DNA from: Thermoplasmata archaeon | Lineage (GTDB): Archaea; Thermoplasmatota; Thermoplasmata; Lutacidiplasmatales; UBA184 | Assembly (NCBI GenBank): GCA_021817245.1 | Contig: JAKAVQ010000002.1 | Location: 14,721 to 78,720 of the forward strand | Direction: 5' to 3' | DNA: 64,000 nt | Shown here: piece after piece, positions 1-64,000 of the stretch | Layout: every line of letters begins with the position of its first letter | Numbering within the stretch: the first letter of the stretch is position 1 | Notes under the pieces: model-generated | What the model was told of the DNA's origin: nothing | Seen by the model: only the letters and a program-made list of their open reading frames with translations | Databases searched by the model: none | Made by a program: the position numbers and the translations under genes

Positions 1-978
1 GACCCAGAAGAGGGCCGCGATCCCGAGCGAGGGGGAGAACGCCACCAGCGTCAGGAGGACGTTCGACGGGATGTGGGTGAAGACCATCGTGTTGATGAGG
101 CCGAACCGGCGCGCGAGGGGGTCGGCCAGGACGAGGGAGAGCGCGGCCGCAAGGTTCGCGGCGAAGAAGATCGCGTCGAGCTCGCCGACCGGCGGGCCGA
201 ATCGGACCGAGAAATAGTAGACGACGAGACTGTTGAGGATCAGACCGCCTCCGAACGCGTCGACCGCGAACAGCCCGGCAAGCGCGAAGACGACGGGGCG
301 GCTCTGGGGCGACAGGGCGGTCGGGCGCTCCCGGCGGCCGTCCCGGTCAACGTCGGAGGAGAGGGAACGGTAGACCGGGACCAGCGCGAGGCCGAGGAGT
401 CCGTAGAGCGCGAGCGCGACGTCGTGGACCCCGGGGGCGAACGCGCCCGGGGCCGCGAGCGGGAGGCTCGAGATCGGTCCGGCGAAGAGCGCCCCGGTCG
501 CGTTCCCGGCATACCCGAGCAGGTTGTACCAGACGAACGCCCTCGTGCGTCCGGACGGCGAGACCGTCCCGGTGAGCGCGGCCTGTTCGAGCACTCCGAG
601 CGGGCCGACGTCCGACCCACCGGTCACGATACCTCCCAGGAGAAGGGCGGCGAGGACGGCCCACGGGTTCGCGAGGTCGAGCCAGAGCAGGGCACCGCCG
701 GCGGCGAGGGCGAGCGCTCCGACCCCGAGCACCGACCGGCGACGCCAGCGGCGCTCGAGCCAGGGGACCGCGAGGGCCCACGCGGAACCGCCCCCGAGCG
801 CGAGGCCGAGGATCAGGCCGACCCACAGGGACGAGTAGCCGGCGCGGGGGAGGTCGAGCGCGAGGACGATCGACAGTGTGCCCGCCCCGAAACCCCGGGC
901 GGTCCGCGCCGCGATCAGGACGGCGCGGTCTCGCCGTGAGCCCGGGTCGGAACGTTCGGCCGACGCGGGGCTCGACAT
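1..978 (-). CDS. MFS-type transporter (partial; C-terminus beyond window start)
   Basis: Reverse-strand translation from ATG (top 'cat' 976-978) gives a multi-TM protein (…GLINTMVFTHIPSNVLLTLVAF…) with no stop before position 1. Not in ORF track because it runs off the window. The + ORF 73..939 is low-complexity antisense. Confidence 0.55.
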   Translation of the reverse strand, partial: MSSPASAERSDPGSRRDRAVLIAARTARGFGAGTLSIVLALDLPRAGYSSLWVGLILGLALGGGSAWALAVPWLERRWRRRSVLGVGALALAAGGALLWLDLANPWAVLAALLLGGIVTGGSDVGPLGVLEQAALTGTVSPSGRTRAFVWYNLLGYAGNATGALFAGPISSLPLAAPGAFAPGVHDVALALYGLLGLALVPVYRSLSSDVDRDGRRERPTALSPQSRPVVFALAGLFAVDAFGGGLILNSLVVYYFSVRFGPPVGELDAIFFAANLAAALSLVLADPLARRFGLINTMVFTHIPSNVLLTLVAFSPSLGIAALFWV

Positions 979-1169
979 ATCCCCGGGCCCCCTCAGGCCC
1001 GCCCCGGCGGCTCAGGCCCCGACCGGGCGGCGGCTGCCCGCGTGGTATCGCCGAACGGCGGGCTCACAACCCGACGGGCCGGCGGGGGCGAGCGGAACCG
1101 GACTCGGGGTCCCCCGGCCCCCGAACCGTATTGAGCGCGCGAACCTCGAGGCGTCGGGACGCGCCCGCG

Positions 1170-2216
1170 ATGTCGGCGATCATCCTGGGGGAGCGGGAGG
1201 TGCGCGACCTGCTCACGTACCCCGAGTGCATCGACCGGATGGACGAGGTCCTGCGGAGCCTCGCGGAGGGAGACGTGGTGCAGCCCGCCCGCACCGCCGT
1301 GGTGCTCCCGGGCGGCGAGCGACTCCTCGGGATGATGCCGGGGTACCTCGGCTCGCCTCCGACCCTCGGGGTCAAGGCGATCGCCGTCGTTCCGGGGAAC
1401 CGCGAGGTCGGTCGCCCGGCCCACCAGGGAGTCGTGGTCCTGCTCGACCCAACGACCGGCGAGACGACCGCGGTCCTCGAGGCATCCTCGGTGACCGAAA
1501 TCCGCACGGCGTCCGTGAGCGCGGTCGCCACCCGCGCCCTCGCGGTCCCGCAGGCCTCGTCCCTCGGGATCCTCGGGAGCGGCGTCCAGGCCCGTGCGCA
1601 TGCGCTCGCCCTCCCGCACGTGCGGCCGATCGCACGGCTCCGGCTCTGGGATCGGAATCCCGCACGCGCCCGTGCGCTGGCCGCGGACCTCCGCGCCGTC
1701 ATCTCGAGCGACGTGGAGGTCTCCGAGAGCGCGGAGTTCGTCGTTCGCTCCTCCGACATCCTCTGCACGACGACCGCGAGCCGAGCCCCCTATCTGAAGG
1801 GCGAGTGGCTGCGGGACGGCACCCACCTCAACGCGGTCGGCGCCGCCACGACGGGGCATCGGGAGCTCGAGCCGTCCGCCGTCCGGCGCGCGAGGGTCTT
1901 CGTCGATCACCGAGCCTCGGCGGACGCCGAGGCCGACGAGCTCCGCGTATTCCCTCCGTCGGGGCCGACCGCCCCCGACGCGGTCTCGGGAGAGCTCGGG
2001 GAGGTCCTGCTGGGTCGGGTCGCCGGACGTACGTCGCCGGGAGAGGTCACGCTGTTCAAGTCGGTCGGGCTCGCCGTCGAGGACCTCGCCGCCGCCCGAT
2101 TCCTCGTAGAGCGGGCAACGGCCCTCGGCCGGGGGATACGGGTCGACCTGGGCCCTGCCTCCCGTCCGACGCCCCCGCCGTCGAGCGAGGTCGGACCTAA
2201 GGTCCGGGGTCGTTAA
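1170..2216 (+). CDS. ornithine cyclodeaminase / mu-crystallin family protein (archaeal alanine dehydrogenase-like)
   Basis: Internal ATG at 1170 in frame of ORF 876..2216. MSAIILGEREVRDLL…GMMPGYLG…VKAIAVVPGN…ILGSGVQA Rossmann motif, typical of the OCD/mu-crystallin family. Upstream part of the ORF overlaps the MFS gene. Confidence 0.8.
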   Translation: MSAIILGEREVRDLLTYPECIDRMDEVLRSLAEGDVVQPARTAVVLPGGERLLGMMPGYLGSPPTLGVKAIAVVPGNREVGRPAHQGVVVLLDPTTGETTAVLEASSVTEIRTASVSAVATRALAVPQASSLGILGSGVQARAHALALPHVRPIARLRLWDRNPARARALAADLRAVISSDVEVSESAEFVVRSSDILCTTTASRAPYLKGEWLRDGTHLNAVGAATTGHRELEPSAVRRARVFVDHRASADAEADELRVFPPSGPTAPDAVSGELGEVLLGRVAGRTSPGEVTLFKSVGLAVEDLAAARFLVERATALGRGIRVDLGPASRPTPPPSSEVGPKVRGR

Positions 2217-2362
2217 GGCGTCCGGCGCGACGGCCGCGGGCCCGCGTCCCGGATAGCACGTCCGGCCGACCGGTACCCGCACGCCGGTGCAGCGGAGCGA
2301 AGATCCCCTCATCCTCCCGAGTTCACCTCGCCTTCCGCACGGACGCTCACGGCCGGCCTCGT

Positions 2363-2938
2363 TCACGGGGGATGCCGTGTTCCCCCGGGGCGATCCGCCC
2401 GGATCGTGCGACCCCCCGAATGCCCCGGCTCGACCCGTCGCCGGTCCGGTCCGCGGTCACGTGACCTCTCCTTCCCGTCGGCGAGCTCGTCGGGACGGCC
2501 CCGGGACACCGTCCCCGAAGCGCTCGCCACCGATCGACGTCGCCCCGCCGGACCCCGGGTCGGACGGCGGGCGGAGGTGGGACCTCCGCGAAGGATCTCG
2601 CGGAGACGTTCGGCGAGGACCGACGCGTTCGAGTGGTCAGCGTCCCGGGCGCCGAAGACGAGGGTCACGGTCGTTCGACGGGCCTCCTCGGCGAGGGCCT
2701 CGAGCCGCTCCGGGTGCCGGGCGAGCTCGGCACGGTATCGTCGCCGGAACTCGGGATAGCGCGCCGGGAGATGGCCGAACCACCGACGGAGCTCGTCGCT
2801 CGGCGCGAGCTCCTTGAGCCATCCGGCCAGTTCGAGCGCGGTCGCCGAACGCCCTCGTGGCCAGAGCCGGTCGATGAGGTAGCGTCGGCCGTCGCCCTCG
2901 GAAACGGGGTCGTAGGCCCGTTTCGACCTCACCGTCAT
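2363..2938 (-). CDS. DUF488 (YeaO-like) family protein
   Basis: MTVRSKRAYDP…YLIDRLWPRG…ALELAGWLKELAPS…LRRWFGH matches the DUF488 N-terminal signature. Second in-frame ATG chosen. The long Arg/Pro-rich C-terminal tail is unusual for the family. Confidence 0.65.
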   Translation of the reverse strand: MTVRSKRAYDPVSEGDGRRYLIDRLWPRGRSATALELAGWLKELAPSDELRRWFGHLPARYPEFRRRYRAELARHPERLEALAEEARRTTVTLVFGARDADHSNASVLAERLREILRGGPTSARRPTRGPAGRRRSVASASGTVSRGRPDELADGKERSRDRGPDRRRVEPGHSGGRTIRADRPGGTRHPP

Positions 2939-2996
2939 GGCTAGAGCGACCTCCACCTCGGCGGGAGGCCCGGCCGGTAGAAAGCGAGGCGGTCGA

Positions 2997-3956
2997 CTAC
3001 CGCGACCCGGGGAACGTGGCCACCGCCGCCGCAGGCGCCGCTCCGGTCTTCCGGAGGGCCCGATGGGCGGCCACGAGGATCAGCACGGCCCCCACCAGGC
3101 CCAGGTACGGGAAGATCAGGAGGACGGCCCCCGCGCGGAAGAACGTCTCGGTGTTCTCGCCCGTGCCCGCGTATCGGGTCCCGAGTCGCCAGATCCCTAC
3201 GAGCACGCCGAGGTAGCCGATCAACGCCACGATCGCGCCGATCCCGACGACCGCGAGCCCGCCGAGGAGCCCCGACGACGCGACGCACGAGGACGGCGGC
3301 GGGCCGACGCCGGTCCCCACGCACTGGACGAACGAGACGATCTCTTCGAGGAGGAGGACGGTTCCGAGGAACACGAGGATCACCCCGATGATGGCGAGCA
3401 GGGCCAAGGTCGCCGGCGCCGAGAATCGCGGGTCGTGGGCCCGCAAGGCCCGGAACGCGAGCCGGTAGAGGACCAGCTCGGCCACGATCACCGCGATGGC
3501 GGCCACCAGGATCCCCGCCCAGACGCCCGGCGATTGGAACGTCAGGATACGCGAGCCCGAGCTGGTCGTGGACGTCGAAACGAACGGGCGCAGGGTGTTG
3601 AGGACGAGCTCGAGCGCGCCGAGCGCACCGCCCAAGAGGGCGAGCAACGCGGCGAGGCGCACCTGGCCGAGAGCACGGCGGTCGGCGTCCCGGGTAGAGG
3701 GGGACGGGCCGGTCCCATACGACGGGGGAAGCGGTCGCGTCGGAGGAAAGGTCGAGGAGGCCGGACCCAAGGGGGACGACGCGGTCGAGGCGCCTCCGAC
3801 CGCGGCCCCGCACGACGGACAGAACGAGGCGGCGGGCGGCACCGGTCGCCCGCAGAAGCTGCACGCCGCGATCGACACCGGCTCCGCGAGGGGCTTTGCG
3901 ATGATAAGGACCGTTCCCCCCGGGCCCGCAAGGGGCCGGTCGTCGACCGCCCCCAC
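2997..3956 (-). CDS. zinc-ribbon membrane protein (DUF973-like; start uncertain)
   Basis: CSFCGRPV…FCPSCGA zinc ribbon followed by a Pro/Ser linker and more than 6 predicted TM helices. ORF-track start 4169 would overlap the divergent pirin gene and its RBS; in-frame GTG at 3956 proposed. Confidence 0.5.
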   Translation of the reverse strand: MGAVDDRPLAGPGGTVLIIAKPLAEPVSIAACSFCGRPVPPAASFCPSCGAAVGGASTASSPLGPASSTFPPTRPLPPSYGTGPSPSTRDADRRALGQVRLAALLALLGGALGALELVLNTLRPFVSTSTTSSGSRILTFQSPGVWAGILVAAIAVIVAELVLYRLAFRALRAHDPRFSAPATLALLAIIGVILVFLGTVLLLEEIVSFVQCVGTGVGPPPSSCVASSGLLGGLAVVGIGAIVALIGYLGVLVGIWRLGTRYAGTGENTETFFRAGAVLLIFPYLGLVGAVLILVAAHRALRKTGAAPAAAVATFPGSR

Positions 3957-4020
3957 GTTACCCGGGCCTCCCCTCCTCCTTAAGTTACTCAAGGTAATTG
4001 AATGGCCGGAGGTTACGACA

Positions 4021-4896
4021 ATGCCCGACCCCGTCCGTTCCGTCGTCCGCCGCTTCCCCGGTCTTCCCACGCTCGAAGGCGCTGGGGTGCGTCTGCGCCG
4101 ATCGTTCTCGAACAACGAGGTCCCGCTCTTCGACCCGTTCCTGTTGCTCGACCGGTTCGGGTCGAGCAACCCCGAGGATTACCTCGCCGGGTTCCCCTGG
4201 CACCCCCACCGGGGGATCGAGACCGTTACCTACATGCTCGACGGCCAGGTCGAGCACGGCGACACCCTCGGCAACTCGGGGGTCATCGCCGCCGGCGACA
4301 TCCAGTGGATGAACTCGGGCAGCGGGATCATCCACCAGGAGATGCCGAAGCGGACCGAGGGGACGCTTTCCGGCTTCCAGCTCTGGGTCAACCTCCCGGC
4401 GGCCCAGAAGATGAGCACCCCGGCGTATCGGGGCCTCTCGTCGACCGAGATCCCCGAGGTCACGACCGACGAGGGGAACCGCGTCAAGGTCGTCGCCGGG
4501 TCGTTCGACCGGGTCGAGGGTCCGGTGCGGGGGCTTTCGGTCGACCCGACGTACCTCGACGTGCGTCTCCCTCCGCACGGTCGCTTCGAGCTCGACCCGC
4601 CCCACGGCTTCACCGTCTTCGCGCACGAGGTCGACGGGAGCGCCACGTTCGACGGGAGCGATCCCCGCCCGGTCGAGGCCGGGGAGACCGCACTCTTCGG
4701 CGCCGGCGGAGCCGTTCGCGCCCGCGCGGCCGACACGGGGGCCCGCTTTCTCCTCGTCTCGGGCCGGCCGCTTCGCGAGCCGGTCGCGTGGTACGGACCG
4801 ATCGTGATGAACCGGCAGGACGAGCTCGCCCAGGCGGTGCGCGAGCTGCGCAACGGCGACTTCATCAAGCACCGCCGGCCGATCGTCGAGGAGTAG
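4021..4896 (+). CDS. pirin family protein
   Basis: ATG 4021 preceded by GGAGGT RBS. HPHRGIETVTYMLDG…H…E cupin metal motifs and both pirin N- and C-domains (…QLWVNLP…). Confidence 0.9.
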   Translation: MPDPVRSVVRRFPGLPTLEGAGVRLRRSFSNNEVPLFDPFLLLDRFGSSNPEDYLAGFPWHPHRGIETVTYMLDGQVEHGDTLGNSGVIAAGDIQWMNSGSGIIHQEMPKRTEGTLSGFQLWVNLPAAQKMSTPAYRGLSSTEIPEVTTDEGNRVKVVAGSFDRVEGPVRGLSVDPTYLDVRLPPHGRFELDPPHGFTVFAHEVDGSATFDGSDPRPVEAGETALFGAGGAVRARAADTGARFLLVSGRPLREPVAWYGPIVMNRQDELAQAVRELRNGDFIKHRRPIVEE

Positions 4897-5935
4897 GCCC
4901 CGCCCCGCGCAGCCGGGCGAGCGCGACCCTCAGCACCGCCACCGAGCGCCCGAGCTCGGTGATCGAGACCGACTCGCGGTCGGTGTGGTCGAGTCGGGAA
5001 TCGCCCGGCCCGTAGGCCGCGCCGGGAACGTTCCAGACCGGGGCGACGAGGTTCAGGTCGCTCGTCCCGGCCTTCCGCCATACCGTGGGGCGGCCGCCGG
5101 CGGCCCGTATCCCCTCGATCAGCGCCCGGGCGACGGGATCGCTCGCCGGACGTTCGAACGGCTCGACGCGGACCGACACCGCGAGGGCCGGCCGGCCCGG
5201 TACGGCCCGCAGCAGACCGAGGAGTTCCGCGGTCGGCAGGCCCGGGGGAAGCCGGAGGTCGACGGTGGCCCGGGCGACCTCGCGGTCGCCGGGCCCCTCC
5301 GTCTCGAGCGCGACCGCTTTCGCCGTCAGCGAGCGGAACCGCGACTCCGTAGAACGCTCCCGCGCTATCGTCCGGACCGCCCCGAGCCAGTCGAGCGCGC
5401 GGTCCGCGGCTGTCGGGAACGGGGACGAGTAGTGGGTGCGCCGCCCGCGGAACGTCGCGGTGACCCGCAGCTCGCCCTTGTAGCCGACCGTCACGCCGTC
5501 CCAGCCGCTCGGCTCGCCCGCGATCACGGCGTCCGGACGCAGTCGACCCACGAGGTGACGGGCGCCGCGGCTGTCGGTCTCCTCGCCGACCGACGCGACG
5601 ACGAGGTATTCTCCGGCCCCGGGAAGGTCGACCCCGGCCCGGAGCGCCGCCGCAAGCGGCCCTTTCGCATCGACGGCCCCGCGACCGTAGAGGCGGCCCC
5701 GCGCCCGCCGAACGGGGAGGGGGCCCTCGACGGTGTCGATGTGCCCCAGGAAGACGATCCGGGGCAGGCCCCGGCCGACCCTCGCGAGGCCGTTGCCGAC
5801 CGCGTCGGTGCGGGCGGAGTAGCCCAGGCGCCGGGCCGACCGGACGAACTCCCGGACCGCCGCCGACTCCTGCCCCGGAGGGCTGTAGCGCGCGACCAGC
5901 CTCTCGAGGAGCGCCCCATCGTCCTCAGCCGCCAC
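4865..5935 (-). CDS. lysK: [LysW]-ornithine/lysine hydrolase / acetylornithine deacetylase-like, M20 peptidase family
   Basis: M20 signature (…IVFLGHIDTV…GRGAVDAKGPLAA…VGEE…). Last gene of the LysW operon. Its 3' end overlaps convergent pirin by ~30 nt. Confidence 0.8.
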   Translation of the reverse strand: MAAEDDGALLERLVARYSPPGQESAAVREFVRSARRLGYSARTDAVGNGLARVGRGLPRIVFLGHIDTVEGPLPVRRARGRLYGRGAVDAKGPLAAALRAGVDLPGAGEYLVVASVGEETDSRGARHLVGRLRPDAVIAGEPSGWDGVTVGYKGELRVTATFRGRRTHYSSPFPTAADRALDWLGAVRTIARERSTESRFRSLTAKAVALETEGPGDREVARATVDLRLPPGLPTAELLGLLRAVPGRPALAVSVRVEPFERPASDPVARALIEGIRAAGGRPTVWRKAGTSDLNLVAPVWNVPGAAYGPGDSRLDHTDRESVSITELGRSVAVLRVALARLRGAGPTPRRSAGGA

Positions 5936-7079
5936 GGGAGACCACCTCCACGACCGTCGAAAGCGCGTCGGCCCACGCCGCCTCGGGAACCGTCAACGGA
6001 GGGAGCAGCCGCAGCACGGTCGCCCCGGCGGAGATCGCGAGGAACCCCCTCGCTTCGAGCTCGGCGAGGACGGGGAGGACCCGCTCGCGCAGCTCGATGC
6101 CGAGGAGGAGGCCGAGCCCCCGCACCTCCCGGACGCGGTCGCCCGAGAGCGCCCGCAGGCGCTCGACCGCGACCGCCCCGAGCCGCTCGGCCCGCTCGGC
6201 GAGTCGCTCGCGAACCGTGAAGTCGAGCGCCGCGAGGCCGGCGGCGCAGGCGAGCGGGTTCCCTCCGAACGTCGAATGGTGGCTGCCCCGAAAGCGACGG
6301 GCGACCTCGTCGGTCGTCACCGTCGCCCCGATCGGGACGCCGCCCGCGAGCGACTTCGCGAGCAGCAGGAGGTCGGGCACGACCCCGGCACGCTCGAAGG
6401 CGAACAGCCGACCCGTCCGGGCGATCCCGGTCTGGACCTCGTCGAACGCGAGCAACGCCCCGCGCGCCTCGGTCGCGGCCCGGGCGGCGCGCAAGTACTC
6501 GGGCGTCGCGACGTGCACGCCGCCCTCTCCTTGCACCGGCTCGAGCAGGACGATGGCGGTCGTCTCGTCGACGGCGGCCTCGAGCGCCGCGATGTCGTTG
6601 AACGGCACGTGGACGAACCCCGGGACGAGCGGTTCGAACGGCTCCCGGAGCTCCCGCCGCCAGGTCGCGCTCAACGCGCCGAGCGTGCGCCCGTGGAACC
6701 CCCGCATCGCCGCGACGACCTTCGGTCGACCGGTCGACGAACGGGCGAACTTGATGCCGGCCTCGACGGCCTCGGTCCCGGAGTTCGAGAGGAAGACCCG
6801 CCCGAACGCCGGCGGGAGGAGGCCGAGCAGCCGCTCGACGAACGCCGTACGCACCGGGTTCGAGTAGCCGGTCCCGAGGTAGATGAGGTCGCGCGCCTGG
6901 TCCGCGAGCGCCCGGGCGACCTCGGGGTTGGCCGCGCCGAGGCTCCCCGCGCCGTGGGTCGCGCCGATATCGAGGTAGCGACGACCCCGGTCGTCGACGA
7001 GGTACGCCCCGTCGGCCCGCACGAGCGATATCGGCCGGGGCGGGGCTCCCCCGATCCCTCGCTCGGCCGGGCCGCTCAT
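5925..7079 (-). CDS. argD: acetylornithine / [LysW]-aminoadipate-semialdehyde aminotransferase (class III PLP)
   Basis: MSGPAERG… start found inside fused ORF 5925..8957 (top 'cat' 7077-7079). Class-III aminotransferase motifs (…FLSNSGTEAVEAGIKFAR…AFDEVQTGIARTG…LLAKSLAGG…). ATGA overlap with upstream argB. Confidence 0.9.
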   Translation of the reverse strand: MSGPAERGIGGAPPRPISLVRADGAYLVDDRGRRYLDIGATHGAGSLGAANPEVARALADQARDLIYLGTGYSNPVRTAFVERLLGLLPPAFGRVFLSNSGTEAVEAGIKFARSSTGRPKVVAAMRGFHGRTLGALSATWRRELREPFEPLVPGFVHVPFNDIAALEAAVDETTAIVLLEPVQGEGGVHVATPEYLRAARAATEARGALLAFDEVQTGIARTGRLFAFERAGVVPDLLLLAKSLAGGVPIGATVTTDEVARRFRGSHHSTFGGNPLACAAGLAALDFTVRERLAERAERLGAVAVERLRALSGDRVREVRGLGLLLGIELRERVLPVLAELEARGFLAISAGATVLRLLPPLTVPEAAWADALSTVVEVVSRGG

Positions 7080-7870
7080 GCGATCACCGTTCCGTCGCCC
7101 GCGAGGGCGCGGGCGACCGGCGCGTCGCCGCGGGAGGAGCCGATGACGACCCGTGCGACGCCCCCCGCGAGCGCGTCGCGGGCGGCGAGCACCTTCTTCT
7201 TCATCCGCCCCTGGGCGAGCGGGACGAGCGTCGCGACCTCGGCCTTCGGGACGCTCGCGATCCGGCTCGACGGGTCGTCCACCGACCGCAAGAGGCCGGG
7301 TACGTTGGTCAGCAGGAGGAGGTCGGTCGCCCCGAGCGCGGCCGCGACCTGGGCGGCGACCCGGTCGGCGTCGACGTTCACGACCTCGCCCGCGCCGGTG
7401 ACCGCGGGCGGGCCCACGACGGGCGCGATGCCGGCGTCGAGCAGCATCCGCAACAGCCCGACGCGCACGCTCGTGACCGACCCCGAGAGGTCGTCCGTGA
7501 GGCGGACCGTCCGTCCGTCGACGACCGCGCGGGCCCCCTCGCGCCGGGTCGCCCCGAGCAGCCGGTCGTCGACCCCGGAGAGGCCGACCGCCCGGACGCC
7601 GAGACGCCCCAGTTCGGCGACGATCCGGGTCTGCACCTGCCCCGCGAGGGCGAGGACGACGACCTCCAGGTGGGCGGCGTCGCTCCGGCGCGACACGACC
7701 CCGCTCGGCGACGTGAAGTACTCGGCCGGTCGGCCGAGCGCGGCGCCGAGGCGGTCGACCTCCTCCGAGCCCCCGTGGACGAGGACCCAGTCGCGCCGGT
7801 GCGCGAGGTCGGCCAGTACGCCCGAGACCGAGTTGCCGGCGGCTCCGCCGACCTTGACGACGAGCGTCAT
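7076..7870 (-). CDS. argB: acetylglutamate / [LysW]-glutamate kinase (amino acid kinase family)
   Basis: MTLVVKVGGAA…VLVHGGS… AAK-family signature. Confidence 0.9.
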   Translation of the reverse strand: MTLVVKVGGAAGNSVSGVLADLAHRRDWVLVHGGSEEVDRLGAALGRPAEYFTSPSGVVSRRSDAAHLEVVVLALAGQVQTRIVAELGRLGVRAVGLSGVDDRLLGATRREGARAVVDGRTVRLTDDLSGSVTSVRVGLLRMLLDAGIAPVVGPPAVTGAGEVVNVDADRVAAQVAAALGATDLLLLTNVPGLLRSVDDPSSRIASVPKAEVATLVPLAQGRMKKKVLAARDALAGGVARVVIGSSRGDAPVARALAGDGTVIA

Positions 7871-7879
7871 CGCGGCCCG

Positions 7880-8905
7880 CTAGCTCGGGTGGAGCCCGAG
7901 GAACCCGAGGCCGGTCGTCTCGGGGAATCCGGCCCGGAGGTTGAAGCACTGGACGGCGTTGCCCGCGGCGCCCTTCATCAGGTTGTCGAGCGCGCCGAGC
8001 GCGACGACCCGACCGGCGTGGCCGTCGACAGCGAAGCCGACCTCGCACGTGTTCGTGCCGGCGAGGAGCTTCGGCTCGGGTTCCCGGTGGATCCCGTCGG
8101 CCTCGTGCACGATCCGCACGAACGGCTCCGACCCGTACGCCCCGCGGTAGGCGCGCCAGAGGGTCTTCTCGTCGACCGAACGGCTCCCGAACGCGTGGCA
8201 GGTCGCGAGGACGCCGCGCACCGCCTCGACCGCGTGGCAGCTCAGGGCGACGGTGAGCCCGGTCTCCTGCTCGATCTCGGCGGTGTGCCGGTGACCGGTC
8301 GCGGCGTACACGCGCATCACGCCCGAGCGCTCGGCGTGCGAGCCCGCGGGACCGGCGTCGCGTCCGCTCGCGGACGAGCCGCTCTTCGCGTCGACGATCA
8401 CCGGGCCGGGACCGACGAGGCCGGCGGTGACGAGCGGGCGGAGCGCGAGGATCGACGCGGTCGCGATGCACCCCGGCACGGCGATGATCCGGGCCGTCCT
8501 GAGCCGGTCGCGGTGGAGCTCGGGCAACCCGTAGACCGCCTCCGCGAGGAGCTCGGGATGGGGGTGCTCGGCGCGGTAGTAGACGGGGTACTGGGCGGCG
8601 TCCTTGAGCCGGTAGTCGGCCGAGAGGTCGACCACGATCCCTCCCGCGCGGACGATCTCGGGCACCCGCTCCATCGACCCCCCGTGAGGGGTAGCGAGGA
8701 ACGTCGCGTCGGCCGGCCCGAGCGCGTCGTGCGGAGTGAACGCGAGGGAGGTCGCCTTGCGGAGGTTCGGGTGCGCCCGCCCGACGGGCCGGCCCGCCAT
8801 CGAGTCCGACGTGACCTGGACGAGCTCGACCTCGGGGTGGCCGAGGAGGAGCCGGACGAGCTCTCCGCCGACGTACCCCGAGCCCCCGACGACCGCGACC
8901 TTCAC
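7880..8905 (-). CDS. argC: N-acetyl-gamma-glutamyl-phosphate reductase / LysY
   Basis: GTG start 8905 with GGAGGT RBS. VKVAVVGGSGYVGGEL…PGCIATA (catalytic Cys)…LDNLMKGAAG. Confidence 0.9.
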   Translation of the reverse strand: MKVAVVGGSGYVGGELVRLLLGHPEVELVQVTSDSMAGRPVGRAHPNLRKATSLAFTPHDALGPADATFLATPHGGSMERVPEIVRAGGIVVDLSADYRLKDAAQYPVYYRAEHPHPELLAEAVYGLPELHRDRLRTARIIAVPGCIATASILALRPLVTAGLVGPGPVIVDAKSGSSASGRDAGPAGSHAERSGVMRVYAATGHRHTAEIEQETGLTVALSCHAVEAVRGVLATCHAFGSRSVDEKTLWRAYRGAYGSEPFVRIVHEADGIHREPEPKLLAGTNTCEVGFAVDGHAGRVVALGALDNLMKGAAGNAVQCFNLRAGFPETTGLGFLGLHPS

Positions 8906-9753
8906 CGGCGCCCGACCTCCACGGCGTACTCGACGATCGCACCCGCGACGTCCGCACCGGTCGCCGCGGTGAGCGCCTTGAACTCGGGCGTCGGGTTGAC
9001 CTCGTGGACGACGAGCCCGCTCGGGGACTCCATCAGGTCGACGGCCAGGACCCCGCCGCCGACGGCGTCGGCCGCGCGCAGCGCGAGCTCCGTGATCTCG
9101 GGCGTGAGGGGCGCCGCGGTGACGCGGCCGCCGCGCGCTGCGTTCGTCCTCCACTCCGACGAGTGTCGGTACATTCCGGCGACGACCCGGTCGCCGACCA
9201 CGAACACCCGCAGGTCCCGGTCGGGCTTCGGGACGTACTCCTGGACGTAGATGACCGAGTGGACCGGCGACGTGAGCGCGGCCTTGTGCTCGAGGATCTG
9301 CACCGCGTCCTCCTCGTCGTCGACCCGGGCCATGAGGCGACCCCACGACCCGACCGCGGGCTTGAGGACGGCCGGGTACCCGATCGCGTCGATCGCGGAC
9401 ATCGCCGCTTCCGGCGAGAGCGCGACGACGGTGCGCGGGGTCGGGATGCCCCGTTCGGCGAGCCGCCACGACGCAAGGACCTTGTCGCCGGCGAGCTCGA
9501 TCACGTCGGGCGAGCTCACGGTCGGGACGCCGTAGTGCGCGTACCCGCGGGCCGCGTAGAGCGACCGGGTGTGGCTCACCGAGCGGATCAGGACGACGTC
9601 CGCGAGGTCGTCCGGGGCCTCGAGCCCGAACGTTCGCTCGCTGTCGGGCAACCGCTCGACCGCGACCCCCCGCTCGGCGGCCGCCGCGAGGATCCCCTTC
9701 TCTTCGGGGCGGACGATCGTGTAGAAGACCCCGAGGCGGAACCCGTCACTCAC
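8902..9753 (-). CDS. lysX: RimK-family ATP-grasp ligase LysX/ArgX (attaches Glu/aminoadipate to the LysW C-terminus)
   Basis: ATP-grasp motifs (…AVLKPAVGSWGR…VQEYV…VNPTPEF). GTG start overlaps lysW stop by 8 nt and the argC start by 4 nt. Confidence 0.9.
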   Translation of the reverse strand: MSDGFRLGVFYTIVRPEEKGILAAAAERGVAVERLPDSERTFGLEAPDDLADVVLIRSVSHTRSLYAARGYAHYGVPTVSSPDVIELAGDKVLASWRLAERGIPTPRTVVALSPEAAMSAIDAIGYPAVLKPAVGSWGRLMARVDDEEDAVQILEHKAALTSPVHSVIYVQEYVPKPDRDLRVFVVGDRVVAGMYRHSSEWRTNAARGGRVTAAPLTPEITELALRAADAVGGGVLAVDLMESPSGLVVHEVNPTPEFKALTAATGADVAGAIVEYAVEVGRR

Positions 9754-9907
9754 CCCAGTCCTCGGCCTCTTTCGGGGCGGGTTGCACCGCGAACGGGTCG
9801 GTCCCCTGGACCTCGAGCTCCGTTCCGCAGTCCGGGCAGGGGAAGACCTCCCCCAACACCATGTTGTGGCTCTCCACGCTCGCGTCGCACGCTGGGCACT
9901 CCGTCAT
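9746..9907 (-). CDS. lysW: amino-group carrier protein LysW/ArgW (53 aa; absent from ORF track)
   Basis: Reverse-strand ORF MTECPACDASVESHNMVLGEVFPCPDCGTELEVQGTDPFAVQPAPKEAEDWGE* has the Zn-ribbon CxxC…CxxC and the EDWGE C-terminus diagnostic of LysW. ATGA overlap with argH stop. Confidence 0.85.
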   Translation of the reverse strand: MTECPACDASVESHNMVLGEVFPCPDCGTELEVQGTDPFAVQPAPKEAEDWGE

Positions 9908-11325
9908 CTTCGTTCCTCGTCCAGGATCTCCCCGATCCGCCGCACCTTGCGGTCGAGCGAGGAGAGGGAGGTCGACCGGGCCGCGAGCCGCGACCGGGCG
10001 AGGGAGAGCTGGTGGGCGACCGCGAGCGGGGCCGGCCCGCCCGGCGATCCCCGGAGGTCGAGCGCCGCGCGGACGGAGCCGTCGTCCCCGGCCCGGGGAA
10101 GGTTCGCTGCTGCCGACCGGAGCGCCTCGGTCGCCGGCGCGCCGTCACCGGAGCGGTAGAACGACCCGACCGCCTCGTGCGCCTCACGGAACGGGACGCC
10201 GCCCGCCACGAGGCGTTCCGCGAGGTCGGTCGCGTACAGCTCCGGGTCGGCCGCCGCCGCGGCGACGCGACCGGTGTCGAGCGTGAGAGAACGGACGAGC
10301 CCGTCGACCGTGTCGAGGACGGCGGAGAGCGTCGCCACCGCGCGCAGGACGGGCGCCTTGTCCTCCTGGAGGTCGCGGTCGTAGGCGAGAGGGAGCCCTT
10401 TCAGAACGGCGAGGAGGCCGACAAGGTCCCCGATCGCGCCGCCGGCCTTCGCCCGGACGAGCTCGGCGGCGTCCGGGTTGCGCTTCTGCGGCATGAGACT
10501 GCTGCCGCTGCCGAGCGCCGGGGTCCGCTCGATGAACCCGAACTCCTTCGAGGCGAAGACGACGACCTCCTCGGCGAAGCCGCTCGCGTGCACGGCGAGC
10601 AACGCGAGGTCGAAGAGGAGCTCGACCAGCGGGTCGCGGTCGCTGACCGCGTCGAGGGAGTTCTCGAACGCGCGGTCGAAGCCCAGCCGGGCGGCGACGT
10701 ACGCCGGGTCGATCGGCAGCGTCGAGCCGGCGAGCGCCCCCGCACCGAGCGGCGATACGTTCGCGCGGCCCTCGGTCGCGAACAATCGGTCGAGGTCGCG
10801 GTCGAACCGCCAGAAGTGCGCGAGCAGGTAGTGGGCGACGGTCACCGGCTGGGCGCGCTGGAGATGCGTGTACCCCGGCATCGGGACCGCGGTCGACACG
10901 GACGCCCGGGCGAGGAGCGACTCCTCGAGCTTCGCGAGCCGGGCCGCGACGGCCGCGACGGCCTCGCGCAGGTAGAGGCGCTCGTCGAGCGCGACCTGGT
11001 CGTTGCGGCTGCGCGCCGTGTGGAGCTTCCCGCCGACCGCGCCGACGAGCTCGGTGAGGCGGACCTCGACGTTCGTGTGGACGTCCTCGAGGTCGCTCCG
11101 CCAGGCGAACCGGCCTTCCGCGACCTCGGCGGCGACCGCCCGCAGCCCGCCGATCAGGGTCTTCGCCTCGTCGGGGGTGATCAGGTTCGCCCGCCCGAGC
11201 ATCTCGGTGTGGACGACGCTGCCCGCGAGGTCGACGCGCGCGAGGGACCGGTCGACCGAGAGCGAGCTCAGGAACGCCGCCGTGGGGGTACGGACGTACG
11301 CCGGCGGGGGTCGGGGATCCGGCAT
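9904..11325 (-). CDS. argH: argininosuccinate lyase
   Basis: Start MPDPRPP… (top 'cat' 11323-11325) inside fused ORF 9904..12738. Fumarate-lyase signature GSSLMPQKRNPD, …HTARSRNDQVALD…. Confidence 0.9.
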   Translation of the reverse strand: MPDPRPPPAYVRTPTAAFLSSLSVDRSLARVDLAGSVVHTEMLGRANLITPDEAKTLIGGLRAVAAEVAEGRFAWRSDLEDVHTNVEVRLTELVGAVGGKLHTARSRNDQVALDERLYLREAVAAVAARLAKLEESLLARASVSTAVPMPGYTHLQRAQPVTVAHYLLAHFWRFDRDLDRLFATEGRANVSPLGAGALAGSTLPIDPAYVAARLGFDRAFENSLDAVSDRDPLVELLFDLALLAVHASGFAEEVVVFASKEFGFIERTPALGSGSSLMPQKRNPDAAELVRAKAGGAIGDLVGLLAVLKGLPLAYDRDLQEDKAPVLRAVATLSAVLDTVDGLVRSLTLDTGRVAAAAADPELYATDLAERLVAGGVPFREAHEAVGSFYRSGDGAPATEALRSAAANLPRAGDDGSVRAALDLRGSPGGPAPLAVAHQLSLARSRLAARSTSLSSLDRKVRRIGEILDEERR

Positions 11326-11348
11326 GGGCGTGCGCACCGTTCGCCTCG

Positions 11349-12581
11349 TCAGGCGCGGGGAGGATTCGTGGCGACCGAGGCGGTCGGCGCGGCCCCGATG
11401 GCGGACCACGTCCGCACCGGGAGCCCCCAGACGTAGATGAACCCCTCCGCCATCTCCTGACGGAAGCGGTCGCCCGTCGAGTAGGTCGCGAGCGCCGGCT
11501 GGTAGAGGGCGTTCTCCGACCGGCGTCCGACGGGGTGCGCGCGGCCCTTGAAGAGCTTCATCGCGACCTCGCCGGTCACACGGGCCTGCGTCGAGTCGAC
11601 GAACGCGTCGAGCGCCCCGCGCAGGGGCGTGAACCAGAGCCCGTCGTAGACCAGCTGGGCGTAGCGCTGCTCGACCGTACGCTTGAACTCGAGGAGGTCC
11701 CGGGGGAGGACGAGCGCCTCGAGGGCCTGGTGGGCGCCGATCAGCGCCACGGCCGCCGGGCATTCGTAGACCTCGCGCGACTTGATCCCGACGACGCGGC
11801 TCTCGAGGTGGTCGATGCGGCCGACCCCGTGGTCGCCGGCGAGACGGTTGAGGTGCGCGATCAACTCGTGGAGCGGACGTCGTTCGCCGTCGAGCGCGAC
11901 CGGCGTACCGTGCTCGAAGGCGATCGTGACGTAGGAGGGCTGGTCGGGAGCGGACGACGGCGAGCGGGTCCAGGCGTAGACCTCCTCGGGCGGCTCGATC
12001 GCGGGATCCTCGAGGATCCCGCACTCGACGGAGCGGCCCCAGAGGTTCTCGTCGGTCGAGTAGGGGGACGCCGTGGTCGCCTCGACCGGGACGCCGTGCT
12101 CGCGCGCGTAGACGATCTCCTCCTCGCGCGTCATCTTCCACTCGCGCGCCGGGGCGATCACGTCCAGTTCGGGGGCCAGTCCGGTGGTCGAGAGGTCGAA
12201 CCGGACCTGGTCGTTCCCCTTGCCCGTGCACCCGTGGGCGACGTACGCCGCGCCGTCTCGTCGGGCGACCTCGACGAGGTGGCGGCCGATCAACGGGCGG
12301 GCGAGCGCCGTACCGAGCGGGTAGATCCCCTCGTAGAGGGCGTTCGCCCGCAGCGCGGGGGCGATGAACTCCTCGGCGAACTCGCGACGGGCGTCGGCGA
12401 CGTACGCGGCGACCGCGCCCGACGCGACGGCCTTCTTGCGGACCCGTTCGAGGTCGACCGGCTGGCCGACATCGACCGTGACCGCGACGACGTCCAGCCC
12501 CTTCGTCTCCCGAAGCCACGGGATCGCGACCGACGTGTCCAGCCCGCCGGAGTACGCGAGCACCACCTTCGAGTTGGCCAT
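11349..12581 (-). CDS. argG: argininosuccinate synthase
   Basis: Internal ATG (MANSKVVLAYSGGLDTSV… PP-loop). …HGCTGKGNDQVRF… ORF-track start 12689 is an upstream extension. Confidence 0.9.
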   Translation of the reverse strand: MANSKVVLAYSGGLDTSVAIPWLRETKGLDVVAVTVDVGQPVDLERVRKKAVASGAVAAYVADARREFAEEFIAPALRANALYEGIYPLGTALARPLIGRHLVEVARRDGAAYVAHGCTGKGNDQVRFDLSTTGLAPELDVIAPAREWKMTREEEIVYAREHGVPVEATTASPYSTDENLWGRSVECGILEDPAIEPPEEVYAWTRSPSSAPDQPSYVTIAFEHGTPVALDGERRPLHELIAHLNRLAGDHGVGRIDHLESRVVGIKSREVYECPAAVALIGAHQALEALVLPRDLLEFKRTVEQRYAQLVYDGLWFTPLRGALDAFVDSTQARVTGEVAMKLFKGRAHPVGRRSENALYQPALATYSTGDRFRQEMAEGFIYVWGLPVRTWSAIGAAPTASVATNPPRA

Positions 12582-12681
12582 TCGCGTTCGTCCGAGCGAC
12601 CGGAGCACGCGGGCGCACGGATTTATAGGCCGCGGCCGTCTTCGGACTTGACTGGGCAATAGTGTCCCAAATAGGACATAT
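12582..12681. promoter_or_regulatory. bidirectional promoter region between argG (-) and the ACT-domain regulator (+)
   Basis: 100-nt intergenic, relatively AT-rich: gatttataggccg (TATA-like on both strands, ~40 nt from argG ATG) and aaataggacatatATG directly before the + gene. Confidence 0.4.
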
Positions 12682-13332
12682 ATGACCAAGGAGACCGCCT
12701 CGATCGCCCGTCGCGTCCACGCCCACCTCGACGCGCACCCCGCCCTCGCGGACGCGATCCGCCTCGGGATCGCGAACTATTCGGCGGTCGCGCGCCTGGT
12801 CTCGAGCGACCTCGAGCTGCGGCAGACGGACGCCGTCCTGGCCGCCTGCCGCCGCTACCCCCGCCGGCGCGGCGAGCTCTTCCGGGACGCGAACGTGCGG
12901 CGCGTCCTACGCAAGAGCCGCATCGAGACCCGGACGAAGGTCGCCGCGATCACGCTGGGCCAGGGATCGGACGTGCTCCAGCGCCTCGGCGACGTCGTCG
13001 AGGAATTGCTCGACGAGAGCTCGCTCTGCCGGGTCATCCAGGTCTCCCGCGGGACCGTCGTACTGGTCGACGAGGATTCGCTCCAGCGGGTGCTCCGCCC
13101 CCTGCGCGAGGGCCAGGTGATCGGGATCCGCCGCAACCTCATCGAGGTCGCGGTCACGAGCCCGGAGAGCATCGAGGAGACGCCGGGCCTCCTGCGGCAC
13201 CTCACGGGGGTCCTCTCGACCCAGGGGATCAACATCGTCGAGGCCCTCTCGTGCTACACGGACACGATCTTCCTGCTCGACCATGACGACCTCGCCCGGG
13301 CGATCGCGGTCCTGACCCCGGCCCTCCAGTGA
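12682..13332 (+). CDS. HTH + ACT-domain putative amino-acid-responsive regulator (COG2150-like)
   Basis: N-terminal helix-turn-helix (GIANYSAVARLV). C-terminal ACT-like fold (…PGLLRHLTGVLSTQGINIVEALSCYTDTIFLLD…). Divergent from the arg operon. Confidence 0.55.
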   Translation: MTKETASIARRVHAHLDAHPALADAIRLGIANYSAVARLVSSDLELRQTDAVLAACRRYPRRRGELFRDANVRRVLRKSRIETRTKVAAITLGQGSDVLQRLGDVVEELLDESSLCRVIQVSRGTVVLVDEDSLQRVLRPLREGQVIGIRRNLIEVAVTSPESIEETPGLLRHLTGVLSTQGINIVEALSCYTDTIFLLDHDDLARAIAVLTPALQ

Positions 13333-13402
13333 GCGCGGAGGCCGGTAACACCTTTTGGAAAGAGCGCATAACCTTAAGTGACGCCCCTCGTTCGTCGGGC
13401 CG

Positions 13403-14548
13403 ATGACCGTGGCCCCCGGGGCGTCGGACCCCCACGGCCTCGCCCTCACGAGATCGGAGAAGGCCACCGTCGTGCTCCTCTACGCGCTGATCCTCGCGGC
13501 GACGGTCGGGGCGTTCGCCGCGGCGTTCGCCTACCTGCCGCACCATTACCCCGGCGAGCTCACCGGCGGAGGGCTCATCTTCAGCGGCCTCGCGATCACC
13601 GCGTACGTCCTCGGGGTTCGCCACGGCTTCGACGCCGACCACATCGCCGCGATCGACAACACGACCCGCAAACTCCTCAATGACGGGAAGCGTCCGCTCA
13701 CGGTCGGGACGTGGTTCTCGCTGGGCCACTCCACGATCGTCAGCGGGATGATCGTCGCGCTCGTGGTCGCGCTCAACTTCATCAACCAGAACTACCACAC
13801 CTTCGCCTCGGTCGGGGCGGTCCTCGGGACCGCGGTCTCGGGCGTCTTTCTCCTGATCATCGGGCTCGTGAACGTCCTGATCGTCGTCGAGGTCTATCGC
13901 ATCTTCCGGGGCCTCCGCGACCGTCGGCTCGACCAGAAGGCCCTCGACGAGCAGATGGAGAAGCGCGGGTTCCTCTACCGCTACTTCGGCCGGCTTTTCC
14001 GGATCGTCAACGAACCGTACCAGATCTATCCGATCGGAGTCCTGTTCGGGCTCGGGTTCGACACCGCCACCGAGGTCCTCCTCATCGGGATCGCGGTCTA
14101 CTTCGGGGGCACCGGGGCGTTCCCCCTCTGGGCGGTGCTGATCCTCCCGCTCCTGTTCACGTGCGGGATGGTCCTCTCCGACACCTCGGACGGGATCGCG
14201 ATGCGCTACGCCTACGGCTGGGCGTTCGACCAGCCGATCCGCAAGGTCTACTACAACCTCACCCTCACCGTCCTCTCCGTCCTCGTGGCGTTTGCGATCG
14301 GCGGTGTCGAGCTCCTCCAGGTGCTCTCGGCCGAGCTCGGCTGGTCGGGACCGTTCTGGACGTGGCTCGGCGGCCTCAGCTTCGAAGCCCTTGGGGTCGG
14401 GATCGTCGTGCTGTTCGTGGGGGCCTGGCTCGTCGCCCTCGCCATCTATCGCGTCAAGCACTACGAGGAGATCGGCTTCGGACCTGTCGAAGCGGTGAGC
14501 CCCCCCGCCGAGGCGTCGGCGCCCCTCGCGCCGTCGGGCGAGCCGTGA
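13403..14548 (+). CDS. NiCoT family nickel/cobalt transporter (HoxN/HupN/NixA)
   Basis: HGFDADHIAAID and GLGFDTATEV signature motifs, 8 TM segments. Preceded by AT-rich cataaccttaagtg. Confidence 0.9.
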   Translation: MTVAPGASDPHGLALTRSEKATVVLLYALILAATVGAFAAAFAYLPHHYPGELTGGGLIFSGLAITAYVLGVRHGFDADHIAAIDNTTRKLLNDGKRPLTVGTWFSLGHSTIVSGMIVALVVALNFINQNYHTFASVGAVLGTAVSGVFLLIIGLVNVLIVVEVYRIFRGLRDRRLDQKALDEQMEKRGFLYRYFGRLFRIVNEPYQIYPIGVLFGLGFDTATEVLLIGIAVYFGGTGAFPLWAVLILPLLFTCGMVLSDTSDGIAMRYAYGWAFDQPIRKVYYNLTLTVLSVLVAFAIGGVELLQVLSAELGWSGPFWTWLGGLSFEALGVGIVVLFVGAWLVALAIYRVKHYEEIGFGPVEAVSPPAEASAPLAPSGEP

Positions 14549-15015
14549 CCCGCAAGGTCGTACGGCTGGGCGTCTCGCTCGAACCCGAGCTGGTCGACCT
14601 GCTCGACCGCTGGGTAGCGCGACGCAACAGCCGGAGCCGCTCGGGAGGGATCCGGGCGCTGATCCGCAAGGAGCTCAGCGAGCGGACCCTCGCCGACCCC
14701 GACTCGGACGCTCTCGGGGTGGTGGCGCTCCTCTACCGCCACGATACTCCGAACGTTCTCGTGCGCCTCACCCGGGCCGAACACCGGTGGGGCGAGCACG
14801 TCCGGTCCACGTCGCACGTGCACCTCGAGGGGGACGCCTGCGCGGAAGTGGTCGTGCTCGCCGGCCGTCGCCGGGAGATCGAGACCGCGGCCGAGGACCT
14901 GCGGGGCGTGAAGGGGATCCTCGACGGAGGGTGGCTCGTCACGACCCCCGCGGTCGCCGGCGGCCGGACCGGGCATCGCCATCCTCACGCGGCCCCCACC
15001 GGCGAGGCCCGGTGA
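14545..15015 (+). CDS. nikR: nickel-responsive transcriptional regulator NikR
   Basis: GTG overlapping NiCoT stop (GTGA). N-terminal ribbon-helix-helix (KVVRLGVSLEPELVDLLDRWV…). C-terminal metal-binding domain with H…H…C (…HVHLEGDAC…). Confidence 0.85.
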   Translation: MTRKVVRLGVSLEPELVDLLDRWVARRNSRSRSGGIRALIRKELSERTLADPDSDALGVVALLYRHDTPNVLVRLTRAEHRWGEHVRSTSHVHLEGDACAEVVVLAGRRREIETAAEDLRGVKGILDGGWLVTTPAVAGGRTGHRHPHAAPTGEAR

Positions 15016-16166
15016 CCCCGCGGGCCCCCGGCCGCGGGCCGGACGCGCTCGCGGCCCTCGTCCTCGACCGGTACCTCGGCGTCCGACGACGCGAGACCGT
15101 CACCGTGGAGACGTGGAGCCACGCGCTCGAGTGGGCCCGCGCGTTCGTCCTCGAAGCGCGTCGCCGCGGCGCGGAGTCGTTCCTGGTCGTCGAGGACGAA
15201 GCGACGTTCTTCCGGTCGCTCGCCCTTTCGGTCCCTTCGCTTCCCGTCGCCCCGTCCCGGCTCGCGGGCCACCCAGGGGCGTACGTCTACTTCGGCGGCC
15301 CCGAGGCGTTCCCCCGACTCCTGGGCCTTCCCGTCCACGACGTGGAGGCCCTCGTCGCCCGGCACGGCCCGGCGTGGTGGCGGCGGGCGCGCCGCTCGGG
15401 CCTGCGCGGCGTCCGGATGGCGATCGCGAGCGTCACGGCACCGGCCGCCGCCCGGTACGGCGTCGACCTCGCCGCCTGGCATCGAGAGGTCCTGCGGGCG
15501 AGCCTCGTCGACCCGGCCCGGCTCGCCCGACGCGCGCGCGAGCTCGCCGGCCCCCTCGGGCACGCGCATCACGTCACCGTCCGCCACGCGAACGGGACCC
15601 GGCTCGACCTCGCGATCGAGCGCGGCTCGCTGACCTTGGCGGACGGCCGGGTCCGGGCGGCCGCTCCGACCGTGCGGGGGTCATGGACCCAGGTCCCGAC
15701 GGGGTTCGTCGCCGTGCGCCTCGCGGACGGCGTTGCCGAGGGGACCTGGGAGTCGAACCGCTCGGCGTACGACCGATTCGCGGACGCGCCCGTCGCAGTG
15801 GGGGCGCGGTTCTCGTTCGCGGGCGGACGCCTCGTGGAGTTCTCGTTCGACCGCGGCGGGGAAGCGTTCCACTCGGCGTACCGGCGGGGAGGGCACGGGC
15901 GGAACCGGCCCACCGCGCTCACGATCGGGCTGAACCCCGCCGTCGATCGCGCCCCCGAGGTCGGCGAGCTCTCGGACCGCACGGTCGGGCTGTTGCTCGG
16001 CGACAACCGCTCGCTCGGCGGGCGGAACCGGGCCCGCTTCGGCTACCTGACGACGCTCGGCGGAGCCCACGTGGAGCTGGACGGGCGGCCGTGGTGGGTG
16101 GACGGGCGCGTGGTGCGCGCGTCGGCACGCCGAGGGGGAGTCCGATCGGCCGATCGGCGGACGTAG
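15012..16166 (+). CDS. M29 (AmpS/aminopeptidase T)-like metallo-aminopeptidase family protein
   Basis: GTG overlapping nikR stop. …ALVLDRYLGV…TVETW… N-terminus and QVPTGFVAV resembling the M29 N(I/L)P(S/T)GE(V)F motif. Assignment is moderate. Confidence 0.5.
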   Translation: MTPRAPGRGPDALAALVLDRYLGVRRRETVTVETWSHALEWARAFVLEARRRGAESFLVVEDEATFFRSLALSVPSLPVAPSRLAGHPGAYVYFGGPEAFPRLLGLPVHDVEALVARHGPAWWRRARRSGLRGVRMAIASVTAPAAARYGVDLAAWHREVLRASLVDPARLARRARELAGPLGHAHHVTVRHANGTRLDLAIERGSLTLADGRVRAAAPTVRGSWTQVPTGFVAVRLADGVAEGTWESNRSAYDRFADAPVAVGARFSFAGGRLVEFSFDRGGEAFHSAYRRGGHGRNRPTALTIGLNPAVDRAPEVGELSDRTVGLLLGDNRSLGGRNRARFGYLTTLGGAHVELDGRPWWVDGRVVRASARRGGVRSADRRT

Positions 16167-16175
16167 GGAGCCCGC

Positions 16176-17195
16176 TCACCGCCCAACGCGGGCCCCCTCC
16201 TTCGCTTCGTCGAACGGCGCCGACGGCCGGACGGCGGAGGGCGAGGGATCCGGGGAGCCGTGCCCGGACGAGGGGGCCGGGAGGCGACGGGCGAACTCGC
16301 GCAGGAGGTCGGCGGCCGGCTCGAGGTGACGCGCGGAGACCTGCTCGACGTTGACTCCGAGCGGGACGCTCAGGTCCTCCGCCCGCGCATCCGCGACGAC
16401 CGACTCCCAGACCTCGACGGCGCGCGCCGCGCTCCGCCGGGCGGCTTCGGCGTCGTCCCCCTCGAGGATCGTCCTCTCCGCCGAATCGGGGAGGTCGGCC
16501 CCGAGCCAGCGGACGAACTCGATGTCCGCTTCGTCCGCGATCGGGGCGAAGCTGAGCAGCACGGCGGACGGAGGGATCGACGCGAGCCGGCAGAGCAGGT
16601 CGTACTGGCGGACCATCTGGACCGTGAGGTCGGCGTCGAAGAGGAGCTGCGTGGTGAAGAACGCGGCGCCCGTCCTCGTCTTCGCCAGCATCCGGTGCGG
16701 CTCTCCGACGCGCTGGGGGATCGCGATGTTGCCGAGGAGCCCGCCGACGGCGCGGAAGACGGGCCGGCAGACCCCGTTCGCCTCGGCGACCGGAGGGCCC
16801 GGGTACGGGATGTAGCGGCTCGCTCCGCCGACGAGAACGACATGGCGGATGCCGTGCGCGACGGTCTCGCGTCCCCACCGCTCGAGCGCGTCGGCGCTCT
16901 CGAGGTACGCGACGACCTTGTTGATGACGGCCGGGCGGCCGGTGCGGTCCTGGAGCGCCCGGGCGAACGCGCGCAGGTCCCCCGAACGGTAGTGGGGCTT
17001 TCCCTCGTGGTTCTCGTCCACGAGCTCGGGAACGTCGACCGCGTCGACCCGCCCGACCGAACGGACGAGCGCGCAGACCGCCTCGACGCGTTCCTCGATG
17101 CGGGCCGCGCCCGCCCGCGACGGAGGAGGGACCGGCTCGAAGAAGAGGGGGAAGGCGCGGAGTGCCTCCGTCAAGGGTCGCCCCGCGTCCGTCAC
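16176..17195 (-). CDS. methylenetetrahydrofolate reductase (MetF)-like protein
   Basis: FPLFFEPVPPP (cf. MetF FEFFPP), HGIRHVVLVGG (cf. NGIRHIVALRGD), FFTTQLLFDADLTVQMVRQYD (cf. ITQFFFD…). In-frame GTG 17195 proposed as start; upstream 70 codons of the ORF look non-coding. Confidence 0.55.
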   Translation of the reverse strand: MTDAGRPLTEALRAFPLFFEPVPPPSRAGAARIEERVEAVCALVRSVGRVDAVDVPELVDENHEGKPHYRSGDLRAFARALQDRTGRPAVINKVVAYLESADALERWGRETVAHGIRHVVLVGGASRYIPYPGPPVAEANGVCRPVFRAVGGLLGNIAIPQRVGEPHRMLAKTRTGAAFFTTQLLFDADLTVQMVRQYDLLCRLASIPPSAVLLSFAPIADEADIEFVRWLGADLPDSAERTILEGDDAEAARRSAARAVEVWESVVADARAEDLSVPLGVNVEQVSARHLEPAADLLREFARRLPAPSSGHGSPDPSPSAVRPSAPFDEAKEGARVGR

Positions 17196-17374
17196 GTTCC
17201 GTCCCGGGACACCTCGGATTCGGACGGAGGGCGCGATAAATCGTTTCGTCTCCTCCGGCTCGTTGCGAAGGACGCAAGCGGCGGTCGCCGGGAGCAACCG
17301 GCGCCCGGGCCGCTCGCAACGCGACCGAACGGCCGGACCCTTAGGTTCATCCGAGCGACCGGTCTTCCCGCGGC

Positions 17375-18208
17375 GTGCCGCCCCGACCCGCCGCGCGACG
17401 CCCATCGGCCGGGCCGCGGCTCGGCGACCCGCGGGCGCGCGTCCATATCGCGCCGGTCGGGTTCGAGATCGAGCGGATCACCGAGCCGATCGAGGCCGAG
17501 CGCGCCGACCGTGTCTACCTCATCACCCGGGCCGAACACGACCAGGCGGCGCCGTTCGTGGAGGAGGTCGTCCGTCGCCTCGGGTCGAGCTCGTGGCCGG
17601 TCGAGGTTCGCGTCGTCCGCACGGACCTCTGGAACGTCTTCGGCGCCCTCGCGGTGCTCCGGACGATCTTCGAGAACGAGCGGCGGACCGACCGGAACGC
17701 GTCCGACGTCCTCCCAATCCGGGTGAACGTCTCGACCGGCACCAAGATCACCGCGATCGCGGGGACCCTCGCCTGCATGCTCTGGAAGGGCGAACCGTAC
17801 TACGTCCAGGTCTCCCGGGCCTGGTACTCGGGCCGACTGCCCCGGGTCGCCGCGGTCCACGACGTCGTGGACCGGATCGATCCGGTCGGCGTGTACGCGC
17901 TGCGGGCCCCCGCGCCCGAGCTGGTCTCGGTCCTCGAGGCGCTCCAGCGGCGGGGCGGCTCGCTGCGCAAGCACGAGCTCCTCCGGGAGCTCGGGCTCGA
18001 CCGCCGCGGCCCCGGCGGAGCCCCCGCGGCCTCGCCGCAGGCGCAGCACGGACGCCTGCGACGCCGCCTCGAACCGCTCGAGATCCGGTGGGGGTTCGTG
18101 CGGTCGGAGGCCCCCGGGCCCCGGGCCCGCGTCACGCTCACCGAGCAGGGACGCGTCGCGGTCGCCATCTTTGGGCGGGTCGGCCCGCCCCTGCCCGATA
18201 TTCACTGA
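17375..18208 (+). CDS. HFX_2341-family putative transcriptional regulator (DUF6293 N-domain + C-terminal wHTH)
   Basis: RVHIAPVGFEIERI… matches the family signature (HIVPVGFDYDRI). C-terminal winged helix (…SLRKHELLRELGLD…RVTLTEQGRVAV). Confidence 0.7.
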   Translation: MPPRPAARRPSAGPRLGDPRARVHIAPVGFEIERITEPIEAERADRVYLITRAEHDQAAPFVEEVVRRLGSSSWPVEVRVVRTDLWNVFGALAVLRTIFENERRTDRNASDVLPIRVNVSTGTKITAIAGTLACMLWKGEPYYVQVSRAWYSGRLPRVAAVHDVVDRIDPVGVYALRAPAPELVSVLEALQRRGGSLRKHELLRELGLDRRGPGGAPAASPQAQHGRLRRRLEPLEIRWGFVRSEAPGPRARVTLTEQGRVAVAIFGRVGPPLPDIH

Positions 18209-18241
18209 TGTAACGACTGTAACGTTACTATTGTCAAATAT
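18197..18241. promoter_or_regulatory. AT-rich island with tandem TGTAACG direct repeat
   Basis: gatattcacTGATGTAACGACTGTAACGttactattgtcaaatatcc. Only ~45-nt AT-rich patch in >15 kb of 70% GC. TGTAACG at 18209 and 18218 (9-nt spacing); TATA-like ttactattg/aaatat. Immediately 3' of the HFX_2341 regulator stop. Confidence 0.4.
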
Positions 18242-18552
18242 CCCCTTGGGGGTAGGGACGGACGTGGACGACAGGAACGGACCGGTCGGATTCGGGGGGG
18301 AGATCGCGATCCTCCGTGTGTCGGCGTTCGCGGTGCCGAGGACGGCGTACGCGCCGTGGCCAAACGAGCGTCCGATGGACCGGGACCCCGGTGCGCCAGC
18401 GGTCCCGACGCCCCCGTTCCCCCACCCCCGAAGCCCCCGGCGACGGCCCCGACGCGGCGGGTCGGCCGGGGCTTCCTCTTCCCCGGCCCCCCGGTCGTGA
18501 CACGGACAGCCCCCGCGAACGGCTAAGGGCGGTCGACGCCTTCCCGCCGAAC

Positions 18553-19035
18553 GTGAGCACCGGGCGATTCGCCGCGGTCCTGTCGCTGGCGCGGCAGGGG
18601 TTCTCGGTCGGGGTCGAGTTCGGGGCGCACTCGCTCGAGGCGCTCGTCGGGATCGCGGAGACCGTCGAGGAGTCGGTCTACGAGGCGGGGTCGCTCGCGG
18701 GAACGGCCACCGGGATCTCGTTTGCCCTCGCCAACCCACCGCTGCGCACCGGCGCGTTCGGCGAGGTGCGCCTGCGGATCGACGGGGCGCCAGTGCCCTC
18801 CGACGCCCTCAGGGCGCGCACGGCGACGGCTCCCGACTGGCGGACCGCGTCGACCGTCTCCGCTCGGGCCCCGCTCGAGCTGGCCGCGGGGGTCCGGACC
18901 GAGTTCGCCGTGGACGGTGACTGGGGCCCGAGCGACGGCGAACTCACCGTCCGCCTCGAACTCACGTCGATCGCGATCCCTCCGCTCGTCTGGTTCGAGT
19001 TCCGGGACCGGGTGCGTTCGGGAGGGCCGGGGTGA
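18553..19035 (+). CDS. hypothetical protein (start uncertain), translationally coupled to the GDE-type gene
   Basis: In-frame GTG 18553. …GFSVGVEFGAHSLEALVGIAETVEESVYEAGSLAGTATGISFALANPPLRTGAFGEVRLRIDGAPVP…; non-repetitive composition. Stop overlaps next gene as GTGA. Confidence 0.35.
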   Translation: MSTGRFAAVLSLARQGFSVGVEFGAHSLEALVGIAETVEESVYEAGSLAGTATGISFALANPPLRTGAFGEVRLRIDGAPVPSDALRARTATAPDWRTASTVSARAPLELAAGVRTEFAVDGDWGPSDGELTVRLELTSIAIPPLVWFEFRDRVRSGGPG

Positions 19036-21239
19036 CGGCGGGGCCTGCCGGCCCGGCCCGCTACGGGCCTCCGCCGGTCCTCCTTACGACCCTATCGTCC
19101 GCGGCGCTCCTCGACGGCCGGGGCGACCTCGAGCTCGCCCGGGAGGCGCGCGGCGCGCCCGGTGAATGGGGCGGGGTGTACGGCCAGCTCGTGCGCCTGA
19201 CGGGGCCGTGGCGGCTCTCGCTCGTCGTGGACGGGTCCTCCCGGAGCCTCCCCGAGACGCTCGTCGAAGCGGGCGGCGGGTCGGACCGCTGGCAGACCCG
19301 CCACCGCTGGGGCCGCCTCGAGGTCGCGGAGACCGTGGTCGCCACGGAGGAACCTCCGGGGGCGGTCCGTCGTCTCCGGTGTTCCCTGACCGACGGTCCG
19401 GCCCTCACGCTCACCCTGCGCAGCCGGTTCGTGCCGTTCCTGTTGCCCGTCCTCGTCGAGGGGATCCGACCCGCCCGCTACCGGGCGGACGCGCGACCCG
19501 GCGAGCTGCGGGTCCGCCAGCGCGGCTACGGCCTTTCGTTCCGGTCGAGCGTGGCCCCCTCGCGCCTCTACGCGAACGGGGTCGCCTGGGTCGGGAACTC
19601 CCGGGAGGGTCCGGTCGAGGAGTTCGCATCGGACCACGAAGTCGTTCTGACCCCCGAAGCACCGGTCGAGGTCACGTTCCTCATATCGGGAGGGCTCGAG
19701 CGCTCGATCCCCGACACGGCGTCGTCCGAGCTCGCGACCGGCGACCCGATCGAGGTCGCCGACCGGGCCGAGCGCGCTCGGGTCGCGTGGGAGGCCCGCA
19801 CGCCGATCGTCCGGTTCCCCGGGGCGCCCGAGCTCGAACGCGCGTACGCGCTCGCCCGTTCGGCGCTCCGTCGCCTGTACTCGGCGCCCGGCGACGGCCT
19901 CGTCGGCCTGGTCGCTGGGTACCCTTGGTATGCGGCGATCTGGTGCCGGGACCTTGCCTGGATGCTGCCGGCGGTCCTCTGGCTCGGCGACTTCGACTGG
20001 GCCGAGCGATCGATCGACTCGGTCTTCCGATTCCAGGCGCGGTCGGAGCTGCCGCTCCTGGGCGGGGAGCCCGGGGAGCTTCCGATGCAGATCGCCCCGG
20101 GGCCGCTCTTCCTCTACGGCACCTCCGACACGACCCTCTACTACCCCGAGCTCGTTCTCCGCCTCGCCCGCCACGCGGGCCGCGCCTCCGTGCCGGGGCA
20201 GTGGCGAGACGCGCTCGCCCGGATCGCGGGGTGGGGCCGCGCGCGGGCCGACGCCGAGACGGGCCTTCTGAGGAACGGCGGCGAGGCGGAGACGATGGAG
20301 ATCGCGGCCGGACCGGTGGCGCGGATCCGCTACGGCATCGACGCGCCGGACACGACGATCTGGGATTCGACCGATCGAAGGGACCACGCGATCGACGTTC
20401 AGGTCCTCTGGTGGGGAGCGCTCCGGGCGACGGCCGAGCTCCTCGAGGGCCGCCCCGGCCCGCCGGACCCGGCCGGCCTCCGGGCGCTCGCCGAGCAGGT
20501 CGCCGGCTCCGTCACGAGCCGCTACGCCTGGCCGCAGGAAGGGTACCTCTACGACTCGCTCCGGGCGGGCGCTCCGGTCGCCCAGCTGCGACCGAACGCC
20601 CTGCGGGCGGTCAGCGCGGGGCTCCTCGCGCCCGAGACGGCGCGGTCGGTCGTCCGACGGGCCGCGCGCGACGACCTGACGACCCCGTGGGGGGTGCGGA
20701 CGCTCTCGAGCGCGGACCCGTCGTTCGACCCGGGCACCTACCACGACGGGCAGGTCTGGCCGATCGCGACCGCGTGGGCCGCCGACGCGGCGCTCGCGGC
20801 GGGAGAACGTGAGCTCGGGCTCGCCTACCTCACGTCGATCGCGCGCCAGCTCGCGGCGCAGGCTCCGCACGCGAACGAGTGCTTCCGAGGCGACCGCGAG
20901 GAACCGTTCGACTCGTGCTTCGTGCTCGGGTTCAGCGTCGCCCCGTTCCTCACGATCCTCTTCGAACGTCTCTGGGGGCTGGAGGTCGACGGGAGGGGGC
21001 CCCGCCTCGCGGTTCGGCCCGCGTTCCCGGAATCTCTCCCCCGGGCCTCGATCGACGGGCTGCGGGTCGGGACGGGCAGCGCCCGGCTTCGCTACCGCTC
21101 GGGCCGGCTGTCGGTCGATTGGTCGGGCGGTGCGCCGCTCCGCCTCGAGACCGCGGGAGGGACCACGTGGGTCGGCCCGGGGGAGAGCGCCGAGGTGGAC
21201 GTTGCCGCGGGCGGGAGCGCTGCCCCGCCCCACCCCTAG
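19032..21239 (+). CDS. archaeal-type glycogen debranching enzyme (GDE_C / amylo-alpha-1,6-glucosidase family)
   Basis: YPWYAAIWCRDLAWMLPAVLWLGD, …HDGQVWPIATAW… (alpha/alpha)6-barrel GDE_C signatures. N-terminal beta-sandwich domain. GGAGGG RBS then GTG. Confidence 0.7.
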   Translation: MTAGPAGPARYGPPPVLLTTLSSAALLDGRGDLELAREARGAPGEWGGVYGQLVRLTGPWRLSLVVDGSSRSLPETLVEAGGGSDRWQTRHRWGRLEVAETVVATEEPPGAVRRLRCSLTDGPALTLTLRSRFVPFLLPVLVEGIRPARYRADARPGELRVRQRGYGLSFRSSVAPSRLYANGVAWVGNSREGPVEEFASDHEVVLTPEAPVEVTFLISGGLERSIPDTASSELATGDPIEVADRAERARVAWEARTPIVRFPGAPELERAYALARSALRRLYSAPGDGLVGLVAGYPWYAAIWCRDLAWMLPAVLWLGDFDWAERSIDSVFRFQARSELPLLGGEPGELPMQIAPGPLFLYGTSDTTLYYPELVLRLARHAGRASVPGQWRDALARIAGWGRARADAETGLLRNGGEAETMEIAAGPVARIRYGIDAPDTTIWDSTDRRDHAIDVQVLWWGALRATAELLEGRPGPPDPAGLRALAEQVAGSVTSRYAWPQEGYLYDSLRAGAPVAQLRPNALRAVSAGLLAPETARSVVRRAARDDLTTPWGVRTLSSADPSFDPGTYHDGQVWPIATAWAADAALAAGERELGLAYLTSIARQLAAQAPHANECFRGDREEPFDSCFVLGFSVAPFLTILFERLWGLEVDGRGPRLAVRPAFPESLPRASIDGLRVGTGSARLRYRSGRLSVDWSGGAPLRLETAGGTTWVGPGESAEVDVAAGGSAAPPHP

Positions 21240-21270
21240 CTTTCATTACCCGCGGGCTTTGAGGAGGACG

Positions 21271-22203
21271 ATGCCCGCCGCGATCGAGGTCCGGGGACTT
21301 GTGAAGCGGTACGGCCCGCTCGCCGCGGTCGACGGGATCGACTTCGACGTGCCGACGGGAACGGTCTTCGCGTTCCTCGGCCCGAACGGCGCCGGAAAGA
21401 CGACGACCACCGAGATCCTCGAGGGCCTGCGGCGCCGGACCGAGGGGTCGGTCCGGGTCCTGGAGCTCGACCCGTGGTCGGACGGCGCCGCGCTCCACCG
21501 TCGGATCGGCGTGATCCCCCAGGACTTCCGGTTCTTCGAGAAGATCACCCCCAAGGAGGCGATCGAGTACTACCGGGCGCTCTTCGGCACGGACGTCGAC
21601 CCGGGGAAGCTCCTCGCCCAGGTCGAGCTCCTCGACAAGATCGCGGCCCGGTTCGACACCCTCTCCGGGGGCCAGAAGCAGAAGCTCGGGCTCGCCCTCG
21701 CGCTCACGAACGACCCCGAGATCTGCTTCCTCGACGAGCCGACGACCGGCCTCGACCCGCACGCCCGCCGCGCGATCTGGGCGGTGATCCGCACCTTGAA
21801 GCGCGAGGGCCGCACGGTGTTCCTGACCACGCACTACCTCGAGGAGGCGGAGATCCTCGCCGACCGCGTCGCGATCATCCACCACGGCCGCATCATCGCC
21901 GCCGGAACCCCGAACGAGATCATCCGCGCCCACGGCCGCCCCGCGCGCCTGCGCGTCGAGGGGTCGCCGGAGCTCGCCGCGTACCTCCGCACGACCCTCG
22001 GCCTCTCCGCGTTCGCGGAGGGGGGTCGGATCGACGTCGAGCTCGGGAGCGCCCGGGACGCGCTCCGGGTCCTCAACGCCGTCGAGTCGAGCGGACTTCC
22101 GTGGAGCGCGTTCGAGACGACGCAGGACACGCTCGAGGACGTCTTCGTCCGGCTCGTCGGGCAGATGGACGACGGAGCGCTCAAGTCGGAGGCCCCGACG
22201 TGA
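21271..22203 (+). CDS. ABC transporter ATP-binding protein (ABC-2/DrrA-like)
   Basis: GAGGAGG RBS + ATG. Walker A GPNGAGKTT, signature LSGGQKQKL, Walker B ICFLDEPTTGLD. Confidence 0.9.
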   Translation: MPAAIEVRGLVKRYGPLAAVDGIDFDVPTGTVFAFLGPNGAGKTTTTEILEGLRRRTEGSVRVLELDPWSDGAALHRRIGVIPQDFRFFEKITPKEAIEYYRALFGTDVDPGKLLAQVELLDKIAARFDTLSGGQKQKLGLALALTNDPEICFLDEPTTGLDPHARRAIWAVIRTLKREGRTVFLTTHYLEEAEILADRVAIIHHGRIIAAGTPNEIIRAHGRPARLRVEGSPELAAYLRTTLGLSAFAEGGRIDVELGSARDALRVLNAVESSGLPWSAFETTQDTLEDVFVRLVGQMDDGALKSEAPT

Positions 22204-23330
22204 ACGGTCGTCGTATCGGCGCCGACTTCCGGGTCGTCGCCCGGTCGTACTTCCGCAATCCGATCGCGTTGTTCTTCTCGCTGATCTTCCCGATCATCCT
22301 GATCGGGCTCTTCGGCCTCATCTTCTCCAACGTCGGGGGCGGGACCGTCACGCTCCCGGTCGTCAACGCCGACCCCGGGTGCCCGTTCGACCCCCTGACG
22401 CACAACACGACCACGTACTGCCAGGAATTCCTCGCCGCCCTCAACGGCACGCACGTCGTGAAGGTCGACGTCGTCTCGATGCCGGTCGCGACGTTCGCGT
22501 CGTGGCTCGGCCAGAAGGATTACACGGTCGGCCTCGTGATCCCGCCCGGGTTCGGCGAGAACTACTCGCAGCGTCTGCCCGCGAACGTCACGGTCTACTC
22601 GAACCCCCAGGACGCCGCGACGTCCGGCACCGTCTTCGGCGCCGTCCAGGGTGTCGTCAACGGCTTCAACCTGCGCGCGGCCGGGGGGACCCCCTTCCTC
22701 GGGTTCCGGACCTCGAACATCGGCAGCCCGGTCTACACCTACATCGACTACCTGATCCCGGGGCTGATCGGCTTCTCGATCCTGACGAGCCCGATGTTCT
22801 CGATGGTCGACGTCACGTCGTCGTACCGCAAGGAGGGGATCTTCCGCCAGCTGTCGCTCACCCCGCTGACCCGCTCGGAGTGGCTGATCTCGCGGGTCCT
22901 GTGGTACGTCGCGCTCACGTTCGTCACCGCCGCGATCATGCTCGGCGCGGGCATCGGGCTCTTCGGGGCGCACGTGACGTTCACCTTCGGCCTCGTCCCC
23001 TTCCTCGTCGTCGGGTCGTTCTTCTTCGTGTCGCTCGGGATGCTCGCGGGCTCGATCGCGAAGACGCCCGAGAGCGCCGCGCTGATCGGGAACATCATCA
23101 CGTTCCCGATGATGTTCCTCTCGGGGACGTTCTTCCAGGTCTCGAGCATGCCGCCGGGGCTCCAGGCGTTCGCCCACCTCCTCCCGCTCTACTACGTGAT
23201 CGACGGCATGAACCAGGTGCTTTTGTTCTCGAACACGACGCAGGCGCTCTACGACCTAGCGATCGTCCTCGTCGGTTCGCTGATCGTCTTCGCGCTCGCC
23301 GTCCGCTTCTTCCGGTGGCGGGACGAATGA
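22200..23330 (+). CDS. ABC-2 family transporter permease
   Basis: GTGA overlap with ATPase stop. 6 predicted TM helices, large first extracytoplasmic loop, ABC-2 membrane domain. Confidence 0.85.
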   Translation: MNGRRIGADFRVVARSYFRNPIALFFSLIFPIILIGLFGLIFSNVGGGTVTLPVVNADPGCPFDPLTHNTTTYCQEFLAALNGTHVVKVDVVSMPVATFASWLGQKDYTVGLVIPPGFGENYSQRLPANVTVYSNPQDAATSGTVFGAVQGVVNGFNLRAAGGTPFLGFRTSNIGSPVYTYIDYLIPGLIGFSILTSPMFSMVDVTSSYRKEGIFRQLSLTPLTRSEWLISRVLWYVALTFVTAAIMLGAGIGLFGAHVTFTFGLVPFLVVGSFFFVSLGMLAGSIAKTPESAALIGNIITFPMMFLSGTFFQVSSMPPGLQAFAHLLPLYYVIDGMNQVLLFSNTTQALYDLAIVLVGSLIVFALAVRFFRWRDE

Positions 23331-23923
23331 CCGCGTCGGCCCCCGACGCTTCGGGCGACAGCCTCCGGTTCCGTCGCCTGATGGGCCGGTGGGCGACCGG
23401 GGTCTCGGTCGTGACCGCCCGCGACGGCCCGACGGACGCGGGCCTCACGGTGAACGCCCTGCTCTCCGTCTCGACCCACCCGCCCGCGCTGCTCGTGAGC
23501 CTCATGCACGATGTCGACACCCTGCCCGTCCTCCGGCGCGCGGGGGCGTTCGCCGCGAGCTTCCTCGCGCACGACCAGCGCGCGCTCAGCGAGCGGTTCG
23601 CCGCCACCGTCCCGCCCGCCGAGAAGTTCCGCGGGCTCGCGCTCCACCGGGGCGCGACGGGCGCCCCCCTGCTCGACGGGACGCTCGGCGCTCTCGAGTG
23701 CCGCGTCCGGTCGGTCTCGCCCGCCTTCGACCACGACCTGGTCCTCGGGGAGGTCGTCCGTCAGGAGGTCGGCCGCGACGTCCTCCCGCTCCTCTTCTAC
23801 CGCTCGGGATACGCGGAGGCGGACGGGCCGGACCGGCTCCGGCTCCCTCGGGCGGCTCCCGGACGGAAAGGTAACCTCGGGCGCGGGGGATTTAAGCCTC
23901 CCCGAACTCGTTCGAGCCGATGA
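23327..23923 (+). CDS. flavin reductase (NAD(P)H:FMN oxidoreductase, split-barrel, HpaC-like)
   Basis: ATGA overlap with permease. …FRRLMGRWATGVSVVTA…GLTVNALLSVS…P…LL…; flavin_reduct domain. C-terminal 30 aa basic tail runs over a TTTAAG TATA-like element. Confidence 0.8.
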   Translation: MTASAPDASGDSLRFRRLMGRWATGVSVVTARDGPTDAGLTVNALLSVSTHPPALLVSLMHDVDTLPVLRRAGAFAASFLAHDQRALSERFAATVPPAEKFRGLALHRGATGAPLLDGTLGALECRVRSVSPAFDHDLVLGEVVRQEVGRDVLPLLFYRSGYAEADGPDRLRLPRAAPGRKGNLGRGGFKPPRTRSSR

Positions 23924-24885
23924 CCGCGGCCGAACGTTCGACGCGCGTTGCGATCCTCGGGAGCGGAGCCGCCGGCCTCACCGCATCCCTCTACGCGGCC
24001 CGGGCCGAGCTCGCCCCGCTCGTGATCTCGGGCGTCCCGGCCGGCGGCCAGCTGATCATCACGACCGAGGTCGAGAACTTTCCGGGGTTCCCCGAGGGGA
24101 TCCAGGGCCCGGAGCTGATCGACCGGATGCGGCGGCAGGCCGCCCGGTTCGGCACGGAGTTCGTCGACGACAACGTCACGGGGGTCGACTTCGGCCGCCG
24201 GCCGTTCCTCCTGCGCACGGGGAGCTCGGGAACCGTCCTCGCCGACGCGGTGATCGTCGCGACCGGCGCGAACGCCCGGTGGCTCGGCCTCCCGTCCGAA
24301 CAGCGCCTCCAGGGCCACGGCGTCTCGGCGTGCGCGACGTGCGACGGGTTCTTCTTCAAGGGCCGCGAGCTCGCGGTCGTCGGCGGCGGCGACACGGCGA
24401 TGGAGGAGGCGCTCTTCCTCACGAACTTCGCGACGCACGTGACGGTCGTCCACCGCCGGGACCACCTTCGCGCGAGCTCGATCATGCAGGAACGAGCGCG
24501 CGCCCACCCGAAGATCTCCCTCCTCCTCGACTCGGAGGTCGTCGAGGTCCTCGGTTCCGAGCGCGTCGAGGGCCTGCGCGTGCGCCATCGGCCGAGCGGC
24601 GACGTGCGCACGCTGCCGGTGGGGGGGCTCTTCGTCGCGATCGGCCACGTCCCGTCGACCGAGGTCCTGCGCGGCCACCTCGACCTCGACCCGGAAGGCT
24701 ACGTCAAGGTCCGCGACCACACGCGCACGAGCGTCGAGGGGGTCTTCGCCGCCGGCGACGTCCAGGACCGCCACTACCGTCAGGCGGTCACCGCGGCGGG
24801 GTCGGGCTGCATGGCGGCGATCGACGCGGAGCGGTGGCTCGCGGAGCACCCGCCCGCGCGGGCCGTCGCGCGCGCGGCCCACTGA
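23920..24885 (+). CDS. trxB: thioredoxin-disulfide reductase
   Basis: GSGAAG FAD site, redox CATC, GGGDTA NAD(P)H site. ATGA overlap with flavin reductase. Confidence 0.9.
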   Translation: MTAAERSTRVAILGSGAAGLTASLYAARAELAPLVISGVPAGGQLIITTEVENFPGFPEGIQGPELIDRMRRQAARFGTEFVDDNVTGVDFGRRPFLLRTGSSGTVLADAVIVATGANARWLGLPSEQRLQGHGVSACATCDGFFFKGRELAVVGGGDTAMEEALFLTNFATHVTVVHRRDHLRASSIMQERARAHPKISLLLDSEVVEVLGSERVEGLRVRHRPSGDVRTLPVGGLFVAIGHVPSTEVLRGHLDLDPEGYVKVRDHTRTSVEGVFAAGDVQDRHYRQAVTAAGSGCMAAIDAERWLAEHPPARAVARAAH

Positions 24886-24973
24886 CGCGACCCGCGGGCC
24901 GAGACCGACGCCAGGCCGCACGGAGGTTCGTCGCTCCGCGCGCTACGTACGACCCCGCTCCCGCTCCGGGGCA

Positions 24974-25017
24974 GGCTTTAAGTGCGTCCCCGACCGGTGC
25001 GGGCCGAGGGACGCCGC
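24974..25017 (+). promoter_or_regulatory. TATA-like promoter for the ferredoxin-GGR pair
   Basis: ggcTTTAAGtgcg at 24974-24982; GTG start 25018 lies ~36 nt downstream, giving a short or leaderless 5' UTR. Confidence 0.4.
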
Positions 25018-25209
25018 GTGCCGAGCAAGAAGAGCCTCCACATCGAGTCCTCCGGGCAGCTGTGCATCTACTGCGGCGCCTGCGTCGGGATCTGCCCCCT
25101 CAACTGCATCTACCTCGACGAGACCCGGATCACGTTCGACGAGAAGGTCTGCACGCGGTGCGAGATCTGCGTGAAGGCCTGCCCCGTCGGGGCGATCGAG
25201 ATCGGGTGA
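25018..25209 (+). CDS. 4Fe-4S dicluster ferredoxin (GGR partner)
   Basis: CIYCGACVGICP and CTRCEICVKACP motifs. 63 aa from GTG. Confidence 0.8.
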   Translation: MPSKKSLHIESSGQLCIYCGACVGICPLNCIYLDETRITFDEKVCTRCEICVKACPVGAIEIG

Positions 25210-25237
25210 CCTCGCGGGGGGAACGGAGCGATCCATC

Positions 25238-26425
25238 ATGTCCGACCGAACGACCGACGTGCTCGTGATCGGCGCCGGCCCCGCGGGGAGCATGACCGCG
25301 AAGTGGGCGGCGAAGCACGGGGCGAACGTTTTGATGATCGAGAAGCGCCAGGAGATCGGCAGCCCCGTGCGCTGCGGCGAGGGGATGAGCAAGGACTGGC
25401 TCGCGGAGGTCGGCGTCGCGCCCGGCCGCTGGGTCAACCTCGAGGTCGAGGGCGCCCGGATCTACTCGCCGAGCGAGAAGGTCTTCGAGATCAACGAAAA
25501 GCACGCGGGCAACGAGGTCGGCTACGTCGTCGAGCGCGACGCGTTCGACAAGCAGCTCGCGATCGACGCGGCCAACGCGGGCGTCGAGGTGAAGCTCAAG
25601 ACCGCGGCGGTCGGCGTCCTCAAGGAGAACGGCCGGGTCGTCGGCGCGAAGGTGAAGGAGTTCGGGGAGACCTACGAGATCCGCGCGCCGATCACGGTCG
25701 CGGCGGACGGGTTCGAGAGCCAGGTCGGCCGATGGGCCGGGATCCCGACGAACCTCGCGGTGCGCGACATGGACACGTGCCTGCAGTACCGGATGACGAA
25801 CGTCGACTGCGACGTCCGCTACTGCGACTTCTACCTCGGCAAGGTCGCGCCCGGCGGCTACGTCTGGATCTTCCCGAAGGCGGAGGGCCTCGCGAACGTC
25901 GGGATCGGGGTCCAGGTGAGCCAGGTGAAGTCCCCCGCCGACGCGCGGACGTACCTCGACCGCTGGATCGAGGCGCACCCGGGCTACGCGAAGGGCAAGA
26001 AGATCGACATGGTCGGGGGCGGGGTCTCGATCTCGCCGCCGCTCAAGCAGACGGTCGCGGACGGGATCATGCTCGTCGGCGACGCCGCGCGGATGATCGA
26101 CCCGCTCACCGGCGGGGGGATCGCGAACGGCTGCATCGCGGGGAAGATCTGCGGCGAGGTCGCGGCCGAGGCGGTGCGCTCGCACGACGTCTCGAGGGAG
26201 TTCCTCCAGCGGTACGAGAAGGGATGGCGCGCCCGCCTCGAGGAGAAGCTCTACCGCAACTGGCTCGCCAAGGAGAAGCTCACGACCCTGAGCGACGAGA
26301 CGTTCGACAAGGTCGTGGACGCGATCTCGGGCGTGCGCCTCGGCAAGCTCAACGTCCACAACATCCTGAAAGCGGTCCACGAGAAGTACCCCGAGGTCAC
26401 GCGGGAGTTCGAGGCGCTCCTCTAG
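25238..26425 (+). CDS. digeranylgeranylglycerophospholipid reductase (geranylgeranyl reductase, FAD-dependent)
   Basis: VLVIGAGPAGS FAD site, …RCGEG…, …GDAARMIDPLTGGGI… Archaeal lipid saturation enzyme. Confidence 0.9.
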   Translation: MSDRTTDVLVIGAGPAGSMTAKWAAKHGANVLMIEKRQEIGSPVRCGEGMSKDWLAEVGVAPGRWVNLEVEGARIYSPSEKVFEINEKHAGNEVGYVVERDAFDKQLAIDAANAGVEVKLKTAAVGVLKENGRVVGAKVKEFGETYEIRAPITVAADGFESQVGRWAGIPTNLAVRDMDTCLQYRMTNVDCDVRYCDFYLGKVAPGGYVWIFPKAEGLANVGIGVQVSQVKSPADARTYLDRWIEAHPGYAKGKKIDMVGGGVSISPPLKQTVADGIMLVGDAARMIDPLTGGGIANGCIAGKICGEVAAEAVRSHDVSREFLQRYEKGWRARLEEKLYRNWLAKEKLTTLSDETFDKVVDAISGVRLGKLNVHNILKAVHEKYPEVTREFEALL

Positions 26426-26450
26426 GGCGCCCTCGAGCGACGGAGCGACG

Positions 26451-27092
26451 ATGCCGGGCGCCCCGAACCGACCCCCCGACGTCGCGGAGGCGACCCCCTC
26501 GCCCGGCCCGGCCCCCGAGAGCCCCCACGACAAGGCGCTCCGCCGACTCGCGCCGAGCCGGATCGCGCTGCGGCTCGACCTCTGGAAGGGCGCTCCCCCG
26601 CCCGACCTCCTCGTCCCGTTCGAGAAGGCCGAGGCGACGTTCGCGCTCGGCGACTACGCGGGCGCCGCGAACGCGCTCGACCTTCTGAGCGTCCGATTCG
26701 CCGAACCGCGCTGGCCGACGCTCCCCGAGCCGTTCCGGCAGCTGCGGGTGTCGATACCGGCGCCGATGCCCCCCTCGTGGGACCCGGAGCACGCGATGGA
26801 CCCGGCGGAGCGGGCGGCGCGACGGGCGCGCCGGGCGGCCGACGAGCAGGTCGATCTCGCCCGGGCGAGCGTCGCGTGGGCCGCCGCCGCACGCCTCGAG
26901 ACCGGCGACCTCGCCGTCCTCCTCGACGAGGCGGTGGCCGTCCTCGCCTCCGACGGGGTGTCGGGTCCGTTCTACGAGCGGATCGACCGGATCTGGACCG
27001 CGCTCCGCGAGCGGGTGCCGCCACCGAGATCCGCCCCGGGACCCCGGCCGGCGTCGCCCGCGACCGCCGTCGTGGAGCCCGAGGACGCCTGA
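26451..27092 (+). CDS. hypothetical protein
   Basis: 213-aa ORF, non-repetitive and helical-looking (…FALGDYAGAANALDLL…DLAVLLDEAVAVLAS…). No recognised motif. Confidence 0.45.
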   Translation: MPGAPNRPPDVAEATPSPGPAPESPHDKALRRLAPSRIALRLDLWKGAPPPDLLVPFEKAEATFALGDYAGAANALDLLSVRFAEPRWPTLPEPFRQLRVSIPAPMPPSWDPEHAMDPAERAARRARRAADEQVDLARASVAWAAAARLETGDLAVLLDEAVAVLASDGVSGPFYERIDRIWTALRERVPPPRSAPGPRPASPATAVVEPEDA

Positions 27093-27098
27093 CCGGCC

Positions 27099-27434
27099 GT
27101 GACGGCCCCAGAGACCCGGCCGAAGCGGGTCGCCCGCGGGGAAGGCGAGGTGACGCAGTGGCCGAGGGGGCTCGTCGACTACGCGCCGACCACTCCCGAA
27201 GAGAGCCCGTCCGAGGAGGAGGACCGCACCCGACAGCGCCTTCACCTCGCGGCCCGGCTCATCGGCCTCCTGCGCGCGAGCGGCGAGAGCGCGGACGACG
27301 AGCTGCGCGCGCTCGTCGAAGCCGAGCGGGCGTACCGGGGCGGCGACGCCGAGCGCGCGCGGCAACTCGTGGACGCCGTCCTCGGCCGGCTCGACACCCG
27401 GACGGCCCGGCGGTCGCCCCGGCCGACACCTTAA
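27099..27434 (+). CDS. hypothetical protein
   Basis: 111-aa ORF with acidic linker and helical C-terminus (…LRALVEAERAYRGGDAERARQLVDAVLGRL…). Weakly resembles the C-terminal third of the upstream hypothetical. Confidence 0.4.
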   Translation: MTAPETRPKRVARGEGEVTQWPRGLVDYAPTTPEESPSEEEDRTRQRLHLAARLIGLLRASGESADDELRALVEAERAYRGGDAERARQLVDAVLGRLDTRTARRSPRPTP

Positions 27435-27460
27435 GGGGCGACGGAGGGTCCGGGCCACCG

Positions 27461-28534
27461 ATGGCGCGTCCGAGGTTCGGCACCTTCTCGATCGTCGCGT
27501 ACGAACGCGAGACCGCGACCTGGGGCGTCGCGGTGCAATCGAAGTTCCTCTCCGTCGGGGCGGTCGTGCCGTGGGCCGAAGCCGGCGCCGGGGCGATCGC
27601 GACGCAGGCGCTCGCGAACGTCGCCTACGGGCGGGACGGGCTCGCGCTCCTGCGCAAGGGCGTCCGCGCCCCGGAGGTCGTCCGGCGGCTGACCGACGCG
27701 GACCCGGGCCGGGACGAGCGGCAGCTCGGCGTCGTCGACGTGCGGGGGGAAGCGGCGTCGTTCACGGGGGCGAAGTGCATGGAGTGGGCGGGCCACGAGG
27801 TCGGGGACGGCTTCGCCTGCCAGGGGAACATCCTCTTCGGTCCCGCGGTCGTCCGCGCGATGGCCCGATCGTTCGAGTCGACCGGCGGGGACATCCTCGA
27901 CCGCCTCCTCGCGGCGCTCGCCGCCGGCCAGCGGGAGGGCGGCGACCGCCGGGGGATGCAGTCGGCGGCCCTCCTCGCCGTCCGCGCGGGCGGGGCGTAC
28001 GGGGGCGGCGGGGACCGGTGGGTTGACGTCCGGGTCGACGACCACCCGTCGCCGATCGAGGAGCTCAAGCGGATCTTCGCGCTCTACGACCTGACGATGC
28101 TCGACCGCGAGGACCCGTCCGCGCTCCTCGCGATCGACGCCGAGGTCGCCCGCGAGCTGCAGCACGACCTCTCCGTCCTCGGCTACTACACCGGCCGCTG
28201 GACCGGGGCGTGGGACGACGCGAGCCGGGCCGCGTTCGCCCGGTTCATCGGCGAGCACAACTTCGAGAACAAGCAACGCGCCGACGACAAGGTCTGGCGC
28301 TCGATCGTCGGCTACTTGCGCGAACGGGCGTCGGCCGAGGTGGCGCGCCGCTCGCGCGCCGCTCCGATCGTGGCCCACGCGCTCGACCGCGGGCCGGGAG
28401 CGGACCCCCACGCGGTGGCGGGGGCGTCCCCGGCGACGGCCCCGCGGAGCGTCCCGCCGGTAGCCCCGGTCGGGGCGGCGGGAGGAGGCGGACGATCCCC
28501 GACGCCGAAGAAGCGCGCGCGCCGCTCGAAGTGA
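27461..28534 (+). CDS. DUF1028 (Ntn-hydrolase-like) protein with C-terminal PG_binding_1-like domain
   Basis: GGAGGG RBS + ATG. FGTFSIVAYERETATWGVAVQSKFLSVGAVVPWAEAGAGAIATQA is the DUF1028 N-terminus. C-terminus …LQHDLSVLGYYTGRWTGAWDDASRAAFARFIGE resembles a peptidoglycan-binding-like three-helix domain. Confidence 0.8.
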   Translation: MARPRFGTFSIVAYERETATWGVAVQSKFLSVGAVVPWAEAGAGAIATQALANVAYGRDGLALLRKGVRAPEVVRRLTDADPGRDERQLGVVDVRGEAASFTGAKCMEWAGHEVGDGFACQGNILFGPAVVRAMARSFESTGGDILDRLLAALAAGQREGGDRRGMQSAALLAVRAGGAYGGGGDRWVDVRVDDHPSPIEELKRIFALYDLTMLDREDPSALLAIDAEVARELQHDLSVLGYYTGRWTGAWDDASRAAFARFIGEHNFENKQRADDKVWRSIVGYLRERASAEVARRSRAAPIVAHALDRGPGADPHAVAGASPATAPRSVPPVAPVGAAGGGGRSPTPKKRARRSK

Positions 28535-28761
28535 CGGTCGACCTCGAGCACCGGTGCGCGAGCCCCGAGGAGGCGTGCGCGCTCGTCGCCGCGGTCGCGC
28601 CGGACGACCCCGCCTACGTCGCGGTCTCCGTCGAAGGCGCGACGATCCGGGTCCGCGTGCGCGCCGGATCCGCGGCGAGCGCCCGCGCGACGTTCGAGGA
28701 CCTGTTGGCGGGGTTCGCGGTCGCCGAGCGGACGCACCGCGGCGCGACGGTCCCCCGCTAG
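28531..28761 (+). CDS. KEOPS subunit Pcc1-like protein (76 aa)
   Basis: GTG overlapping DUF1028 stop (GTGA). VTVDLEHRCASPEEACALVAAVAPDDPAYVAVSVEGATIRVRVRAGSAASARATFEDLLAGFAVAE fits the Pcc1/CTAG pattern: beta-strand, EEA helix, V.VEG..L.V….A.D..SLRA…. Confidence 0.55.
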   Translation: MTVDLEHRCASPEEACALVAAVAPDDPAYVAVSVEGATIRVRVRAGSAASARATFEDLLAGFAVAERTHRGATVPR

Positions 28762-30578
28762 CCCTCTTGCGCCGCAAGTGCGCGCGCGAGCGGCTCGGCG
28801 AGCTGCGGGACGACCTCCTCGAGCGGGCCGACGATCCCGACGTCGGCCTCGCGGAAGACCGCGGCGTCGGCGGAGCGGTCGACCGCGAGGATCGTTCCCG
28901 CGCGACGCCAGCCGACCATGTGGTTCGGCGACCCCGAGACCCCGAGCAGCACCGCGAGGCGGGGAGCGAACGACCGGCCGGTGAGGCCGAGCTGGTGCTG
29001 CCGCGGGACCCAGCCTGCGTCGACGACCCGGCGCGTGGCGACCAGGCCGGCGTTCCACCGGTCGAGCACGGAGCGGAGGCGGGCGATCCCCTCGGGCCCG
29101 CCGACCCCCATCCCGACCGCGACCAGGACCTCCCGTCGGGCGAGGCCCGCCGCGTCGCCGCCCTCCGCCCCCGAGGCGACGCGTCGGACCTCGGTGCGGA
29201 CGGGGACGCGCGCGATCGACGACCAGCCGAAACCGCCGTCGGCCGGACCGTCGGGCGGAGGCGCGAACGCGCCCGGGCGCACGGTCGCGAGGGCGGGGCG
29301 CCCGCGCACCGTGATCTCGGCGAGCGTCCGGCCACCGAACGACGGTTTCGTGAAGACGAGGCCGAGCGCGGGGTCGAGGCGTACGGCGGTCGCGTCGCCC
29401 ACGAGGCCGAGCCCCCGGCGCGCCGCGACAGTACCCGCGACCTCCCGACCGAACGGGTCGGCGGAGACGAGGAGCGCCGAGACTTCGGGACGGTGGGTGA
29501 GGAGCGCCTCGGCGGCCCGCGCGAAGCCGCCCGCGTCGGGGAGCGGTTCGGTGGTGGGAACGTGCCAGCCGCCGAGCGCGCCGGCGCGGCCGAGCCGGAA
29601 CGTCGCCGCCTCGGTCGGGGGCCGGCCGACCCATACGGCCGACGGCCAGCGACCGGGAAGCGCGCGCCGTACCTCGGCGATCCGGTCGAGCGCGGACGGG
29701 TCGAGCTCCCCGTCGTCGCCGTTCGCGAGGACGAGGACCTCCGCCGACGGTAGCCGGGCCGACGGCGGCGGCCGGAACAAAAGCGCCGTCGGCCGCGGGG
29801 CCCCAAGGCGGCCCGAAAGGACGCGAACGGCCCCGGCGACGCGGTCGGCCACGGTCCCCTCGGCGAAGACGGTCGGCGAGCGGAACGACGCGGCCGGGAT
29901 CAGGCTCCCGACGACCGTCGGGGAGCCGGCGGCCCCGACGTCGCTCGGGTCGACCCCGAGCGCGTCAAGCGATCGGATCTCGACCCGCGCCGGGTCGACG
30001 GGCGGGGCGTCGGGGCCCGGCCGCAGCGGCTTTCCGACCTTCTCGCCGACGCTCACGACCGCCGGACCGTCCCGCCGGTAGGTGGCCCAGCCGGTCGGGG
30101 TGTCGACCGTGACCTCGAGGCCCGGGCCCTCGGGGTCGCGTCGGACGGCGCGCGCCTCCGAGAGTACGGGGACGCCGAGCAGCGCGGCGACCTCGGCCGG
30201 CACCTGGCCCGTATCGCTGTCGGTCGACCGGGCCCCCGCGACGACGAGCCCGAAGCCGATCGAACGAACCGCGGCGGCGATCGTGCGCGCGGTGGCGAGC
30301 GTGTCCGACCCCGCGAGCGCAGGGTCGCTCGCGAGGAGCACCCGGTCCGCGCCGACCGCGAGCGCCTCGCAAAGGGGGCGGCGGGTCGCCGGGGGGCCGA
30401 CCGAGACGACCGTGACCGACTCGCCGGGGCGGCGGAGCTCGAGCGCGACGCGGAGCGCGCGCTGGTCGAACGGGTTCAGGACAAGATCGACCCCGTCCCG
30501 GACGAGCCGGAGCCGTTCCGGGTCGAAGCGCACCGCGTCGGAGCGGGGCACGACCTTCGCGAGGACCACCCACTCCAC
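28758..30578 (-). CDS. electron transfer flavoprotein, fused beta-alpha subunits (EtfBA) in one ORF
   Basis: N-terminal EtfB-like (VEWVVLAKVVP…RFDPE…LNPFDQRALRVALEL…) continuous with EtfA-like (…EVLVLANGDD…LVAVGMGVGG…RVVDAGWVPRQHQLGLTGRSFAPRLAVLLGVSGSPNHMVGW…) with no intervening stop. In-frame GTG 30578 proposed. Confidence 0.7.
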   Translation of the reverse strand: MEWVVLAKVVPRSDAVRFDPERLRLVRDGVDLVLNPFDQRALRVALELRRPGESVTVVSVGPPATRRPLCEALAVGADRVLLASDPALAGSDTLATARTIAAAVRSIGFGLVVAGARSTDSDTGQVPAEVAALLGVPVLSEARAVRRDPEGPGLEVTVDTPTGWATYRRDGPAVVSVGEKVGKPLRPGPDAPPVDPARVEIRSLDALGVDPSDVGAAGSPTVVGSLIPAASFRSPTVFAEGTVADRVAGAVRVLSGRLGAPRPTALLFRPPPSARLPSAEVLVLANGDDGELDPSALDRIAEVRRALPGRWPSAVWVGRPPTEAATFRLGRAGALGGWHVPTTEPLPDAGGFARAAEALLTHRPEVSALLVSADPFGREVAGTVAARRGLGLVGDATAVRLDPALGLVFTKPSFGGRTLAEITVRGRPALATVRPGAFAPPPDGPADGGFGWSSIARVPVRTEVRRVASGAEGGDAAGLARREVLVAVGMGVGGPEGIARLRSVLDRWNAGLVATRRVVDAGWVPRQHQLGLTGRSFAPRLAVLLGVSGSPNHMVGWRRAGTILAVDRSADAAVFREADVGIVGPLEEVVPQLAEPLARALAAQEG

Positions 30579-30640
30579 CCGGACCGACCCCGTGGGCCGA
30601 GAAGCGAAGCGCGGATAAGGGCGGCCCGGAGTCTCGGCGC

Positions 30641-31519
30641 GTGGACGCGCCCCGCCCTCCCTCGGCTCGCGCGCCGTTCCGGCCCGCACCGATCGGCCGG
30701 TACGCCGGCGCGGTCGCGGCGACCGTCCTGGCCGTCCTGAGCCAGTACGTCGTCCCGTCGGCGTTCCCCGCGACGCGGGTCCTCTACGGCAACCTCGCGG
30801 GGGACCTCGCGATCGTCTACGGGGTCCCGGTCCTCGCGTTCGCGCTGCTCGTCGGCACCGGTCCGCTGCGCGACTGGCACGCGCGGATGGGCCGGGCGAC
30901 CTGGGAGGGACTGCGGTGGTACGGCCTATTGTTCCTGCTCTCGCTCCTCGTGATCGCGCTCCTCACCGCGGTCTACCTCGCGGTCGACCCCGGCGCGCTG
31001 CGGCTGCTCAGCCGCGAGAACCCGGCCCTCGCGCAGGCGCAGGGGAACCCGTGGTTCTTCGTCGGCTTCTCGTTCGTCATCGGGGCGTTCGAGGAGACGA
31101 TCTTCCGCGGATGGATCTTCGGCTACTGGAGGGACCGGGGGGTTCGCTGGTTCGGTCCCGCGACCTGGACGAGCGCCCTCTTCGCCGCGGTCCACCTCTA
31201 CTACGGAACGACGTACGGCGCGGCGGCGCCGCTCGTCTTCCCGACGCTCTTCCTGACGGGGTTCGCGTTCGCGGCGACGTACACGTTCTCGGGCGGCAAC
31301 CTCGTCGTCCCCTCGCTCCTTCACGGCGCGAACGACGCCTCCGCGTTCCTGACGCTCATCGCGCCCGTGGCGGGGGTCGCGATCCGGCTCGGGATCGTGC
31401 TCGTCGGGGTGGTGATCGGGCTCGTGCAGTTCGTGCGCCCGCCGTCCGAGCCCCTTCGTCCGATCGGCGGGTTCCCCGGACCCGCGCCCGGCGCCCCGGC
31501 GGCCGGCCCGCGGACCTAG
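30641..31519 (+). CDS. CPBP family intramembrane glutamic endopeptidase (CAAX protease/Abi)
   Basis: EETIFRGW (motif 1) and FAAVH (motif 2), multi-TM. Confidence 0.8.
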   Translation: MDAPRPPSARAPFRPAPIGRYAGAVAATVLAVLSQYVVPSAFPATRVLYGNLAGDLAIVYGVPVLAFALLVGTGPLRDWHARMGRATWEGLRWYGLLFLLSLLVIALLTAVYLAVDPGALRLLSRENPALAQAQGNPWFFVGFSFVIGAFEETIFRGWIFGYWRDRGVRWFGPATWTSALFAAVHLYYGTTYGAAAPLVFPTLFLTGFAFAATYTFSGGNLVVPSLLHGANDASAFLTLIAPVAGVAIRLGIVLVGVVIGLVQFVRPPSEPLRPIGGFPGPAPGAPAAGPRT

Positions 31520-31750
31520 TTCGGGGGAGGACCCGACCGAGACCGCCCCCCCCGCTGCGGCCCGGCCGACCGAGATGCGCTTCCGCCCGGCCGAGGTCGG
31601 GCCTTTCGGAGCGGGTCGATGTCGCGGGGGTCGCGGCCCCGAAGCCGAGAACGCTGGGGGACGGGGGCCTGCGCACCGGGAACCGACGGTCCCCCGGCGC
31701 CCGCGTCGGCCCGTCACGGTCATGTAAGCCGCTCGGATTCCCACGGGTCG

Positions 31751-32185
31751 ATGTTGAGCGACCGGGAGCTCACGGAGATCCTCTCGCGGGCCCGTACGAT
31801 CGCGGTCGTCGGGCTCTCCGACAAGCCCGAGCGCGACTCGAACGAGGTGGCGCGCTACCTCAGGTCGGTAGGGTATCGGATCGTCCCCGTCAACCCGATG
31901 CTGCCCCGGGTTCTCGGCGAGACGTCGTTCCCGTCCGTCGCCGCGATCCCCTCCGACATCCCGATCGACATCGTCGACATCTTCCGCCGCAGCGACCAGG
32001 TCCCCCCGGTCGTCGACGACGCCGTGCGCCGCGGCGCCAAGGTCCTCTGGATGCAGCTCGGCGTCGAGCACGCGGAGGCCGCGGCCCGCGCCCGAGCCGC
32101 CGGTGCGGCCGTCATCGAGAACCGGTGCATCATGGTCGAGCACCGCCGCCTCCGGATCCCCCCGGCGCCCGGCCCGGCGGCCTAG
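31751..32185 (+). CDS. CoA-binding domain protein (YccU-like)
   Basis: MLSDRELTEIL…TIAVVGLSDKPERDSNEVARYL…GYRIVPVNP… CoA_binding fold. Internal ATG of ORF 31619. Confidence 0.8.
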   Translation: MLSDRELTEILSRARTIAVVGLSDKPERDSNEVARYLRSVGYRIVPVNPMLPRVLGETSFPSVAAIPSDIPIDIVDIFRRSDQVPPVVDDAVRRGAKVLWMQLGVEHAEAAARARAAGAAVIENRCIMVEHRRLRIPPAPGPAA

Positions 32186-32196
32186 CGCGCACGACG

Positions 32197-32982
32197 ATGT
32201 CGGCGACCGTTGCTCCCCCCCGCACCGTCGCCCCCGAACCGCCGTCGGCGCCCCGGACCGGCCGCCTCGTCGACCGCGGAACGGTCCGTCGGGAGGGGGT
32301 TCGGGCCGATGCGTGGAGCGTCCGCGGCGTCGCCAAGGTCACCCGGGACGTCGACGTCGGGCGGGCCGACCTCGACGGCGTCGTCTCGGTCGCCGGCCAC
32401 CTGTCGGCCGAGGCGGTGCGGGCCCGCGGGACGCTCGAGGTCTACGGCGCGGTCGACGTCCGCGGGACGTTCGAGGCGCGGGGGAACGTTCGGGTCGGCG
32501 GCGTCGTGCACGCGGTCGACCTCGACCTTGACGGCCCGAACCGGTTCGACGGCGCGCTCTCGGTCGACCGGCGCGCCCACGTCCGGGGCCTCTTGCACGC
32601 GCCGTCCTTCGACGGCGGGCTCCTCGAGATCGACGGCTCGGCGACCGTGGCGGGGGAACTGCGGGCGCTCCACGTGCGGGCCGACCTCTCCGGGACGTCG
32701 GAGCTCGGCACGGTCCTCGCGCGGAGCGTACGGGTGCACGGCCACAGCCCGAACCTCCTCGACAAGGCCCTCTTCCGCGAGGCCCGCGCGTCCGTGACGC
32801 GCATCGAAGCCGAGTCGGTCGACCTCGCGAACGTGCGGGTCGGCTTCGTCCGGGCGACGGCGCTCGTCCTCGGTCCCGGGGCCCACGTGACGACCGTCGA
32901 GGGGACCGTGGTGCGGCGCCACCCGAGGAGCCGGGTCGGACCGGAATCGGAGAGCGTCCCGCCGTTCGGCCTCCGCCGCTGA
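32197..32982 (+). CDS. bactofilin-like (polymer-forming cytoskeletal, beta-helical) protein
   Basis: Start MSATVAPP… inside ORF 30916..32982. Repeated ~18-residue units with V/G periodicity (…VSVAGHLSAEAVRARGTLEVYGAVDVRGTFEARGNVRVGGVVHAVDLDLDG…SVDRRAHVRGLLHA…) characteristic of the bactofilin beta-helix. Competing frames look worse. Confidence 0.55.
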   Translation: MSATVAPPRTVAPEPPSAPRTGRLVDRGTVRREGVRADAWSVRGVAKVTRDVDVGRADLDGVVSVAGHLSAEAVRARGTLEVYGAVDVRGTFEARGNVRVGGVVHAVDLDLDGPNRFDGALSVDRRAHVRGLLHAPSFDGGLLEIDGSATVAGELRALHVRADLSGTSELGTVLARSVRVHGHSPNLLDKALFREARASVTRIEAESVDLANVRVGFVRATALVLGPGAHVTTVEGTVVRRHPRSRVGPESESVPPFGLRR

Positions 32983-33000
32983 GCGCGGCCCTCGGCGGAC

Positions 33001-33032
33001 GGCTTTATCTTCCCGACGGAGGTCGGCGGCCG
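33001..33032 (+). promoter_or_regulatory. TATA-like element upstream of ileS (leaderless)
   Basis: ggCTTTATCTtcc about 25 nt before ATG 33033. Confidence 0.35.
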
Positions 33033-35999
<2,967 letters not shown>

Positions 36000-36667
36000 C
36001 GTCGGCGCCGCCGTCCGGCGACGCGGGGCCGACCGGCGTCTCTCGGACCACCTCCGCCTCGAACCGGCGCACGGTCGCGCCCGAGCGCCAGGCGCCGCGG
36101 TCGAGACCCGCCTTTTCGCACGCGCCGTCGAGGAACTCCTCGGCCGTCCACCCCATCTCGACCGCCACCTGCGGCAGGAGGAGGCCGCTCGCCCCTCCCG
36201 CGTCGACGATCAGGCCGTCCCGGCCGACCCGGACCGCCGCGACGAGGTCGCGCGGACGGGCGGCCCGGACCGGGACGGGGACCGTCAGGACCGAGACCTC
36301 GATCGCGAGGCGGGGGAGCTCTGCCGCCCGGACCGGACGGAAGCGCGGGTCCTCGGTCGCCGCCGCCACCGCCGCGCGCGGGAGCCCCGACCGTAGCGGC
36401 AGGACGGGGAGCGGGTAGCCGATGCAGCCGCGCAGGTCGTCGTTCGGCACGCGCTTCAGCGTGACGAAGACGCCGCGACGCTCGTCGAAGACCCTCGGCA
36501 ACGCCTCGGCCCGGAACGGGGCCGCCGGGTCGGCGGCCGGGTCGGGACCGAGGGCCCGCTCGATCGCCCGGCGCGAGAGCGAGAGCGCCGTCCGCCGCTC
36601 CTCCACCGAGAGCACGGGCCGGGGAGCGCGGGCCGCCCGAAAGCGGCTTCGGCCCGGCCCGGGCGCA

Positions 36668-36702
36668 GGTTTTATACGCGACGGCCCGTCCCCGCGTTCC
36701 CC
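36668..36702 (+). promoter_or_regulatory. archaeal TATA promoter for leaderless rpl40e
   Basis: ggTTTTATAcgcg at 36670-36682, ~25 nt upstream of ATG 36703. Confidence 0.45.
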
Positions 36703-36855
36703 ATGCCGTTCCCGGAAGCGGTCGAGCGACTGCTCAACAAGAAGGTCTGCATGAACTGCTCGGCCCGGAACCCGCCGAAGGCGGTCCAGTGCCGCCGTTG
36801 CGGCTACAAGGGGCTGCGCGTGAAGTCCCGCGAGCGTTCCGGCAAGACCGGATGA
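36703..36855 (+). CDS. rpl40e: 50S ribosomal protein L40e (50 aa; absent from ORF track)
   Basis: [50 protein letters not shown] matches archaeal L40e (…ARLLNKKICMRCNARNP…CRKCGYKGLR…). Followed by T-run atccTTTT. Confidence 0.85.
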
Positions 36856-36864
36856 TCCTTTTGG
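36856..36864 (+). terminator. oligo-T archaeal terminator-like tract after rpl40e
   Basis: gatgatccTTTTgg directly after the stop codon. Confidence 0.3.
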
Positions 36865-36871
36865 ACCCGCG

Positions 36872-37663
36872 TCACGGCGAGAGACCGTTCTCCGTCCCGC
36901 TACCGAAGGCGACCGGCGCTCCCCGGTGGGATTCCCGCGCGACGTCGAACCGCTTGCGCGAGAGGAAAAGGAGGTTCTGGAGGCCGTCGCGCCAGCTCGA
37001 GAGCTTCGGCGGACCCCAACGCTCCCGGTAGCGGATCGGCACCTCCAGGAACCGGGCGCCGCGCACGATCGCCTCGATCTTGAGCTCCTCGCTGAACGCC
37101 ATGCCGTCCTGGGTCAGGTGGACCCGGTCGAGCAGCGAGCGTCGGAACACCCAGAAGCCGCTCTGGCTGTCCTCGAGGACGCCGCCCGGGACGCCGCCGA
37201 GGTAGTGGTGGTAGGCGACGCGGACGAAGTAGTTCAGGACGCGGTTCCCGATCCGGTGCTCCGTCGTCATCGCCTTGCGGTCGAGGTACGCCATCCGGTT
37301 CCCCGTGAGGAAGTCGATCTTCTCGTCGAGGAGCTTCTTCACGAGGCCGGGGACCGTCTCCACGGGGTACGTCGCGTCCCCGTCCGAGGTCGCGATCACC
37401 TCCCCGCGCGCCGCGGCGAACCCGGTCCGGTACGCCCGCCCGTAGCCCCGCCGACGCTCGAGGATCACGCGGGCGCCCTCCGCCTCGGCGATCGCCGCGG
37501 TCCCGTCGGTCGACGCCCCGTCGACGACCAGGACCTCCCACTCCACGGGGTCGGCGGCGTAGACGGTCGCGTTCGCCTCGGCCGCCGCGGTCCGGAAGAG
37601 CCGGATCACGTGGGCGATCGACGGCGCCTCGTTGAGCGTCGGGACGACCAGCGTGACGCGCAT
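36872..37663 (-). CDS. dolichyl-phosphate hexose synthase-like GT2 glycosyltransferase (DPM1/AglJ/AglD-like)
   Basis: MRVTLVVPTLNEA…VLVVDGASTDGT…DGDATY (DXD)…GNRMAY… Internal ATG (top 'cat' 37661-37663) of ORF 36872..38146. Confidence 0.85.
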   Translation of the reverse strand: MRVTLVVPTLNEAPSIAHVIRLFRTAAAEANATVYAADPVEWEVLVVDGASTDGTAAIAEAEGARVILERRRGYGRAYRTGFAAARGEVIATSDGDATYPVETVPGLVKKLLDEKIDFLTGNRMAYLDRKAMTTEHRIGNRVLNYFVRVAYHHYLGGVPGGVLEDSQSGFWVFRRSLLDRVHLTQDGMAFSEELKIEAIVRGARFLEVPIRYRERWGPPKLSSWRDGLQNLLFLSRKRFDVARESHRGAPVAFGSGTENGLSP

Positions 37664-37732
37664 CGGTCCGCTTCGTTCAGTCCTCGACCGCTTAAAGTCT
37701 CGTGGGCCTCGGCCCGGAGGAGGAAGACGCCG

Positions 37733-38176
37733 ATGCCGGGCGACGCACCCCGCTCGCGGCGGCGACGCTGGGGGAGCTTCCCGACGACCGCGGACGTCGG
37801 CGTCCGGGCGACGGGAGCGACGGCGGCCGAGCTGTTCGAGGCGCTCGCCCTCGGCCTCGTCGCGCTGCGGACCGACCTGAGGAAGGTCCGCCCGACCGAG
37901 GAGCGGGCGGTGAGCGCGTCCGCCGAGGACACGCCGTCGCTCGTCGTCGCGTTCCTCGGCGAGATCCTCCTGCTCCAGGAGACGGACGGGTTCCTCGTCC
38001 GCGAGGTCACCGCGCGCCCGGTGGGCGACCCCCCGACCGCGATCGTCGCGCGCGTCGCGGGCGAGCGGTTCGACCCCCGGCGGCACACCGCGCGCGCCGA
38101 CGTGAAGGCGGTGACGTTCCACGGCCTCGTCTTCGACGCGCGGCACGGCCGGGCGCGCGTGATCGTCGACATCTAG
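37733..38176 (+). CDS. archease (RtcB tRNA-ligase cofactor)
   Basis: GGAGGAGG RBS + ATG. …ADVGVRATGATAAELFEALALGLVAL… N-terminus and …KAVTFHGLVFDARHGRARVIVDI C-terminus match the archease family. Divergent from the GT gene with cTTAAAGt TATA-like box between. Confidence 0.85.
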   Translation: MPGDAPRSRRRRWGSFPTTADVGVRATGATAAELFEALALGLVALRTDLRKVRPTEERAVSASAEDTPSLVVAFLGEILLLQETDGFLVREVTARPVGDPPTAIVARVAGERFDPRRHTARADVKAVTFHGLVFDARHGRARVIVDI

Positions 38177-38197
38177 GCGCCGCCGACGGCGGCGCCC

Positions 38198-39337
38198 CTA
38201 CGGCATCCGCTCGACGATCGCGCGGAGGGCCGACGCGGGCTCGCGTCCCCGGCCGGCCTTCGCGAGGACCCGCTCGAGCGCCGCGAACGTCACGAGGAGG
38301 TCCGGCCAGTCGGCGATCCCCATGTGGCCGATGCGGAAGATCCGCCCGGTGAGCGACCCCTGGCCCCCCTGGACGAGGACGTTGTACTGCCGCTCGAGCA
38401 CCTTGCGGAGCTCGGCGTCGCCCATCCCGGCCGGGTTCTGGACCGCGGTGACCGTGTCGGAGGCGAACCGACGGTCGGGGAACAGATCGAGGCCGAGCGC
38501 GTCGACGGCCGACCGGGTCGCCTCGGCGAGCCGGTGCGTCCGCTCGAGTCGCCGCTCGAGCCCCTCCTCGCGCAGCAGAAGGAGCGCCTCGCGCAGCGCG
38601 AGGAAGAGCGGCACGGCGGGGGTCCACGGGGTGTCGTTCTTCTCGAGCGACTTCAAGTGGGCCGCGAGGTCGAGGTAGAAGGTGCCCGGACGGAGCGCCG
38701 CGACCGCCCGGTCGGAGAGGTGGACGAGCGCGAGGCCCGCGGGCGCGGCGAGCCCCTTCTGGCTGCCCGCGACGACCGCGTCGACGCCCCACGCCTCGAT
38801 CGGGAGCGGGATCCCCGCGACCGCGCTGATCCCGTCGACGAGGAAGAGGGCGCCCGACGCCCGGACGGCGGGCGCGATCGCGGCGAGGTCGTTCGCGAGG
38901 CCGACGCTCGTCTCGTTGTGGACGACGCAGACGGCCTTCACGTCGCCCTTCTCGAGCTCCGCGCGGGCCCCGGCGACCGGGAACGGCTCGCCCCAGGCGG
39001 CGCTCACGGTCGTCACGCGGGCGGAGTATCGCCGCACGATCTGGTCGGTGCGCTCGCCGAAGTTCCCGTTCGTGACCACGAGCGTTCGCCCGTCGCGCGG
39101 AACGAGCGAGGAGTAGACCGACTCGAGGCCGGCGGTCCCGCTCCCCGTGAGGATGACCTGGTGGCCTTTCGCCCCGAACAGGACCGGGAGCAGCTCCCGG
39201 ATCTCCGCGACGATGCCGTGGAAGAAGTCGCCGCGGTGGTTGAGCGACGACATCGACATCGCGCGCAGCACCCGCGGGTGGATCCGCACGGGCCCGGCGA
39301 TCAGGAACGTCGTCGTCTCGGGGTCGAACGGCGTCAT
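38198..39337 (-). CDS. class V aminotransferase (serine-glyoxylate/alanine-glyoxylate or phosphoserine aminotransferase-like)
   Basis: MTPFDPETTTFLIAGPVRIHPRVL…SQKGLAAPAGLALV (PLP-Lys region). Class-V fold. Internal ATG of ORF 38198..40408. Confidence 0.85.
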   Translation of the reverse strand: MTPFDPETTTFLIAGPVRIHPRVLRAMSMSSLNHRGDFFHGIVAEIRELLPVLFGAKGHQVILTGSGTAGLESVYSSLVPRDGRTLVVTNGNFGERTDQIVRRYSARVTTVSAAWGEPFPVAGARAELEKGDVKAVCVVHNETSVGLANDLAAIAPAVRASGALFLVDGISAVAGIPLPIEAWGVDAVVAGSQKGLAAPAGLALVHLSDRAVAALRPGTFYLDLAAHLKSLEKNDTPWTPAVPLFLALREALLLLREEGLERRLERTHRLAEATRSAVDALGLDLFPDRRFASDTVTAVQNPAGMGDAELRKVLERQYNVLVQGGQGSLTGRIFRIGHMGIADWPDLLVTFAALERVLAKAGRGREPASALRAIVERMP

Positions 39338-40284
39338 CGCGGTCCGCCCTCCCCCCCGACGAGGCTCGTGAGCGGTTCGCCGCGCACGGCCCGCAGCACC
39401 TCGTCGACGGTGTCGACGCCCGCGCGGCGCTGGGCTTCGGCGGTCGAGGCGCCGGTGTGGGGGGTCACGATCACATTCGGTCGCGCGACGAGCGTCGGGC
39501 TCACGGGCGGTTCCACCTCCAGTACGTCGAGCGCGGCGCCCCCGAGATGGCCCGAGTCGAGGGCGGAGGCGAGGGCGGCCTCGTCGACGAGGGCGCCGCG
39601 GGCGACATTGACGAGGTAGGCGCCCCGCTTCATCCGCGCGAAGGCGTCGGCGTTGAGGAGGTGACGGTTCGACTCGGTGAGCGCCGCGTGGACGCTGACG
39701 ATGTCCGAGCGGGCGAGCACCTCCTCGAACGGAAGGAGCTCGGTCGCGTCCCCGGCCTCCGTCACGAACGGGTCGTAGGCGACCGTCCGCGCGCCGAACG
39801 GCGCGAGGCGACGGGCGATCTCGCGCGCGATCCGGCCGTATCCGACGAACCCGACGGTCCGGCCCGAGAGCTCGCCGCCGTGGGTCCCGCGGTCCCAGCG
39901 ACCGGCCTTGGTCGCCGCGATCTGGGGATAGAGGCCCCGCACGAGGAGCAGGTAGAGGGCGACCGCGAGCTCCGCGACGCTCGCGGTCGCGGCGGCGGGA
40001 GCGTTGACGACTCGGACCCCCCGGGCGCGGGCGGCGGGGAGGTCGATGTTGTCGACGCCGACCCCGGCGCGGGCGACGAGCGAGAGCTTCGGGGCCTTCG
40101 CGAGGAGCGCCGACGTCACCCGGGTCCGGCTTCGGACGACCAGCGCCCAGGCGTCGGCGAGGGCCGCGTCGAGCGACCGGGGGTCGGCGCTCGCGTCCAC
40201 GACCCGGCACGGCCCCGCGCGCAGGCGGTCGAGCGCGGCGGCGTCGATCGGGTCGGCGACGACCACGCACGGTAGCTCGGCCAT
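39334..40284 (-). CDS. D-isomer-specific 2-hydroxyacid dehydrogenase (phosphoglycerate dehydrogenase/hydroxypyruvate reductase-like)
   Basis: GFVGYGRIAREIARRL NAD site, …VNVARGALVDE…, …IVTPHTGASTAEAQ… ATGA overlap with downstream aminotransferase. Confidence 0.85.
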   Translation of the reverse strand: MAELPCVVVADPIDAAALDRLRAGPCRVVDASADPRSLDAALADAWALVVRSRTRVTSALLAKAPKLSLVARAGVGVDNIDLPAARARGVRVVNAPAAATASVAELAVALYLLLVRGLYPQIAATKAGRWDRGTHGGELSGRTVGFVGYGRIAREIARRLAPFGARTVAYDPFVTEAGDATELLPFEEVLARSDIVSVHAALTESNRHLLNADAFARMKRGAYLVNVARGALVDEAALASALDSGHLGGAALDVLEVEPPVSPTLVARPNVIVTPHTGASTAEAQRRAGVDTVDEVLRAVRGEPLTSLVGGEGGPR

Positions 40285-40332
40285 CGCGCGGCGGACGTAC
40301 GGGGCGGGGAAAACCCTTGCCGTGCGCCGGGG

Positions 40333-41283
40333 CTACCTCGCCTTCGGGACCGGCACGCGGTCGAGCGCCCCGCGCACGATCGCCTCGGACCGGATCCCGC
40401 GGATCCACGGCTCGGGCTTGACGATCACGCGGTGCGCGAGCGCCGGGACCGCGAGCGCCTTCACGTCGTCGGGGAGGACGAAGTCCCGGCCCTGGACGAG
40501 GGCGCGGGCCCGGGAGAGCTTCTGGAGCGCGAGCGAGCCGCGGGGGGAGGCGCCGACCTCGCTGCGCGGGTCGTCGCGGGTCGCGCGGACGAGGTCGATG
40601 AGGTATCCGGCGACCGACGGTTCGAGCTCGACGTCCTCGACCGCGCGCTGGAGCGCGAGGAACGACGGGGCGTCCGTGACGGCCTCGACCTCGACGGCCT
40701 CGACCTTGCGCGCGCGGCGGCGCTCGAGGATGCCCCGCTCCTCCTCGGGGGTCGGGTACCCGATCTTGAGCCGCATCAGGAACCGGTCGACCTGGGCCTC
40801 GGGGAGCGGGTAGGTCCCTTCGAGCTCGAGCGGGTTCTCCGTCGCGAGGACGAGGAACGGCCGCGGCAACGGGTACGTCGACCGCTCGCTCGTCACCTGG
40901 TACTCCTGCATCGCCTCGAGGAGCGCCGATTGGACCTTGGGCGGCGCCCGGTTGATCTCGTCGGCGAGGAGGACGTTCGTGAAGAGCGGGCCCGGCCGGA
41001 AGACGAACCCGGTCTTCCCGGCGTCCAGCATCTCGGCGCCGGTGATGTCGTGGGGGAGCAGGTCGGCGGTGAACTGGATCCGCTGGAACTCGAGCTTCAG
41101 CGACCGGGCGAACGACTTCGCCATCAGCGTCTTCCCGAGCCCGGGGAGGTCCTCGATCAGGAGATGGCCGTCGGCGATCAGGCCGACGAGCACCTGGTCG
41201 ACCGCCTCGTCCCGCCCGACGATCGCGGTCTGGACCGCGCGGCGGATCCTCTCGGCGAGGGCCCGGGCCTCCTCGGGATTCAT
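40333..41283 (-). CDS. MoxR-family AAA+ ATPase
   Basis: …LIEDLPGLGKTLMAKSFARSL (Walker A)…VLLADEINRAPPKVQSALLEAMQE… Own TATA-like ctatattat about 35 nt upstream. Confidence 0.9.
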   Translation of the reverse strand: MNPEEARALAERIRRAVQTAIVGRDEAVDQVLVGLIADGHLLIEDLPGLGKTLMAKSFARSLKLEFQRIQFTADLLPHDITGAEMLDAGKTGFVFRPGPLFTNVLLADEINRAPPKVQSALLEAMQEYQVTSERSTYPLPRPFLVLATENPLELEGTYPLPEAQVDRFLMRLKIGYPTPEEERGILERRRARKVEAVEVEAVTDAPSFLALQRAVEDVELEPSVAGYLIDLVRATRDDPRSEVGASPRGSLALQKLSRARALVQGRDFVLPDDVKALAVPALAHRVIVKPEPWIRGIRSEAIVRGALDRVPVPKAR

Positions 41284-41559
41284 CTTCGGTCTCCGGCGGC
41301 GGGAGTCTCGCTCGCTATATTATCGTGGACGGCGGCCGCCGACCGGTCGCCCCGCCCCCGTGTTCCCCCACCGTAACGACCCGCGTCATCGCAGGCGCTC
41401 GCCCTCTCGGAGGTCTGACCCCGGCCGGGGGTGTCGGACACCGGGGTTGTCCTCACGTCATCCTCGGCGGACGACCCGTCCGCATTGAGTCGAGAGGGAC
41501 CCTTCGTCGGTACCCGGGCACGACCTGGGGTCGTACCGAAGCCGACAGAGTGCGCGTCA

Positions 41560-42087
41560 CTATGAGGTTAGCGCCTCCTCGCGGTCGAACAGGCGGGGCC
41601 GGGCGACCAGGAACGCGACCGCGCCGATCGCGAACGCGAGGAGCCCCGCGGCGACGCCGACCGTTGCCGAGCCGGGCGGTAGCAGGAGCGCGCTCACCCA
41701 CGACATCGCGACCGCCAGCGCGGGCAGAAGGAGGCCGGCGCCGGCCCGGCGGACCCCGCGGGCCGGTCGGTGCGGGTCGTCCGCCAGCCACAGCAGGAAG
41801 ACGAGCCCGGCCGCCCCGGCCGCGAGCGCCGGAACGAGGCCGAGGGGCGAGACGACGGCCGCGAGGCCGAGCCCGCCGAGGACCGGCACCGGGGCGAACG
41901 GGCGGGTCCGCGCCCCTCCGAACCTCCGGAGGAGGATCCCGAGGCCGGCGGCGACGAGCGTTCCCGCGAGGAGAAGCGCACGGTCCCCGCCGGCGACCCC
42001 CGCGAAGAGCCCCGCCGCGACCAGGAGCAGCGCGTCCGACATCGCCCCCGCGAGTCGCCCCCCGCGGCCGGGAGCGGGCGGGATCAT
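41560..42087 (-). CDS. hypothetical integral membrane protein
   Basis: 4-5 hydrophobic helices (…LLLVAAGLFAGVAGG…LGLAAVVSPLGLVPALAAG…). Start overlaps DUF58 stop (ATGA-type). Confidence 0.45.
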   Translation of the reverse strand: MIPPAPGRGGRLAGAMSDALLLVAAGLFAGVAGGDRALLLAGTLVAAGLGILLRRFGGARTRPFAPVPVLGGLGLAAVVSPLGLVPALAAGAAGLVFLLWLADDPHRPARGVRRAGAGLLLPALAVAMSWVSALLLPPGSATVGVAAGLLAFAIGAVAFLVARPRLFDREEALTS

Positions 42088-43379
42088 CCGGCCCTCCGGG
42101 TGAGCGGGCGGTGCAAGAAGCTCACGAACCCGGCGAGCGACCAGTAATCCTCCCAGTCGATGGTCGGGGCGTACCGCCAGGACTCGGCGAGCCGTTGCCG
42201 CCGCAACAGGCGCGCGAGCCGGGCGACGATCGCCTCCTCCTCGTCGGAGAGCGTTCGCTCGGCCGCGACGATCGGGATCGGCGACGGGCTCAGGACGACC
42301 ACGGGGTACCCGCGCCGGCGCAGGAACGGAACGAGGTCGGCCGTCGAGGCCTCGGCGAGCGGAGAGAGGAGGAGCGTCGTCACGCCCGGTCGGAAGTACC
42401 GGGCCGCGGCGATCGCCCCGCGCTCCGACGGCGCCCGGACGTCCGCGAGGCGGGCCCCGAGCAGGCCCTCGCGCACCCGCTGGGCGTGCGCCCTCCCCAT
42501 TCCCAGCGGAACGACGTCGAGGAACTCGCCGAACACGGCGAGCCCGACCCGCGCCTTCTCGCGCAGGAACGACGAGGCGATCCCGGCCGCCGCCGCCCGC
42601 GAGATCCCGAGGAGCCGCTCGTCGAGGGCGGGCCCGAGGGAGGAGGGGCGCGCATCGAGGTAGAGGAGGACGTCACCGGTTCGGTCCGGCTCGTACTCGT
42701 TCGCGAGGTAGTCGCCCGCGCGGGCGCTCGCCCGCCAGTTGATCCGTCGCGGCGGGTCGCTCGGGACGGCGGAACGTATCCCGTGGAACTCGCCGGCGGA
42801 GCCGAGCCGCGGGGAACGGCTCTCGCCCGGGAGCAGCATCGTCCGCCGCAACGGGACCGACCCGATGCGGGCGACCTCGGGCGGGTACCGCTCGACGATC
42901 GTCGGGGACGCCTCGACCTCCACGGCCCGTTCGACGAGGCCCATCGGGTCCCGCCATCGGGCGCGGACAGGGGGGACGACGACGATCGCCGGCTCGCGGA
43001 TCTTCCAGGTCCGCTCGAACGTGACGGTGGCCCCGGAGCGACCCTCGCGCGGAGGCCGGGACTCGGCGAGCCCGGGCGGTCGGTCGCACTCGATGACCAG
43101 GTCGCCCGCACGGCCGTCGGACCGAAGGGTCACCGATCCCCGGAACAGCACGTCCGCACCGTGGCCCTCGGCTCGGGTGTCGACCCGGGCCGACGGGGGG
43201 CTCCTCGGCCCGGCGAAGGCGGCCGCCGGCGCCGCGAGCAGGAGCGGGAGCGCGAGGAAGAGCGGTGCCGGGTTGCGCGCGGCCACCCCGAGGAGGAGGA
43301 GCGCCGCTCCGGACGCCGCGAGCAGGAAGGCGCGAGGCTGCCACTCGAGCGGACTCGCGCCGCTCGCGGCCTCGCTCAC
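42084..43379 (-). CDS. DUF58 domain (vWA-like) protein
   Basis: …GEFHGIRSAVPSDPPRRINWRASARAGDYLANEYEPDRTGDVLLYLDA… DUF58 core. N-terminal TM. GTG start overlapping upstream stop (GTGA). Confidence 0.8.
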   Translation of the reverse strand: MSEAASGASPLEWQPRAFLLAASGAALLLLGVAARNPAPLFLALPLLLAAPAAAFAGPRSPPSARVDTRAEGHGADVLFRGSVTLRSDGRAGDLVIECDRPPGLAESRPPREGRSGATVTFERTWKIREPAIVVVPPVRARWRDPMGLVERAVEVEASPTIVERYPPEVARIGSVPLRRTMLLPGESRSPRLGSAGEFHGIRSAVPSDPPRRINWRASARAGDYLANEYEPDRTGDVLLYLDARPSSLGPALDERLLGISRAAAAGIASSFLREKARVGLAVFGEFLDVVPLGMGRAHAQRVREGLLGARLADVRAPSERGAIAAARYFRPGVTTLLLSPLAEASTADLVPFLRRRGYPVVVLSPSPIPIVAAERTLSDEEEAIVARLARLLRRQRLAESWRYAPTIDWEDYWSLAGFVSFLHRPLTRRAG

Positions 43380-43783
43380 GAGCGGGCCTCGAGTTCGTCG
43401 ATCCGCCCGCGCACGTACTCGCGGAACTCGGCTCCGGAGAGCCGGACGAGCCGGGCCTGCTCCTCCGGGCGTCGTCCCGCAAAGGCGGGGTTCGGTCCGG
43501 TCCGTTCGTAATTGTCGAGCAGCGAGACGATCAGCTCCCGACCGACGCGCCCCGTGCGGAACGCGGTCCGGAGACGGTCCACCTCGCCGGAGGAGCGCGG
43601 GGCGCCGGGCGGCCGCGCCCGTCGCGCTACGGACGGCGCGCTCTCGACGAAGAGGAACGCCGCGGCCGCGACCGCGGCGGTCGCCGCCGGGACCGCGAGC
43701 GCGAAGTTCGTGCCGGCCCACACCGCGACCCCGGTGGCGACGACCGCTACGGCCCCCGCGATCGTCGCGAGCGGACGGTTCAC
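43376..43783 (-). CDS. small hypothetical membrane-anchored protein
   Basis: GTG start overlapping DUF4129 stop (GTGA). N-terminal TM (…IAGAVAVVATGVAVWAGTNFALAVPAATAAVAAAAFLF…) plus helical cytoplasmic tail. Upstream of ORF 43376..45139 is RS-rich junk. Confidence 0.4.
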   Translation of the reverse strand: MNRPLATIAGAVAVVATGVAVWAGTNFALAVPAATAAVAAAAFLFVESAPSVARRARPPGAPRSSGEVDRLRTAFRTGRVGRELIVSLLDNYERTGPNPAFAGRRPEEQARLVRLSGAEFREYVRGRIDELEARS

Positions 43784-44730
43784 GCGACCTCCGGCGCCCG
43801 CTCGAGGTCGGCCGTCGCCCGCCGCATCGCCCCCGCCGCGCGGTCCGCCGACTCCGGTCCGATAGGATGCGTGGAGTAGCGGGCCTCCTCGAACAGCCGG
43901 GTCAGCTCCGTGGCGACCTCGGGGCGGATCCCGAGCCGAACGAGGTGCTGGACGCGGATCTCCTCCGGAGTGGACGGGTCGATCTGCACGACGTAGCGGC
44001 CGAGCCGCTCGAGGAGGTCGGCGTACAGCCGCTCGATCACGTCGCGCGGGTCGAGGCCCCGGTCGAGGTCGCGGGACGCGCGGGCGAACACGCCCCGCAC
44101 CTCTGCGGCGGTCGGGCCCGAGCCGGGTCGCTGGGAACCGGCGCCCCGCAGGCGACGCGCGGTGGACCATTGGGCCAGGAAGGGCATCACGACCGCCGCG
44201 ACGAGCAGGGTCACGACCGCGAGAGCGACGAACTCGAGCCAGGCGGGGACGTGCCAAGAGAGGAGCACCAGCTCGCCGCCACCGAACGTCGTGTTGTTGG
44301 AGCCGCCGGTCGCGGTGCTGTTGTTGCCCGAGGGCGGTGGGACGGAGCCCGGCGTGCCCCCTCCGCACCAAGGACATCCGCCCGGGTGGAAGAACTGGGC
44401 CGCGGCGACGAACGCGACCCCGAGCAGGATCACCACGAGGAAGGTGATGACCGCCCGGCTCGAGAGCGTCGCGGCGCCCCCCGTTAGCCGGCGGTAGACC
44501 AGGACGACCGCGACGAGCGCGAACAGGCCGAGCAGGGCGTCGGCGATCCAGGTCGCCGGGACGACCAGCTCGCTCGCGGGCTGGGCGGGCGCCCCCGGAG
44601 CCGTCGCCGCGCCGAGCAGCAGGCTCGCCGCCGCCCCGGTCGCGAGGGCGACCGCGAGCACGACGAGGAGGACGAGCGACGGTCGGCCGGTGCGAACGGG
44701 AGCGCGCCCGCCGGCGACGGATTCGCTCAT
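43780..44730 (-). CDS. DUF4129 domain membrane protein
   Basis: …TPEEIRVQHLVRLGIRPEVATELTRLFEEARYSTHP… DUF4129 C-terminal signature. 4 TM helices. CPWCGGG and Asn/Thr/Gly-rich extracytoplasmic segment. Confidence 0.7.
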   Translation of the reverse strand: MSESVAGGRAPVRTGRPSLVLLVVLAVALATGAAASLLLGAATAPGAPAQPASELVVPATWIADALLGLFALVAVVLVYRRLTGGAATLSSRAVITFLVVILLGVAFVAAAQFFHPGGCPWCGGGTPGSVPPPSGNNSTATGGSNNTTFGGGELVLLSWHVPAWLEFVALAVVTLLVAAVVMPFLAQWSTARRLRGAGSQRPGSGPTAAEVRGVFARASRDLDRGLDPRDVIERLYADLLERLGRYVVQIDPSTPEEIRVQHLVRLGIRPEVATELTRLFEEARYSTHPIGPESADRAAGAMRRATADLERAPEVA

Positions 44731-45623
44731 GGACCGGCCGACGCGGGCGGGGAGGGCTTCGGAGCGGGGGAAAGGAAGTAGAAGCTCCGTCGCTCGTGCG
44801 CCGCGGAGAGGACCGCGAAGTCGTCGACGGCGTACCCGAGGTCGAAGGCGGCCCGGAAGGCGTCGCGCACGGCGTGGCGCCAGCGACGCACGCCCGCCTC
44901 CTCGTGCTCGCGGACCGACGCGAGGTCGAACGGGATCTCGAGGTGGGCGCTCGGGCCGGTCGGCTCCTGGACCACGGTCGGGACCCGCAGTCCGCTCTCC
45001 CCGGCGTCGGTCTCGACGATCGGCGTCGATCCCGCCCACCGGCGCTGGACGTCCTCGGACGACGGCAATCGTCCGGCCATCCGCTCCTCGACCCGGACGT
45101 CGGCGAGCGGCCAGACCCAGCGGAGGCGGTCCGTCTCAAGGCCCCGGTCGACCGGATCGTCGAGCTGGCCGAAGTAGTGGGAGAAGTAACGGTCCGGCCG
45201 GGCGCCCAGGCGCCGGACGATCAGACCGGCGCTCCGACCCTCCAGGGGGTCGAACGTCCCGCGGATCTCGGATAGCCCCAGCTTCAGGACCTCGTCCCGC
45301 TGGAACGCTTTCAGCCGGAAGCCGAGGCCGTGGTTCTGGTACTCCGGGCGTACCACCGTGAGGTGGGAGTAGTGGTAGAGGGTCGACCCGTCCCACCCGA
45401 GGAGCGAGATCGTCGCTCCCGCGAGATAGATGTCGGCGAAGGCTCCGAGGACGATCCCGCCGTTGTCCTGGAGGGCGCGCTGGAGCGCGGTCGGGACCCC
45501 GACCTCCGACTCGGGCCCCCAGACCGCCGTCCGGAGTTCCTCGACCTGCCGGAACTCCTCGGGCTTCTGGAGACGGCGGAACCGGAACCCTTCGGTCCGC
45601 GGGGACCCCGCGCCGACCGCCAC
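44727..45623 (-). CDS. GNAT-like acyl-CoA N-acyltransferase fold protein (putative), first gene of the MoxR operon
   Basis: …LTVVRPEYQNHGLGFRLKAFQRDEV… resembles the GNAT motif A (Q/R-x-x-G-x-G/A). ~130-aa C-terminal extension of unknown fold. ATGA overlap with DUF4129 gene. Confidence 0.45.
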   Translation of the reverse strand: MAVGAGSPRTEGFRFRRLQKPEEFRQVEELRTAVWGPESEVGVPTALQRALQDNGGIVLGAFADIYLAGATISLLGWDGSTLYHYSHLTVVRPEYQNHGLGFRLKAFQRDEVLKLGLSEIRGTFDPLEGRSAGLIVRRLGARPDRYFSHYFGQLDDPVDRGLETDRLRWVWPLADVRVEERMAGRLPSSEDVQRRWAGSTPIVETDAGESGLRVPTVVQEPTGPSAHLEIPFDLASVREHEEAGVRRWRHAVRDAFRAAFDLGYAVDDFAVLSAAHERRSFYFLSPAPKPSPPASAGP

Positions 45624-45674
45624 GCACCGTGGACGGGTCCGCCTTACTTAACCCGCTCGCGCCGAACGCTCGGG

Positions 45675-46100
45675 CTAGCGGCGGAGGCGCAGCTCGACCC
45701 GCTTCGACTCGTAGCGGACCTCGTCGGCCGGCGTGAGGTCCCACAGGAGGTTCTCGAGCTCGGGGATGTTCCGAAGGAACTCCGCCTTGCTCTTCGTGAG
45801 CATGAGGTGCTCGAACTTCCGCCGGGCGTTGTAGTAGGCGCCGACAAGGTACCCGCCGACGATGACCACGATCGGGCCGAGGATCACGAACAGGAGGTTG
45901 TAGTTCGCCCCGGGCTGGTCGGTCGCCGAGTTGATCGCCGGGAACGGGCCGGCTCCCGATAGGGGCGTGAAGAAACCGACCGCGAGGACCGTCAGCAGGA
46001 CCCCGACCGCGAGCACGAAGATGGAGACCGCGGCGCGGTACGCCCGCAGGCCGTACCGGAGTCGGCGACCGACCGGGACCGACGCCTCCTCCGACGGCAT
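45675..46100 (-). CDS. small hypothetical membrane protein
   Basis: Two TM helices (…AVSIFVLAVGVLLTVLAVGFF…, …LLFVILGPIVVIVGGYLVGAYY…) then charged helix. Balanced codon usage. Confidence 0.5.
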   Translation of the reverse strand: MPSEEASVPVGRRLRYGLRAYRAAVSIFVLAVGVLLTVLAVGFFTPLSGAGPFPAINSATDQPGANYNLLFVILGPIVVIVGGYLVGAYYNARRKFEHLMLTKSKAEFLRNIPELENLLWDLTPADEVRYESKRVELRLRR

Positions 46101-46214
46101 GCGGCCGGCGGGAGGCTGCCCGACTTAAGAACCTTCGGGGACGTCGGCACGCCACGGTCCGGGCGCAGCACGCTCGCGGGCGCCGCTCCCGGGGCCACAC
46201 GGACGGCCGTCGGC

Positions 46215-47012
46215 TCACCCCGACCGACGTCGGCCGCCGGTGGGGCCGGTCGAGGACCGGTCGGTTCGTCCGAACGGCGAAGGGGCCTCGCCGGCGGGCG
46301 GCTTCGGTCCGGCCGAGGGCGGAGGGACCTCCTCGAGGAGCGGCCGAAGGCGCCGATAGACGAGGACGGCCCCCAGGAAGGCGACCGCGGTCCCGGCGAA
46401 CGCCGCGACCTCGCCGGCGACCGACCCGAGACCGAGCAAGAAGAACCCGACCGCTCCGACGAGCGCGCCCGACAGCGGCCCCCCGGAGCGACGGGTCGTC
46501 CCCGGCCCCGGGCGCAACGACAGCATCGCCCCGGCGACCTCGAGGGCCACGATCGTCACCGACTCGAACAGGGCGAGCGCGAGCGTGTCGGCCGAGATCG
46601 GGCCGACGCCCAGGTACTGGGCGAGGACCGCGAGAGTGACGATCCCTCCGATCGCAGCGCGGAACCCGACGGCGTAGAAGGGGACGCTCCGGTCGCTCCC
46701 CCAGTACCGGGTCCGCGAGAGGATCGCCTGGGCCGCCTCGGTCCCCCCGATCAGCAGGGCGAGGAAGGCGAGCGCGCCGAGCAGGGCGCCGTTGGCCATC
46801 GAGATCACGAAGAGCAGGTAGGCGATCGCGAGCGGCACGCCGACAAAGAGGCCGGCGGTGTAGGCGAACAGCTCCTTGCGCTCGTCGAACCTTGTGACGG
46901 GCACCTGGGGGGTCGCGAACCGACCGACCTCCCACCAGACGAACCCTCCCGAAAGGAGGATACCGACCGCCGCGGCGAGCGTCAGGGTCAGCGTCGGGGC
47001 GGCCACGGTCAC
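46215..47012 (-). CDS. hypothetical polytopic membrane protein
   Basis: GTG start (VTVAAPTLTL…) overlapping trmI stop (GTGA). ~8 TM helices. ORF-track 5' extension is Arg-rich junk. Confidence 0.5.
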   Translation of the reverse strand: MTVAAPTLTLTLAAAVGILLSGGFVWWEVGRFATPQVPVTRFDERKELFAYTAGLFVGVPLAIAYLLFVISMANGALLGALAFLALLIGGTEAAQAILSRTRYWGSDRSVPFYAVGFRAAIGGIVTLAVLAQYLGVGPISADTLALALFESVTIVALEVAGAMLSLRPGPGTTRRSGGPLSGALVGAVGFFLLGLGSVAGEVAAFAGTAVAFLGAVLVYRRLRPLLEEVPPPSAGPKPPAGEAPSPFGRTDRSSTGPTGGRRRSG

Positions 47013-47779
47013 TCGACCTTGCGCCCGGCCGCGAGGAACCCGGTATGGCCGAGCATCTCGAACTCGGGCCGCGTCCCCCCCTCGCCGACGTGGAGCCCGC
47101 GCTCGAGGACCTCGACCGCGCGTACGTCGTCGAACCCGAGGCTGCGGAAGGCCCGGACCGTCCGTTCGAGCTGGTTGTACGTGGGCGTGTAGGTCCCCGC
47201 GTAGCCTCCCGGTCGCAACGCCGCCCGGGCCGAGGCGAGCACCTCCCACGGCTCGGCCAGGTCGAGCACGACGCTCGAGAGCTCCTCCACGTCCAGCCCC
47301 TCGCGGACCACGTCACGCTCCCGGAAGGTCACCCGTTCGGAGAGCCCGGCGCGTTCGACGTTCGCCCGGGCCCCCTCGAGGAACTCCGGCCGTCGGTCGT
47401 AGGAGGTCACGTGTCCGGAGGGGCCCACGGCGTAGGCGAGGGTGATCGTAAGCGCGCCGCTGCCGGCGCCCGCTTCGGCCACGGTCGCGCCGGGCCCCAC
47501 GCCCGCGATCGCGAGGAGGTGGACGGCGTCCTTCGCCGTGACGATCTGGGCTCCGCGGCGGACCGACCCGAGGAGGTCGGCGAGAGAGGGCCGGATCAGC
47601 CGGTACGTCTGCCCGGACCAGGCGATCGGCCGGCCGGGCCGCTGGCCGATCTCGCTCGACAGATCGACCACGCCGTCCTCTCCGACACGCCGGGGCCCCC
47701 GCAGGAGCCGGACCAGGAGCGGTCGCGACCCCCGGCGGGTGAGGACCGCGACCTCCCCTTCCTCCCAGGCGTCCGTGGT
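47009..47779 (-). CDS. trmI: tRNA (adenine57/58-N1)-methyltransferase TrmI (Gcd14 family); start codon unresolved
   Basis: …AQIVTAKDAVHLLAIAGVGPGATVAEAGAGSGALT (SAM site)…DLAEPW… TrmI N-terminal beta-domain (…DAWEEGEVAVLTRRGSRPLLVRLLRGPRRVGEDGVVDL…) is encoded in-frame upstream of the first GTG (47671), with no ATG/GTG/TTG available. 5' coordinate is approximate. Confidence 0.7.
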   Translation of the reverse strand, partial: TTDAWEEGEVAVLTRRGSRPLLVRLLRGPRRVGEDGVVDLSSEIGQRPGRPIAWSGQTYRLIRPSLADLLGSVRRGAQIVTAKDAVHLLAIAGVGPGATVAEAGAGSGALTITLAYAVGPSGHVTSYDRRPEFLEGARANVERAGLSERVTFRERDVVREGLDVEELSSVVLDLAEPWEVLASARAALRPGGYAGTYTPTYNQLERTVRAFRSLGFDDVRAVEVLERGLHVGEGGTRPEFEMLGHTGFLAAGRKVE

Positions 47780-47994
47780 CGGCCCCTCCCCCCGGCCGAT
47801 ACGGCCGCGGAACGGTAATAAGTACGATAACCGCCCCGCGCGGGCTCCGCGACCCTCCGAGGACCGGCCCGGTCGCGCCGCCCCCGTGTCGAACGCCCGA
47901 GGACGGCCGCACCGCGGCGAACACCGGCTTTCCCGTATCCGCGGACGGTGGGGAGCGAAGGATTAAGCGGAATCACCCTGTGCCAGGGCTCGTA

Positions 47995-49422
47995 ATGGTG
48001 GCTCGCCACCGTATCGACCGCTGCACGGTCGCCGCGATCGTGCTCGGGCTCGTGGTCGCCTTCCCCGTGTCGGCTCTTCCCGGCGAGCACGGGATCCTCA
48101 CGACGGGCCCCCGCTCGCCGGCCGGGAGCGGTGGGGTGGGGGGCGGCCTGGTGGGGCTCTCCGACGAGCAGAGCGTCGGCGCCGTCGCCTACTGGGACAC
48201 GTTCTGCCCGTCCACGAGCCCGGGAAGCGGGTGCGTCGTGCCGGAGGGCCTCGCGTACGTCCCGGGGGCGAACCTCATCGTCCTCACGGAGGAGCACGTC
48301 CCGGGCTCGGTCGTTCCCACGGGCCCGGACGCGGTCCAGGAGTTCAACCCGACCACGTTCCAGGAGTCTCCCGCGGTGGACGTCGGCTGCCTTCCCCTGG
48401 TCCCGTTCTATCCGGGCTCGGGCGGCGACGTCTTCATCCCTTGCCAGAACGGCTCGGCCAACTCGATCCTCGTCTTCAACGCGGTGCTCGAGACCGTCGT
48501 CGCCCGCGTCCCCGTGCCGTTCGACATCGCCGCGATGGCGTACGACCCGACGGCGGGGTACGTCGACGTTTTGGGGACGGCCACGGCCGGTGGTTCGGGG
48601 TCCTTCCTCGGGCTCGTCGACCCCTCCGGCGCGGCCCTCGTCCGCGCGATCCCCCTCGGCCCCCAGGTGACGGCCGGGGAGTTTCCCGCGGGCGAGTACG
48701 CGATGGTCTTCGACCCGGTCACCGATCGGTTGATCGTGCCGTCGACCTCGAGCGGGCTGGTGGCGATCGACCCCACGAACGGGGGCGTCGTCGCTGTTCT
48801 CCCCCTCCCCTCGTCGCCGGTCGCCCTGGCGGTCGACCCGGCGACGGACGAGCTCTTCGCATCGTCCGCCGACCCGAGCTCCCTTACCTTGTTCAACGCG
48901 ACGACCTATCGGGCCGCGTCGACGATCCCCTTGCCGAACTGCGTGCGCGGAGATTGCGTGAGCCCGAACGATGCGAACCAGCTCCTGATCGATCCGACCC
49001 ACGGGGACGCCTACCTCGTATCGACCGACGCCCTGTTCGCCCTGAACCTCTCGACGCTCGCGATCGTTGCCGCCGTCGAGGACTATGGGAACGGACCCGA
49101 GCTCAGCTCGGCCTACGTCCCCGGGGTCGACCGCATCTTCGGAACCTACCTCCCCACCAGCATCCCCGGGCCGGGATTCATGCTGCAGCTCGACCACGGG
49201 AGCTACACCGTGGTGAGCTCGATCCTCTGGCTCCCGACCGCGATCGGGATCCTCGTCGCGGGGGCCCTCTGCGGCGGGGCCCTCATCGGGGGGCACCGCC
49301 GGGCCGCCCGGAGGTCGGCCCGACGGCGGCCCGACGGTCCCGGCGAGTCGACCCCGGCTCGACCGGGCGTCGAGGGGACCGGAGCTCCCGCGCCGGGCCG
49401 GGCCGGCGACCCGGAACGGTGA
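47995..49422 (+). CDS. secreted YVTN-family beta-propeller repeat surface protein with C-terminal TM anchor
   Basis: Signal peptide (…AAIVLGLVVAFPVSALPG…). Repeated …Y(D/V)P.…V.V(I/L)D… units (AYDPTAGYVDVLG, VFDPVTDRLIVPS, VAIDPTNGGVVAVL, LAVDPATDELFASS, LLIDPTHGDAYLVS). N-x-S/T sequons. C-terminal TM + HRRAARRSARRR basic tail. Confidence 0.7.
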   Translation: MVARHRIDRCTVAAIVLGLVVAFPVSALPGEHGILTTGPRSPAGSGGVGGGLVGLSDEQSVGAVAYWDTFCPSTSPGSGCVVPEGLAYVPGANLIVLTEEHVPGSVVPTGPDAVQEFNPTTFQESPAVDVGCLPLVPFYPGSGGDVFIPCQNGSANSILVFNAVLETVVARVPVPFDIAAMAYDPTAGYVDVLGTATAGGSGSFLGLVDPSGAALVRAIPLGPQVTAGEFPAGEYAMVFDPVTDRLIVPSTSSGLVAIDPTNGGVVAVLPLPSSPVALAVDPATDELFASSADPSSLTLFNATTYRAASTIPLPNCVRGDCVSPNDANQLLIDPTHGDAYLVSTDALFALNLSTLAIVAAVEDYGNGPELSSAYVPGVDRIFGTYLPTSIPGPGFMLQLDHGSYTVVSSILWLPTAIGILVAGALCGGALIGGHRRAARRSARRRPDGPGESTPARPGVEGTGAPAPGRAGDPER

Positions 49423-49639
49423 GCCTTGTGCGAAAGGTCCCTGTCGGGGCCATCCCGGGGGGGGACGGTGAGCGCTCGGGCGGCCGAAACCGAGGAGGTC
49501 GACCGGAGTTCGGGTCGCCCGCCCTCGTGGCCGATAGACGTCGGAAAGCAGCGGGCATACAGTCGTTGGGGCGGCTTTCGTCGCGCTCAGGTCGTGGGGA
49601 GCCAGCAGAGCGACGGGGAAGGTTCTGTTGCTCGGTCTG

Positions 49640-49673
49640 CGGCGATATATCCCGACCTCACCTTAGTGTGACA
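49640..49673 (+). promoter_or_regulatory. TATA-like promoter for second surface-protein gene (leaderless)
   Basis: ggcGATATATccc at 49641-49653, ~25 nt before ATG 49674. Confidence 0.4.
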
Positions 49674-51788
49674 ATGCCCCGACGCCGGGTCCCGCCCGGC
49701 ATCCTGCCGCTGGGCTTGGTGATCGTCGTACTCGCCTCGGTCGGTGGTCCGCACCTCGCCTCGCTCACGTCAGGAGCCTCAAGTCCCGGATCCGGGGGGG
49801 ACCTAACGGGGTACACTCCGGGCAGCATCTCCCTGGGTCCTCCCGGTGGGTCCCCGTACTCGGTCGTCTACGACGCCGCCTCCGACACGGTATGGGTCAG
49901 CTCCGGGACGTCGGTCCTCTACGATGTTTCATTGACGAACCGCTCGCTCGTGTCGACCGTCGACGTCGGCGTGACGCTATGGCCCGGCCCCGAAGCGTTG
50001 GCGCTCGACCCCGCGGCGGGGGACCTGCTCGCCGTGACCATGTCGAACAGCCTCGCGGCCGTCGGCCTCGCCAATCACTCCGACATTCGCCTCGTCCCGG
50101 TCGGTTCGGAGCCGGTAGCCGTCCTCTACGCCTCCACCTTGAACCAGGTGCTGGTCGCGAACTTCGCGTCCAGCGGCATCTCGATCCTCAACGGGACCAC
50201 CCTCGACCCCGTGGCGTCGTTCGCCACGGTCTTTCCCACGGCCCTCGCGTTCGACCCGGCTTTGGGAGGCGTGGTTCTGGCGGGATCGTACGGTTTCACC
50301 GGACTCTCCTACGTAGCTGCTTCGGCTGAAAACGGTTCGAACATTTGGACCATGACGCCACCCCCCAACGAGAGTTCTAACGGGCCGAGCGGGCTCATCT
50401 TCGACCCGCTGAACCACCGAGTCTACGTCACCACGGCCGTGACCAGCAACAACGTCCTGGCGATCGACGCGACGGACGGGACGATCGTCGAAACGATACC
50501 GGTGGGTTCGACACCGACCTCCCTCGCCCTCTCTCCGACCGGCGACACCCTGTTCGTTACCGACCGGGGCTCGAACGACGTGACCGTCGTCAACGTCAGC
50601 GCACCGTCTCCCCTGGTGAGCACGGTGGCGGTCGGCGGTGCCCCCCAGGGCCTCGCGTACGCCACGGCATCGAACCAGGTCCTCGTGGCCGACGGGGAGG
50701 GGTTCAGCCTGAGCGCCATCGATGTCCCGGGTCTCGCCGCGCTTCCCCCGATCCCGCTCAGCTGGGGCCCTCGGACCGTGACCTTTGTGCCCGAGCAGGG
50801 ACAATTGTACGCGGCCGGTGGAATGTCCTTGTTCGCGGTCAATGCCACCACCCTGCGTCCCTGGGCGCGCGTCGATGTGGGGCAGTATCCGCAGACGATC
50901 GTCTACGACCCCCTGAACGAGAGCCTGTTCGTGACGAACGCGGACAGCAACACCTTGAGCGTCGTCTCGGCCCCCCGCTTGGCGCCCGAGTCGAACCGGT
51001 CGGTCGGCGCGTTCCCGATCGGAGCGACGTACGACAACCAGAGCGGGTCGATCCTGGTGACGCTGGGCGGGTCGGACCTCCTCGAGGAGATCTCGGCGGT
51101 CAACGACTCGGTCCTCCGGTCGGTGACGGTCGGGTCCGTTCCGGCGGGCGTGATCCTGGATCGCGCCGTCGGAGAGATCTTCGTCACCAACTTCGGGGGC
51201 GACACCGTGAGCGTCGTCTCGGACTCGACCTTCCGGGTCGTCGGGACCATCAAGCTGGACCTCTCCGCCTACTCGGCGCCGGCCGCGCCCGGACTCCCCG
51301 CACTGGACCCGACCAACGGGGAGATCTTCGTGCCCGACCGTGGCACCGGCAACGTCAGTGTCATCTCGGACACCTCCTTGTCGGTGATCGCGACTCTCCA
51401 CGTGCCGGTGATCGCCTACGACGCGGTCTACGATCCGGTCACGGACCGCGTCTATGTCAGCGACCCGGCGAACGACTCCGTCGCGGTCATCGACCCGAAC
51501 TCGCTCAACGTGACGGGTTCCCTGGCCACGGGCAGCGCCCCGTACGGGATCGCCTGCGATCCCCAGAACGGGACGGTCTACGTGGCGAACGTGGCGTCCG
51601 ACAACATCACCCACTTCACACCGGCGCTCACGGTGTCCAAGACCCCCGCACCCACGGTCGGGCTCATCTACGGGTCCCTGGGAATCTCGATCGTGGTCGG
51701 GGCGAGTTCGGCCGCTTACGCCCGGTGGCGGCTACGGCACGCACGCCGGACCCCATCCGAAGGCCCGCCCCCCGGTGCGGCCCTGTAA
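49674..51788 (+). CDS. large YVTN-family beta-propeller repeat surface (glyco)protein with C-terminal TM anchor
   Basis: Start inside ORF 48231..51788. Signal peptide (…ILPLGLVIVVLASVGG…). ≥12 repeats (…VYVTTAVTSNNVLAIDATDGTIVETIPVGSTPTSLALSPTGDTLFVTDRGSNDVTVVNV… etc.). >20 N-x-S/T sequons. C-terminal TM + RWRLRHARR. Confidence 0.75.
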   Translation: MPRRRVPPGILPLGLVIVVLASVGGPHLASLTSGASSPGSGGDLTGYTPGSISLGPPGGSPYSVVYDAASDTVWVSSGTSVLYDVSLTNRSLVSTVDVGVTLWPGPEALALDPAAGDLLAVTMSNSLAAVGLANHSDIRLVPVGSEPVAVLYASTLNQVLVANFASSGISILNGTTLDPVASFATVFPTALAFDPALGGVVLAGSYGFTGLSYVAASAENGSNIWTMTPPPNESSNGPSGLIFDPLNHRVYVTTAVTSNNVLAIDATDGTIVETIPVGSTPTSLALSPTGDTLFVTDRGSNDVTVVNVSAPSPLVSTVAVGGAPQGLAYATASNQVLVADGEGFSLSAIDVPGLAALPPIPLSWGPRTVTFVPEQGQLYAAGGMSLFAVNATTLRPWARVDVGQYPQTIVYDPLNESLFVTNADSNTLSVVSAPRLAPESNRSVGAFPIGATYDNQSGSILVTLGGSDLLEEISAVNDSVLRSVTVGSVPAGVILDRAVGEIFVTNFGGDTVSVVSDSTFRVVGTIKLDLSAYSAPAAPGLPALDPTNGEIFVPDRGTGNVSVISDTSLSVIATLHVPVIAYDAVYDPVTDRVYVSDPANDSVAVIDPNSLNVTGSLATGSAPYGIACDPQNGTVYVANVASDNITHFTPALTVSKTPAPTVGLIYGSLGISIVVGASSAAYARWRLRHARRTPSEGPPPGAAL

Positions 51789-52126
51789 TCGAAGCGCGAG
51801 GGGAGGTCCCTCGGAACCGCCCCCCGTCGGTTCGCCAGTTCCTGCACCCGGACGGCTCGCCTCTCCGCCCTAGGGTCGTACCGCCCAACGTCCTCGGGCC
51901 GGTGGTCGTTCGATCGGGACCAGGGGTGGACCGCAAGCCTCCTGCCCGGGGATCGGCGCGGGACGGTTCGACGGCGATCGACGTGGGGGCGACTCCCCGG
52001 TGCCCCAACGAACGGGAGCGATCCCCGGGAGCTCCCACCCAGTGAACGAGACCGGGTCCAGATGCTGGCGACGGTCGGCCTTATACCACCGACCCCTCTC
52101 GGGGTCGACTCGACGGGAGTCGACAC

Positions 52127-52200
52127 GCGGGCATAGTGTAGTCTGGTTATCACATAGGCTTGCCAAGCCTATAACCCGGGTTCAAATCCCGGTGCCCGCA
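52127..52200 (+). tRNA. tRNA-Gly (anticodon GCC)
   Basis: GCGGGCA/TGCCCGC acceptor stem. GTG..CAC D-stem. TAGGC-TTGCCAA-GCCTA anticodon arm with GCC in loop positions 34-36. CCGGG-TTCAAAT-CCCGG T-arm. Discriminator A. No encoded CCA, no intron. Coordinates cross-checked against ORF 52000..52338. Confidence 0.85.
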
Positions 52201-52352
52201 CTCCTCTTCGCTCCCGGCGGCGCTTTCGGGGATCGCTCCCGTCCGCGCCCCCCACGGTCGCGGGGAGCGCCGCGAACGGACCCGGTCCGGGGCCGGAAGC
52301 TGGGGCGCGCGGGGGATGGGTCTCCCACGGCGCGGTAGGAAGTCCCGTCGGA

Positions 52353-53294
52353 TCACTCGGGTGCGCTAGGCTCGCCCACCGAGTGCACCCGGGAGCGATC
52401 GACCGCCAGCCATCGATAGCCGTCCTCGACCCGCACGTTCGCCACGAGCAGGTCGTGGCTGGCGAGTTCCGTGCGGTAGCGGATCAGCGAATCGAACACG
52501 GTGATCGGGTCGTCGCCGGTCAGCTCCGAGAGCTCGCGCGTTGTTCCCATCCAAGCGCCGTCGCGCACGAGGCCGGTGATCACTCGGACGTACCGCGGCG
52601 AACCCTCCTCGTCGGCGGACTCCACCGCCCGTCCGCCCGACCGGGAGAACTCGGCCGGAGGGTCGACGGGCTCAGGTTCGGGAGGAGGAGCCGCGGCGAG
52701 CCGCCGAGCCGGCCGGGGAGCGAGCGGTGCGGTGGGAGGAACCGGCGCCCCAGCGGCTGGCGATTCGCCGAGATCGTCGATCAGCGTCTCGACCTCCCGA
52801 CCGAGCTCGGCCCAACGGGAGGCGGGGGCCGGTACTCGGGACGAAGCGACCGCGCCCTCGTTCCACGGCGGGGTAGCTCCGGAAGGGAGCGTCATCCTCG
52901 GTTGCGCGGCGCCGCCCGACGGCATGCGTTCGCACATCGGCGACCCGAGCCGGGGCGTATCGACGTCGGGGTCGAAGACCCGGGCGACGACGATGCGGAC
53001 GAACTGCGCGATGTCGTCCTCGGGCACCGGCCGCAGGTTCCGACGCATCCGGAACCGGTCGATCGCGCCGCGAAGCTCGGGGCTGGGAACGGGGAACGCC
53101 CGGCGGTGGGCACCGTCCTGGAGGGCCGCCCACGGCCGGGATTTCGCGTCGCAAAAGAGCCGAAGGCCGGCGAACCGGACGAGGTCGTGGTAGAGGACGT
53201 GGGCCGGCGGACCCCCCATCGCGTCGATCGGGGGGATCCACTCGTCGTCGGCGTAGCGGCTGACCTCCCGGATCCGGATCTCCTCGACTCCCAT
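52353..53294 (-). CDS. hypothetical protein with C-terminal winged-helix-like domain
   Basis: Start at internal M (MGVEEIRIREVSRYADDEW…); the ORF-track N-terminal 92 codons overlap the GGT RBS/start on the other strand. ~130-aa N-domain, Pro/Ala-rich disordered linker, then C-terminus …WMGTTRELSELTGDDPITVFDSLIRYRTELASHDLLVANVRVEDGYRWLAV (wHTH-like). No family recognised. Confidence 0.45.
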   Translation of the reverse strand: MGVEEIRIREVSRYADDEWIPPIDAMGGPPAHVLYHDLVRFAGLRLFCDAKSRPWAALQDGAHRRAFPVPSPELRGAIDRFRMRRNLRPVPEDDIAQFVRIVVARVFDPDVDTPRLGSPMCERMPSGGAAQPRMTLPSGATPPWNEGAVASSRVPAPASRWAELGREVETLIDDLGESPAAGAPVPPTAPLAPRPARRLAAAPPPEPEPVDPPAEFSRSGGRAVESADEEGSPRYVRVITGLVRDGAWMGTTRELSELTGDDPITVFDSLIRYRTELASHDLLVANVRVEDGYRWLAVDRSRVHSVGEPSAPE

Positions 53295-53551
53295 GTTCGT
53301 TGCCCGGTCGATGCTCCGCCCTCGGCCGCCGGTTCCCCTGACCTCGAATCTGCTGCCGGGACCGCGCCTATAGTCGTTGTGGGGGAGTGGAAAGAGGTTT
53401 CCGAGGAGGACCGCCTCCGGCCCGGATCCGGGGGATGCCGGTGGGCGCCGCCCGTGACGGGACGGCGGGACGGGCCCGCGGGCGATTCCCTCGGGAACGC
53501 AAGCTGAAATCTCCCGGCCGTTACGGAAAGGGGAGCGCCAGGAGACGGTCG

Positions 53552-55036
53552 GTGAAAGGTGCGGTCGCATCGGGACACCCGCTCAGCACGGCGGCGGGCG
53601 AGGCGGTCCTCGAGCGCGGCGGGAACGCGTACGATGCGGTCGTCGCGACCAGCGCGGCGTTGACGGTCGTCCAACCGCACGCGAACGGCCTCGGCGCGGA
53701 CTTCTTCGCGGTCGTGGACGACCACGACGACGTCCGTTCGGTGAACGGGAGCGGTTGGGCGGCGGCCGAAGCGACCCCGGACGCGTTCCGGGCGCGCGGC
53801 CTCTCCGCCGTTCCGACGACGGGTCCGCTCTCGGCGTTCACCGTCCCCGGGCTCGTGGCCTCCTGGGCCCTTCTCCTCCCGCGGACGTCCCTACCGTTCG
53901 CCGACCTTCTCGCGCCGGCGGTCCGCCTCGCTCGCGACGGGTTCCCGGCCACCCCGGGGCTCGTCCGGTCCGCCCGGGCAACCCTCGGCCACGCGGACGA
54001 GGACTTTCGGGCGCTCTACTCGGATCTCGTCCCCCACGCCCCGCTCCGACAGCCCGAGCTCGCCCGGACCCTCGAAGCGATCGGCGGGGACGAGGGGCAT
54101 TCGTTCTACCACGGCGACATCGCCCGGGCGATCGACGAGGAGATGCGGCGGAAAGGGGGTCTTCTCCGACGGCAGGACCTCGATGGTTACCGGGCCGAGT
54201 GGACGACGCCCCTCAAGGTCCGCTACCGGGGACATGACGTCTATACCACTCCCCCCAACAGCCAGGGAGCGACCGCGCTCATCTGGCTCAACTTGCTGGC
54301 GACCCAGGACTTCGCGACCGTCGCGCCGGCCGAGTACGTCGCGGCGCTGGTACGCACGATGCCGGTCGCCTACGCGTACCGGGCCCGCCACATCGGGGAC
54401 CCACGGTCGGTTGAGTTCCCGGCCGAGCTCCTCCGCCCGACGTACCCGTACGCCCCGGCGACGCTCGCCGGCGCTCCGTCGTTCGGCGCCGGCGACACGA
54501 CGGCCTTCTCCGTGACCGACGGAACGGTCGGCGTGAGCGCGATCCAGAGCAACTTCATGGGCTTCGGCTCGGGGCTGACGGTGCGGGGGACCGGGATCAA
54601 CCTCAACAACCGGGGGTCGTACTTCTCCCTCGACCCGGGTCACCACAACGTCGTCGGCCCGGGCCGACGCACCTTCCACACCCTGATGGCGGTCGTCGCA
54701 AAAGGTTCCGGCGACACTCTCCTGCTCGGCACGATGGGCGGCGACGTGCAGCCCCAGGTGAACGTACAGGTCCTGACGCGCGTGCTCGACCGGCACGAGG
54801 GGCTCTCGGAAGCGATCGCCGCTCCCCGGTTCGCCTGGCCGGCGACGATCTACGGGTCGGCCGACCTTTACGCGGAGGTCGAGCTCGGCCTTTCGGGGGC
54901 GCAGGTGGTCCGCGGCGAACGGTCCCTCTTCGGCCACGCCCACGCGATCCGCTTCGGGAACCGACTCGAGGTCGGCATCGACCCCCGGGGCGAGGGCCGG
55001 GCGGAGACGGGCGGCGGGCCGGCCTCCCGGAGCTAG
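53552..55036 (+). CDS. gamma-glutamyltransferase family protein
   Basis: AGGAGA RBS + GTG. …GHPLSTAAGEAVLERGGNAYDAVVAT…, autocatalytic Thr region GDTTAFSVTD, …TMGGDVQPQV…. Confidence 0.85.
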   Translation: MKGAVASGHPLSTAAGEAVLERGGNAYDAVVATSAALTVVQPHANGLGADFFAVVDDHDDVRSVNGSGWAAAEATPDAFRARGLSAVPTTGPLSAFTVPGLVASWALLLPRTSLPFADLLAPAVRLARDGFPATPGLVRSARATLGHADEDFRALYSDLVPHAPLRQPELARTLEAIGGDEGHSFYHGDIARAIDEEMRRKGGLLRRQDLDGYRAEWTTPLKVRYRGHDVYTTPPNSQGATALIWLNLLATQDFATVAPAEYVAALVRTMPVAYAYRARHIGDPRSVEFPAELLRPTYPYAPATLAGAPSFGAGDTTAFSVTDGTVGVSAIQSNFMGFGSGLTVRGTGINLNNRGSYFSLDPGHHNVVGPGRRTFHTLMAVVAKGSGDTLLLGTMGGDVQPQVNVQVLTRVLDRHEGLSEAIAAPRFAWPATIYGSADLYAEVELGLSGAQVVRGERSLFGHAHAIRFGNRLEVGIDPRGEGRAETGGGPASRS

Positions 55037-55117
55037 CTCTACCCGACGCTCCCGCCCCCTTCCGGGGCCGATTCCGCGCGCTCCCAACCGCTCCCGTCCG
55101 GTCCGCGGGCCCGGGTC

Positions 55118-56026
55118 GTGATGTTTTTGAGAGGGATGTCCTATCGACGCACGATGGCCCACGTTCGCACGATGAGCATACCGGGCGGCCGGTCGTTCGA
55201 GTACGTCGCCCAGGGTCGGGGCCCGGCGACCCTCCTCGTCCACCCCGGTGGCCCGGGCCTCACCTACCACTACCTCCGGGGCCTCCTCAAGCTCGCGAAC
55301 GCGAACCTCCGGGTGATCCTGTTCAACCCCCGGGGCGTCGGCCGCAGCTGGGCGCCGAAGAGCCCCCGCGAGTACACGATCGCGAACCAGGCGGAGGACG
55401 TCGAGGCCCTGCGGCGGGCGTTCGGCATCCGGGAGCTGCACCTGCTCGGCTATTCGGCGGGCGGGTTCGTCGCGCTCGAGTACGCGCACCGGCACGAGAA
55501 CCGGCTGACCTCGCTCCTCCTCTGCGCCACCGCCGGGTCCGCGGAGGAGATCCGCGCCGCGAACCGGACGATGCTGCTCGCGGCCTCGCCGCAGCAGCGC
55601 GCCCGCCTGCGGGCGCTCACGCGGGCTCGCGCGTTCGACTCCCCCGAGTACCGCTCGCTCGCCGAGCGGATCGCCCGGCCGTTCCAGACCCGGTTCCTCA
55701 CCGACGTCCCCGCCGACTGGAAGGCGACGAAGTCCTCGCCCGCCGTTTACCAGGCGATGATGACCCGCTCGGGGGACGAGTTCGCGGTCGACGGTACGGT
55801 CGCGTCGTGGGACGGCCGGAAGTACTACTCGAAGATCGAGGTCCCGAGCGCCGTCGTGGTCGGAAAGTACGACTTCTTCCTCGAGGCGTCGATGGAGATG
55901 GCGGAGCGGATCGAGCCGGCACACCTTCGCGTGCTGCCCCACAGCAGCCACATGGAGGTCCTCGAGCAGCCGCGCGAGTTCCTCGGTACGGTCCGGGAGT
56001 TCCTGGGCGACGTCACCGGGGGCTGA
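55118..56026 (+). CDS. alpha/beta hydrolase (proline iminopeptidase-like)
   Basis: …LLVHPGGPG… oxyanion region. Nucleophile elbow GYSAGG. C-terminal …HSSHME… (catalytic His). Confidence 0.8.
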   Translation: MMFLRGMSYRRTMAHVRTMSIPGGRSFEYVAQGRGPATLLVHPGGPGLTYHYLRGLLKLANANLRVILFNPRGVGRSWAPKSPREYTIANQAEDVEALRRAFGIRELHLLGYSAGGFVALEYAHRHENRLTSLLLCATAGSAEEIRAANRTMLLAASPQQRARLRALTRARAFDSPEYRSLAERIARPFQTRFLTDVPADWKATKSSPAVYQAMMTRSGDEFAVDGTVASWDGRKYYSKIEVPSAVVVGKYDFFLEASMEMAERIEPAHLRVLPHSSHMEVLEQPREFLGTVREFLGDVTGG

Positions 56027-56102
56027 GGCCCGCAGGGCGGTGCGCCCCGACCCGGACCAAAGGCGGTAAACCCCCCGAGGGGCTGGGTCGCCCGAGGCAC
56101 CG

Positions 56103-56828
56103 ATGGGGGAGGAGGCACGGACCGCCGGCGGCCGCGCGGCGCCCGACCCTCGGGTCGCGACGGTCCGCCTGCGCGTGACCCCGGAGGCGGCCCGGGCGCT
56201 CGCGGCCGCGCTCTCGGGCCACCCGGAAGGTTCGGGCGTCCGCGTCTGGGTCGAGCGCGGGATGCGTCCGCACGCCCAGATGATGGTCGACCGGCCGTCC
56301 CACCGGGACCTCCCCGTCGACGTCGAGGGGGTTCGCCTGCTGGTCGACGAGGCGAGCCTCGCGTTCCTGCGAGATGCCGAGATCCGCTACCGGACCGACC
56401 AGGACCCGCCCGGTTTCGAGGTCGTGGGACCGTTCCTCCCGTCGACCGCGGCGCCTCCGACCGGCCCGGCGCCGACGGCCCCCGCGCCCGGCGGCGCGGG
56501 GCCGGTCGGGGCGTCGGCGGAGCACTCGAAGGTCGAGGAACGGGTGCGCGCGGCGCTCAAGAACATCTACGACCCCGAGATCCCGATGAACGTCATCGAC
56601 CTCGGCCTGATCTACGGCATGGACTGGGGCGAGGCCGGGGACCTCACGATCCGCATGACGCTCACGAGCCCGGGGTGCCCGGCCGTCGAAGCGTTCACCG
56701 AGGAGGTCACGCGGGCGGCGCGGGATGCCTCGGGCCTCGACCGCGTGAAGGTCGACATCGTCTGGGAACCCCCGTGGGGCCCGGAGCGGATGACCGAGTT
56801 CGCGCGGCGGCAGTTCGGCTACGCCTAG
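56103..56828 (+). CDS. fusion protein: HesB/IscA-like (Fe-S biosynthesis fold, Cys-less) N-domain + DUF59/MIP18 (SufT-like) C-domain
   Basis: N-terminus …VRLRVTPEAARALAAAL…VRVWVERGMRPHAQMMVD…VRLLVDEASLAFLRDAEIRY has HesB-like topology without the CGCG/SF motif. C-terminus …VRAALKNIYDPEIPMNVIDLGLIYGMDWGEAGDLTIRMTLTSPGCPAVEAF… is the DUF59 signature. Confidence 0.65.
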   Translation: MGEEARTAGGRAAPDPRVATVRLRVTPEAARALAAALSGHPEGSGVRVWVERGMRPHAQMMVDRPSHRDLPVDVEGVRLLVDEASLAFLRDAEIRYRTDQDPPGFEVVGPFLPSTAAPPTGPAPTAPAPGGAGPVGASAEHSKVEERVRAALKNIYDPEIPMNVIDLGLIYGMDWGEAGDLTIRMTLTSPGCPAVEAFTEEVTRAARDASGLDRVKVDIVWEPPWGPERMTEFARRQFGYA

Positions 56829-56936
56829 GGCGGACGCGCGGGACGGCGCGCAGAGGACCCGGTCGGCCGCCGTCGGACCCCGCGGCGCGTCCTCCGGCAC
56901 CTTTTTGTGCCGTGGTCGTAGACGCTCCCCCGACGC

Positions 56937-57617
56937 ATGCAGGAGGAGGTCGTCGTCTCGGGCCGGGACGTCTGGAAGGTCTACGGCGAAGGGGAGACGC
57001 GGGTCCGGGCGCTGCAGGGACTCAATATCGACATCCTCCGCGGCGAGATGCTCGCGATCATGGGGCCGTCGGGATGCGGGAAGACGACGTTCCTCAACTG
57101 CTTCTCGGGGCTGGACGAGATCAGCCAGGGTGCGGTGACGCTCGAAGGCGTCAACATCCACGACCTCACGGACCGGGCGAAGAGCGAGTACCGCGCGCGC
57201 CGCATGGGGTTCGTCTTCCAGTCGTACAACCTCCTCCCCGTCCTCTCGGCGGTCGAGAATGTCGAGCTGCCGCTCCTGATCGGCGGCGTTCTCCCGAAGG
57301 AGGCCCGCGAGCGCTCGGAAGCAATCCTCGGGGAGCTCGGTCTCGCGGCGCGCGCCCACCACAAGCCCTCCGAGCTTTCGGGAGGGCAGCAGCAGCGGGT
57401 CTCGCTCGCCCGGGCGCTCGTGGCCCGTCCCGCGATCGTCTGGGCCGACGAGCCGACGGGGAACCTCGACGAGGAAGGGTCGATCCAGGTCGCCCAGCTT
57501 TTGCGGGGGCTCAACCGGCAGTACGGTCAGACGATCGTGGTCGTGACGCACGACGCCGAGGTCGCCGCGGACTGCGACCGGACGCTCAAGATGCACGACG
57601 GTCGCTTCGTCGCGTAG
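56937..57617 (+). CDS. ABC transporter ATP-binding protein (MacB/LolD-type)
   Basis: Walker A GPSGCGKTT, LSGGQQQRVSLARAL, Walker B VWADEPTGNLD, H-loop VTHD. Confidence 0.9.
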   Translation: MQEEVVVSGRDVWKVYGEGETRVRALQGLNIDILRGEMLAIMGPSGCGKTTFLNCFSGLDEISQGAVTLEGVNIHDLTDRAKSEYRARRMGFVFQSYNLLPVLSAVENVELPLLIGGVLPKEARERSEAILGELGLAARAHHKPSELSGGQQQRVSLARALVARPAIVWADEPTGNLDEEGSIQVAQLLRGLNRQYGQTIVVVTHDAEVAADCDRTLKMHDGRFVA

Positions 57618-57632
57618 CGGAGGCGGGGGTCC

Positions 57633-60563
57633 ATGGTCTCGACGGTCCTCGCGCTCCTCCTCGTGATGGCGGGCGTCGCGGTCGCGTCGACGGTCGTCGC
57701 GCTGCGCAGCCCGATCGCGTTCCGCGTCGCGATGCGCAACGTCCGCCGCGGCCCGTGGAGGACCGCGCTCGTCGTCGTGGGGCTGCTGGTCGGCACGACG
57801 ATCATCTCGGGGAGCCTCGTGATCAACGACACGGTGAGCGCGGTGAACGTCCACTTCGCGTACCAGGCGTACGGGTACACGGACGAAGGGATCTACAACA
57901 GCTCGGTCGCCCAGGGGAACTTCGCCTATGCGTTCTTCCCCGAGTCGATCTACGGGGCGATCGCCAACCGTACCGCTTCCGACCCGCAGATCGTCGGCAC
58001 GACCCCCGAGATCGTGACCGGCGGCAGCATCTTCGACCGGACGGACGGCGTGCCCGAGTCCGGCATCCAGGTCGTGGGGGTGAACGCGAGCGCGGGCGCC
58101 GCCCTCGGCGCGTTCGCCTACGACAACGGCTCCTCGACCCTCGGACCGGCCGTCGGGAGCGTCCTCCTCGACGACCAGCTCGCCGCGAACCTGGGGGCGA
58201 CGGCCGGCGACCGGGTCGTCCTCTACGGCGCGACGCCGGTCCCGCTCGTCGTCCAGGGGGTCGTGAAGGACGACCTGCGCGGCGGATTCCTCGGCGGCAA
58301 CACGGCGTTCGTCAGCCTCGGGGCCGCCCAGTCGCTCTGGAACGCGAGCGGCCGGATCAACTTCGTCGCGGTCACGAACGCGGGCTCGCTCGCCCGGGGG
58401 CTCGCGGCGTCGGGGGCCGTCACGGCACAGCTCAACGCGACGCTCGCGGCGCTCGGGTCGCCCGCGGGCCTCGCGGCGTATCCCCTCCTCGCGACCGCGG
58501 TGGACCAGGCGATCCGCTCGGGGAGCTCGATCACGACCCTGTTCCTCGTCCTCGGCCTCTTCTCGATCGTGGCGGGTGCCCTCCTGATCGTCGGGATCTT
58601 CGTCACGCTCGCCGAGGAGCGCAAAGGCGAGATGGGGATGCTCCGGGCCGTGGGACTCTCCCGCCGCGCGCTCGTCCATACGTACTACTTCGAGGGTCTC
58701 GTCTACGCCGCCGCGAGCGCGCTCGCGGGCACGGCCCTCGGGGTCGCGGTCGGCTACGTGCTGCTCGAGCTCTACGTCCGCTCGGTCTCCTCGCTCTCGC
58801 CCTCGATCGCGACCGCGTTCGCCGAGTCGTTCACCGCGAGCCCCCAGAGCCTCCTGACCGCCTACGTGATCGGCTTCCTGCTGACGCTCGGGACGATCGC
58901 CGCGGCGAGCGCGCGCGTGAGCCGGCTCAACATCGTCCGGGCGATCCGGTCGGTCCCGGAGCCGACCCCGCCGCTCCGCCTGTACACCGGGCTCGCCTAC
59001 GCCGGGGCGGCGCTCGTCGCGCTCGGAGGCCTCCTCTTCGCCGCGACGCGCACCGGGACGGGCGACGTGAACCCCCCGATCGTCGGCCTCGGCCTCGTGA
59101 TCGCCGGCGCCGGGCTCGTCGCCTCGCGGTTCGTGCCGAACCGGGTGACGTTCTCGGTCACGGGGATCCTCCTGATCGCCTGGGCCGGCACGACCTCGCT
59201 CCATCGCGTCGTGCTGGGCAGCCAGCATTCCGACACGATCCTTGCGATCTTCGTGGAGGGGATCCTGATGGTCATCGGCGCGGTCCTCCTCTTCGTCTTC
59301 AATTCCGACCTCCTCGTCCGCGGGATCGGCCGGCTCGCGGGCCGTCGCGGGCGGGCGGTCCCGGTCGTTCGGGTCGGACTCGCGTACCCCCGCCGCCGGC
59401 CGCTGCGCAGCGCGGTCAATTTCATGATCTTCGTGATGGTGATCTTCACGGTCGTCGTCGTCGCCTCCTACGGGGCCGCGGTCCAGCAGGGGCTCGACAA
59501 CAGCGTCACCGCCGAGTCGGGGGGCTACACGTTCTTCGGGTTCACGTCGGTCCCCGTACCGAACCTTCCGGCCGCGATCGCGAACAACTCGACGCTCGCG
59601 GGCGAGTTCTCGACCGTGGTCCCTCTCGTCGTCGGGACGGTCGCCGCCGCGCTGCCCGGCGGGACGGGGGTGTGGGAGGACTCCCTCTACGCCGCGCCGG
59701 CGAACGCCTCCGCCGACCAGAACTTCTACGCGACCAACCGCTACAACTTCACGGCAACGCTCGGCGGTGTGCCCGCGTCGACCGTCTGGAACGAACTCGC
59801 GACCAACGCCTCCGTCGCGGTCGTGGACGGCGCCTACCAGCCCGGCGGGGTGACCTTCGGGGGGTCGCACCCGTCCGTCGCGCTCGGCGCGGTCGTCCCG
59901 CTCGAGAACCCGGCGACCCACGCCGTGCGGACCGTGACCGTCATCGGCTACATGTCGCAGACGTTCCTCGGGGGGTTCTGGGTCAACCCCTCGACCGCGG
60001 CCGCCCTCGGATACTCGGGCGAGGCGGGGTTCCTCCTCACGACCGCGCCCGCCGTCGCGGCGACGACCGCGGCGCAGGACCTGAAACGCGCCTTCTACCC
60101 CGAGGGGCTGGTGCTCCTCGACTTCGCGCAGATCCTCGCGACCAGCGTCCAGACGGTCGAGGGGATCATCGGTCTCCTCGAGGTTTTCGTCGGCCTCGGT
60201 CTCGCGGTCGGGATCGCGGGGATGGGGATCGTCGCGCTGCGGGCGGTCGTCGAGCGCCGCACGCAGATCGGGATGCTCCGGGCGAACGGGTTCACCCGGG
60301 GGATGGTGCTCGCCTCCTTCCTCGTCGAGTACTCCTACGTCACGCTGCTCGGTACCGGGACCGGCACCGCGCTCGCGCTCTGGCTGTACTACAACGCGAC
60401 GGCCGCGAACGCCGGCACCCCGTTCGGAGTCTTCGTGATCCCCGGGACGACGATCGCGACGATCTTCCTCGTCGCGTACGCCCTCACGATCCTCGCGATC
60501 GTGGGCCCGTCCTGGCGGGCCGCGCGGCTTCCGCCCGCCGAGGCGGTCCGCTACACGGAGTGA
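57633..60563 (+). CDS. ABC transporter permease, FtsX/MacB family with duplicated FtsX domain (976 aa)
   Basis: GGGGG RBS + ATG. TM1, large extracytoplasmic domain, 3 TM, second large extracytoplasmic domain, 3 TM. FtsX-like motifs (…EERKGEMGMLRAVGLSRRAL…, …ERRTQIGMLRANGFTRGMV…). Confidence 0.85.
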   Translation: MVSTVLALLLVMAGVAVASTVVALRSPIAFRVAMRNVRRGPWRTALVVVGLLVGTTIISGSLVINDTVSAVNVHFAYQAYGYTDEGIYNSSVAQGNFAYAFFPESIYGAIANRTASDPQIVGTTPEIVTGGSIFDRTDGVPESGIQVVGVNASAGAALGAFAYDNGSSTLGPAVGSVLLDDQLAANLGATAGDRVVLYGATPVPLVVQGVVKDDLRGGFLGGNTAFVSLGAAQSLWNASGRINFVAVTNAGSLARGLAASGAVTAQLNATLAALGSPAGLAAYPLLATAVDQAIRSGSSITTLFLVLGLFSIVAGALLIVGIFVTLAEERKGEMGMLRAVGLSRRALVHTYYFEGLVYAAASALAGTALGVAVGYVLLELYVRSVSSLSPSIATAFAESFTASPQSLLTAYVIGFLLTLGTIAAASARVSRLNIVRAIRSVPEPTPPLRLYTGLAYAGAALVALGGLLFAATRTGTGDVNPPIVGLGLVIAGAGLVASRFVPNRVTFSVTGILLIAWAGTTSLHRVVLGSQHSDTILAIFVEGILMVIGAVLLFVFNSDLLVRGIGRLAGRRGRAVPVVRVGLAYPRRRPLRSAVNFMIFVMVIFTVVVVASYGAAVQQGLDNSVTAESGGYTFFGFTSVPVPNLPAAIANNSTLAGEFSTVVPLVVGTVAAALPGGTGVWEDSLYAAPANASADQNFYATNRYNFTATLGGVPASTVWNELATNASVAVVDGAYQPGGVTFGGSHPSVALGAVVPLENPATHAVRTVTVIGYMSQTFLGGFWVNPSTAAALGYSGEAGFLLTTAPAVAATTAAQDLKRAFYPEGLVLLDFAQILATSVQTVEGIIGLLEVFVGLGLAVGIAGMGIVALRAVVERRTQIGMLRANGFTRGMVLASFLVEYSYVTLLGTGTGTALALWLYYNATAANAGTPFGVFVIPGTTIATIFLVAYALTILAIVGPSWRAARLPPAEAVRYTE

Positions 60564-60653
60564 GGGAGGGCCGCCCGTCCGCGCGGCCCCGCAAACCGGG
60601 CTCGCCGGATGCCTTCATCTACCGGGTGCGCGCATACTTCGGCGAGGACCACC

Positions 60654-60884
60654 ATGAAGTGCGAAGGGTGCGGCGCCGACCTCGCCGAGGGAGCGAAGTT
60701 CTGCAACAGCTGCGGACGGTCCGTGGGCCTCGGACACCGTGTCGGCGAGGAATCGGCCCACGTGGCGAAGGAGGCCGGGGCCGCGGTCGGGAAGGTCGGC
60801 AAGGGGATCGTCGGCGGCGTGAAGGCGTTCGGCGCCGGTGCGAAGAAGGGGTTCAAGGGCTCGGACGACGAGAAGAAGGCCTAG
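60654..60884 (+). CDS. small zinc-ribbon protein with Gly/Ala/Lys-rich C-terminal tail (76 aa)
   Basis: MKCEGCGADLAEGAKFCNSCG (C-x2-C-x10-C-x2-C) then …GAAVGKVGKGIVGGVKAFGAGAKKGFKGSDDEKKA. Internal ATG of ORF 60609. Confidence 0.5.
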   Translation: MKCEGCGADLAEGAKFCNSCGRSVGLGHRVGEESAHVAKEAGAAVGKVGKGIVGGVKAFGAGAKKGFKGSDDEKKA

Positions 60885-60989
60885 TTCCGGACCCTCGGCC
60901 CTGTCCGGAACCGGAGCTCGACGCCGTGACGACCCTTTCGTGGGCGAGCGGACCCGCCGTGCCGGGCCCCTAAGCGGAGGAGGCGGCCC

Positions 60990-61652
60990 GTGAGCCCACC
61001 CTCGGGAGGGGCGAGCGCGGAGGCGAAAGCGATCGTTCGCGAGGGGTGGAACCGGGTCTCGACGATCTACCGCCCCGGAACGACGGGGGCCGACGTCTTC
61101 GGCCACTCGTTCCCCGACCACGAGCGCTGGCTCGGCCCGCTCGTCCGCGCGCTTGCGGCCGGCAGCGAGGTCCTCGATCTGGGGTGCGGCTGCGGCGTCC
61201 CGGACGCGGCGATCCTGGCCGAGCGCTTCCGCGTGACCGGCGTCGACATATCCGACGTTCAGGTCGACCGGGCCCGCACGATCGTTCCGAACGCCCGGTT
61301 CTTCCGGGCCGACATGACCGAGGTCCGGTTCCGCGACGGCGCGTTCGCGGGGATCGTCTGCCTTTACGCGCTCATCCATGTCCCGCTCGACGAGCAGCGC
61401 GGGCTTCTCGCCCGGATGCACCGCTGGCTGCGGCCCGGCGGGGTGGTACTGATCACCACAGGCCAGACGGCGTACACCGGCGTCGAGGAGAACTGGCTCG
61501 GGTCGAACGCGAAGATGTACTGGAGCCACGCCGACGCCGACACCTACGAACGGTGGTTCCGGGCGGAAGGGTTCGAGGTGCTGAGCCGCTCCGTGGTGCC
61601 GGAGCCGGGCGCGGAGCACGCCCTCTTCCTCGTGCGCACGCCCCCCTCCTAG
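60990..61652 (+). CDS. class I SAM-dependent methyltransferase
   Basis: VLDLGCGCG motif I, …VTGVDIS… motif II, …IVCLYAL…. Confidence 0.8.
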   Translation: MSPPSGGASAEAKAIVREGWNRVSTIYRPGTTGADVFGHSFPDHERWLGPLVRALAAGSEVLDLGCGCGVPDAAILAERFRVTGVDISDVQVDRARTIVPNARFFRADMTEVRFRDGAFAGIVCLYALIHVPLDEQRGLLARMHRWLRPGGVVLITTGQTAYTGVEENWLGSNAKMYWSHADADTYERWFRAEGFEVLSRSVVPEPGAEHALFLVRTPPS

Positions 61653-61729
61653 GTCCGCCGGCCCGGCGCGGCCGGCCGTTTCACGACCTTCCCGGCACCC
61701 CGATTCCTCGGCGGGTCGCCCGGGCCGGC

Positions 61730-61990
61730 GTGCGCAAGCGGTCCCGGTCCACGTTCGAGGTCCGCATCTTCCGCACCGCCGTCGGCTACCTCGCCTGGGT
61801 CGAAGGGCTCGGCACGGTCGAGGGACGGACCGTCGCCGGGACGCGACGGGCGGCCCGCGCGCTCGTCCGCGCCACGGTCGGGGCGACGTTCGTCGTTCGG
61901 GATCGTCCCGCGACCGCCGGCGAAGGGCCCGGGTTCACGCTCGAGCGGGCCCGGCGCCGGAAGGCCCCCCGCCGGCCGGACCCCGGGCCG
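61730..61990 (+). CDS. possible HicB-like (UPF0150) antitoxin-fold microprotein; extent unresolved
   Basis: GTG 61730. STFEVRIFRTAVGYLAWVEGLGTVEGRTVAGTRRAARALVRATV resembles the HicB/UPF0150 fold pattern. Frame continues without stop into low-complexity sequence and overlaps a convergent Zn-ribbon ORF, so the 3' end is arbitrary. Confidence 0.25.
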
Positions 61991-62134
61991 TCACGGGCGC
62001 AGCGTGAGCTTCGGGACCTTGAGCTGCCAGTCCCAGTGGTGGGGCTCCGGGTACCCGCACCAGCGCACCCGGACCTCGCGGTCCTCGTAGTGGGCGAGCG
62101 GCTTGCCGCACTTGGGGCACCGTTCCACGGGCAT
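61991..62134 (-). CDS. possible zinc-ribbon microprotein (47 aa)
   Basis: MPVERCPKCGKPLAHYEDREVRVRWCGYPEPHHWDWQLKVPKLTLRP*: CPKC…WCGY…HH, loosely S27ae/Zn-ribbon-like. Only well-composed C-terminal part of ORF 61991..62557. Confidence 0.3.
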   Translation of the reverse strand: MPVERCPKCGKPLAHYEDREVRVRWCGYPEPHHWDWQLKVPKLTLRP

Positions 62135-62226
62135 CGGTCCGGACGACCCGAGCCCTCCGGACGGAATAAGGGCCGTCGGCCGACCGCGCGAAGCCCCGCC
62201 TTGCGGGGCCGGCGCCTGCCGCGCGC

Positions 62227-63354
62227 CTAGCGTCCCTGCTCCACCCCGAACCAGCGGCGGCAGCGCTCTACGTTCGCGATCGTCCCGAGGAGGACGACCG
62301 CGTCGCCGGCCGCGAGCCGGTCGTCCGGCGGCGGGTCGATGCGCGTCTCGTAGTCGCCGTCCGGTCGCCGGTGCGCGTACCCGACGACGATGCAGCCGGT
62401 CTCCCGACGGACGACCGCCGCCGCCTCGTCGAACGTGCGCCCCGTGAGGGGGCTGCGGTCGACGAGGACGTACTCCTGCATGTCGCTGCGCACATCGCCG
62501 GCGCTCAAATCGTCGATCGCGTGCGCGACCTCGGGCTCGAACGCGGCGCTCGCGCACAACCGCCCGCCCATGTCGGCCGGGCTCGTGACGTAGGTGACCC
62601 CGGCGGCCTTGAGCGTCTCCCGGAGCTCGGGCGCCGAGACCGAGACGACGACGCGGACGCTCGGGGCGAGCGCGCGGACGTTGAGCGCGGCGATCATGTT
62701 CGTCGCGTCGTCGTTCGTGCAGACGACGACGCTGTGCGCCGCGGGGACGTTCGACCGGACGAGGAGGTCGCGGTCCCCCGCCGGACCGTACGTCGCGTAG
62801 AGCGTCGATTCGGGCCCGAGGGCCCGGATGTTCGCGACCTCCTCGGCGTTCTGGGCGACGACCGCGACCTTCTGGCCCTGCTCGAGGAGCTCGCGGACCG
62901 CGGCACGGCCCACGCCGCCGTAGCCGAGGACGACGATGTGGCCCTTCAGGTCGGTCCCGAGGAGTCCGAGCACCCGCTTCTGCTGCTCGGACGTCACCGT
63001 CGTGGTGATCACGCTGATCAGGTAGCCCAGCAGGAAGATCTGGATAAAGAGCGTCCCCATCGCGACGAGCCGGGCCGTGGTGTTCGTCGGGACGACGTCC
63101 CCGTACCCGGCGGTCGAGATCGTCACGATCGCCCAGTAGAACGACGTGAAGAGCGGTACCCGAGGCGTCTCGACCGCGTAGAAGAGGAGGGAGCTCGCGA
63201 CGTAGACGACCCCGAAGACCGCGAGGAACGGAGCGACCCGGCGGGCGATCTCGCCGAGGTAGCGGCGGCGGAGGCTGGCCACGCGGCCCGGTAGAGAGGC
63301 CCCTACCTTAGGGTTGCGGACGCGCCGCGGCCGGGTCGCCCCGGCGCGGGGCAA
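62227..63354 (-). CDS. potassium channel with RCK/TrkA-N domain (MthK-like)
   Basis: Pore helix + selectivity filter [15 protein letters not shown]-fold ([18 protein letters not shown]). Start may be an internal GTG ([11 protein letters not shown]…). Confidence 0.85.
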
Positions 63355-63645
63355 ATGGTAAATACGGTGCCCCGAGTGGACGGCCCCTTGACGGCCGCGA
63401 GCGACCTCGTGGCCCGGGGAAGTGCGATCGTGACGGAGCGTCCGGTGGCGCCGTCCCTGGGTCCCGAGCAGTACACCCGGTTCGAGCGGGCCCGCATCCT
63501 CGGCGCCCGGGCGCTCCAGGTCTCGCTCGGGGCGCCGATCCTCATTGACGTGCCGGGCTCGCTCGTCGACCCGGTCGAGATCGCCGAGCGGGAGTACGCC
63601 GCCGGCCGGATCCCGATCACGGTGCGCCGCGGACCCTCGGAGTAG
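63355..63645 (+). CDS. rpoK: DNA-directed RNA polymerase subunit K (Rpo6/RpoK)
   Basis: …[53 protein letters not shown] matches the RpoK/Rpb6 core. Alternative in-frame GTG start at 63430 would give a canonical ~70-aa protein. Confidence 0.75.
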
Positions 63646-63667
63646 GCGCGGGGCGCCCCCGGGACCC

Positions 63668-64000
63668 CTAGACCCCGGCGTCGTCGAGCGCCCGCGCGCA
63701 CGCGCACGTCGGCGGCACGGCGAGCTTCGGGAGGAGCGCGGCGAGGACCGTCCGCATCCGCTCCCCGTTGCGGCGCATCGTCTCGAGGATCTCCCGGGCC
63801 TCGACCGGACGCTCCGCCCAGACGTCGTAGTCGGTCACGGTCGCGAGGCAGACGTAGCAGAGCGCGCGCTCGCGCGCGAGCGTCACCTCGGGAACGAGCG
63901 TCATCCCGATGATGTCGGCGAACGAGCGGAAGAACGCGGACTCCGCGCGCGTGCTGAACCGCGGGCCCTCGACGCAGACGTACGTCGCCTTCTCCACGAA
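63668..64000 (-). CDS. S-methyl-5'-thioadenosine phosphorylase / purine nucleoside phosphorylase (partial; N-terminus beyond window end)
   Basis: …[55 protein letters not shown]… is the MTAP/PNP-II C-terminal half. Reading frame open to window end. Confidence 0.85.

Follow-up and report, generated by a model that had tools for sequence, protein, structure and literature searches.

Organization of the operon

The operon lies in DNA of 73% GC from an uncultured Thermoplasmata archaeon, within the 64-kb stretch analysed here (hereafter the window). Eight intact genes on the minus strand, in the order argG-argH-lysW-lysX-argC-argB-argD-lysK, span positions 4865-12581, confirming the coordinates at which a sequence-only reading had placed them. 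All eight proteins matched their expected NCBIfam and Pfam families strongly and over the full length, and the GC3 of every gene is between 0.89 and 0.96. The first two cistrons encode argininosuccinate synthase (argG, 11349-12581, 410 aa, ATG start at 12581; NF001770, 585 bits against a cut-off of 334; PF00764 and PF20979) and argininosuccinate lyase (argH, 9904-11325, 473 aa; TIGR00838, 469 bits, cut-off 279.5; PF00206 and PF14698). They are followed by lysW/argW (9746-9907), encoding a 53-aa amino-group carrier protein (TIGR01206, 64.3 bits, cut-off 53.2; PF21344), and lysX/argX (8902-9753), encoding a 283-aa ATP-grasp ligase predicted to load an amino acid onto the carrier (TIGR02144, 322 bits, cut-off 275.6; PF22626 and PF08443). 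Contiguous with this pair are the genes for enzymes of the LysY, LysZ, LysJ and LysK types: argC/lysY (7880-8905, 341 aa; TIGR01850, 381 bits, cut-off 233.6), a predicted carrier-bound glutamyl-phosphate reductase; argB/lysZ (7076-7870, 264 aa; NF010659, [LysW]-aminoadipate kinase, 279 bits, cut-off 223; PF00696), a predicted carrier-bound glutamate kinase; argD/lysJ (5925-7079, 384 aa; PF00202; TIGR00707 (argD), 379 bits), a class-III aminotransferase whose top NCBIfam match, NF042418 (LysJ), scored 408 bits, under its cut-off of 700; and the final cistron lysK/argE (4865-5935, 356 aa; TIGR01902, 234 bits, cut-off 163; PF01546), an M20 hydrolase predicted to free ornithine from the carrier, which scored 328 bits with NF003367 ([LysW]-lysine hydrolase; cut-off 363).

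The gene junctions claimed previously were recovered exactly: 4-nt ATGA overlaps at argH/lysW and argB/argD, a GTGA overlap joining lysX to argC, and shared stretches of 8 nt (lysW/lysX) and 11 nt (argD/lysK). Spacers of 23 nt and 9 nt separate argG from argH and argC from argB, respectively. The sequence-only reading had also pointed out that lysW was missing from the open reading frame track; this is because 53 aa falls under the default 60-aa cut-off, and the gene was listed when the minimum was set to 40 aa. It is called as a gene in public annotations of relatives. The carrier has the zinc-ribbon cysteines C4, C7, C24 and C27 (CxxC...CxxC), matches Thermus thermophilus LysW (PDB 3wwl, E 8e-16) and 5k2m_E, and ends as previously described in EDWGE, which forms the C-terminus in 77 of the 79 carrier homologues among the fetched loci. 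The locus thus combines the features that define the amino-group carrier protein pathway, namely a Cys4 zinc ribbon, an EDWGE end, a RimK-type ligase with GSWGR and the four downstream enzymes.

Upstream of argG, a TATAAAT sequence (12621-12627, minus strand), situated 40 nt 5' of the ATG, is the likely archaeal TATA box and putative promoter element. Its column identity reached 0.90 across 41 aligned intergenic regions, in which the start of the box lies 39-51 nt, mostly 43-48 nt, from the argG start. The overlapping or near-abutting junctions and this conserved box fit a single transcription unit, and all eight genes are probably carried on one transcript begun at the TATA box about 40 nt 5' of argG.

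Substrate motif and relationships of the ligase

The ligase carries the carrier-recognition motif GSWGR at residues 135-139, and its five-residue substrate motif is F184-M194-A205-A260-L261. Motifs of characterised ligases are F-I-T-NS for the lysine type, Y-I-T-NA for the bifunctional Thermococcus enzyme and I-Y-V-GF for Sulfolobus ArgX (PMC12998189); F-M-A-A-L is none of these. At positions 2-5 it is the same as the L-M-A-A-L of the ligase from a Halolamina locus (L081), and ArgX of Natrinema gari has Ala-Leu at the final two positions (PMC10433800). The comparison of pocket residues with characterised enzymes, suggested in the sequence-only reading, therefore sets the ligase apart from the lysine and bifunctional types and matches it to haloarchaeal ArgX. 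In vitro, the N. gari enzyme loads glutamate but does not accept aminoadipate, and cells from which it has been deleted are auxotrophic for arginine and not for lysine (PMC10433800). Because motif swaps in Natrinema ArgX left specificity unchanged (PMC10433800), the motif serves as an indicator and is neither proof nor a sufficient determinant. Position 1 is F or L among relatives, several close ones having exactly L-M-A-A-L, while one close relative sharing the operon context (L038) has N-I-T-T-V, which resembles the aminoadipate type; F-M-A-A-L itself is shared by some unrelated branches, a Helarchaeota cluster among them.

Over the whole sequence, the ligase is nearest to Thermus LysX (3vpd, E 2e-73) and Thermococcus LysX (5k2m, E 3e-70), to which it is 45-50% identical, and distant from Sulfolobus ArgX (StArgX, 3vpb, E 5e-47); 1uc8 was a further PDB match. 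In two neighbour-joining trees the Thermoplasmata ligases were sister to the haloarchaeal sequences, to which the ligase of the window is only ~50% identical, but the bootstrap value was only 24%, so that the likeness in motif could be convergent. Searches with tblastn gave one LysX match in the 64-kb window, where neither LysX nor LysW has a further paralogue, and one in each of 46 related Thermoplasmata loci; among the loci surveyed, tandem ligase paralogues were confined to bacterial ones.

Linkage of argG-argH to the carrier gene

The argG-argH-lysW order is shared by 43 related Thermoplasmata loci, publicly annotated under 'lysine biosynthesis'. The novelty that the sequence-only reading implied for the argG-argH head was not borne out. 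The order is standard in haloarchaea, where it has already been demonstrated experimentally, and is also found in Chloroflexota, Bipolaricaulota, Thermotogae and Nitrososphaerales; the operon is real but largely ordinary. In the last four groups (loci L046, L048, L050, L051, L053, L062, L064, L073 and L084) argG-argH likewise lies directly 5' of lysW, followed by one or more ligases, argC, argB, argD and lysK, and the encoded enzymes share 43-54% identity with their counterparts in the window. Unlike the window, many of these loci have a second, FITNS-type ligase and presumably represent a dual lysine and arginine system, and their non-FITNS ligases carry other motifs (IITTA, LVTGA and IVVGA). 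In a survey of 30 unrelated loci whose upstream sequence could be evaluated, all 10 loci with argG-argH linkage had a non-FITNS ligase and none of the seven loci with only FITNS ligases was linked. The junction of argG-argH with lysW thus recurs in archaea and bacteria and goes together with a non-FITNS ligase, providing a simple context rule that separates ArgX from LysX.

An operon probably dedicated to arginine biosynthesis

The ligase motif and the argG-argH linkage both favour, without proving, the proposal of the sequence-only reading that this is an arginine-dedicated 'ArgW' operon, to which we assign a probability of about 0.75. Motif and gene context together point to a glutamate-specific ligase. 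In the pathway predicted from the gene content, every step of which, like the carrier-bound chemistry as a whole, is deduced from sequence, the ligase (functionally ArgX) would attach glutamate, through its alpha-amino group, to the gamma-carboxyl of Glu53, the last residue of the carrier. The kinase ArgB/LysZ, the reductase ArgC/LysY and the aminotransferase ArgD/LysJ would then act in turn on the carrier-bound glutamate, after which the M20 hydrolase LysK/ArgE would free ornithine and regenerate the carrier. An ornithine carbamoyltransferase encoded elsewhere would yield citrulline, to be converted to arginine by ArgG and ArgH, the products of the first two cistrons. The ~55 gene calls scanned in the 64-kb window include no homocitrate synthase (HMGL-like), aconitase-family or isocitrate-dehydrogenase-family (Iso_dh) genes, bearing out for the window the previous claim that no lysine-branch genes accompany the cluster. 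Searches of the same 64 kb also revealed no DAP-pathway genes, argF (OTCace family) or carAB; as the operon has no argF, it does not cover the whole arginine pathway.

The closest characterised counterpart is the haloarchaeal ArgW/ArgX system of Halolamina and Natrinema, which has the identical eight-gene order (PMC10433800), a single ligase with GSWGR and the motif x-M-A-A-L, a carrier ending in EDWGE and, like the window, no aminoadipate-branch genes in the cluster. The two differ in that argF directly follows argE in Halolamina whereas the operon of the window has no argF at its 3' end, nor was argF found downstream of lysK in the Pfam lists of four relatives (L001-L004); the window moreover belongs to a different phylum, with a non-halophilic protein composition. 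The LysW system of Sulfolobus acidocaldarius and Sulfurisphaera tokodaii uses the same carrier chemistry, the same four downstream enzyme families and a glutamate-loading ligase. Sulfolobales, however, have two ligase paralogues (LysX and ArgX) acting on one carrier, with downstream enzymes that serve both lysine and arginine, whereas the window has one ligase, whose F-M-A-A-L differs from the I-Y-V-GF of Sulfolobales ArgX and whose match to StArgX is far worse than that to Thermus LysX (E 5e-47 versus 2e-73).

A bifunctional cluster, in which one broad ligase would load both glutamate and alpha-aminoadipate, the four enzymes would make both ornithine and lysine, and the aminoadipate-forming genes would lie elsewhere in the genome, is an unlikely alternative. 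Its model is Thermococcus kodakarensis, whose cluster (TK0278 and neighbours) resembles that of the window in its single ligase (5k2m), single carrier and homologous enzymes and serves lysine and ornithine synthesis (PMC12998189). The bifunctional reading is consistent with the 45-50% identity of the ligase to the Thermus and Thermococcus enzymes, with the promiscuity for which the downstream enzyme family is known (PMC12998189), and with the aminoadipate-like N-I-T-T-V of the close relative in the same operon context. However, the motif is not the Y-I-T-NA of the Thermococcus enzyme: positions 3-5 are the small or hydrophobic A, A and L where ligases that accept aminoadipate have polar T, N and S/A, and the motif agrees with that of a haloarchaeal enzyme shown by experiment to be glutamate-only. 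In addition, the operon differs from the Thermococcus cluster in having argG and argH built into it and no genes for aminoadipate formation within the 64-kb window.

A lysine-only LysW pathway of the Thermus type, with argG and argH as mere neighbours, is very improbable: although the closest solved structures and the top curated models for ligase, kinase and hydrolase come from the T. thermophilus pathway (LysX, LysZ, LysY, LysJ and LysK), and relatives are named 'lysine biosynthesis protein LysX' or '[LysW]-L-2-aminoadipate ligase', the F-I-T-NS of the strictly aminoadipate-specific Thermus LysX is absent, with M, A, A and L at positions 2-5 (A and AL replacing the polar T and NS), argH and lysW overlap by 4 nt in an order kept throughout the 43 Thermoplasmata loci, and no FITNS-only locus was linked to argG-argH. 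Arginine in Thermus is made through a separate acetyl-dependent pathway whereas the present cluster is joined to argG-argH. The lysine names of the top-scoring NCBIfam equivalogs that pass their cut-offs (LysX_arch and [LysW]-aminoadipate kinase) count against the arginine reading; these models were, however, trained on Thermus and Deinococcus, and cross-hits are expected because the Thermus/Deinococcus clade forms the sister group of the haloarchaeal enzymes of the arginine type in the LysZ tree (bootstrap 93%; PMC12998189).

Genetic and biochemical demonstration of a glutamate-specific carrier-protein pathway for arginine comes so far from one haloarchaeon only. If the operon is arginine-dedicated, the pathway extends to a widespread uncultured Thermoplasmata lineage of soils and sediments, and the 'lysine biosynthesis' labels on these genes are probably wrong for this lineage, which matters for metabolic reconstruction and for predicting auxotrophy from metagenome-assembled genomes.

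A divergent DUF7523-ACT gene and a conserved upstream region

Between the TATA box and a divergently oriented gene lies a strongly conserved stretch of about 60 bp (12628-12681), a candidate operator. It contains a TGTCC-N6-GGACA palindrome at 12663-12678, followed by TGCCC, GTC(C/G) and CGG(T/C)C blocks, and its mean column identity upstream of the TATA box is 0.68 versus 0.50 in the 5' UTR, in an alignment spanning genomes whose LysX proteins are only 55-97% identical. With one copy in the window against 0.5 expected, the palindrome is not significant by its count alone. The divergent gene (12682-13332, plus strand) encodes a 216-aa protein with an N-terminal helical DUF7523 domain and tandem ACT domains (PF24367 and PF13840), a candidate amino-acid sensor or regulator tied to the operon. 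In an AlphaFold2 model (mean pLDDT 78), the segment formed by residues ~80-216 matches the regulatory ACT domains of aspartokinases (Foldseek E 3e-8, probability 1.0). For the N-terminal domain, neither structure nor sequence comparison gave a significant match to a helix-turn-helix family. In the literature searched, we found no arginine-biosynthesis regulator with a DUF7523 plus tandem ACT architecture.

We tentatively suggest that the protein might be a new archaeal amino-acid-responsive regulator that binds the region of the TGTCC-N6-GGACA operator and controls the ArgW operon in this Thermoplasmata lineage; the placement of the palindrome 3 nt from the start codon of a divergent gene is a layout typical of autoregulated transcription factors. 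Possibly, it is instead no transcription factor: by analogy with free-standing tandem-ACT aspartokinase beta subunits, it could serve as a regulatory subunit that binds amino acids, or as a small-molecule sensor, with an enzyme such as ArgB, a member of the amino-acid-kinase family, as its target and another factor binding the upstream DNA. The match of residues ~80-216 to the regulatory domains of aspartokinases and to beta subunits that stand free (3mah, 2zho and 2dtj) agrees with such a role, as does an N-terminal domain that resembles no helix-turn-helix; the divergent, palindrome-proximal layout argues against it, and ArgB/LysZ has no ACT domain with which a subunit could pair. In either role, the gene and the palindrome are a concrete lead on the regulation of such archaeal operons. 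Neither was detected within 10 kb of the Halolamina operon, and the neighbour is present in none of the argG-argH-lysW loci of Chloroflexota, Bipolaricaulota, Thermotogae and Nitrososphaerales, whereas gene and palindrome are conserved in Thermoplasmata, the gene being adjacent and divergent in all 40 loci with upstream sequence available.

An intact eight-gene carrier-protein operon

The sequence-only reading had placed eight collinear minus-strand genes at 4865-12581, and all eight were found intact there, with strong and near full-length matches of their products to curated families. From the 5' end these are argG (11349-12581, −; NF001770, 585 bits), argH (9904-11325, −; TIGR00838, 469 bits), the carrier gene lysW (9746-9907, −; TIGR01206, 64 bits against a cut-off of 53), the ligase gene lysX (8902-9753, −; TIGR02144, 322 bits), argC (7880-8905, −; TIGR01850, 381 bits), argB (7076-7870, −; NF010659, 279 bits), argD (5925-7079, −; matches to the models for LysJ and ArgD) and lysK (4865-5935, −; NF003367, 328 bits; TIGR01902, 234 bits). 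GC3 ranged from 0.89 to 0.96 across the operon, as expected of real genes in a genome of 73% GC. The carrier has 53 residues, the CxxC...CxxC arrangement and the C-terminal EDWGE originally described; its absence from the ORF track is explained by its length, which falls below the usual 60-aa cut-off. Both carrier and ligase matched solved LysW and LysX structures from Thermus, Thermococcus and Sulfurisphaera, and the ligase carries GSWGR, the motif recognising EDWGE. Judged by sequence, all components that define an amino-group carrier protein pathway are present in the window.

The junctions were reproduced exactly as first noted, with ATGA at argH/lysW and argB/argD, GTGA at lysX/argC, and overlaps of 8 nt at lysW/lysX and 11 nt at argD/lysK; the two further gaps measure 23 nt (argG/argH) and 9 nt (argC/argB). 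Such overlapping or near-abutting junctions suggest that the eight genes form one transcript. At its 3' end the operon meets a convergent pirin-family gene (4021-4896, +), whose coding region overlaps that of lysK by 32 nt at the 3' ends; in relatives other genes, for example a DUF973 gene, lie at this position. A 98-nt 'tRNA-???' with a two-base anticodon, called by ARAGORN inside argD (6096-6193, −), lacked Rfam confirmation and is almost certainly a false positive.

Ligase motif and substrate specificity

Substrate type in this ligase family has been related to positions 182, 192, 203, 258 and 259 of T. thermophilus LysX, at which strict aminoadipate ligases carry F-I-T-NS (FITNS), the Sulfolobales ArgX I-Y-V-GF and the bifunctional Thermococcales enzyme Y-I-T-NA (PMC12998189). 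The window ligase has F184-M194-A205-A260-L261, which fits none of the three, alanine standing for the polar threonine and Ala-Leu for Asn-Ser; the comparison of pocket residues proposed in the sequence-only reading thus sets it apart from the bifunctional type. Halolamina salifodinae has L-M-A-A-L, exactly the same motif is found in several close Thermoplasmata relatives, and ArgX of Natrinema gari reportedly has Ala-Leu at the final two positions (PMC10433800). In vitro the Natrinema enzyme charges ArgW with glutamate and not with aminoadipate, and deletion of argW, argX, argB or argD in this organism leads to arginine auxotrophy, its lysine synthesis relying on the DAP pathway (PMC10433800). 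Since a motif swap in Natrinema ArgX did not transfer aminoadipate specificity (PMC10433800), the motif serves to indicate specificity but does not suffice to determine it; F-M-A-A-L turns up in remote branches as well, a Helarchaeota cluster being one example, and may be convergent. The Thermoplasmata ligases adjoin haloarchaeal ArgX in two neighbour-joining trees, with a bootstrap value of only 24%, and orthology is therefore not claimed.

A bifunctional system making both lysine and arginine draws some support from the overall similarity of the window ligase, whose closest counterparts by this measure are LysX of Thermus and of Thermococcus. In a published LysZ tree the Thermus/Deinococcus enzymes form the sister group of the arginine-type enzymes of haloarchaea (PMC12998189), so that both this similarity and the ligase's passing of lysine-named curated models are expected; overall similarity alone leaves ligase specificity undecided. 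A second point in its favour is a Thermoplasmata relative (L038, 3917-4753) whose ligase motif, N-I-T-T-V, resembles aminoadipate-type motifs within the same conserved operon context, a hint that the lineage may not be uniform in its substrate range. Other variants in this context are H-I-A-A-A (L045, 10001-10837) and, among loci L013, L016, L019 and L029, F-M-A-T-L and F-M-A-S-L.

Gene content and argG-argH linkage

Pfam and NCBIfam scans of the ~55 gene calls in the 64-kb window detected no homocitrate synthase, aconitase-family or isocitrate-dehydrogenase-family gene, no DAP-pathway gene, and neither argF nor carAB. The window also has no second ligase or carrier. The proposed lack of lysine-branch genes therefore holds for the 64-kb window.

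The association of argG-argH with lysW was then evaluated in 30 loci from outside the Thermoplasmata clade that had evaluable upstream sequence, drawn from a scan in which each species was represented by one genome. The pair lay directly upstream of lysW in 10 of the 30, distributed over Anaerolineae, Chloroflexia, Bipolaricaulota, Thermotogae, Nitrososphaerales and Halolamina; the argG-argH head, implied at first to be novel, is an arrangement already known and recurrent. All ten linked loci encode a non-FITNS ligase, as the sole ligase in four and beside a FITNS paralogue in six, whereas none of the seven loci having only a FITNS-type ligase shows the linkage; the linkage thus tracks the presumptive glutamate ligase. 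On these sequence features the window operon, with its single non-FITNS ligase and argG-argH, is assigned to the arginine class. Taken with the motif and the absence of lysine-branch genes within the window, this context favours the dedicated 'ArgW' arginine system first proposed, to which we give a probability of about 0.75. The bifunctional alternative appears unlikely by comparison, and a lysine-only system, for which speak the lysine-named curated models passed by the ligase and the public annotation of the operon as lysine biosynthesis, is very improbable.

Many bacterial loci (Chloroflexota, Thermotogae and Fraserbacteria) contain two LysX paralogues per lysW, one FITNS and one non-FITNS, which are adjacent in most cases (L047, L048, L050, L051, L053, L057-L059, L064, L066-L068, L072, L073, L078, L080, L082 and L083). 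By analogy, these look like a Sulfolobus-style dual system for lysine and arginine. Thermomicrobiales loci have an additional third, distant ATP-grasp gene adjoining lysK.

Under the arginine-dedicated reading, and by analogy with characterised homologues, ArgX would join glutamate to Glu53 of the carrier, the bound glutamate would be phosphorylated by ArgB, reduced by ArgC and transaminated by ArgD, and ornithine would be freed by LysK/ArgE. An ornithine carbamoyltransferase encoded elsewhere would then yield citrulline, and ArgG and ArgH would complete arginine. An ornithine cyclodeaminase/mu-crystallin family gene (1131-2216, +; PF02423, E = 3e-77), located 2.6 kb past the operon's 3' end, might connect ornithine with proline; its NCBIfam matches (Pyr2C/Pip2C reductase, OCD family and archaeal alanine dehydrogenase) were all below cut-off, and no gene of this family was found in the flanks of four relatives (L001-L004).

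Conservation in Thermoplasmata and comparison with haloarchaea

The nearest ligase homologues, forming more than 100 clusters at 76-97% identity, all come from uncultured Thermoplasmata archaea. The one-genome-per-species scan yielded 80 loci, the best being contig JAJZGO010000044.1 of Thermoplasmata archaeon isolate LL4.bin73, with a ligase 97% identical and the eight operon proteins 91-97% identical to those of the window. The order argG-argH-lysW-lysX was directly visible in 43 of the 46 Thermoplasmata-clade loci examined, continuing through argC, argB, argD and lysK as far as each contig extends; the assemblies of the remaining three are truncated or carry frameshifts. This makes the operon a stable trait of a lineage widespread in soil, peat and sediment and not a peculiarity of the window. 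Among the long-contig relatives L001, L002 and L003, gene calls either merge argG and argH into a single 912-aa product (L001, 7112-9850) or split several genes of the operon; these merged and split calls are most likely assembly frameshift errors, not true fusions or pseudogenes. A low-GC Thermoplasmata chromosome (L049), considered as a contrast from within the class, has a FITNS ligase and a partial cluster.

Among known systems the ArgW operon for arginine in haloarchaea comes closest, having in common with the window the order of its genes, the single ligase, the recognition motifs and the substrate motif. The window departs from it by lacking argF, belonging to a different phylum and having a conserved ACT-domain neighbour: the same gene order was confirmed in Halolamina, where argF immediately follows argE, and the DUF7523-ACT gene was not detected within 10 kb of that cluster. 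About 1 kb downstream of argF, Halolamina has an HMGL-like gene (L081, 17029-18114, −) with an HCS_D2 domain, a family comprising homocitrate, citramalate and isopropylmalate synthases. None of the papers searched describes a carrier pathway for lysine or arginine in Thermoplasmata, and none mentions 'DUF7523'. The operon is of use in correcting annotation and offers a modest lead on regulation, but should not surprise a specialist.

A conserved upstream region and a divergent ACT-domain gene

The 100-nt intergenic region (12582-12681) upstream of argG contains TATAAAT at 12621-12627, ~40 nt upstream of the argG ATG, with a column identity of 0.90 among 41 genomes. The 54 nt between this element and the divergent gene (12628-12681) had a mean column identity of 0.68, compared with 0.50 in the 5' UTR, even though the ligases of the compared genomes are only 55-97% identical. 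This segment contains a TGTCC-N6-GGACA palindrome (12663-12678), 3 nt from the start codon of the divergent gene, and further TGCCC, GTC(C/G) and CGG(T/C)C blocks. The palindrome is not significantly enriched within the window (1 match against 0.5 expected), so that the case rests on the phylogenetic footprint across genomes.

The divergent gene (12682-13332, +) encodes a protein of 216 aa in which DUF7523 at the N-terminus is combined with an ACT_7 domain, and was adjacent and divergent in 40 of 40 Thermoplasmata loci with upstream sequence; annotations call it hypothetical, an ACT-domain protein or, wrongly, aspartokinase. In an AlphaFold2 model (mean pLDDT 78), residues ~80-216 matched aspartokinases, both their tandem-ACT regulatory domains and their beta subunits (Foldseek E = 3e-8). 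Together, the protein and the 12628-12681 segment are a candidate amino-acid-responsive regulator and operator. A helix-turn-helix was sought in the N-terminal five-helix domain by PDB-sequence profile search and permissive Pfam scan and none was found, and a Foldseek search with this domain modelled separately returned no significant match (best E = 4.9); with a DNA-binding fold unsupported by these searches, a DNA-binding role, to which the divergent arrangement and the conserved palindrome point, is only a hypothesis. A regulatory subunit is a fair rival, in keeping with the likeness to aspartokinase beta subunits and the unrecognisable N-terminal fold, although the layout and the palindrome beside the start codon argue against it. 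Beyond this gene lie NicO nickel/cobalt transporter and NikR-like regulator genes (13403-15015, +) that overlap by 4 nt, a pair conserved beside the ACT gene across most of the related loci.

Other genes in the window

The gene at 17375-18208 (+) combines an HFX_2341-like N-terminal domain with a DUF6293 winged-helix domain, has a weak Csa3/CARF-like match and is syntenically conserved among relatives; the window showed neither CRISPR nor cas genes. The interval 47700-53400 has a lower GC content (0.68-0.71) and few confident gene calls, and includes a 1185-aa ORF with YNCE/lactonase beta-propeller repeats (48231-51788, +) and a tRNA-Gly(GCC) (52127-52201). A minus-strand run at 40333-44730 consists of a MoxR-type AAA ATPase, an unannotated gene, DUF58, a small ORF and DUF4129. 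At 38198-40284 (−), a D-3-phosphoglycerate-dehydrogenase-like gene overlaps by 4 nt a class-V aminotransferase gene resembling aspartate-glyoxylate or serine-pyruvate aminotransferases, a pair possibly involved in serine or glyoxylate metabolism.

Follow-up and report, generated by a model that had tools for sequence, protein, structure and literature searches.

The locus lies in the metagenome-assembled genome (73% G+C) of an uncultured soil or peat Thermoplasmata archaeon, in a stretch of 64 kb here called the window, and it comprises three genes on the forward strand: a nickel(/cobalt) permease of the NiCoT/NicO family (13403-14548, 381 amino acids), the nickel-responsive ribbon-helix-helix repressor NikR (14545-15015, 156 amino acids), and a protein of the M29/NicX fold, ORF3 (15012-16166, 384 amino acids), which lacks the five canonical metal ligands of M29. 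The genes are joined by two GTGA overlaps: at 14545-14548 the stop codon of nicO (TGA, 14546-14548) overlaps the GTG with which nikR starts at 14545, and at 15012-15015 the start of ORF3 overlaps the stop of nikR. A four-base overlap is the commonest junction in operons and is not unusual per se; two of them in succession indicate, from the gene arrangement, that nicO, nikR and ORF3 would be co-transcribed and translationally coupled. The three frames carry the coding signal of the genome, with G+C at third codon positions of 0.94, 0.89 and 0.92 for nicO, nikR and ORF3, respectively, and the lowest G+C at the second position, a signature that is missing from the overlapping alternative open reading frames when these are submitted to the same codon-position test. 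The initial annotation, which had described a NiCoT permease followed by NikR and a third gene linked through both overlaps, is in these respects borne out by the coding signal, the Pfam matches, the motifs and the ligands given below; it had also taken the position of nikR within a transporter operon to be unusual, when a nikR gene adjoining that of its nickel transporter is the classical arrangement (PMC2667541; PMC545781).

In Pfam the permease is recognised by NicO (PF03824, TC 2.A.52) at E 9.6e-90 and 301 bits, where the gathering score is 27.7, in an alignment that spans profile positions 3-285 of 287. With the NCBIfam models it reaches 376.2 bits for NicT (NF052500), under the curated cut-off of 450, and 329.1 bits for TIGR00802, just under that of 333.05, and because these cut-offs are narrowly missed it is, by its scores, a divergent member of the family and not an equivalog of the mycobacterial NicT. 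NiCoT proteins bear the signatures RHA(V/F)DADHI in TM2, LGHS in TM3, LGFDT(A/S)TE and GMxLxDTxDG; the permease has RHGFDADHI (73-81), LGHS (107-110), LGFDTATE (at 217) and GMVLSDTSDG (255-264), together with about eight hydrophobic segments. That its substrate is nickel rather than cobalt is suggested solely by the adjacency of nikR.

NikR shows both domains of its family in Pfam, an N-terminal RHH_1 (E 2e-5) and a C-terminal, ACT-like NikR_C (E 1.1e-16), and aligns over its full length with the solved proteins of Helicobacter pylori, Pyrococcus horikoshii and Escherichia coli (2CA9, 2BJ1, 1Q5V; E 5e-16 to 3e-13). The high-affinity nickel ligands are H80, H91, H93 and C99, invariant in 11 orthologues and aligned with H76', H87, H89 and C95 of E. 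coli and with H88, H99, H101 and C107 of H. pylori. Its best NCBIfam score, 97.7 bits against an equivalog cut-off of 105 (NF003381), places it as divergent in sequence, just short of the equivalog level. A histidine-rich C-terminal tail, GGRTGHRHPH (residues 139-148), is conserved.

A block of 38 nt, situated 40 nt upstream of nicO, is conserved among relatives and comprises the promoter and a candidate operator, the latter identified by this cross-species conservation and not by a search for palindromes. The candidate NikR operator (13345-13369, forward strand) is made up of GTAACAC (13345-13351), CTTTTGGAAAG (13352-13362), within which lies an inner 4-bp dyad CTTT/AAAG, and AGCGCAT (13363-13369). 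It matches the block upstream of NicO in 37 aligned loci, whose consensus is GTgtnACgTTTT..AAA.ACgACAT (for example, GTTGTTACTTTTTAAAAAGACAACAT at locus L022), and a regular expression for the block gave 29 matches in 870 kb, all 29 just upstream of NicO, and 46 in 455 kb, 45 of them in the same position; GTAACAC by itself occurs once in the window, with 0.78 expected, a lone count that is not significant. In many loci the left half of the box reads GTGTTAC, of which the GTAACAC found here is the reverse complement, and the NikR signal predicted in the literature is GTGTTAC-N13/14-GTAACAC (PMC545781). As to the inverted-repeat NikR operator looked for in 13333-13402, the conserved box and its promoter (13345-13379) contain the published half-site; the dyad is only partial, the outer arms in the window are not complementary, the spacing of the half-sites differs from N13/14, and the search of 13300-13420 for a long palindrome of the E. 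coli type yielded only 6-nt repeats (CTTAAG, CCGGCC/GGCCGG). One of these, CTTAAG (13373-13378), falls inside a probable archaeal BRE/TATA region (ATAACCTTAAGT, 13368-13379, forward strand), conserved in the aligned loci as ATAAc..TTAWAT. The start codon follows the ACGACAT anchor by 40-41 nt, and because this spacing is fixed across the aligned loci, it suggests that the NicO mRNA is leaderless or nearly so. The box was absent from 14 GTDB species loci that have the third gene but no NicO-NikR upstream, and of the metagenome loci seeded with NikR, three that have nikR ahead of the third gene and lack NicO show no clear box upstream of nikR. Alternatively, the conserved box might just belong to a strong promoter.

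ORF3 has 216 homologues, mostly from Thermoplasmata, and together with its third-position G+C these rule out a spurious open reading frame of high-GC DNA; the JGI automatic annotation gives the family the name 'leucyl aminopeptidase (aminopeptidase T)'. When ORF3 is scanned directly against Pfam and NCBIfam, no match falls under E 0.01. Its match to Pfam M29 (PF02073) covers 52 residues at E 0.028, and because this is all that the sequence offers by itself, the label 'M29-like' needed the evidence of profiles and structure. The M29 profile is matched by 32 of 40 homologues (E<=0.01, best 1.1e-9), and ORF3 itself stays at 13.7 bits against a gathering cut-off of 27. A PDB sequence search with ORF3 as single query gave only noise, the profile of its family found only NicX (E 0.15), and some homologues have faint matches to Pfam NicX. 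The AlphaFold2 model (pLDDT 88.5, pTM 0.86) retrieves PepS (4icr, 1.1e-18), AmpT (2ayi, 1.3e-17), AmpS (1zjc, 1.1e-16) and NicX (about 1e-17) with Foldseek, which returned no significant fold match in the PDB beyond these four, and hhalign aligns the family with M29 at a probability of 96-99%. By model and profile, then, ORF3 is assigned to the M29 structural superfamily, or M29/NicX fold. With AmpS of Staphylococcus aureus (1ZJC), AmpT of Thermus thermophilus (2AYI) and PepS of Streptococcus pneumoniae (4ICQ) it shares the two-domain fold (E 1e-16 to 1e-18, TM 0.6-0.68) and the motifs GTDL and P(T/S)G; unlike them, it has motifs of its own, an identity of only 13-18%, and none of the five metal ligands.

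This last difference bears on the function that had been proposed. The di-metal ligands of M29, E253, E319, H348, H381 and D383 in the AmpS numbering of the literature, are present in 8 of 8 canonical sequences; at these columns ORF3 has F232, A302, G326, a gap or G344, and G344 or an insertion, in the profile alignment as in an independent hmmalign, and between residues 336 and 348 it contains no His, Asp or Glu. The columns are likewise devoid of ligand residues in 55 members of the family (40 orthologues and 15 paralogues), and an intermediate homologue that retains all five (P0270) validates the alignment of ORF3 with M29. Because the five ligands are replaced both in ORF3 and in its relatives, a canonical Co/Zn/Ni aminopeptidase is not supported; of the M29-type metallo-aminopeptidase of the initial annotation the fold stands, through Foldseek and hhalign, and the metal centre does not, and the protein is, to judge from its residues, a conserved non-peptidase member of the M29/NicX fold. 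The same fold (E 1e-17) is found in the 2,5-dihydroxypyridine dioxygenases NicX and Hpo (7CN3), Fe(II) enzymes that constitute a precedent for non-peptidase chemistry on the M29 scaffold. ORF3 differs from NicX in the absence of a pyridine-catabolism context and in the metal site, which in NicX occupies the canonical place (H-x-D, CHLD), and which we take to include H318-x-D320 in 7CN3; because FGYL (F-S/G-Y-L in the 7cn3 profile alignment) stands opposite the CHLD of NicX, no Fe(II) triad is evident in ORF3. The loss of the canonical site is no proof against a catalytic or metal site elsewhere in the protein. The family possesses a nearly invariant N-terminal polar cluster that is absent from canonical M29 (E28, E33, W35, H37, E48, R50, R51, D62, E63), invariant residues in the C-domain (H192, E247, N308, E316), and the motifs ETWSHxLPWA, EDE, RHxNGT, WESNRPxYDR, GLNP and APE.

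The order of the genes is conserved in related genomes, as the description of a coupled operon implied: of the 56 GTDB species loci that are informative, 38 have NicO, NikR and the M29-like gene together, and of the 73 informative metagenome loci seeded with NikR, 59 have the M29-like gene after nikR, from which this order is taken to be ancestral in this clade of Thermoplasmata. The overlapping starts recur as well, that of NicO and NikR in about 20 loci and the 4-nt overlap of NikR and the M29-like gene in about 22, the latter junction being always tight (-91 to +26 nt), even where NicO is inverted. The block stays intact despite changes in the upstream flank, as in L002, where Pirin replaces the ACT gene. 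Where the NicO-NikR cassette is missing, a remnant of the NikR C-terminus (GHRHPH/GHRHAHD) persists in the intergenic region beside an intact third gene, and the loci without the cassette are dispersed over the tree of the M29-like proteins; because of the remnants and the dispersal, the data point to NicO-NikR having been deleted repeatedly and independently. Remnants and scatter also speak against the insertion of NicO-NikR beside an older pair formed by the ACT and M29-like genes.

The reading we favour, with a probability of roughly 0.65, is that of an autoregulated nickel-uptake operon which carries a conserved gene for an M29-fold non-peptidase, with Ni-NikR acting at the upstream box. 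A single promoter at about 13368-13379 would drive nicO, nikR and the third gene in a transcript that is probably leaderless, and the two GTGA overlaps would couple their translation. At high cytoplasmic nickel, NikR loaded through H80, H91, H93 and C99 would bind to 13345-13369, and as this box abuts or overlaps the BRE/TATA region, its occupation would silence the whole operon, which would be expressed when nickel is low; the third protein would be tied to low nickel solely by its place in the operon. In this the locus resembles the NikR-regulated NiCoT loci (HoxN/NixA/NicT-type) and nikABCDE-nikR of E. coli, where the gene of the nickel permease is also beside nikR and co-transcribed with it, the repressor also unites an RHH with a C-terminal nickel-binding domain and its H-H-H-C site, and an operator-like element with the half-site GTGTTAC/GTAACAC is also situated at the transporter promoter (PMC545781). 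It departs from them in (i) an archaeal promoter of the BRE/TATA type, with the box directly upstream of the BRE or overlapping it; (ii) a partial dyad with a spacing that is not GTGTTAC-N13/14-GTAACAC; (iii) the extra conserved tail GGRTGH(H/R)HPH on NikR; and (iv) a non-transport gene coupled behind nikR. The nicO-nikR part is thus textbook nickel homeostasis, to which is added a comparative operator candidate for an archaeal NikR from an uncultured lineage.

What remains to be weighed is the third gene, whose link with nickel is weak, as it consists of operon position only and is dispensable in both directions: (i) NicO-NikR has been lost with the gene kept and its conserved residues unchanged; (ii) in 14 loci of the NikR-seeded metagenome set the third gene is deleted and NicO-NikR retained; (iii) the box is not seen where the third gene lacks NicO-NikR or NicO; and (iv) paralogues in the same genomes are in unrelated contexts, with neighbours at 23 paralogous loci (MFS-GNAT, DAO, SnoaL, DUF72, BNR) so variable as to be uninformative on function. 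This bidirectional loss is in favour of the gene being a pure passenger, a housekeeping enzyme functionally unrelated to nickel whose position behind nikR is synteny inherited in the clade, an explanation to which we give slightly less than an even chance. It gains from the steadiest neighbours of the gene, which are not NicO but a convergent MTHFR-like gene (52 of 58 loci) and the ACT/DUF7523 gene, and from the size of the ligand-less superfamily to which it belongs (154 clusters of 50% identity at E<=1e-30). Against it, almost all loci that possess both NikR and the third gene have them so close together that no promoter would fit between, the two are still adjacent where NicO has been inverted or is missing (L026, L055, L118, L122, L167), and the block outlasts the changes in its upstream flank; the packing, the adjacency and the survival of the block therefore argue for co-expression with the nickel-repressed operon across many species. 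The whole is described as an ordinary autoregulated nickel-uptake operon with a conserved third gene, whose nickel-repressed position offers an experimental handle on its role, the loss in both directions indicating that the link is not obligatory.

It is unlikely that the third gene encodes a new kind of nickel-handling or nickel-dependent protein on the M29 scaffold, whether a cytoplasmic acceptor, chaperone or store of nickel or an enzyme whose His/carboxylate site is new. The conserved tight coupling behind nikR and the polar and invariant residues described above would agree with such a role, but the family has no Cys and just two conserved His, the same polar cluster occurs in paralogues without a nickel context, and the gene is unchanged after the loss of NicO-NikR. 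Equally doubtful is the corresponding proposal that this ligand-less protein would be an unrecognised component of nickel handling in Thermoplasmata, made with the importer only under nickel limitation and having a new site built from the ETWSH and EDE motifs in place of that of M29.

The Co- or Ni-dependent M29 metallo-aminopeptidase, with a metal supply co-regulated with the transporter, that had originally been put forward is very improbable: it has in its favour the M29 fold, Pfam M29 matches that are weak to moderate, the JGI name and an operon shared with a Ni/Co permease, and against it non-coordinating residues at all five ligand positions in two independent alignments, a score below the Pfam cut-off, and the precedent of NicX and Hpo, M29-domain proteins without peptidase activity, as neither acts on Leu-pNA (PMC3831237). 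A literature search for an M29 aminopeptidase in association with NikR found no paper. The third gene is in this sense a caution against annotation by fold or by weak Pfam matches: in this conserved family, large enough to form hundreds of 50%-identity clusters, the 'leucyl aminopeptidase' label is contradicted by the loss of the whole metal centre.

The best-supported reading of the three genes is an ordinary nickel-uptake operon, Ni-repressed and autoregulated, in which nikR lies beside its transporter in the classical arrangement (PMC2667541), and not in an unusual one as the initial annotation had it; the difference from the textbook NikR-transporter operon is an extra third cistron, whose product has the M29 fold but lacks the M29 metal centre. 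The permease gene NicO (ORF1, 13403-14548, + strand, 381 aa), the repressor gene NikR (ORF2, 14545-15015, +, 156 aa) and gene 3 (ORF3, 15012-16166, +, 384 aa) are indeed joined by GTGA at 14545-14548 and at 15012-15015, the TGA stop of the upstream gene lying inside the GTG start of the downstream gene at both junctions. Because long spurious ORFs are abundant in high-GC DNA, and several overlap here on both strands, the codon-position composition was checked: GC3 is 0.94, 0.89 and 0.92 in ORF1, ORF2 and ORF3, respectively, and GC2 is lowest in all three, a profile of real genes that the flanking argG and ACT genes share. The overlapping long ORFs at 13229-14461 (-), 13711-15015 (+), 14787-16166 (+) and 15113-16354 (+) lack the order GC3 > GC1 > GC2 and are artefacts of the 73% G+C of the window.

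The ORF1 protein matches Pfam NicO at 9.6e-90, scores slightly under the curated cut-offs of NCBIfam NicT and TIGR00802, and has about eight hydrophobic segments together with RHGFDADHI, LGHS, LGFDTATE and GMVLSDTSDG, the signature motifs of NiCoT permeases. ORF2 combines the Pfam domains RHH_1 and NikR_C and aligns over its full length to the solved NikRs of H. pylori, P. horikoshii and E. coli (E 5e-16 to 3e-13); H80, H91, H93 and C99 are its four conserved high-affinity nickel ligands, and all are invariant in 11 orthologues. The NikRs of this clade also share, in the same 11 orthologues, a C-terminal extension, AVAGGRTGH(H/R)HPH, that could be an extra metal-binding tail. In the window this tail (P-A-V-A-G-G-R-T-G-H-(H/R)-H-P-H) lies at 14941-14988, residues about 133-148, beyond the NikR_C domain, and its invariant residues are P135, A138, G139, G140, T142, G143, H144, H146, P147 and H148.

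Upstream of NicO, 37 loci have in common a block of about 38 nt, GTgtnAC-g-TTTT-nn-AAA-n-ACgACAT-AAc-nn-TTAWAT, flanked on both sides by sequence that is not conserved and followed by the NicO start codon 40-41 nt 3' of the ACGACAT anchor; in the window it occupies 13345-13379 (+) as GTAACAC CTTTTGGAAAG AGCGCAT AACCTTAAGT, with the ATG 40 nt past the anchor. A regular expression for the block gave 29 matches in 870 kb of genome loci, 29/29 just upstream of NicO, and 46 in 455 kb of NikR-seeded loci, 45 of them ahead of NicO and one between divergent NicO and NikR, the expression being blind to the window lineage (the window and the relatives' loci L001 and L004), where the right half is variant; it found no match ahead of gene 3 in the 14 GTDB species loci that lack NicO-NikR. 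In many loci the left element reads GTGTTAC; the window instead has GTAACAC, which occurs once in its 64 kb, a count that is not significant by itself. The NikR signal predicted in delta-proteobacteria is GTGTTAC-N13/14-GTAACAC, with reversed half-sites also seen (PMC545781); the block likewise has the half-site in either orientation, but its spacing differs. The candidate operator upstream of NicO is a conserved box with a published half-site, and its inverted repeat is only partial (consensus TGT-N4-TTT-N3-AAA-N4-ACA; CTTT/AAAG only in the window). We infer that the 3' part of the block would be BRE/TATA and the 5' part a NikR operator abutting it; the mRNA, judging from the 40-nt spacing, would be leaderless. 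NikR would bind the 5' part beside BRE/TATA, repressing the operon with Ni, and ORF3, as third cistron, would be co-expressed with the importer at low nickel. At three loci with NicO in the opposite orientation to NikR-gene 3, a single conserved box lies between two TATA-like elements (L026 5287-5355, L055 5345-5420, L130 279-304), and one operator might there govern both divergent promoters.

The proposed gene order proves to be conserved in related genomes. Among 80 loci seeded on gene 3 in GTDB contigs, one genome per species, plus two from exact-protein look-up, 59/82 carry gene 3 orthologues (42-92% identity) and 23/82 paralogues (32-40% identity), the latter having no neighbours in common with the former. 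The window's order of NicO, NikR and gene 3 recurs in 38 of the 56 informative orthologous loci; three have NicO or NikR inverted, 14 lack NicO-NikR, so that gene 3 comes straight after the ACT/DUF7523 gene, and one has another upstream gene. The three genes stay together even where the upstream flank has changed (e.g., Pirin in locus L002), and a convergent MTHFR-like gene lies downstream of gene 3 in 52/58 loci. NikR and gene 3 are always closely packed (overlapping by 4 nt in about 22 loci, at -91 to +26 nt in the others), even with NicO inverted. In a second set, 80 metagenome loci seeded on NikR, whose organisms may overlap those of the first, gene 3 directly follows NikR in 59 of 73 informative loci; in 14 the MTHFR-like or HFX gene comes straight after NikR, with no gene 3 between, and three have NikR-gene 3 without NicO.

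In loci without the NicO-NikR cassette, the spacer between ACT and gene 3 still carries NikR-tail remnants such as GHRHPH and GHRHAHD, and these loci are scattered over a quick neighbour-joining tree of gene 3, which argues that NicO-NikR is ancestral next to gene 3 and has since been deleted several times. NikR C-terminal fragments in one frame are seen in the spacers of six loci (L024, L028, L038, L049, L021 and L048). The linkage is frequent, and close wherever it occurs, yet dispensable in both directions. A genuine nickel-handling role for the gene 3 protein, which the tight coupling to NikR across many species would favour, is rather unlikely, as either partner has been lost repeatedly and independently, gene 3 keeps all its conserved residues after the deletion of NicO-NikR, and its paralogues stand in contexts unrelated to Ni.

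Far less probable still is the cobalt- or nickel-dependent aminopeptidase first proposed for ORF3, of which the M29-like fold stands and the metallo-aminopeptidase does not. On its own, ORF3 has no match in Pfam or NCBIfam at E<=0.01, the sole Pfam trace being a 52-residue M29 match at E 0.028; virtually all of its 216 homologues come from MAGs of Thermoplasmata and from metagenomes of soil or peat, and 32 of 40 aligned homologues do match PF02073 (best E 1.1e-9). The AlphaFold2 model built on the 40-homologue alignment is confident (pLDDT 88.5, pTM 0.86), and its significant matches in the PDB are limited to PepS, AmpT, AmpS and NicX (E 1e-18 to 1e-16, TM 0.6-0.68). The five di-metal ligands, E253, E319, H348, H381 and D383 in the AmpS numbering reported by Odintsov et al. 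2005 (record numbers offset by +3), are all kept in 8/8 canonical M29 proteins, whose genes were taken from plasmid records. Profile-profile alignment of the ORF3 family with these (probability 96% local, 98-99% global) sets F232, A302, G326, a gap and G344 opposite them, and hmmalign independently gives the same ligand columns, with the H-x-D motif facing G344 and an insertion; its columns are validated by P0270, a more distant homologue with all five ligands. Residues 336-348 of ORF3, GGRNRARFGYLTT, contain no His, Asp or Glu, and none of 40 orthologues and 15 paralogues has a coordinating residue in the five columns. The fold is thus shared with PepS, AmpT and AmpS, but their ligands are replaced.

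NicX and Hpo, with an AmpS-like domain and no aminopeptidase activity, offer a precedent (PMC3831237). NicX, an Fe(II) dioxygenase of like fold, has an H-x-D motif (CHLD) that is absent from the ORF3 family, where F-S/G-Y-L stands opposite. A decaying gene is ruled out by the strong overall conservation and the family-specific motifs (GExVTIETWSHxLPWA, EDE, RHxNGT, WESNRPxYDR, GLNP, APE), which argue that ORF3 encodes a functional non-peptidase member of the M29 fold. An exhaustive search placed 154 clusters (50% identity) in the wider ligand-poor family at E<=1e-30, and 1048 at E<=1e-3. Orthologues and paralogues share a near-invariant polar cluster in the N-terminal domain (residues 28-63: E28, E33, W35, H37, W41, E48, R50, R51, D62, E63), which canonical M29 proteins lack and which is a candidate new functional site. 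Four distant ligand-less M29-like proteins of about 740 aa (P0140, P0146, P0148, P0153) have the M29-like part C-terminal, and at L063, 3571-5946, a 792-aa MFS-GNAT protein stops 7 nt ahead of an ORF3 paralogue, hints that other members of the family may be fused to transporters or acetyltransferases.

A weak MTHFR_2-like gene (16176-17405, -) runs convergently towards gene 3, the two stops only 9 nt apart, and its 409-aa ORF overlaps by 31 nt the start of an HFX_2341/Csa3-like gene (17375-18208, +); since the L001 counterpart is called at 339 aa, the true start is probably further downstream. Directly upstream of NicO, a DUF7523 + ACT_7 protein (12682-13332, +) is encoded, a neighbour conserved across most of the loci, and beyond it lie argG and argH, joined in L001 by LysW/LysX amino-acid biosynthesis genes.

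Follow-up and report, generated by a model that had tools for sequence, protein, structure and literature searches.

A conserved structured RNA, with a predicted promoter and candidate operator, beside the gene of an HFX_2341-family regulator in soil Thermoplasmata

Overview of the locus

The DNA analysed is a 64-kb stretch (the window) from a member of the Thermoplasmata, and it was compared with 80 related Thermoplasmata loci and seven metagenome contigs. A regulator gene is followed by a short AT-rich region, a segment of some 300 nt which had initially been left as being of uncertain coding status, a small open reading frame and a gene for a putative glycoside hydrolase. The features of the locus are:

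17375–18208, + strand: regulator of the HFX_2341/DUF6293 family (Pfam PF19810 and PF22665, both above cut-off)
18201–18228, + strand: candidate operator (consensus over 72 loci, PWM scan, repeat finder)
18235–18241, + strand: TATA-like box CAAATAT (fixed distance to GTGGA in 72 loci)
18264–18482, + strand: conserved structured ncRNA of about 220 nt (covariance models; 5' end inferred from promoter geometry, 3' end approximate)
18513–18528, + strand: predicted second promoter, GAACGGCTAAGG (TATA-like CTAAGG at 18523–18528, about 30 nt before the GTG at 18553)
18553–19035, + strand: small hypothetical protein of 160 aa (tblastn orthologues at the same position)
19032–21239, + strand: GDE_C/MGH1-like glycoside hydrolase (PF06202, 63.3 bits; PF22422, 38.2 bits)

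The small ORF has tblastn orthologues in 40 loci (40–90% identity), and its product has no Pfam or NCBIfam match. The proposed GTGA coupling to a GDE-type gene was confirmed: the stop codon of the small ORF (19033–19035) overlaps the start at 19032, and the product of the second gene matches PF06202 (GDE_C). This gene follows the small ORF in 40 loci and is absent in others; it is context, and lies outside the regulator–RNA module. The sequence GAACCGATAAG is conserved about 26–30 nt before the downstream start codon in related loci, and other downstream genes in the relatives have a TATA-like box of their own at the same distance. The second TATA-like box apparently serves the small ORF at 18553, the mRNA of which would appear to be leaderless.

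The regulator protein

The regulator matches PF19810 (HFX_2341_N) at 98.9 bits (cut-off 30) over residues 22–146 and PF22665 (DUF6293_C winged helix) at 31.7 bits (cut-off 27) over residues 173–266. Both exceed the gathering scores, which bears out its initial assignment as an HFX_2341-family regulator with a C-terminal wHTH; RVHIAPVGFEIERI is present in its sequence. The architecture is that of an N-terminal CARF-like Rossmann domain and a C-terminal winged helix, in which residues 221–239 (PQAQHGRLRRRLEPLEIRW) form the recognition helix. In the AlphaFold model (pLDDT 76) the C-terminal topology is H-E-H-H-E-E-H, that of a winged helix. Foldseek searches with the model returned 3qyf (SSO1393; E 3.8e-6) and the Csa3 structures 2wte and 6w11 (E 1.6e-5 to 1.6e-4), with further matches to the CARF domains of Csm6, Can2 and Card1; the protein is thus predicted to be a CARF fold joined to a wHTH. 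The Csa3 model TIGR01884 gave a weak 29.2 bits, short of its cut-off of 60.2, a sequence-profile search of the PDB with the regulator alignment found no match, and an exact-sequence look-up of the window protein returned no record.

Orthologues share 68–95% identity. The regulators of this clade fall into one cluster at 50% identity, the Thermoplasmata proteins forming their own tight subfamily. The neighbouring genes are MTHFR-like, GDE and ABC transporter genes; no CRISPR-like array was found in the 64 kb, and a limited search showed no cas genes nearby. Neither an autoregulatory operator upstream of the regulator gene nor other nearby sites were found, the PWM scan included. Hexamer peaks inside the gene, considered as operator sites, were rejected as coding sequence (RVNV = GTGAACGTC).

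The AT-rich patch

The 45-mer at 18197–18241 is the GC minimum of the window (31%, against 73.0% overall); the next-lowest 45-nt windows have 42% (at 12639 and 3980) and then 44% (at 52133). By direct reading the TGA stop codon of the regulator occupies 18206–18208, inside the patch, and two copies of TGTAACG follow at 18209–18215 and 18218–18224, a 9-nt spacing with which a repeat finder agrees. No further copy of TGTAACG, or of its reverse complement, occurs within the 64 kb. The initial annotation had noted both the patch beside the stop codon and the tandem repeat, and both are real. Its further statement that nothing comparable lies elsewhere stands as to the GC content and the uniqueness of the repeat pair; it mildly overstates the case, since weaker AT patches are found at 3974, 12646, 13345, 49640 and 55118. 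Those that were checked lie about 25–30 nt before start codons, and are therefore ordinary TATA boxes. The patch is a putative compact control region, squeezed between two genes and conserved across related loci.

The predicted promoter

The patch had been taken for a terminator or a promoter, and it is the promoter reading which finds support. In 72 loci the conserved GTGGA that marks the predicted 5' end of the RNA (18264 in the window) lies 28–29 nt downstream of a TATA-like box with the family consensus [CT]AA[AG]TA, and the whole region follows the consensus aaTTCAC..A.TTAACG.aTTTAACGTTACaata.cTAAgTAg, then 22 nt, then tCGTGGA. The same TATA-to-5'-end spacing is seen at those leaderless promoters elsewhere in the window that were checked. 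With the box at the 24–30 nt used as the positional mark of a TATA element, an archaeal promoter is supported, and from the CAAATAT box we infer a transcription start at about 18263–18264. A scan for intrinsic terminators (GC-rich hairpin and T run), which is of the bacterial type and inappropriate for an archaeon, found no terminator-like site in the window. A bacterial sigma-70 promoter scan, inappropriate for the same reason, gave no sites.

The candidate operator

The TGTAACG pair, initially suggested to be an operator for the adjacent regulator, is indeed part of a conserved repeat element, one which is however larger than the pair and comprises three repeats of 9-bp period and an inverted copy. 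The direct repeats are TTCAC (18201–18205), GTAAC(G) (18210–18215) and GTAAC(G) (18219–18224), the first of which sits within the last codons of the regulator (ATT CAC TGA). The inverted GTTAC at 18224–18228 makes with the second TGTAACG copy a perfect palindrome, GTAACGTTAC (18219–18228). In its family form the element has three TT(A/C)AC(G) direct repeats at the same period plus the inverted copy, and the consensus over 72 loci is aaTTCAC..A.TTAACG.aTTTAACGTTAC. The predicted BRE position (18229–18234) abuts or overlaps it.

A search of the window for the composite element TKTAACGNNTKTAACGTTAC with up to three mismatches found this site only, perfect on the plus strand and with three mismatches on the minus strand, the latter because the element has palindromic symmetry; there were no matches in 100 shuffles. 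A PWM scan of the window and the 80 loci placed all sites of at least 18 bits at the regulator–RNA junction. Neither the element search of the window nor the PWM scan of the window and the 80 loci found a second operator site; therefore no regulon can be defined. A GTTAC cluster at 3957–4012 was rejected as an operator copy by the motif and PWM scans. On this comparative evidence the repeat element is the leading candidate for an operator of the neighbouring regulator.

A conserved structured RNA

Covariance model R1 matches 18264–18382 at 100 bits and model R2 matches 18264–18431 at 152.6 bits. The predicted fold consists of a long-range helix around three hairpin domains, beyond which come a single-stranded C-rich segment and a terminal hairpin:

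18274–18420, + strand: P1, long-range helix enclosing P2–P4 (GGAACGG 18274–18280 with CCGUUCC 18414–18420)
18284–18316, + strand: P2 hairpin (pair counts, clade alifold)
18321–18375, + strand: P3, universally conserved core (covariation across 71 sequences)
18382–18406, + strand: P4 hairpin (GGGACC 18382–18387 with GGUCCC 18401–18406)
18419–18431, + strand: C-rich stretch CCCCCACCCCCGA, apparently single-stranded (alignment conservation)
18430–18482, + strand: P5 terminal hairpin (GAAGCCCCCGG 18430–18440 with CCGGGGCUUC 18466–18475; tail CUCUUCC)

The core, P3, is made up of a closing stem (18321–18330 with 18365–18375), the segments GGUGCC (18332–18337) and GGCC(A/G)A (18358–18363), and a 6-bp hairpin (18342–18347 with 18352–18357) with the loop UACG. 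This hairpin is paired in 100% of 71 sequences, with 28 changes from A-U to G-C and other double changes, and its covariation score is 0.456, against 0.08–0.19 in slid controls. RNAalifold also recovered the domain. P1 is paired in 74% of cases over 36 sequences, the pair 13/158 goes from A-U to G-C in 13 sequences, and the helix emerges from clade-wise alifold as well; GUGG at 18264–18267 may pair with CCAC at 18422–18425. Both partners change in eight of the ten P2 pairs (65% of cells paired) and in all six pairs of P4 (69% paired). The P2 loop (18294–18306) is G-rich and conserved, reading GGGGGGGAG here and GGGGUUGGA in other clades. Consensus folds gave the C-rich stretch no pairing partner; it may pair with the G-rich loop of P2. 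All clades have a predicted terminal hairpin, with a run of U4–5 after it only in clade B, and P5 gave no workable cross-clade alignment; P5 and its pyrimidine-rich tail probably form the 3' end or a terminator region.

Taken over the 42 named pairs, 78% of cells are paired, against 34–52% with slid partners, and the covariation is 0.36 (0.09–0.19 when slid), a value reached by none of 500 shuffles, a statistic which is inflated by relatedness because all the sequences come from one tight clade. Held-out sequences scored 87–133 bits against the P1–P4 model, full-length or nearly so. In the most distant clades only the P3 core of about 40–55 nt matches, the outer helices not being recovered. 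The single-sequence fold of the window RNA was no better than shuffles (z = +1.55).

The possibility that 18264–18500 encodes instead a small leaderless protein, with a GTG start at the transcription start, draws on an RTG triplet (GTG or ATG) which every clade conserves at the predicted 5' end, on a frame which in the window runs for 78 codons without a stop, and on translations which are superficially alike (VPKTAxxPWP). The column entropy by codon position is however flat (1.04/1.08/0.98), whereas in the regulator gene, used as the control, it shows a strong third-position excess (0.20/0.12/0.81). Four sequences (L056, L066, L074 and L124) carry an in-frame TAG within the most conserved segment, their core reading GUGCACUAGG, and that codon is Q, W, E, R or stop across the relatives. 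The ORF ends vary, as do the lengths (44–100 codons, within what we would expect by chance at 73% GC), compensatory double substitutions keep the helices, and no Pfam or NCBIfam family was matched. A small protein in 18264–18500 was rejected on these grounds and we regard it as highly improbable; the region is shown by its pattern of substitution to evolve as a structured RNA would, unlike coding sequence. Neither of the two readings first offered for 18242–18552, a small protein or a long 5' untranslated region, was borne out: the flat codon entropy, the in-frame stops and the covariation speak against the former, and an independent conserved structured ncRNA at about 18264–18482 is predicted in place of the latter.

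A search with cmscan of the 4227 families of Rfam 15, run with gathering as well as permissive thresholds, found no match on 18100–18700 even at E<=5, none at the RNA element in seven relatives at E<=1, and nothing relevant in six distant loci. The RNA is comparable in size and degree of structure to the mid-sized structured ncRNAs in Rfam, yet matches no family. Some of its segments, which by eye resemble RNase P CR-I/CR-V or SRP helix 8, raise the question of a divergent housekeeping RNA (SRP RNA, RNase P RNA or similar) missed by the models. We give this next to no credence: besides the empty cmscan result at the element, its helices are arranged in a way that does not match P4, it lacks the GNAR/AGCA motifs of SRP RNA, and the CR-V-like segment belongs to the TATA region of the gene that follows. 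The CR-V-like GAACGGCUAAG was accordingly rejected, as it changes with that gene, and the resemblance of GAACGGCTAAG was dropped on the same count. The predicted RNA of about 220 nt is a previously undescribed one, matching no Rfam family, next to a CARF-type regulator in soil Thermoplasmata.

Linkage of RNA and regulator

The structured RNA is conserved in about 80 species-level genomes of Thermoplasmata that are abundant in acid soil and peat. Over 663 kb the R1 search gave 76 matches, one per locus, all directly 3' of the regulator gene and on the same strand; two loci of the clade (L064 and L069) gave no R1 match. A metagenome scan which started from the RNA yielded seven true cases among the 120 matches listed, the rest being mostly chance; among the matches listed the regulator lay directly upstream in 6/6 with enough sequence, and no new lineages appeared. 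Family members from Nitrososphaeria/Bathyarchaeia (L201–L204) had no detectable RNA or operator, and two from haloarchaea (L205, L206) gave no match to the RNA model or the operator.

The RNA keeps its position 3' of the regulator while the downstream genes vary by clade: in some the small ORF and GDE follow, in others an ABC ATPase, and elsewhere genes that are convergent or of another kind. This bears on whether the region is a cis-acting 5' leader, an attenuator or riboswitch-like element of a small ORF–GDE–ABC transporter operon. The next gene is co-directional and starts soon after the RNA 3' end in about 58 of 77 loci, an ABC ATPase comes directly after or about 3 kb downstream in 52, and any terminator in the window is weak or ill-defined, all as a leader might have it. 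No constant downstream gene or operon was found, however: it differs among clades, and in clades G and H the RNA is kept where the downstream gene is convergent or unrelated. A separate TATA-like box precedes the start codon of each downstream gene by about 26–30 nt, and clade B has its U run after the terminal hairpin. We consider a leader improbable.

The RNA as a presumed output of the regulator

We favour the reading, at a probability of roughly 0.7, that the regulator-linked promoter and operator drive the structured ncRNA as the output of the regulator. A dimer or oligomer of the regulator would bind the repeats abutting the BRE, and, so bound, would set RNA expression in response to a small ligand sensed by the CARF domain; the RNA would then act in trans or bind a protein. 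The CARF and wHTH fold, like that of Csa3, is counted as support for the link between regulator and operator.

Further support comes from correlated changes. Most of the recognition helix (H3) is constant, the variation falling mainly on residues 226, 229 and 230. G226/R230 co-occurs with AACGTTAC, and S226 with I, L, H, N or T at 230 co-occurs with AACC(A/T)GAA, AACGKRAA or AGCGTTCA. R229 becomes A, S or T where TTAACG becomes TTCACG, both in L023 and in the separately grouping L037/L038. These linked changes at three helix residues and operator bases suggest that the regulator controls the ncRNA promoter.

It might also be that promoter and ncRNA are real, and that another factor binds the repeats, or that these are a factor-independent upstream element, the regulator being adjacent only by descent and through its overlap with the promoter. 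All the loci come from one tight clade, so common descent could account for part of the adjacency. The first repeat, and in some loci the TATA box, lies within the coding sequence of the regulator, and such an overlap of the promoter with the 3' end of the gene could by itself keep the gene order fixed. The correlated changes in protein and operator largely follow clades, and there is no further operator copy to define a regulon. On the other hand the adjacency outlasts at least three different downstream rearrangements, the three variable positions of an otherwise largely invariant H3 track operator bases, and the change at R229 with TTCACG is repeated in separately grouping loci. We hold the involvement of another factor to be rather unlikely, but worth serious weight.

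Comparison with known systems

In OxyR–OxyS and GcvA–GcvB the gene of a factor stands beside an sRNA gene whose promoter carries the operator of that factor, and the sRNA extends the reach of the regulator. These pairs are divergent, bacterial and sigma-70 dependent, their RNAs being Hfq-dependent and about 100–200 nt long. In the window, by contrast, the genes are in tandem, the candidate operator overlaps the stop codon of the regulator, the predicted promoter is of the archaeal TATA type, the RNA is a multi-helix junction and the regulator is of the CARF type.

The Csa3a and Csa3b proteins of the Sulfolobales share with the window regulator the combination of CARF and wHTH, and are its top fold matches. 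They act at pseudo-palindromic sites (CAPP) in or next to BRE/TATA promoters, and their CARF domain senses cA4 (PMC8699464, PMC4333418, PMC5389559). A point against the proposed regulator–operator link is the reported finding that Sulfolobus Csa3a bound its palindromic motif nonspecifically in vitro (PMC8699464). Their sites are palindromes of 18–24 bp, whereas the candidate operator here is a 9-bp direct-repeat array with a palindrome, and the candidate target, unlike theirs, is an ncRNA promoter.

HFX_2341 of Haloferax mediterranei, after which PF19810 is named, has the same architecture of PF19810 and DUF6293_C wHTH, and its fold resembles that of Csa3a. The protein is highly conserved, shows vertical inheritance and has no CRISPR locus beside it. 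Deletion and over-expression led to its description as a repressor whose broad effects extend, for instance, to transport genes; the study left open whether the observed effects are direct (PMC11434293). Repressor activity is known in the family from H. mediterranei only. No binding site or neighbouring RNA has been reported for it, whereas the window regulator has candidates for both.

Significance

The roughly 300-nt gap between the regulator and the small ORF is, on the present evidence, neither a protein gene nor an untranslated region, and its annotation is corrected here. HFX_2341/DUF6293 proteins are widespread and highly conserved archaeal CARF regulators for which no operator or direct target is known; the locus supplies a candidate operator of about 30 bp and one adjacent candidate target, itself an undescribed structured RNA. 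It gives a DNA probe with which binding and ligands could be assayed, and an RNA motif for structure probing and metatranscriptome searches, and the residue-to-base correlations predict how the recognition helix would read the operator. We would venture, tentatively and with more doubt than conviction, that the RNA stands for a class of regulatory or protein-binding RNA new to archaea, with its synthesis gated by a CARF factor, and is the main, perhaps the only, direct target of an HFX_2341-type regulator. If true, this would be the first case of a CARF (cyclic-nucleotide-type) signal turned into an ncRNA output outside CRISPR immunity, and it would offer an indirect route to the "global" effects of HFX_2341-family proteins.

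Promoter, candidate operator and predicted transcription start

At a probability that we put at roughly 0.85, the AT-rich island at the end of the HFX_2341-family regulator gene and the 300 nt beyond it constitute a promoter and a noncoding RNA. The predicted elements, of which helices P1 to P4 were assessed by a pair test on 36 sequences, are:

18235–18241, plus strand: TATA-like box (CAAATAT)
18274–18280 with 18414–18420, plus strand: P1, long-range helix
18284–18293 with 18307–18316, plus strand: P2
18321–18375, plus strand: P3
18382–18387 with 18401–18406, plus strand: P4
18419–18431, plus strand: conserved C-rich stretch, 3' of P1
18430–18475, plus strand: terminal hairpin, then pyrimidine tail

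The regulator ORF (17375–18208) terminates in GAT ATT CAC TGA, and the 45-mer at 18197 has a GC content of 31%, the minimum of the 64 kb (73.0% GC overall; next lowest 42–44%). The initial annotation was correct in calling this island strongly AT-rich and in describing a TGTAACG pair at 9-nt spacing: sequence and repeat finder place the copies at 18209 and 18218, with no others in the 64-kb window. The second copy merges with a GTTAC into the perfect palindrome GTAACGTTAC (18219–18228). With up to three mismatches a 20-nt composite of the element matches this site alone in the window, perfectly on the plus strand and, because of its palindromic symmetry, with three mismatches on the minus strand; 100 shuffles gave no match. 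That nothing comparable exists elsewhere in the window is slightly too strong. Each of the weaker AT patches that were checked precedes a start codon by some 25–30 nt, which marks the AT islands of this genome as TATA boxes of leaderless genes; the present one is the longest of them.

Another AT-rich promoter-like patch, at 12620–12690 (GGATTTATAGG ... CAATAGTGTCCCAAATAGGACATATATGACC), carries a perfect palindrome, TGTCC-N6-GGACA, around the TATA-like CAAATAGG, and this looks like the operator of a different regulator. Three GTTAC motifs at 27–28 nt spacing occur at 3955–4015, in the AT-rich promoter region of an ORF with its ATG at 4022; they have no AACGTT core and, by matrix scan, are not an operator copy.

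For comparison 80 species-level loci were fetched. In almost every one the regulator's stop codon is followed by aaTTCAC..A.TTAACG.aTTTAACGTTACaata.cTAAgTAg, approximately 22 nt, and tCGTGGA. There are three direct repeats with a strict 9-bp period (in the window TTCAC 18201, GTAAC 18210 and GTAAC 18219), then an inverted GTTAC and the TATA-like box, 28–29 nt beyond which the conserved 5' sequence begins. The first repeat (ATTCACTGA, within 18197–18208) encodes the regulator's C-terminal ..I-H-stop, and many orthologues end in ..H-stop because this repeat sits in their last codons; in L009, L051, L054 and L056 the reading frame extends across the repeats and ends with a stop codon that belongs to the TATA box. 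The distance from TATA box to start is the one seen at the other promoters checked within the window, which would put transcription initiation at about 18263–18264. All matches of at least 18 bits to an operator matrix built from 44 sites, scanned over the window and the 80 loci, are at this junction, and simple hexamer counts do not peak upstream of the regulator gene itself. Conserved repeats, TATA-like box and fixed spacing thus support the earlier suggestion of a promoter with an operator, as far as comparison of sequences can.

A probable structured RNA rather than a protein gene

The initial annotation took the patch as a possible terminator or promoter and left what follows as some 300 nt of uncertain coding status. 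Several results speak against a protein gene there. From GTG 18264 the frame stays open over 78 codons, with a chance ORF length at this GC content of about 63 codons by our own calculation, and the corresponding ORFs of relatives run to 44–100 codons with unrelated ends. Entropy by codon position is flat (1.04/1.08/0.98, versus 0.20/0.12/0.81 in the regulator gene), and in four sequences an in-frame TAG falls within the most conserved segment, GUGCACUAGG. Conservation is of the RNA type.

The core of the RNA consists of GGUGC(A/C)NNRG, a 6-bp stem with a tetraloop, and GGCC(G/A)A, the stem being paired in 71 of 71 distinct sequences through A-U/G-C, G-C/A-U and C-G/U-A exchanges. Over the 42 named pairs 78% of cells pair, versus 34–52% when partners are slid by 1–3 columns. 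The covariation score is 0.36 versus 0.09–0.19 in these controls and was reached in 0 of 500 shuffles, a count which is not a probability as the sequences are related. P2 and P4 are paired in just 65–69%, and the single-sequence fold is no better than shuffles (z = +1.55). The pyrimidine tail is U4–5 in one clade. Alignment of the terminal hairpin between clades failed, which leaves about 18482 as an approximate 3' end. Nine held-out sequences scored 87–133 bits against a covariance model of P1–P4, all at full length save one truncated where its contig stops. For the most distant clades the match shrinks to the P3 core of some 40–55 nt, and clade-wise folds there give analogous outer helices, differently placed.

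The sole Rfam 15 call in the window is a tRNA-Gly at another position; no match was found at E<=5 on 18100–18700, nor at the element in seven relatives. Apparent resemblances to RNase P and SRP motifs did not hold up when inspected, and the 'CR-V-like' GAACGGCTAAGG (18513–18528) is the next gene's TATA region, replaced by another TATA-like box where the next gene differs. At 6096–6193 (minus strand) ARAGORN calls a 'tRNA-???' whose anticodon has 2 bases, overlapping a 24-nt tandem repeat (6124–6189); Rfam makes no tRNA call there, and it is probably a false positive.

Linkage to the regulator

A covariance model of the 5' 119 nt, scanned over 663 kb, gave 76 matches, one per locus, and for all 76 the regulator lies immediately 5' in the same orientation; the single match in the window is 18264–18382 (100 bits). 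Among loci with enough downstream sequence it is absent from L064 and L069 alone, both of them members of the clade. L064 (1079–1400) keeps the AT-rich repeat and TATA-like element after the stop, followed by sequence without a match; in L069 (1872–2300) neither element nor RNA is detectable. In the reverse direction, a degenerate core pattern retrieved at least 120 stretches of metagenome contigs, mostly by chance; among the matches listed seven were real by the model, and the regulator lay immediately upstream in 6/6 with enough sequence.

A less likely reading makes the RNA region a cis-leader of the downstream operon. Next after it come the small ORF and the GDE_C hydrolase gene in 40 loci, an ABC ATPase in about 18, and convergent or unrelated genes in others. 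The constant unit is therefore regulator, repeat promoter and RNA, and this speaks against a cis-leader, though it leaves room for some read-through. The small ORF and GDE_C gene (18553–21239), whose GTGA coupling is real, behave as a two-gene cassette that in the 40 loci separates the RNA from an ABC-2-type transporter; the cassette is missing from the roughly 18 in which the ABC ATPase comes straight after the RNA. Upstream, the regulator's conserved neighbour in most loci is a divergent MTHFR-like gene (16176–17405, minus strand); its longest ORF would share 30 nt with the start of the regulator (17375, plus strand), and the gene therefore probably begins further in.

The regulator and its relatives

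Assignment of the regulator to its family is upheld by PF19810 and PF22665, both above cut-off. Its AlphaFold model (pLDDT 76) has a Rossmann-like domain and a winged helix, with SSO1393, Csa3 and other CARF proteins as best structural matches. Hundreds of close homologues (68–95% identity) all come from soil or peat Thermoplasmata MAGs, including Candidatus Lutacidiplasma (on the order, see PMC9287336). Among 1.84 billion cluster representatives searched, a single 50%-identity cluster takes in the clade as a whole; outside it scores fall steeply, the next members being from Nitrososphaeria, Bathyarchaeia and haloarchaea.

In two Nitrososphaera-type loci (L201 1946–2410, L202 1992–2462) a divergent PIN-domain gene lies immediately upstream of the regulator, and the 210–240-nt gene-free stretch downstream shows no similarity to the Thermoplasmata RNA. 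In Nitrosotenuis-like and Bathyarchaeia contigs (L203 1–2410 and L204 1–2417) the regulator is divergent from a Multi_ubiq/Prok-E2/ThiF(E1)/TIR_2 operon. This operon is a ubiquitin-like system of the defence type, and control of defence genes is therefore a possible role of these relatives. The neighbours in two haloarchaeal loci are ordinary metabolic genes. None of these spot-checked loci gave a match to the 5' covariance model, Rfam or the operator; on these searches the RNA appears confined to the soil Thermoplasmata subfamily.

Possible binding of the regulator to the repeats

The modelled recognition helix (residues 221–239) reads QAQH-x-RL-x-x-RL across the clade and varies mainly at 226, 229 and 230. 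G226/R230 accompanies AACGTTAC (the exact helix motif is present in 31 loci, and close variants add to these). With S226, the sites are AACCAGAAAG for I/L230, AACC(A/T)GAA for H230, AACG(G/T)RAA for N230 and A(A/G)C(G/A)CTT(C/A)A for T230. Where S/A/T replaces R229, the third repeat has TTCACG instead of TTAACG; this is seen in L023 (clade D) and in L037/L038, which belong to a separate grouping. The restriction of the site to this junction and these correlations are indirect evidence that the regulator binds the repeats; the correlations largely follow clades and so are suggestive, not proof.

The repeats end at about -38, abutting the BRE, a position compatible in archaeal promoters with activation or repression. 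Deletion and over-expression of the namesake HFX_2341 point to a broadly acting repressor, and no binding site is known (PMC11434293). Palindromic promoter motifs are known for Csa3a, though one study saw no specific in vitro binding (PMC8699464).

We somewhat favour a scheme in which the regulator, on sensing a CARF ligand, would bind the repeats and gate synthesis of the RNA. What the analysis chiefly adds is that the 300 nt very probably represent an undescribed, covariation-supported structured noncoding RNA tightly coupled to a CARF-wHTH regulator.
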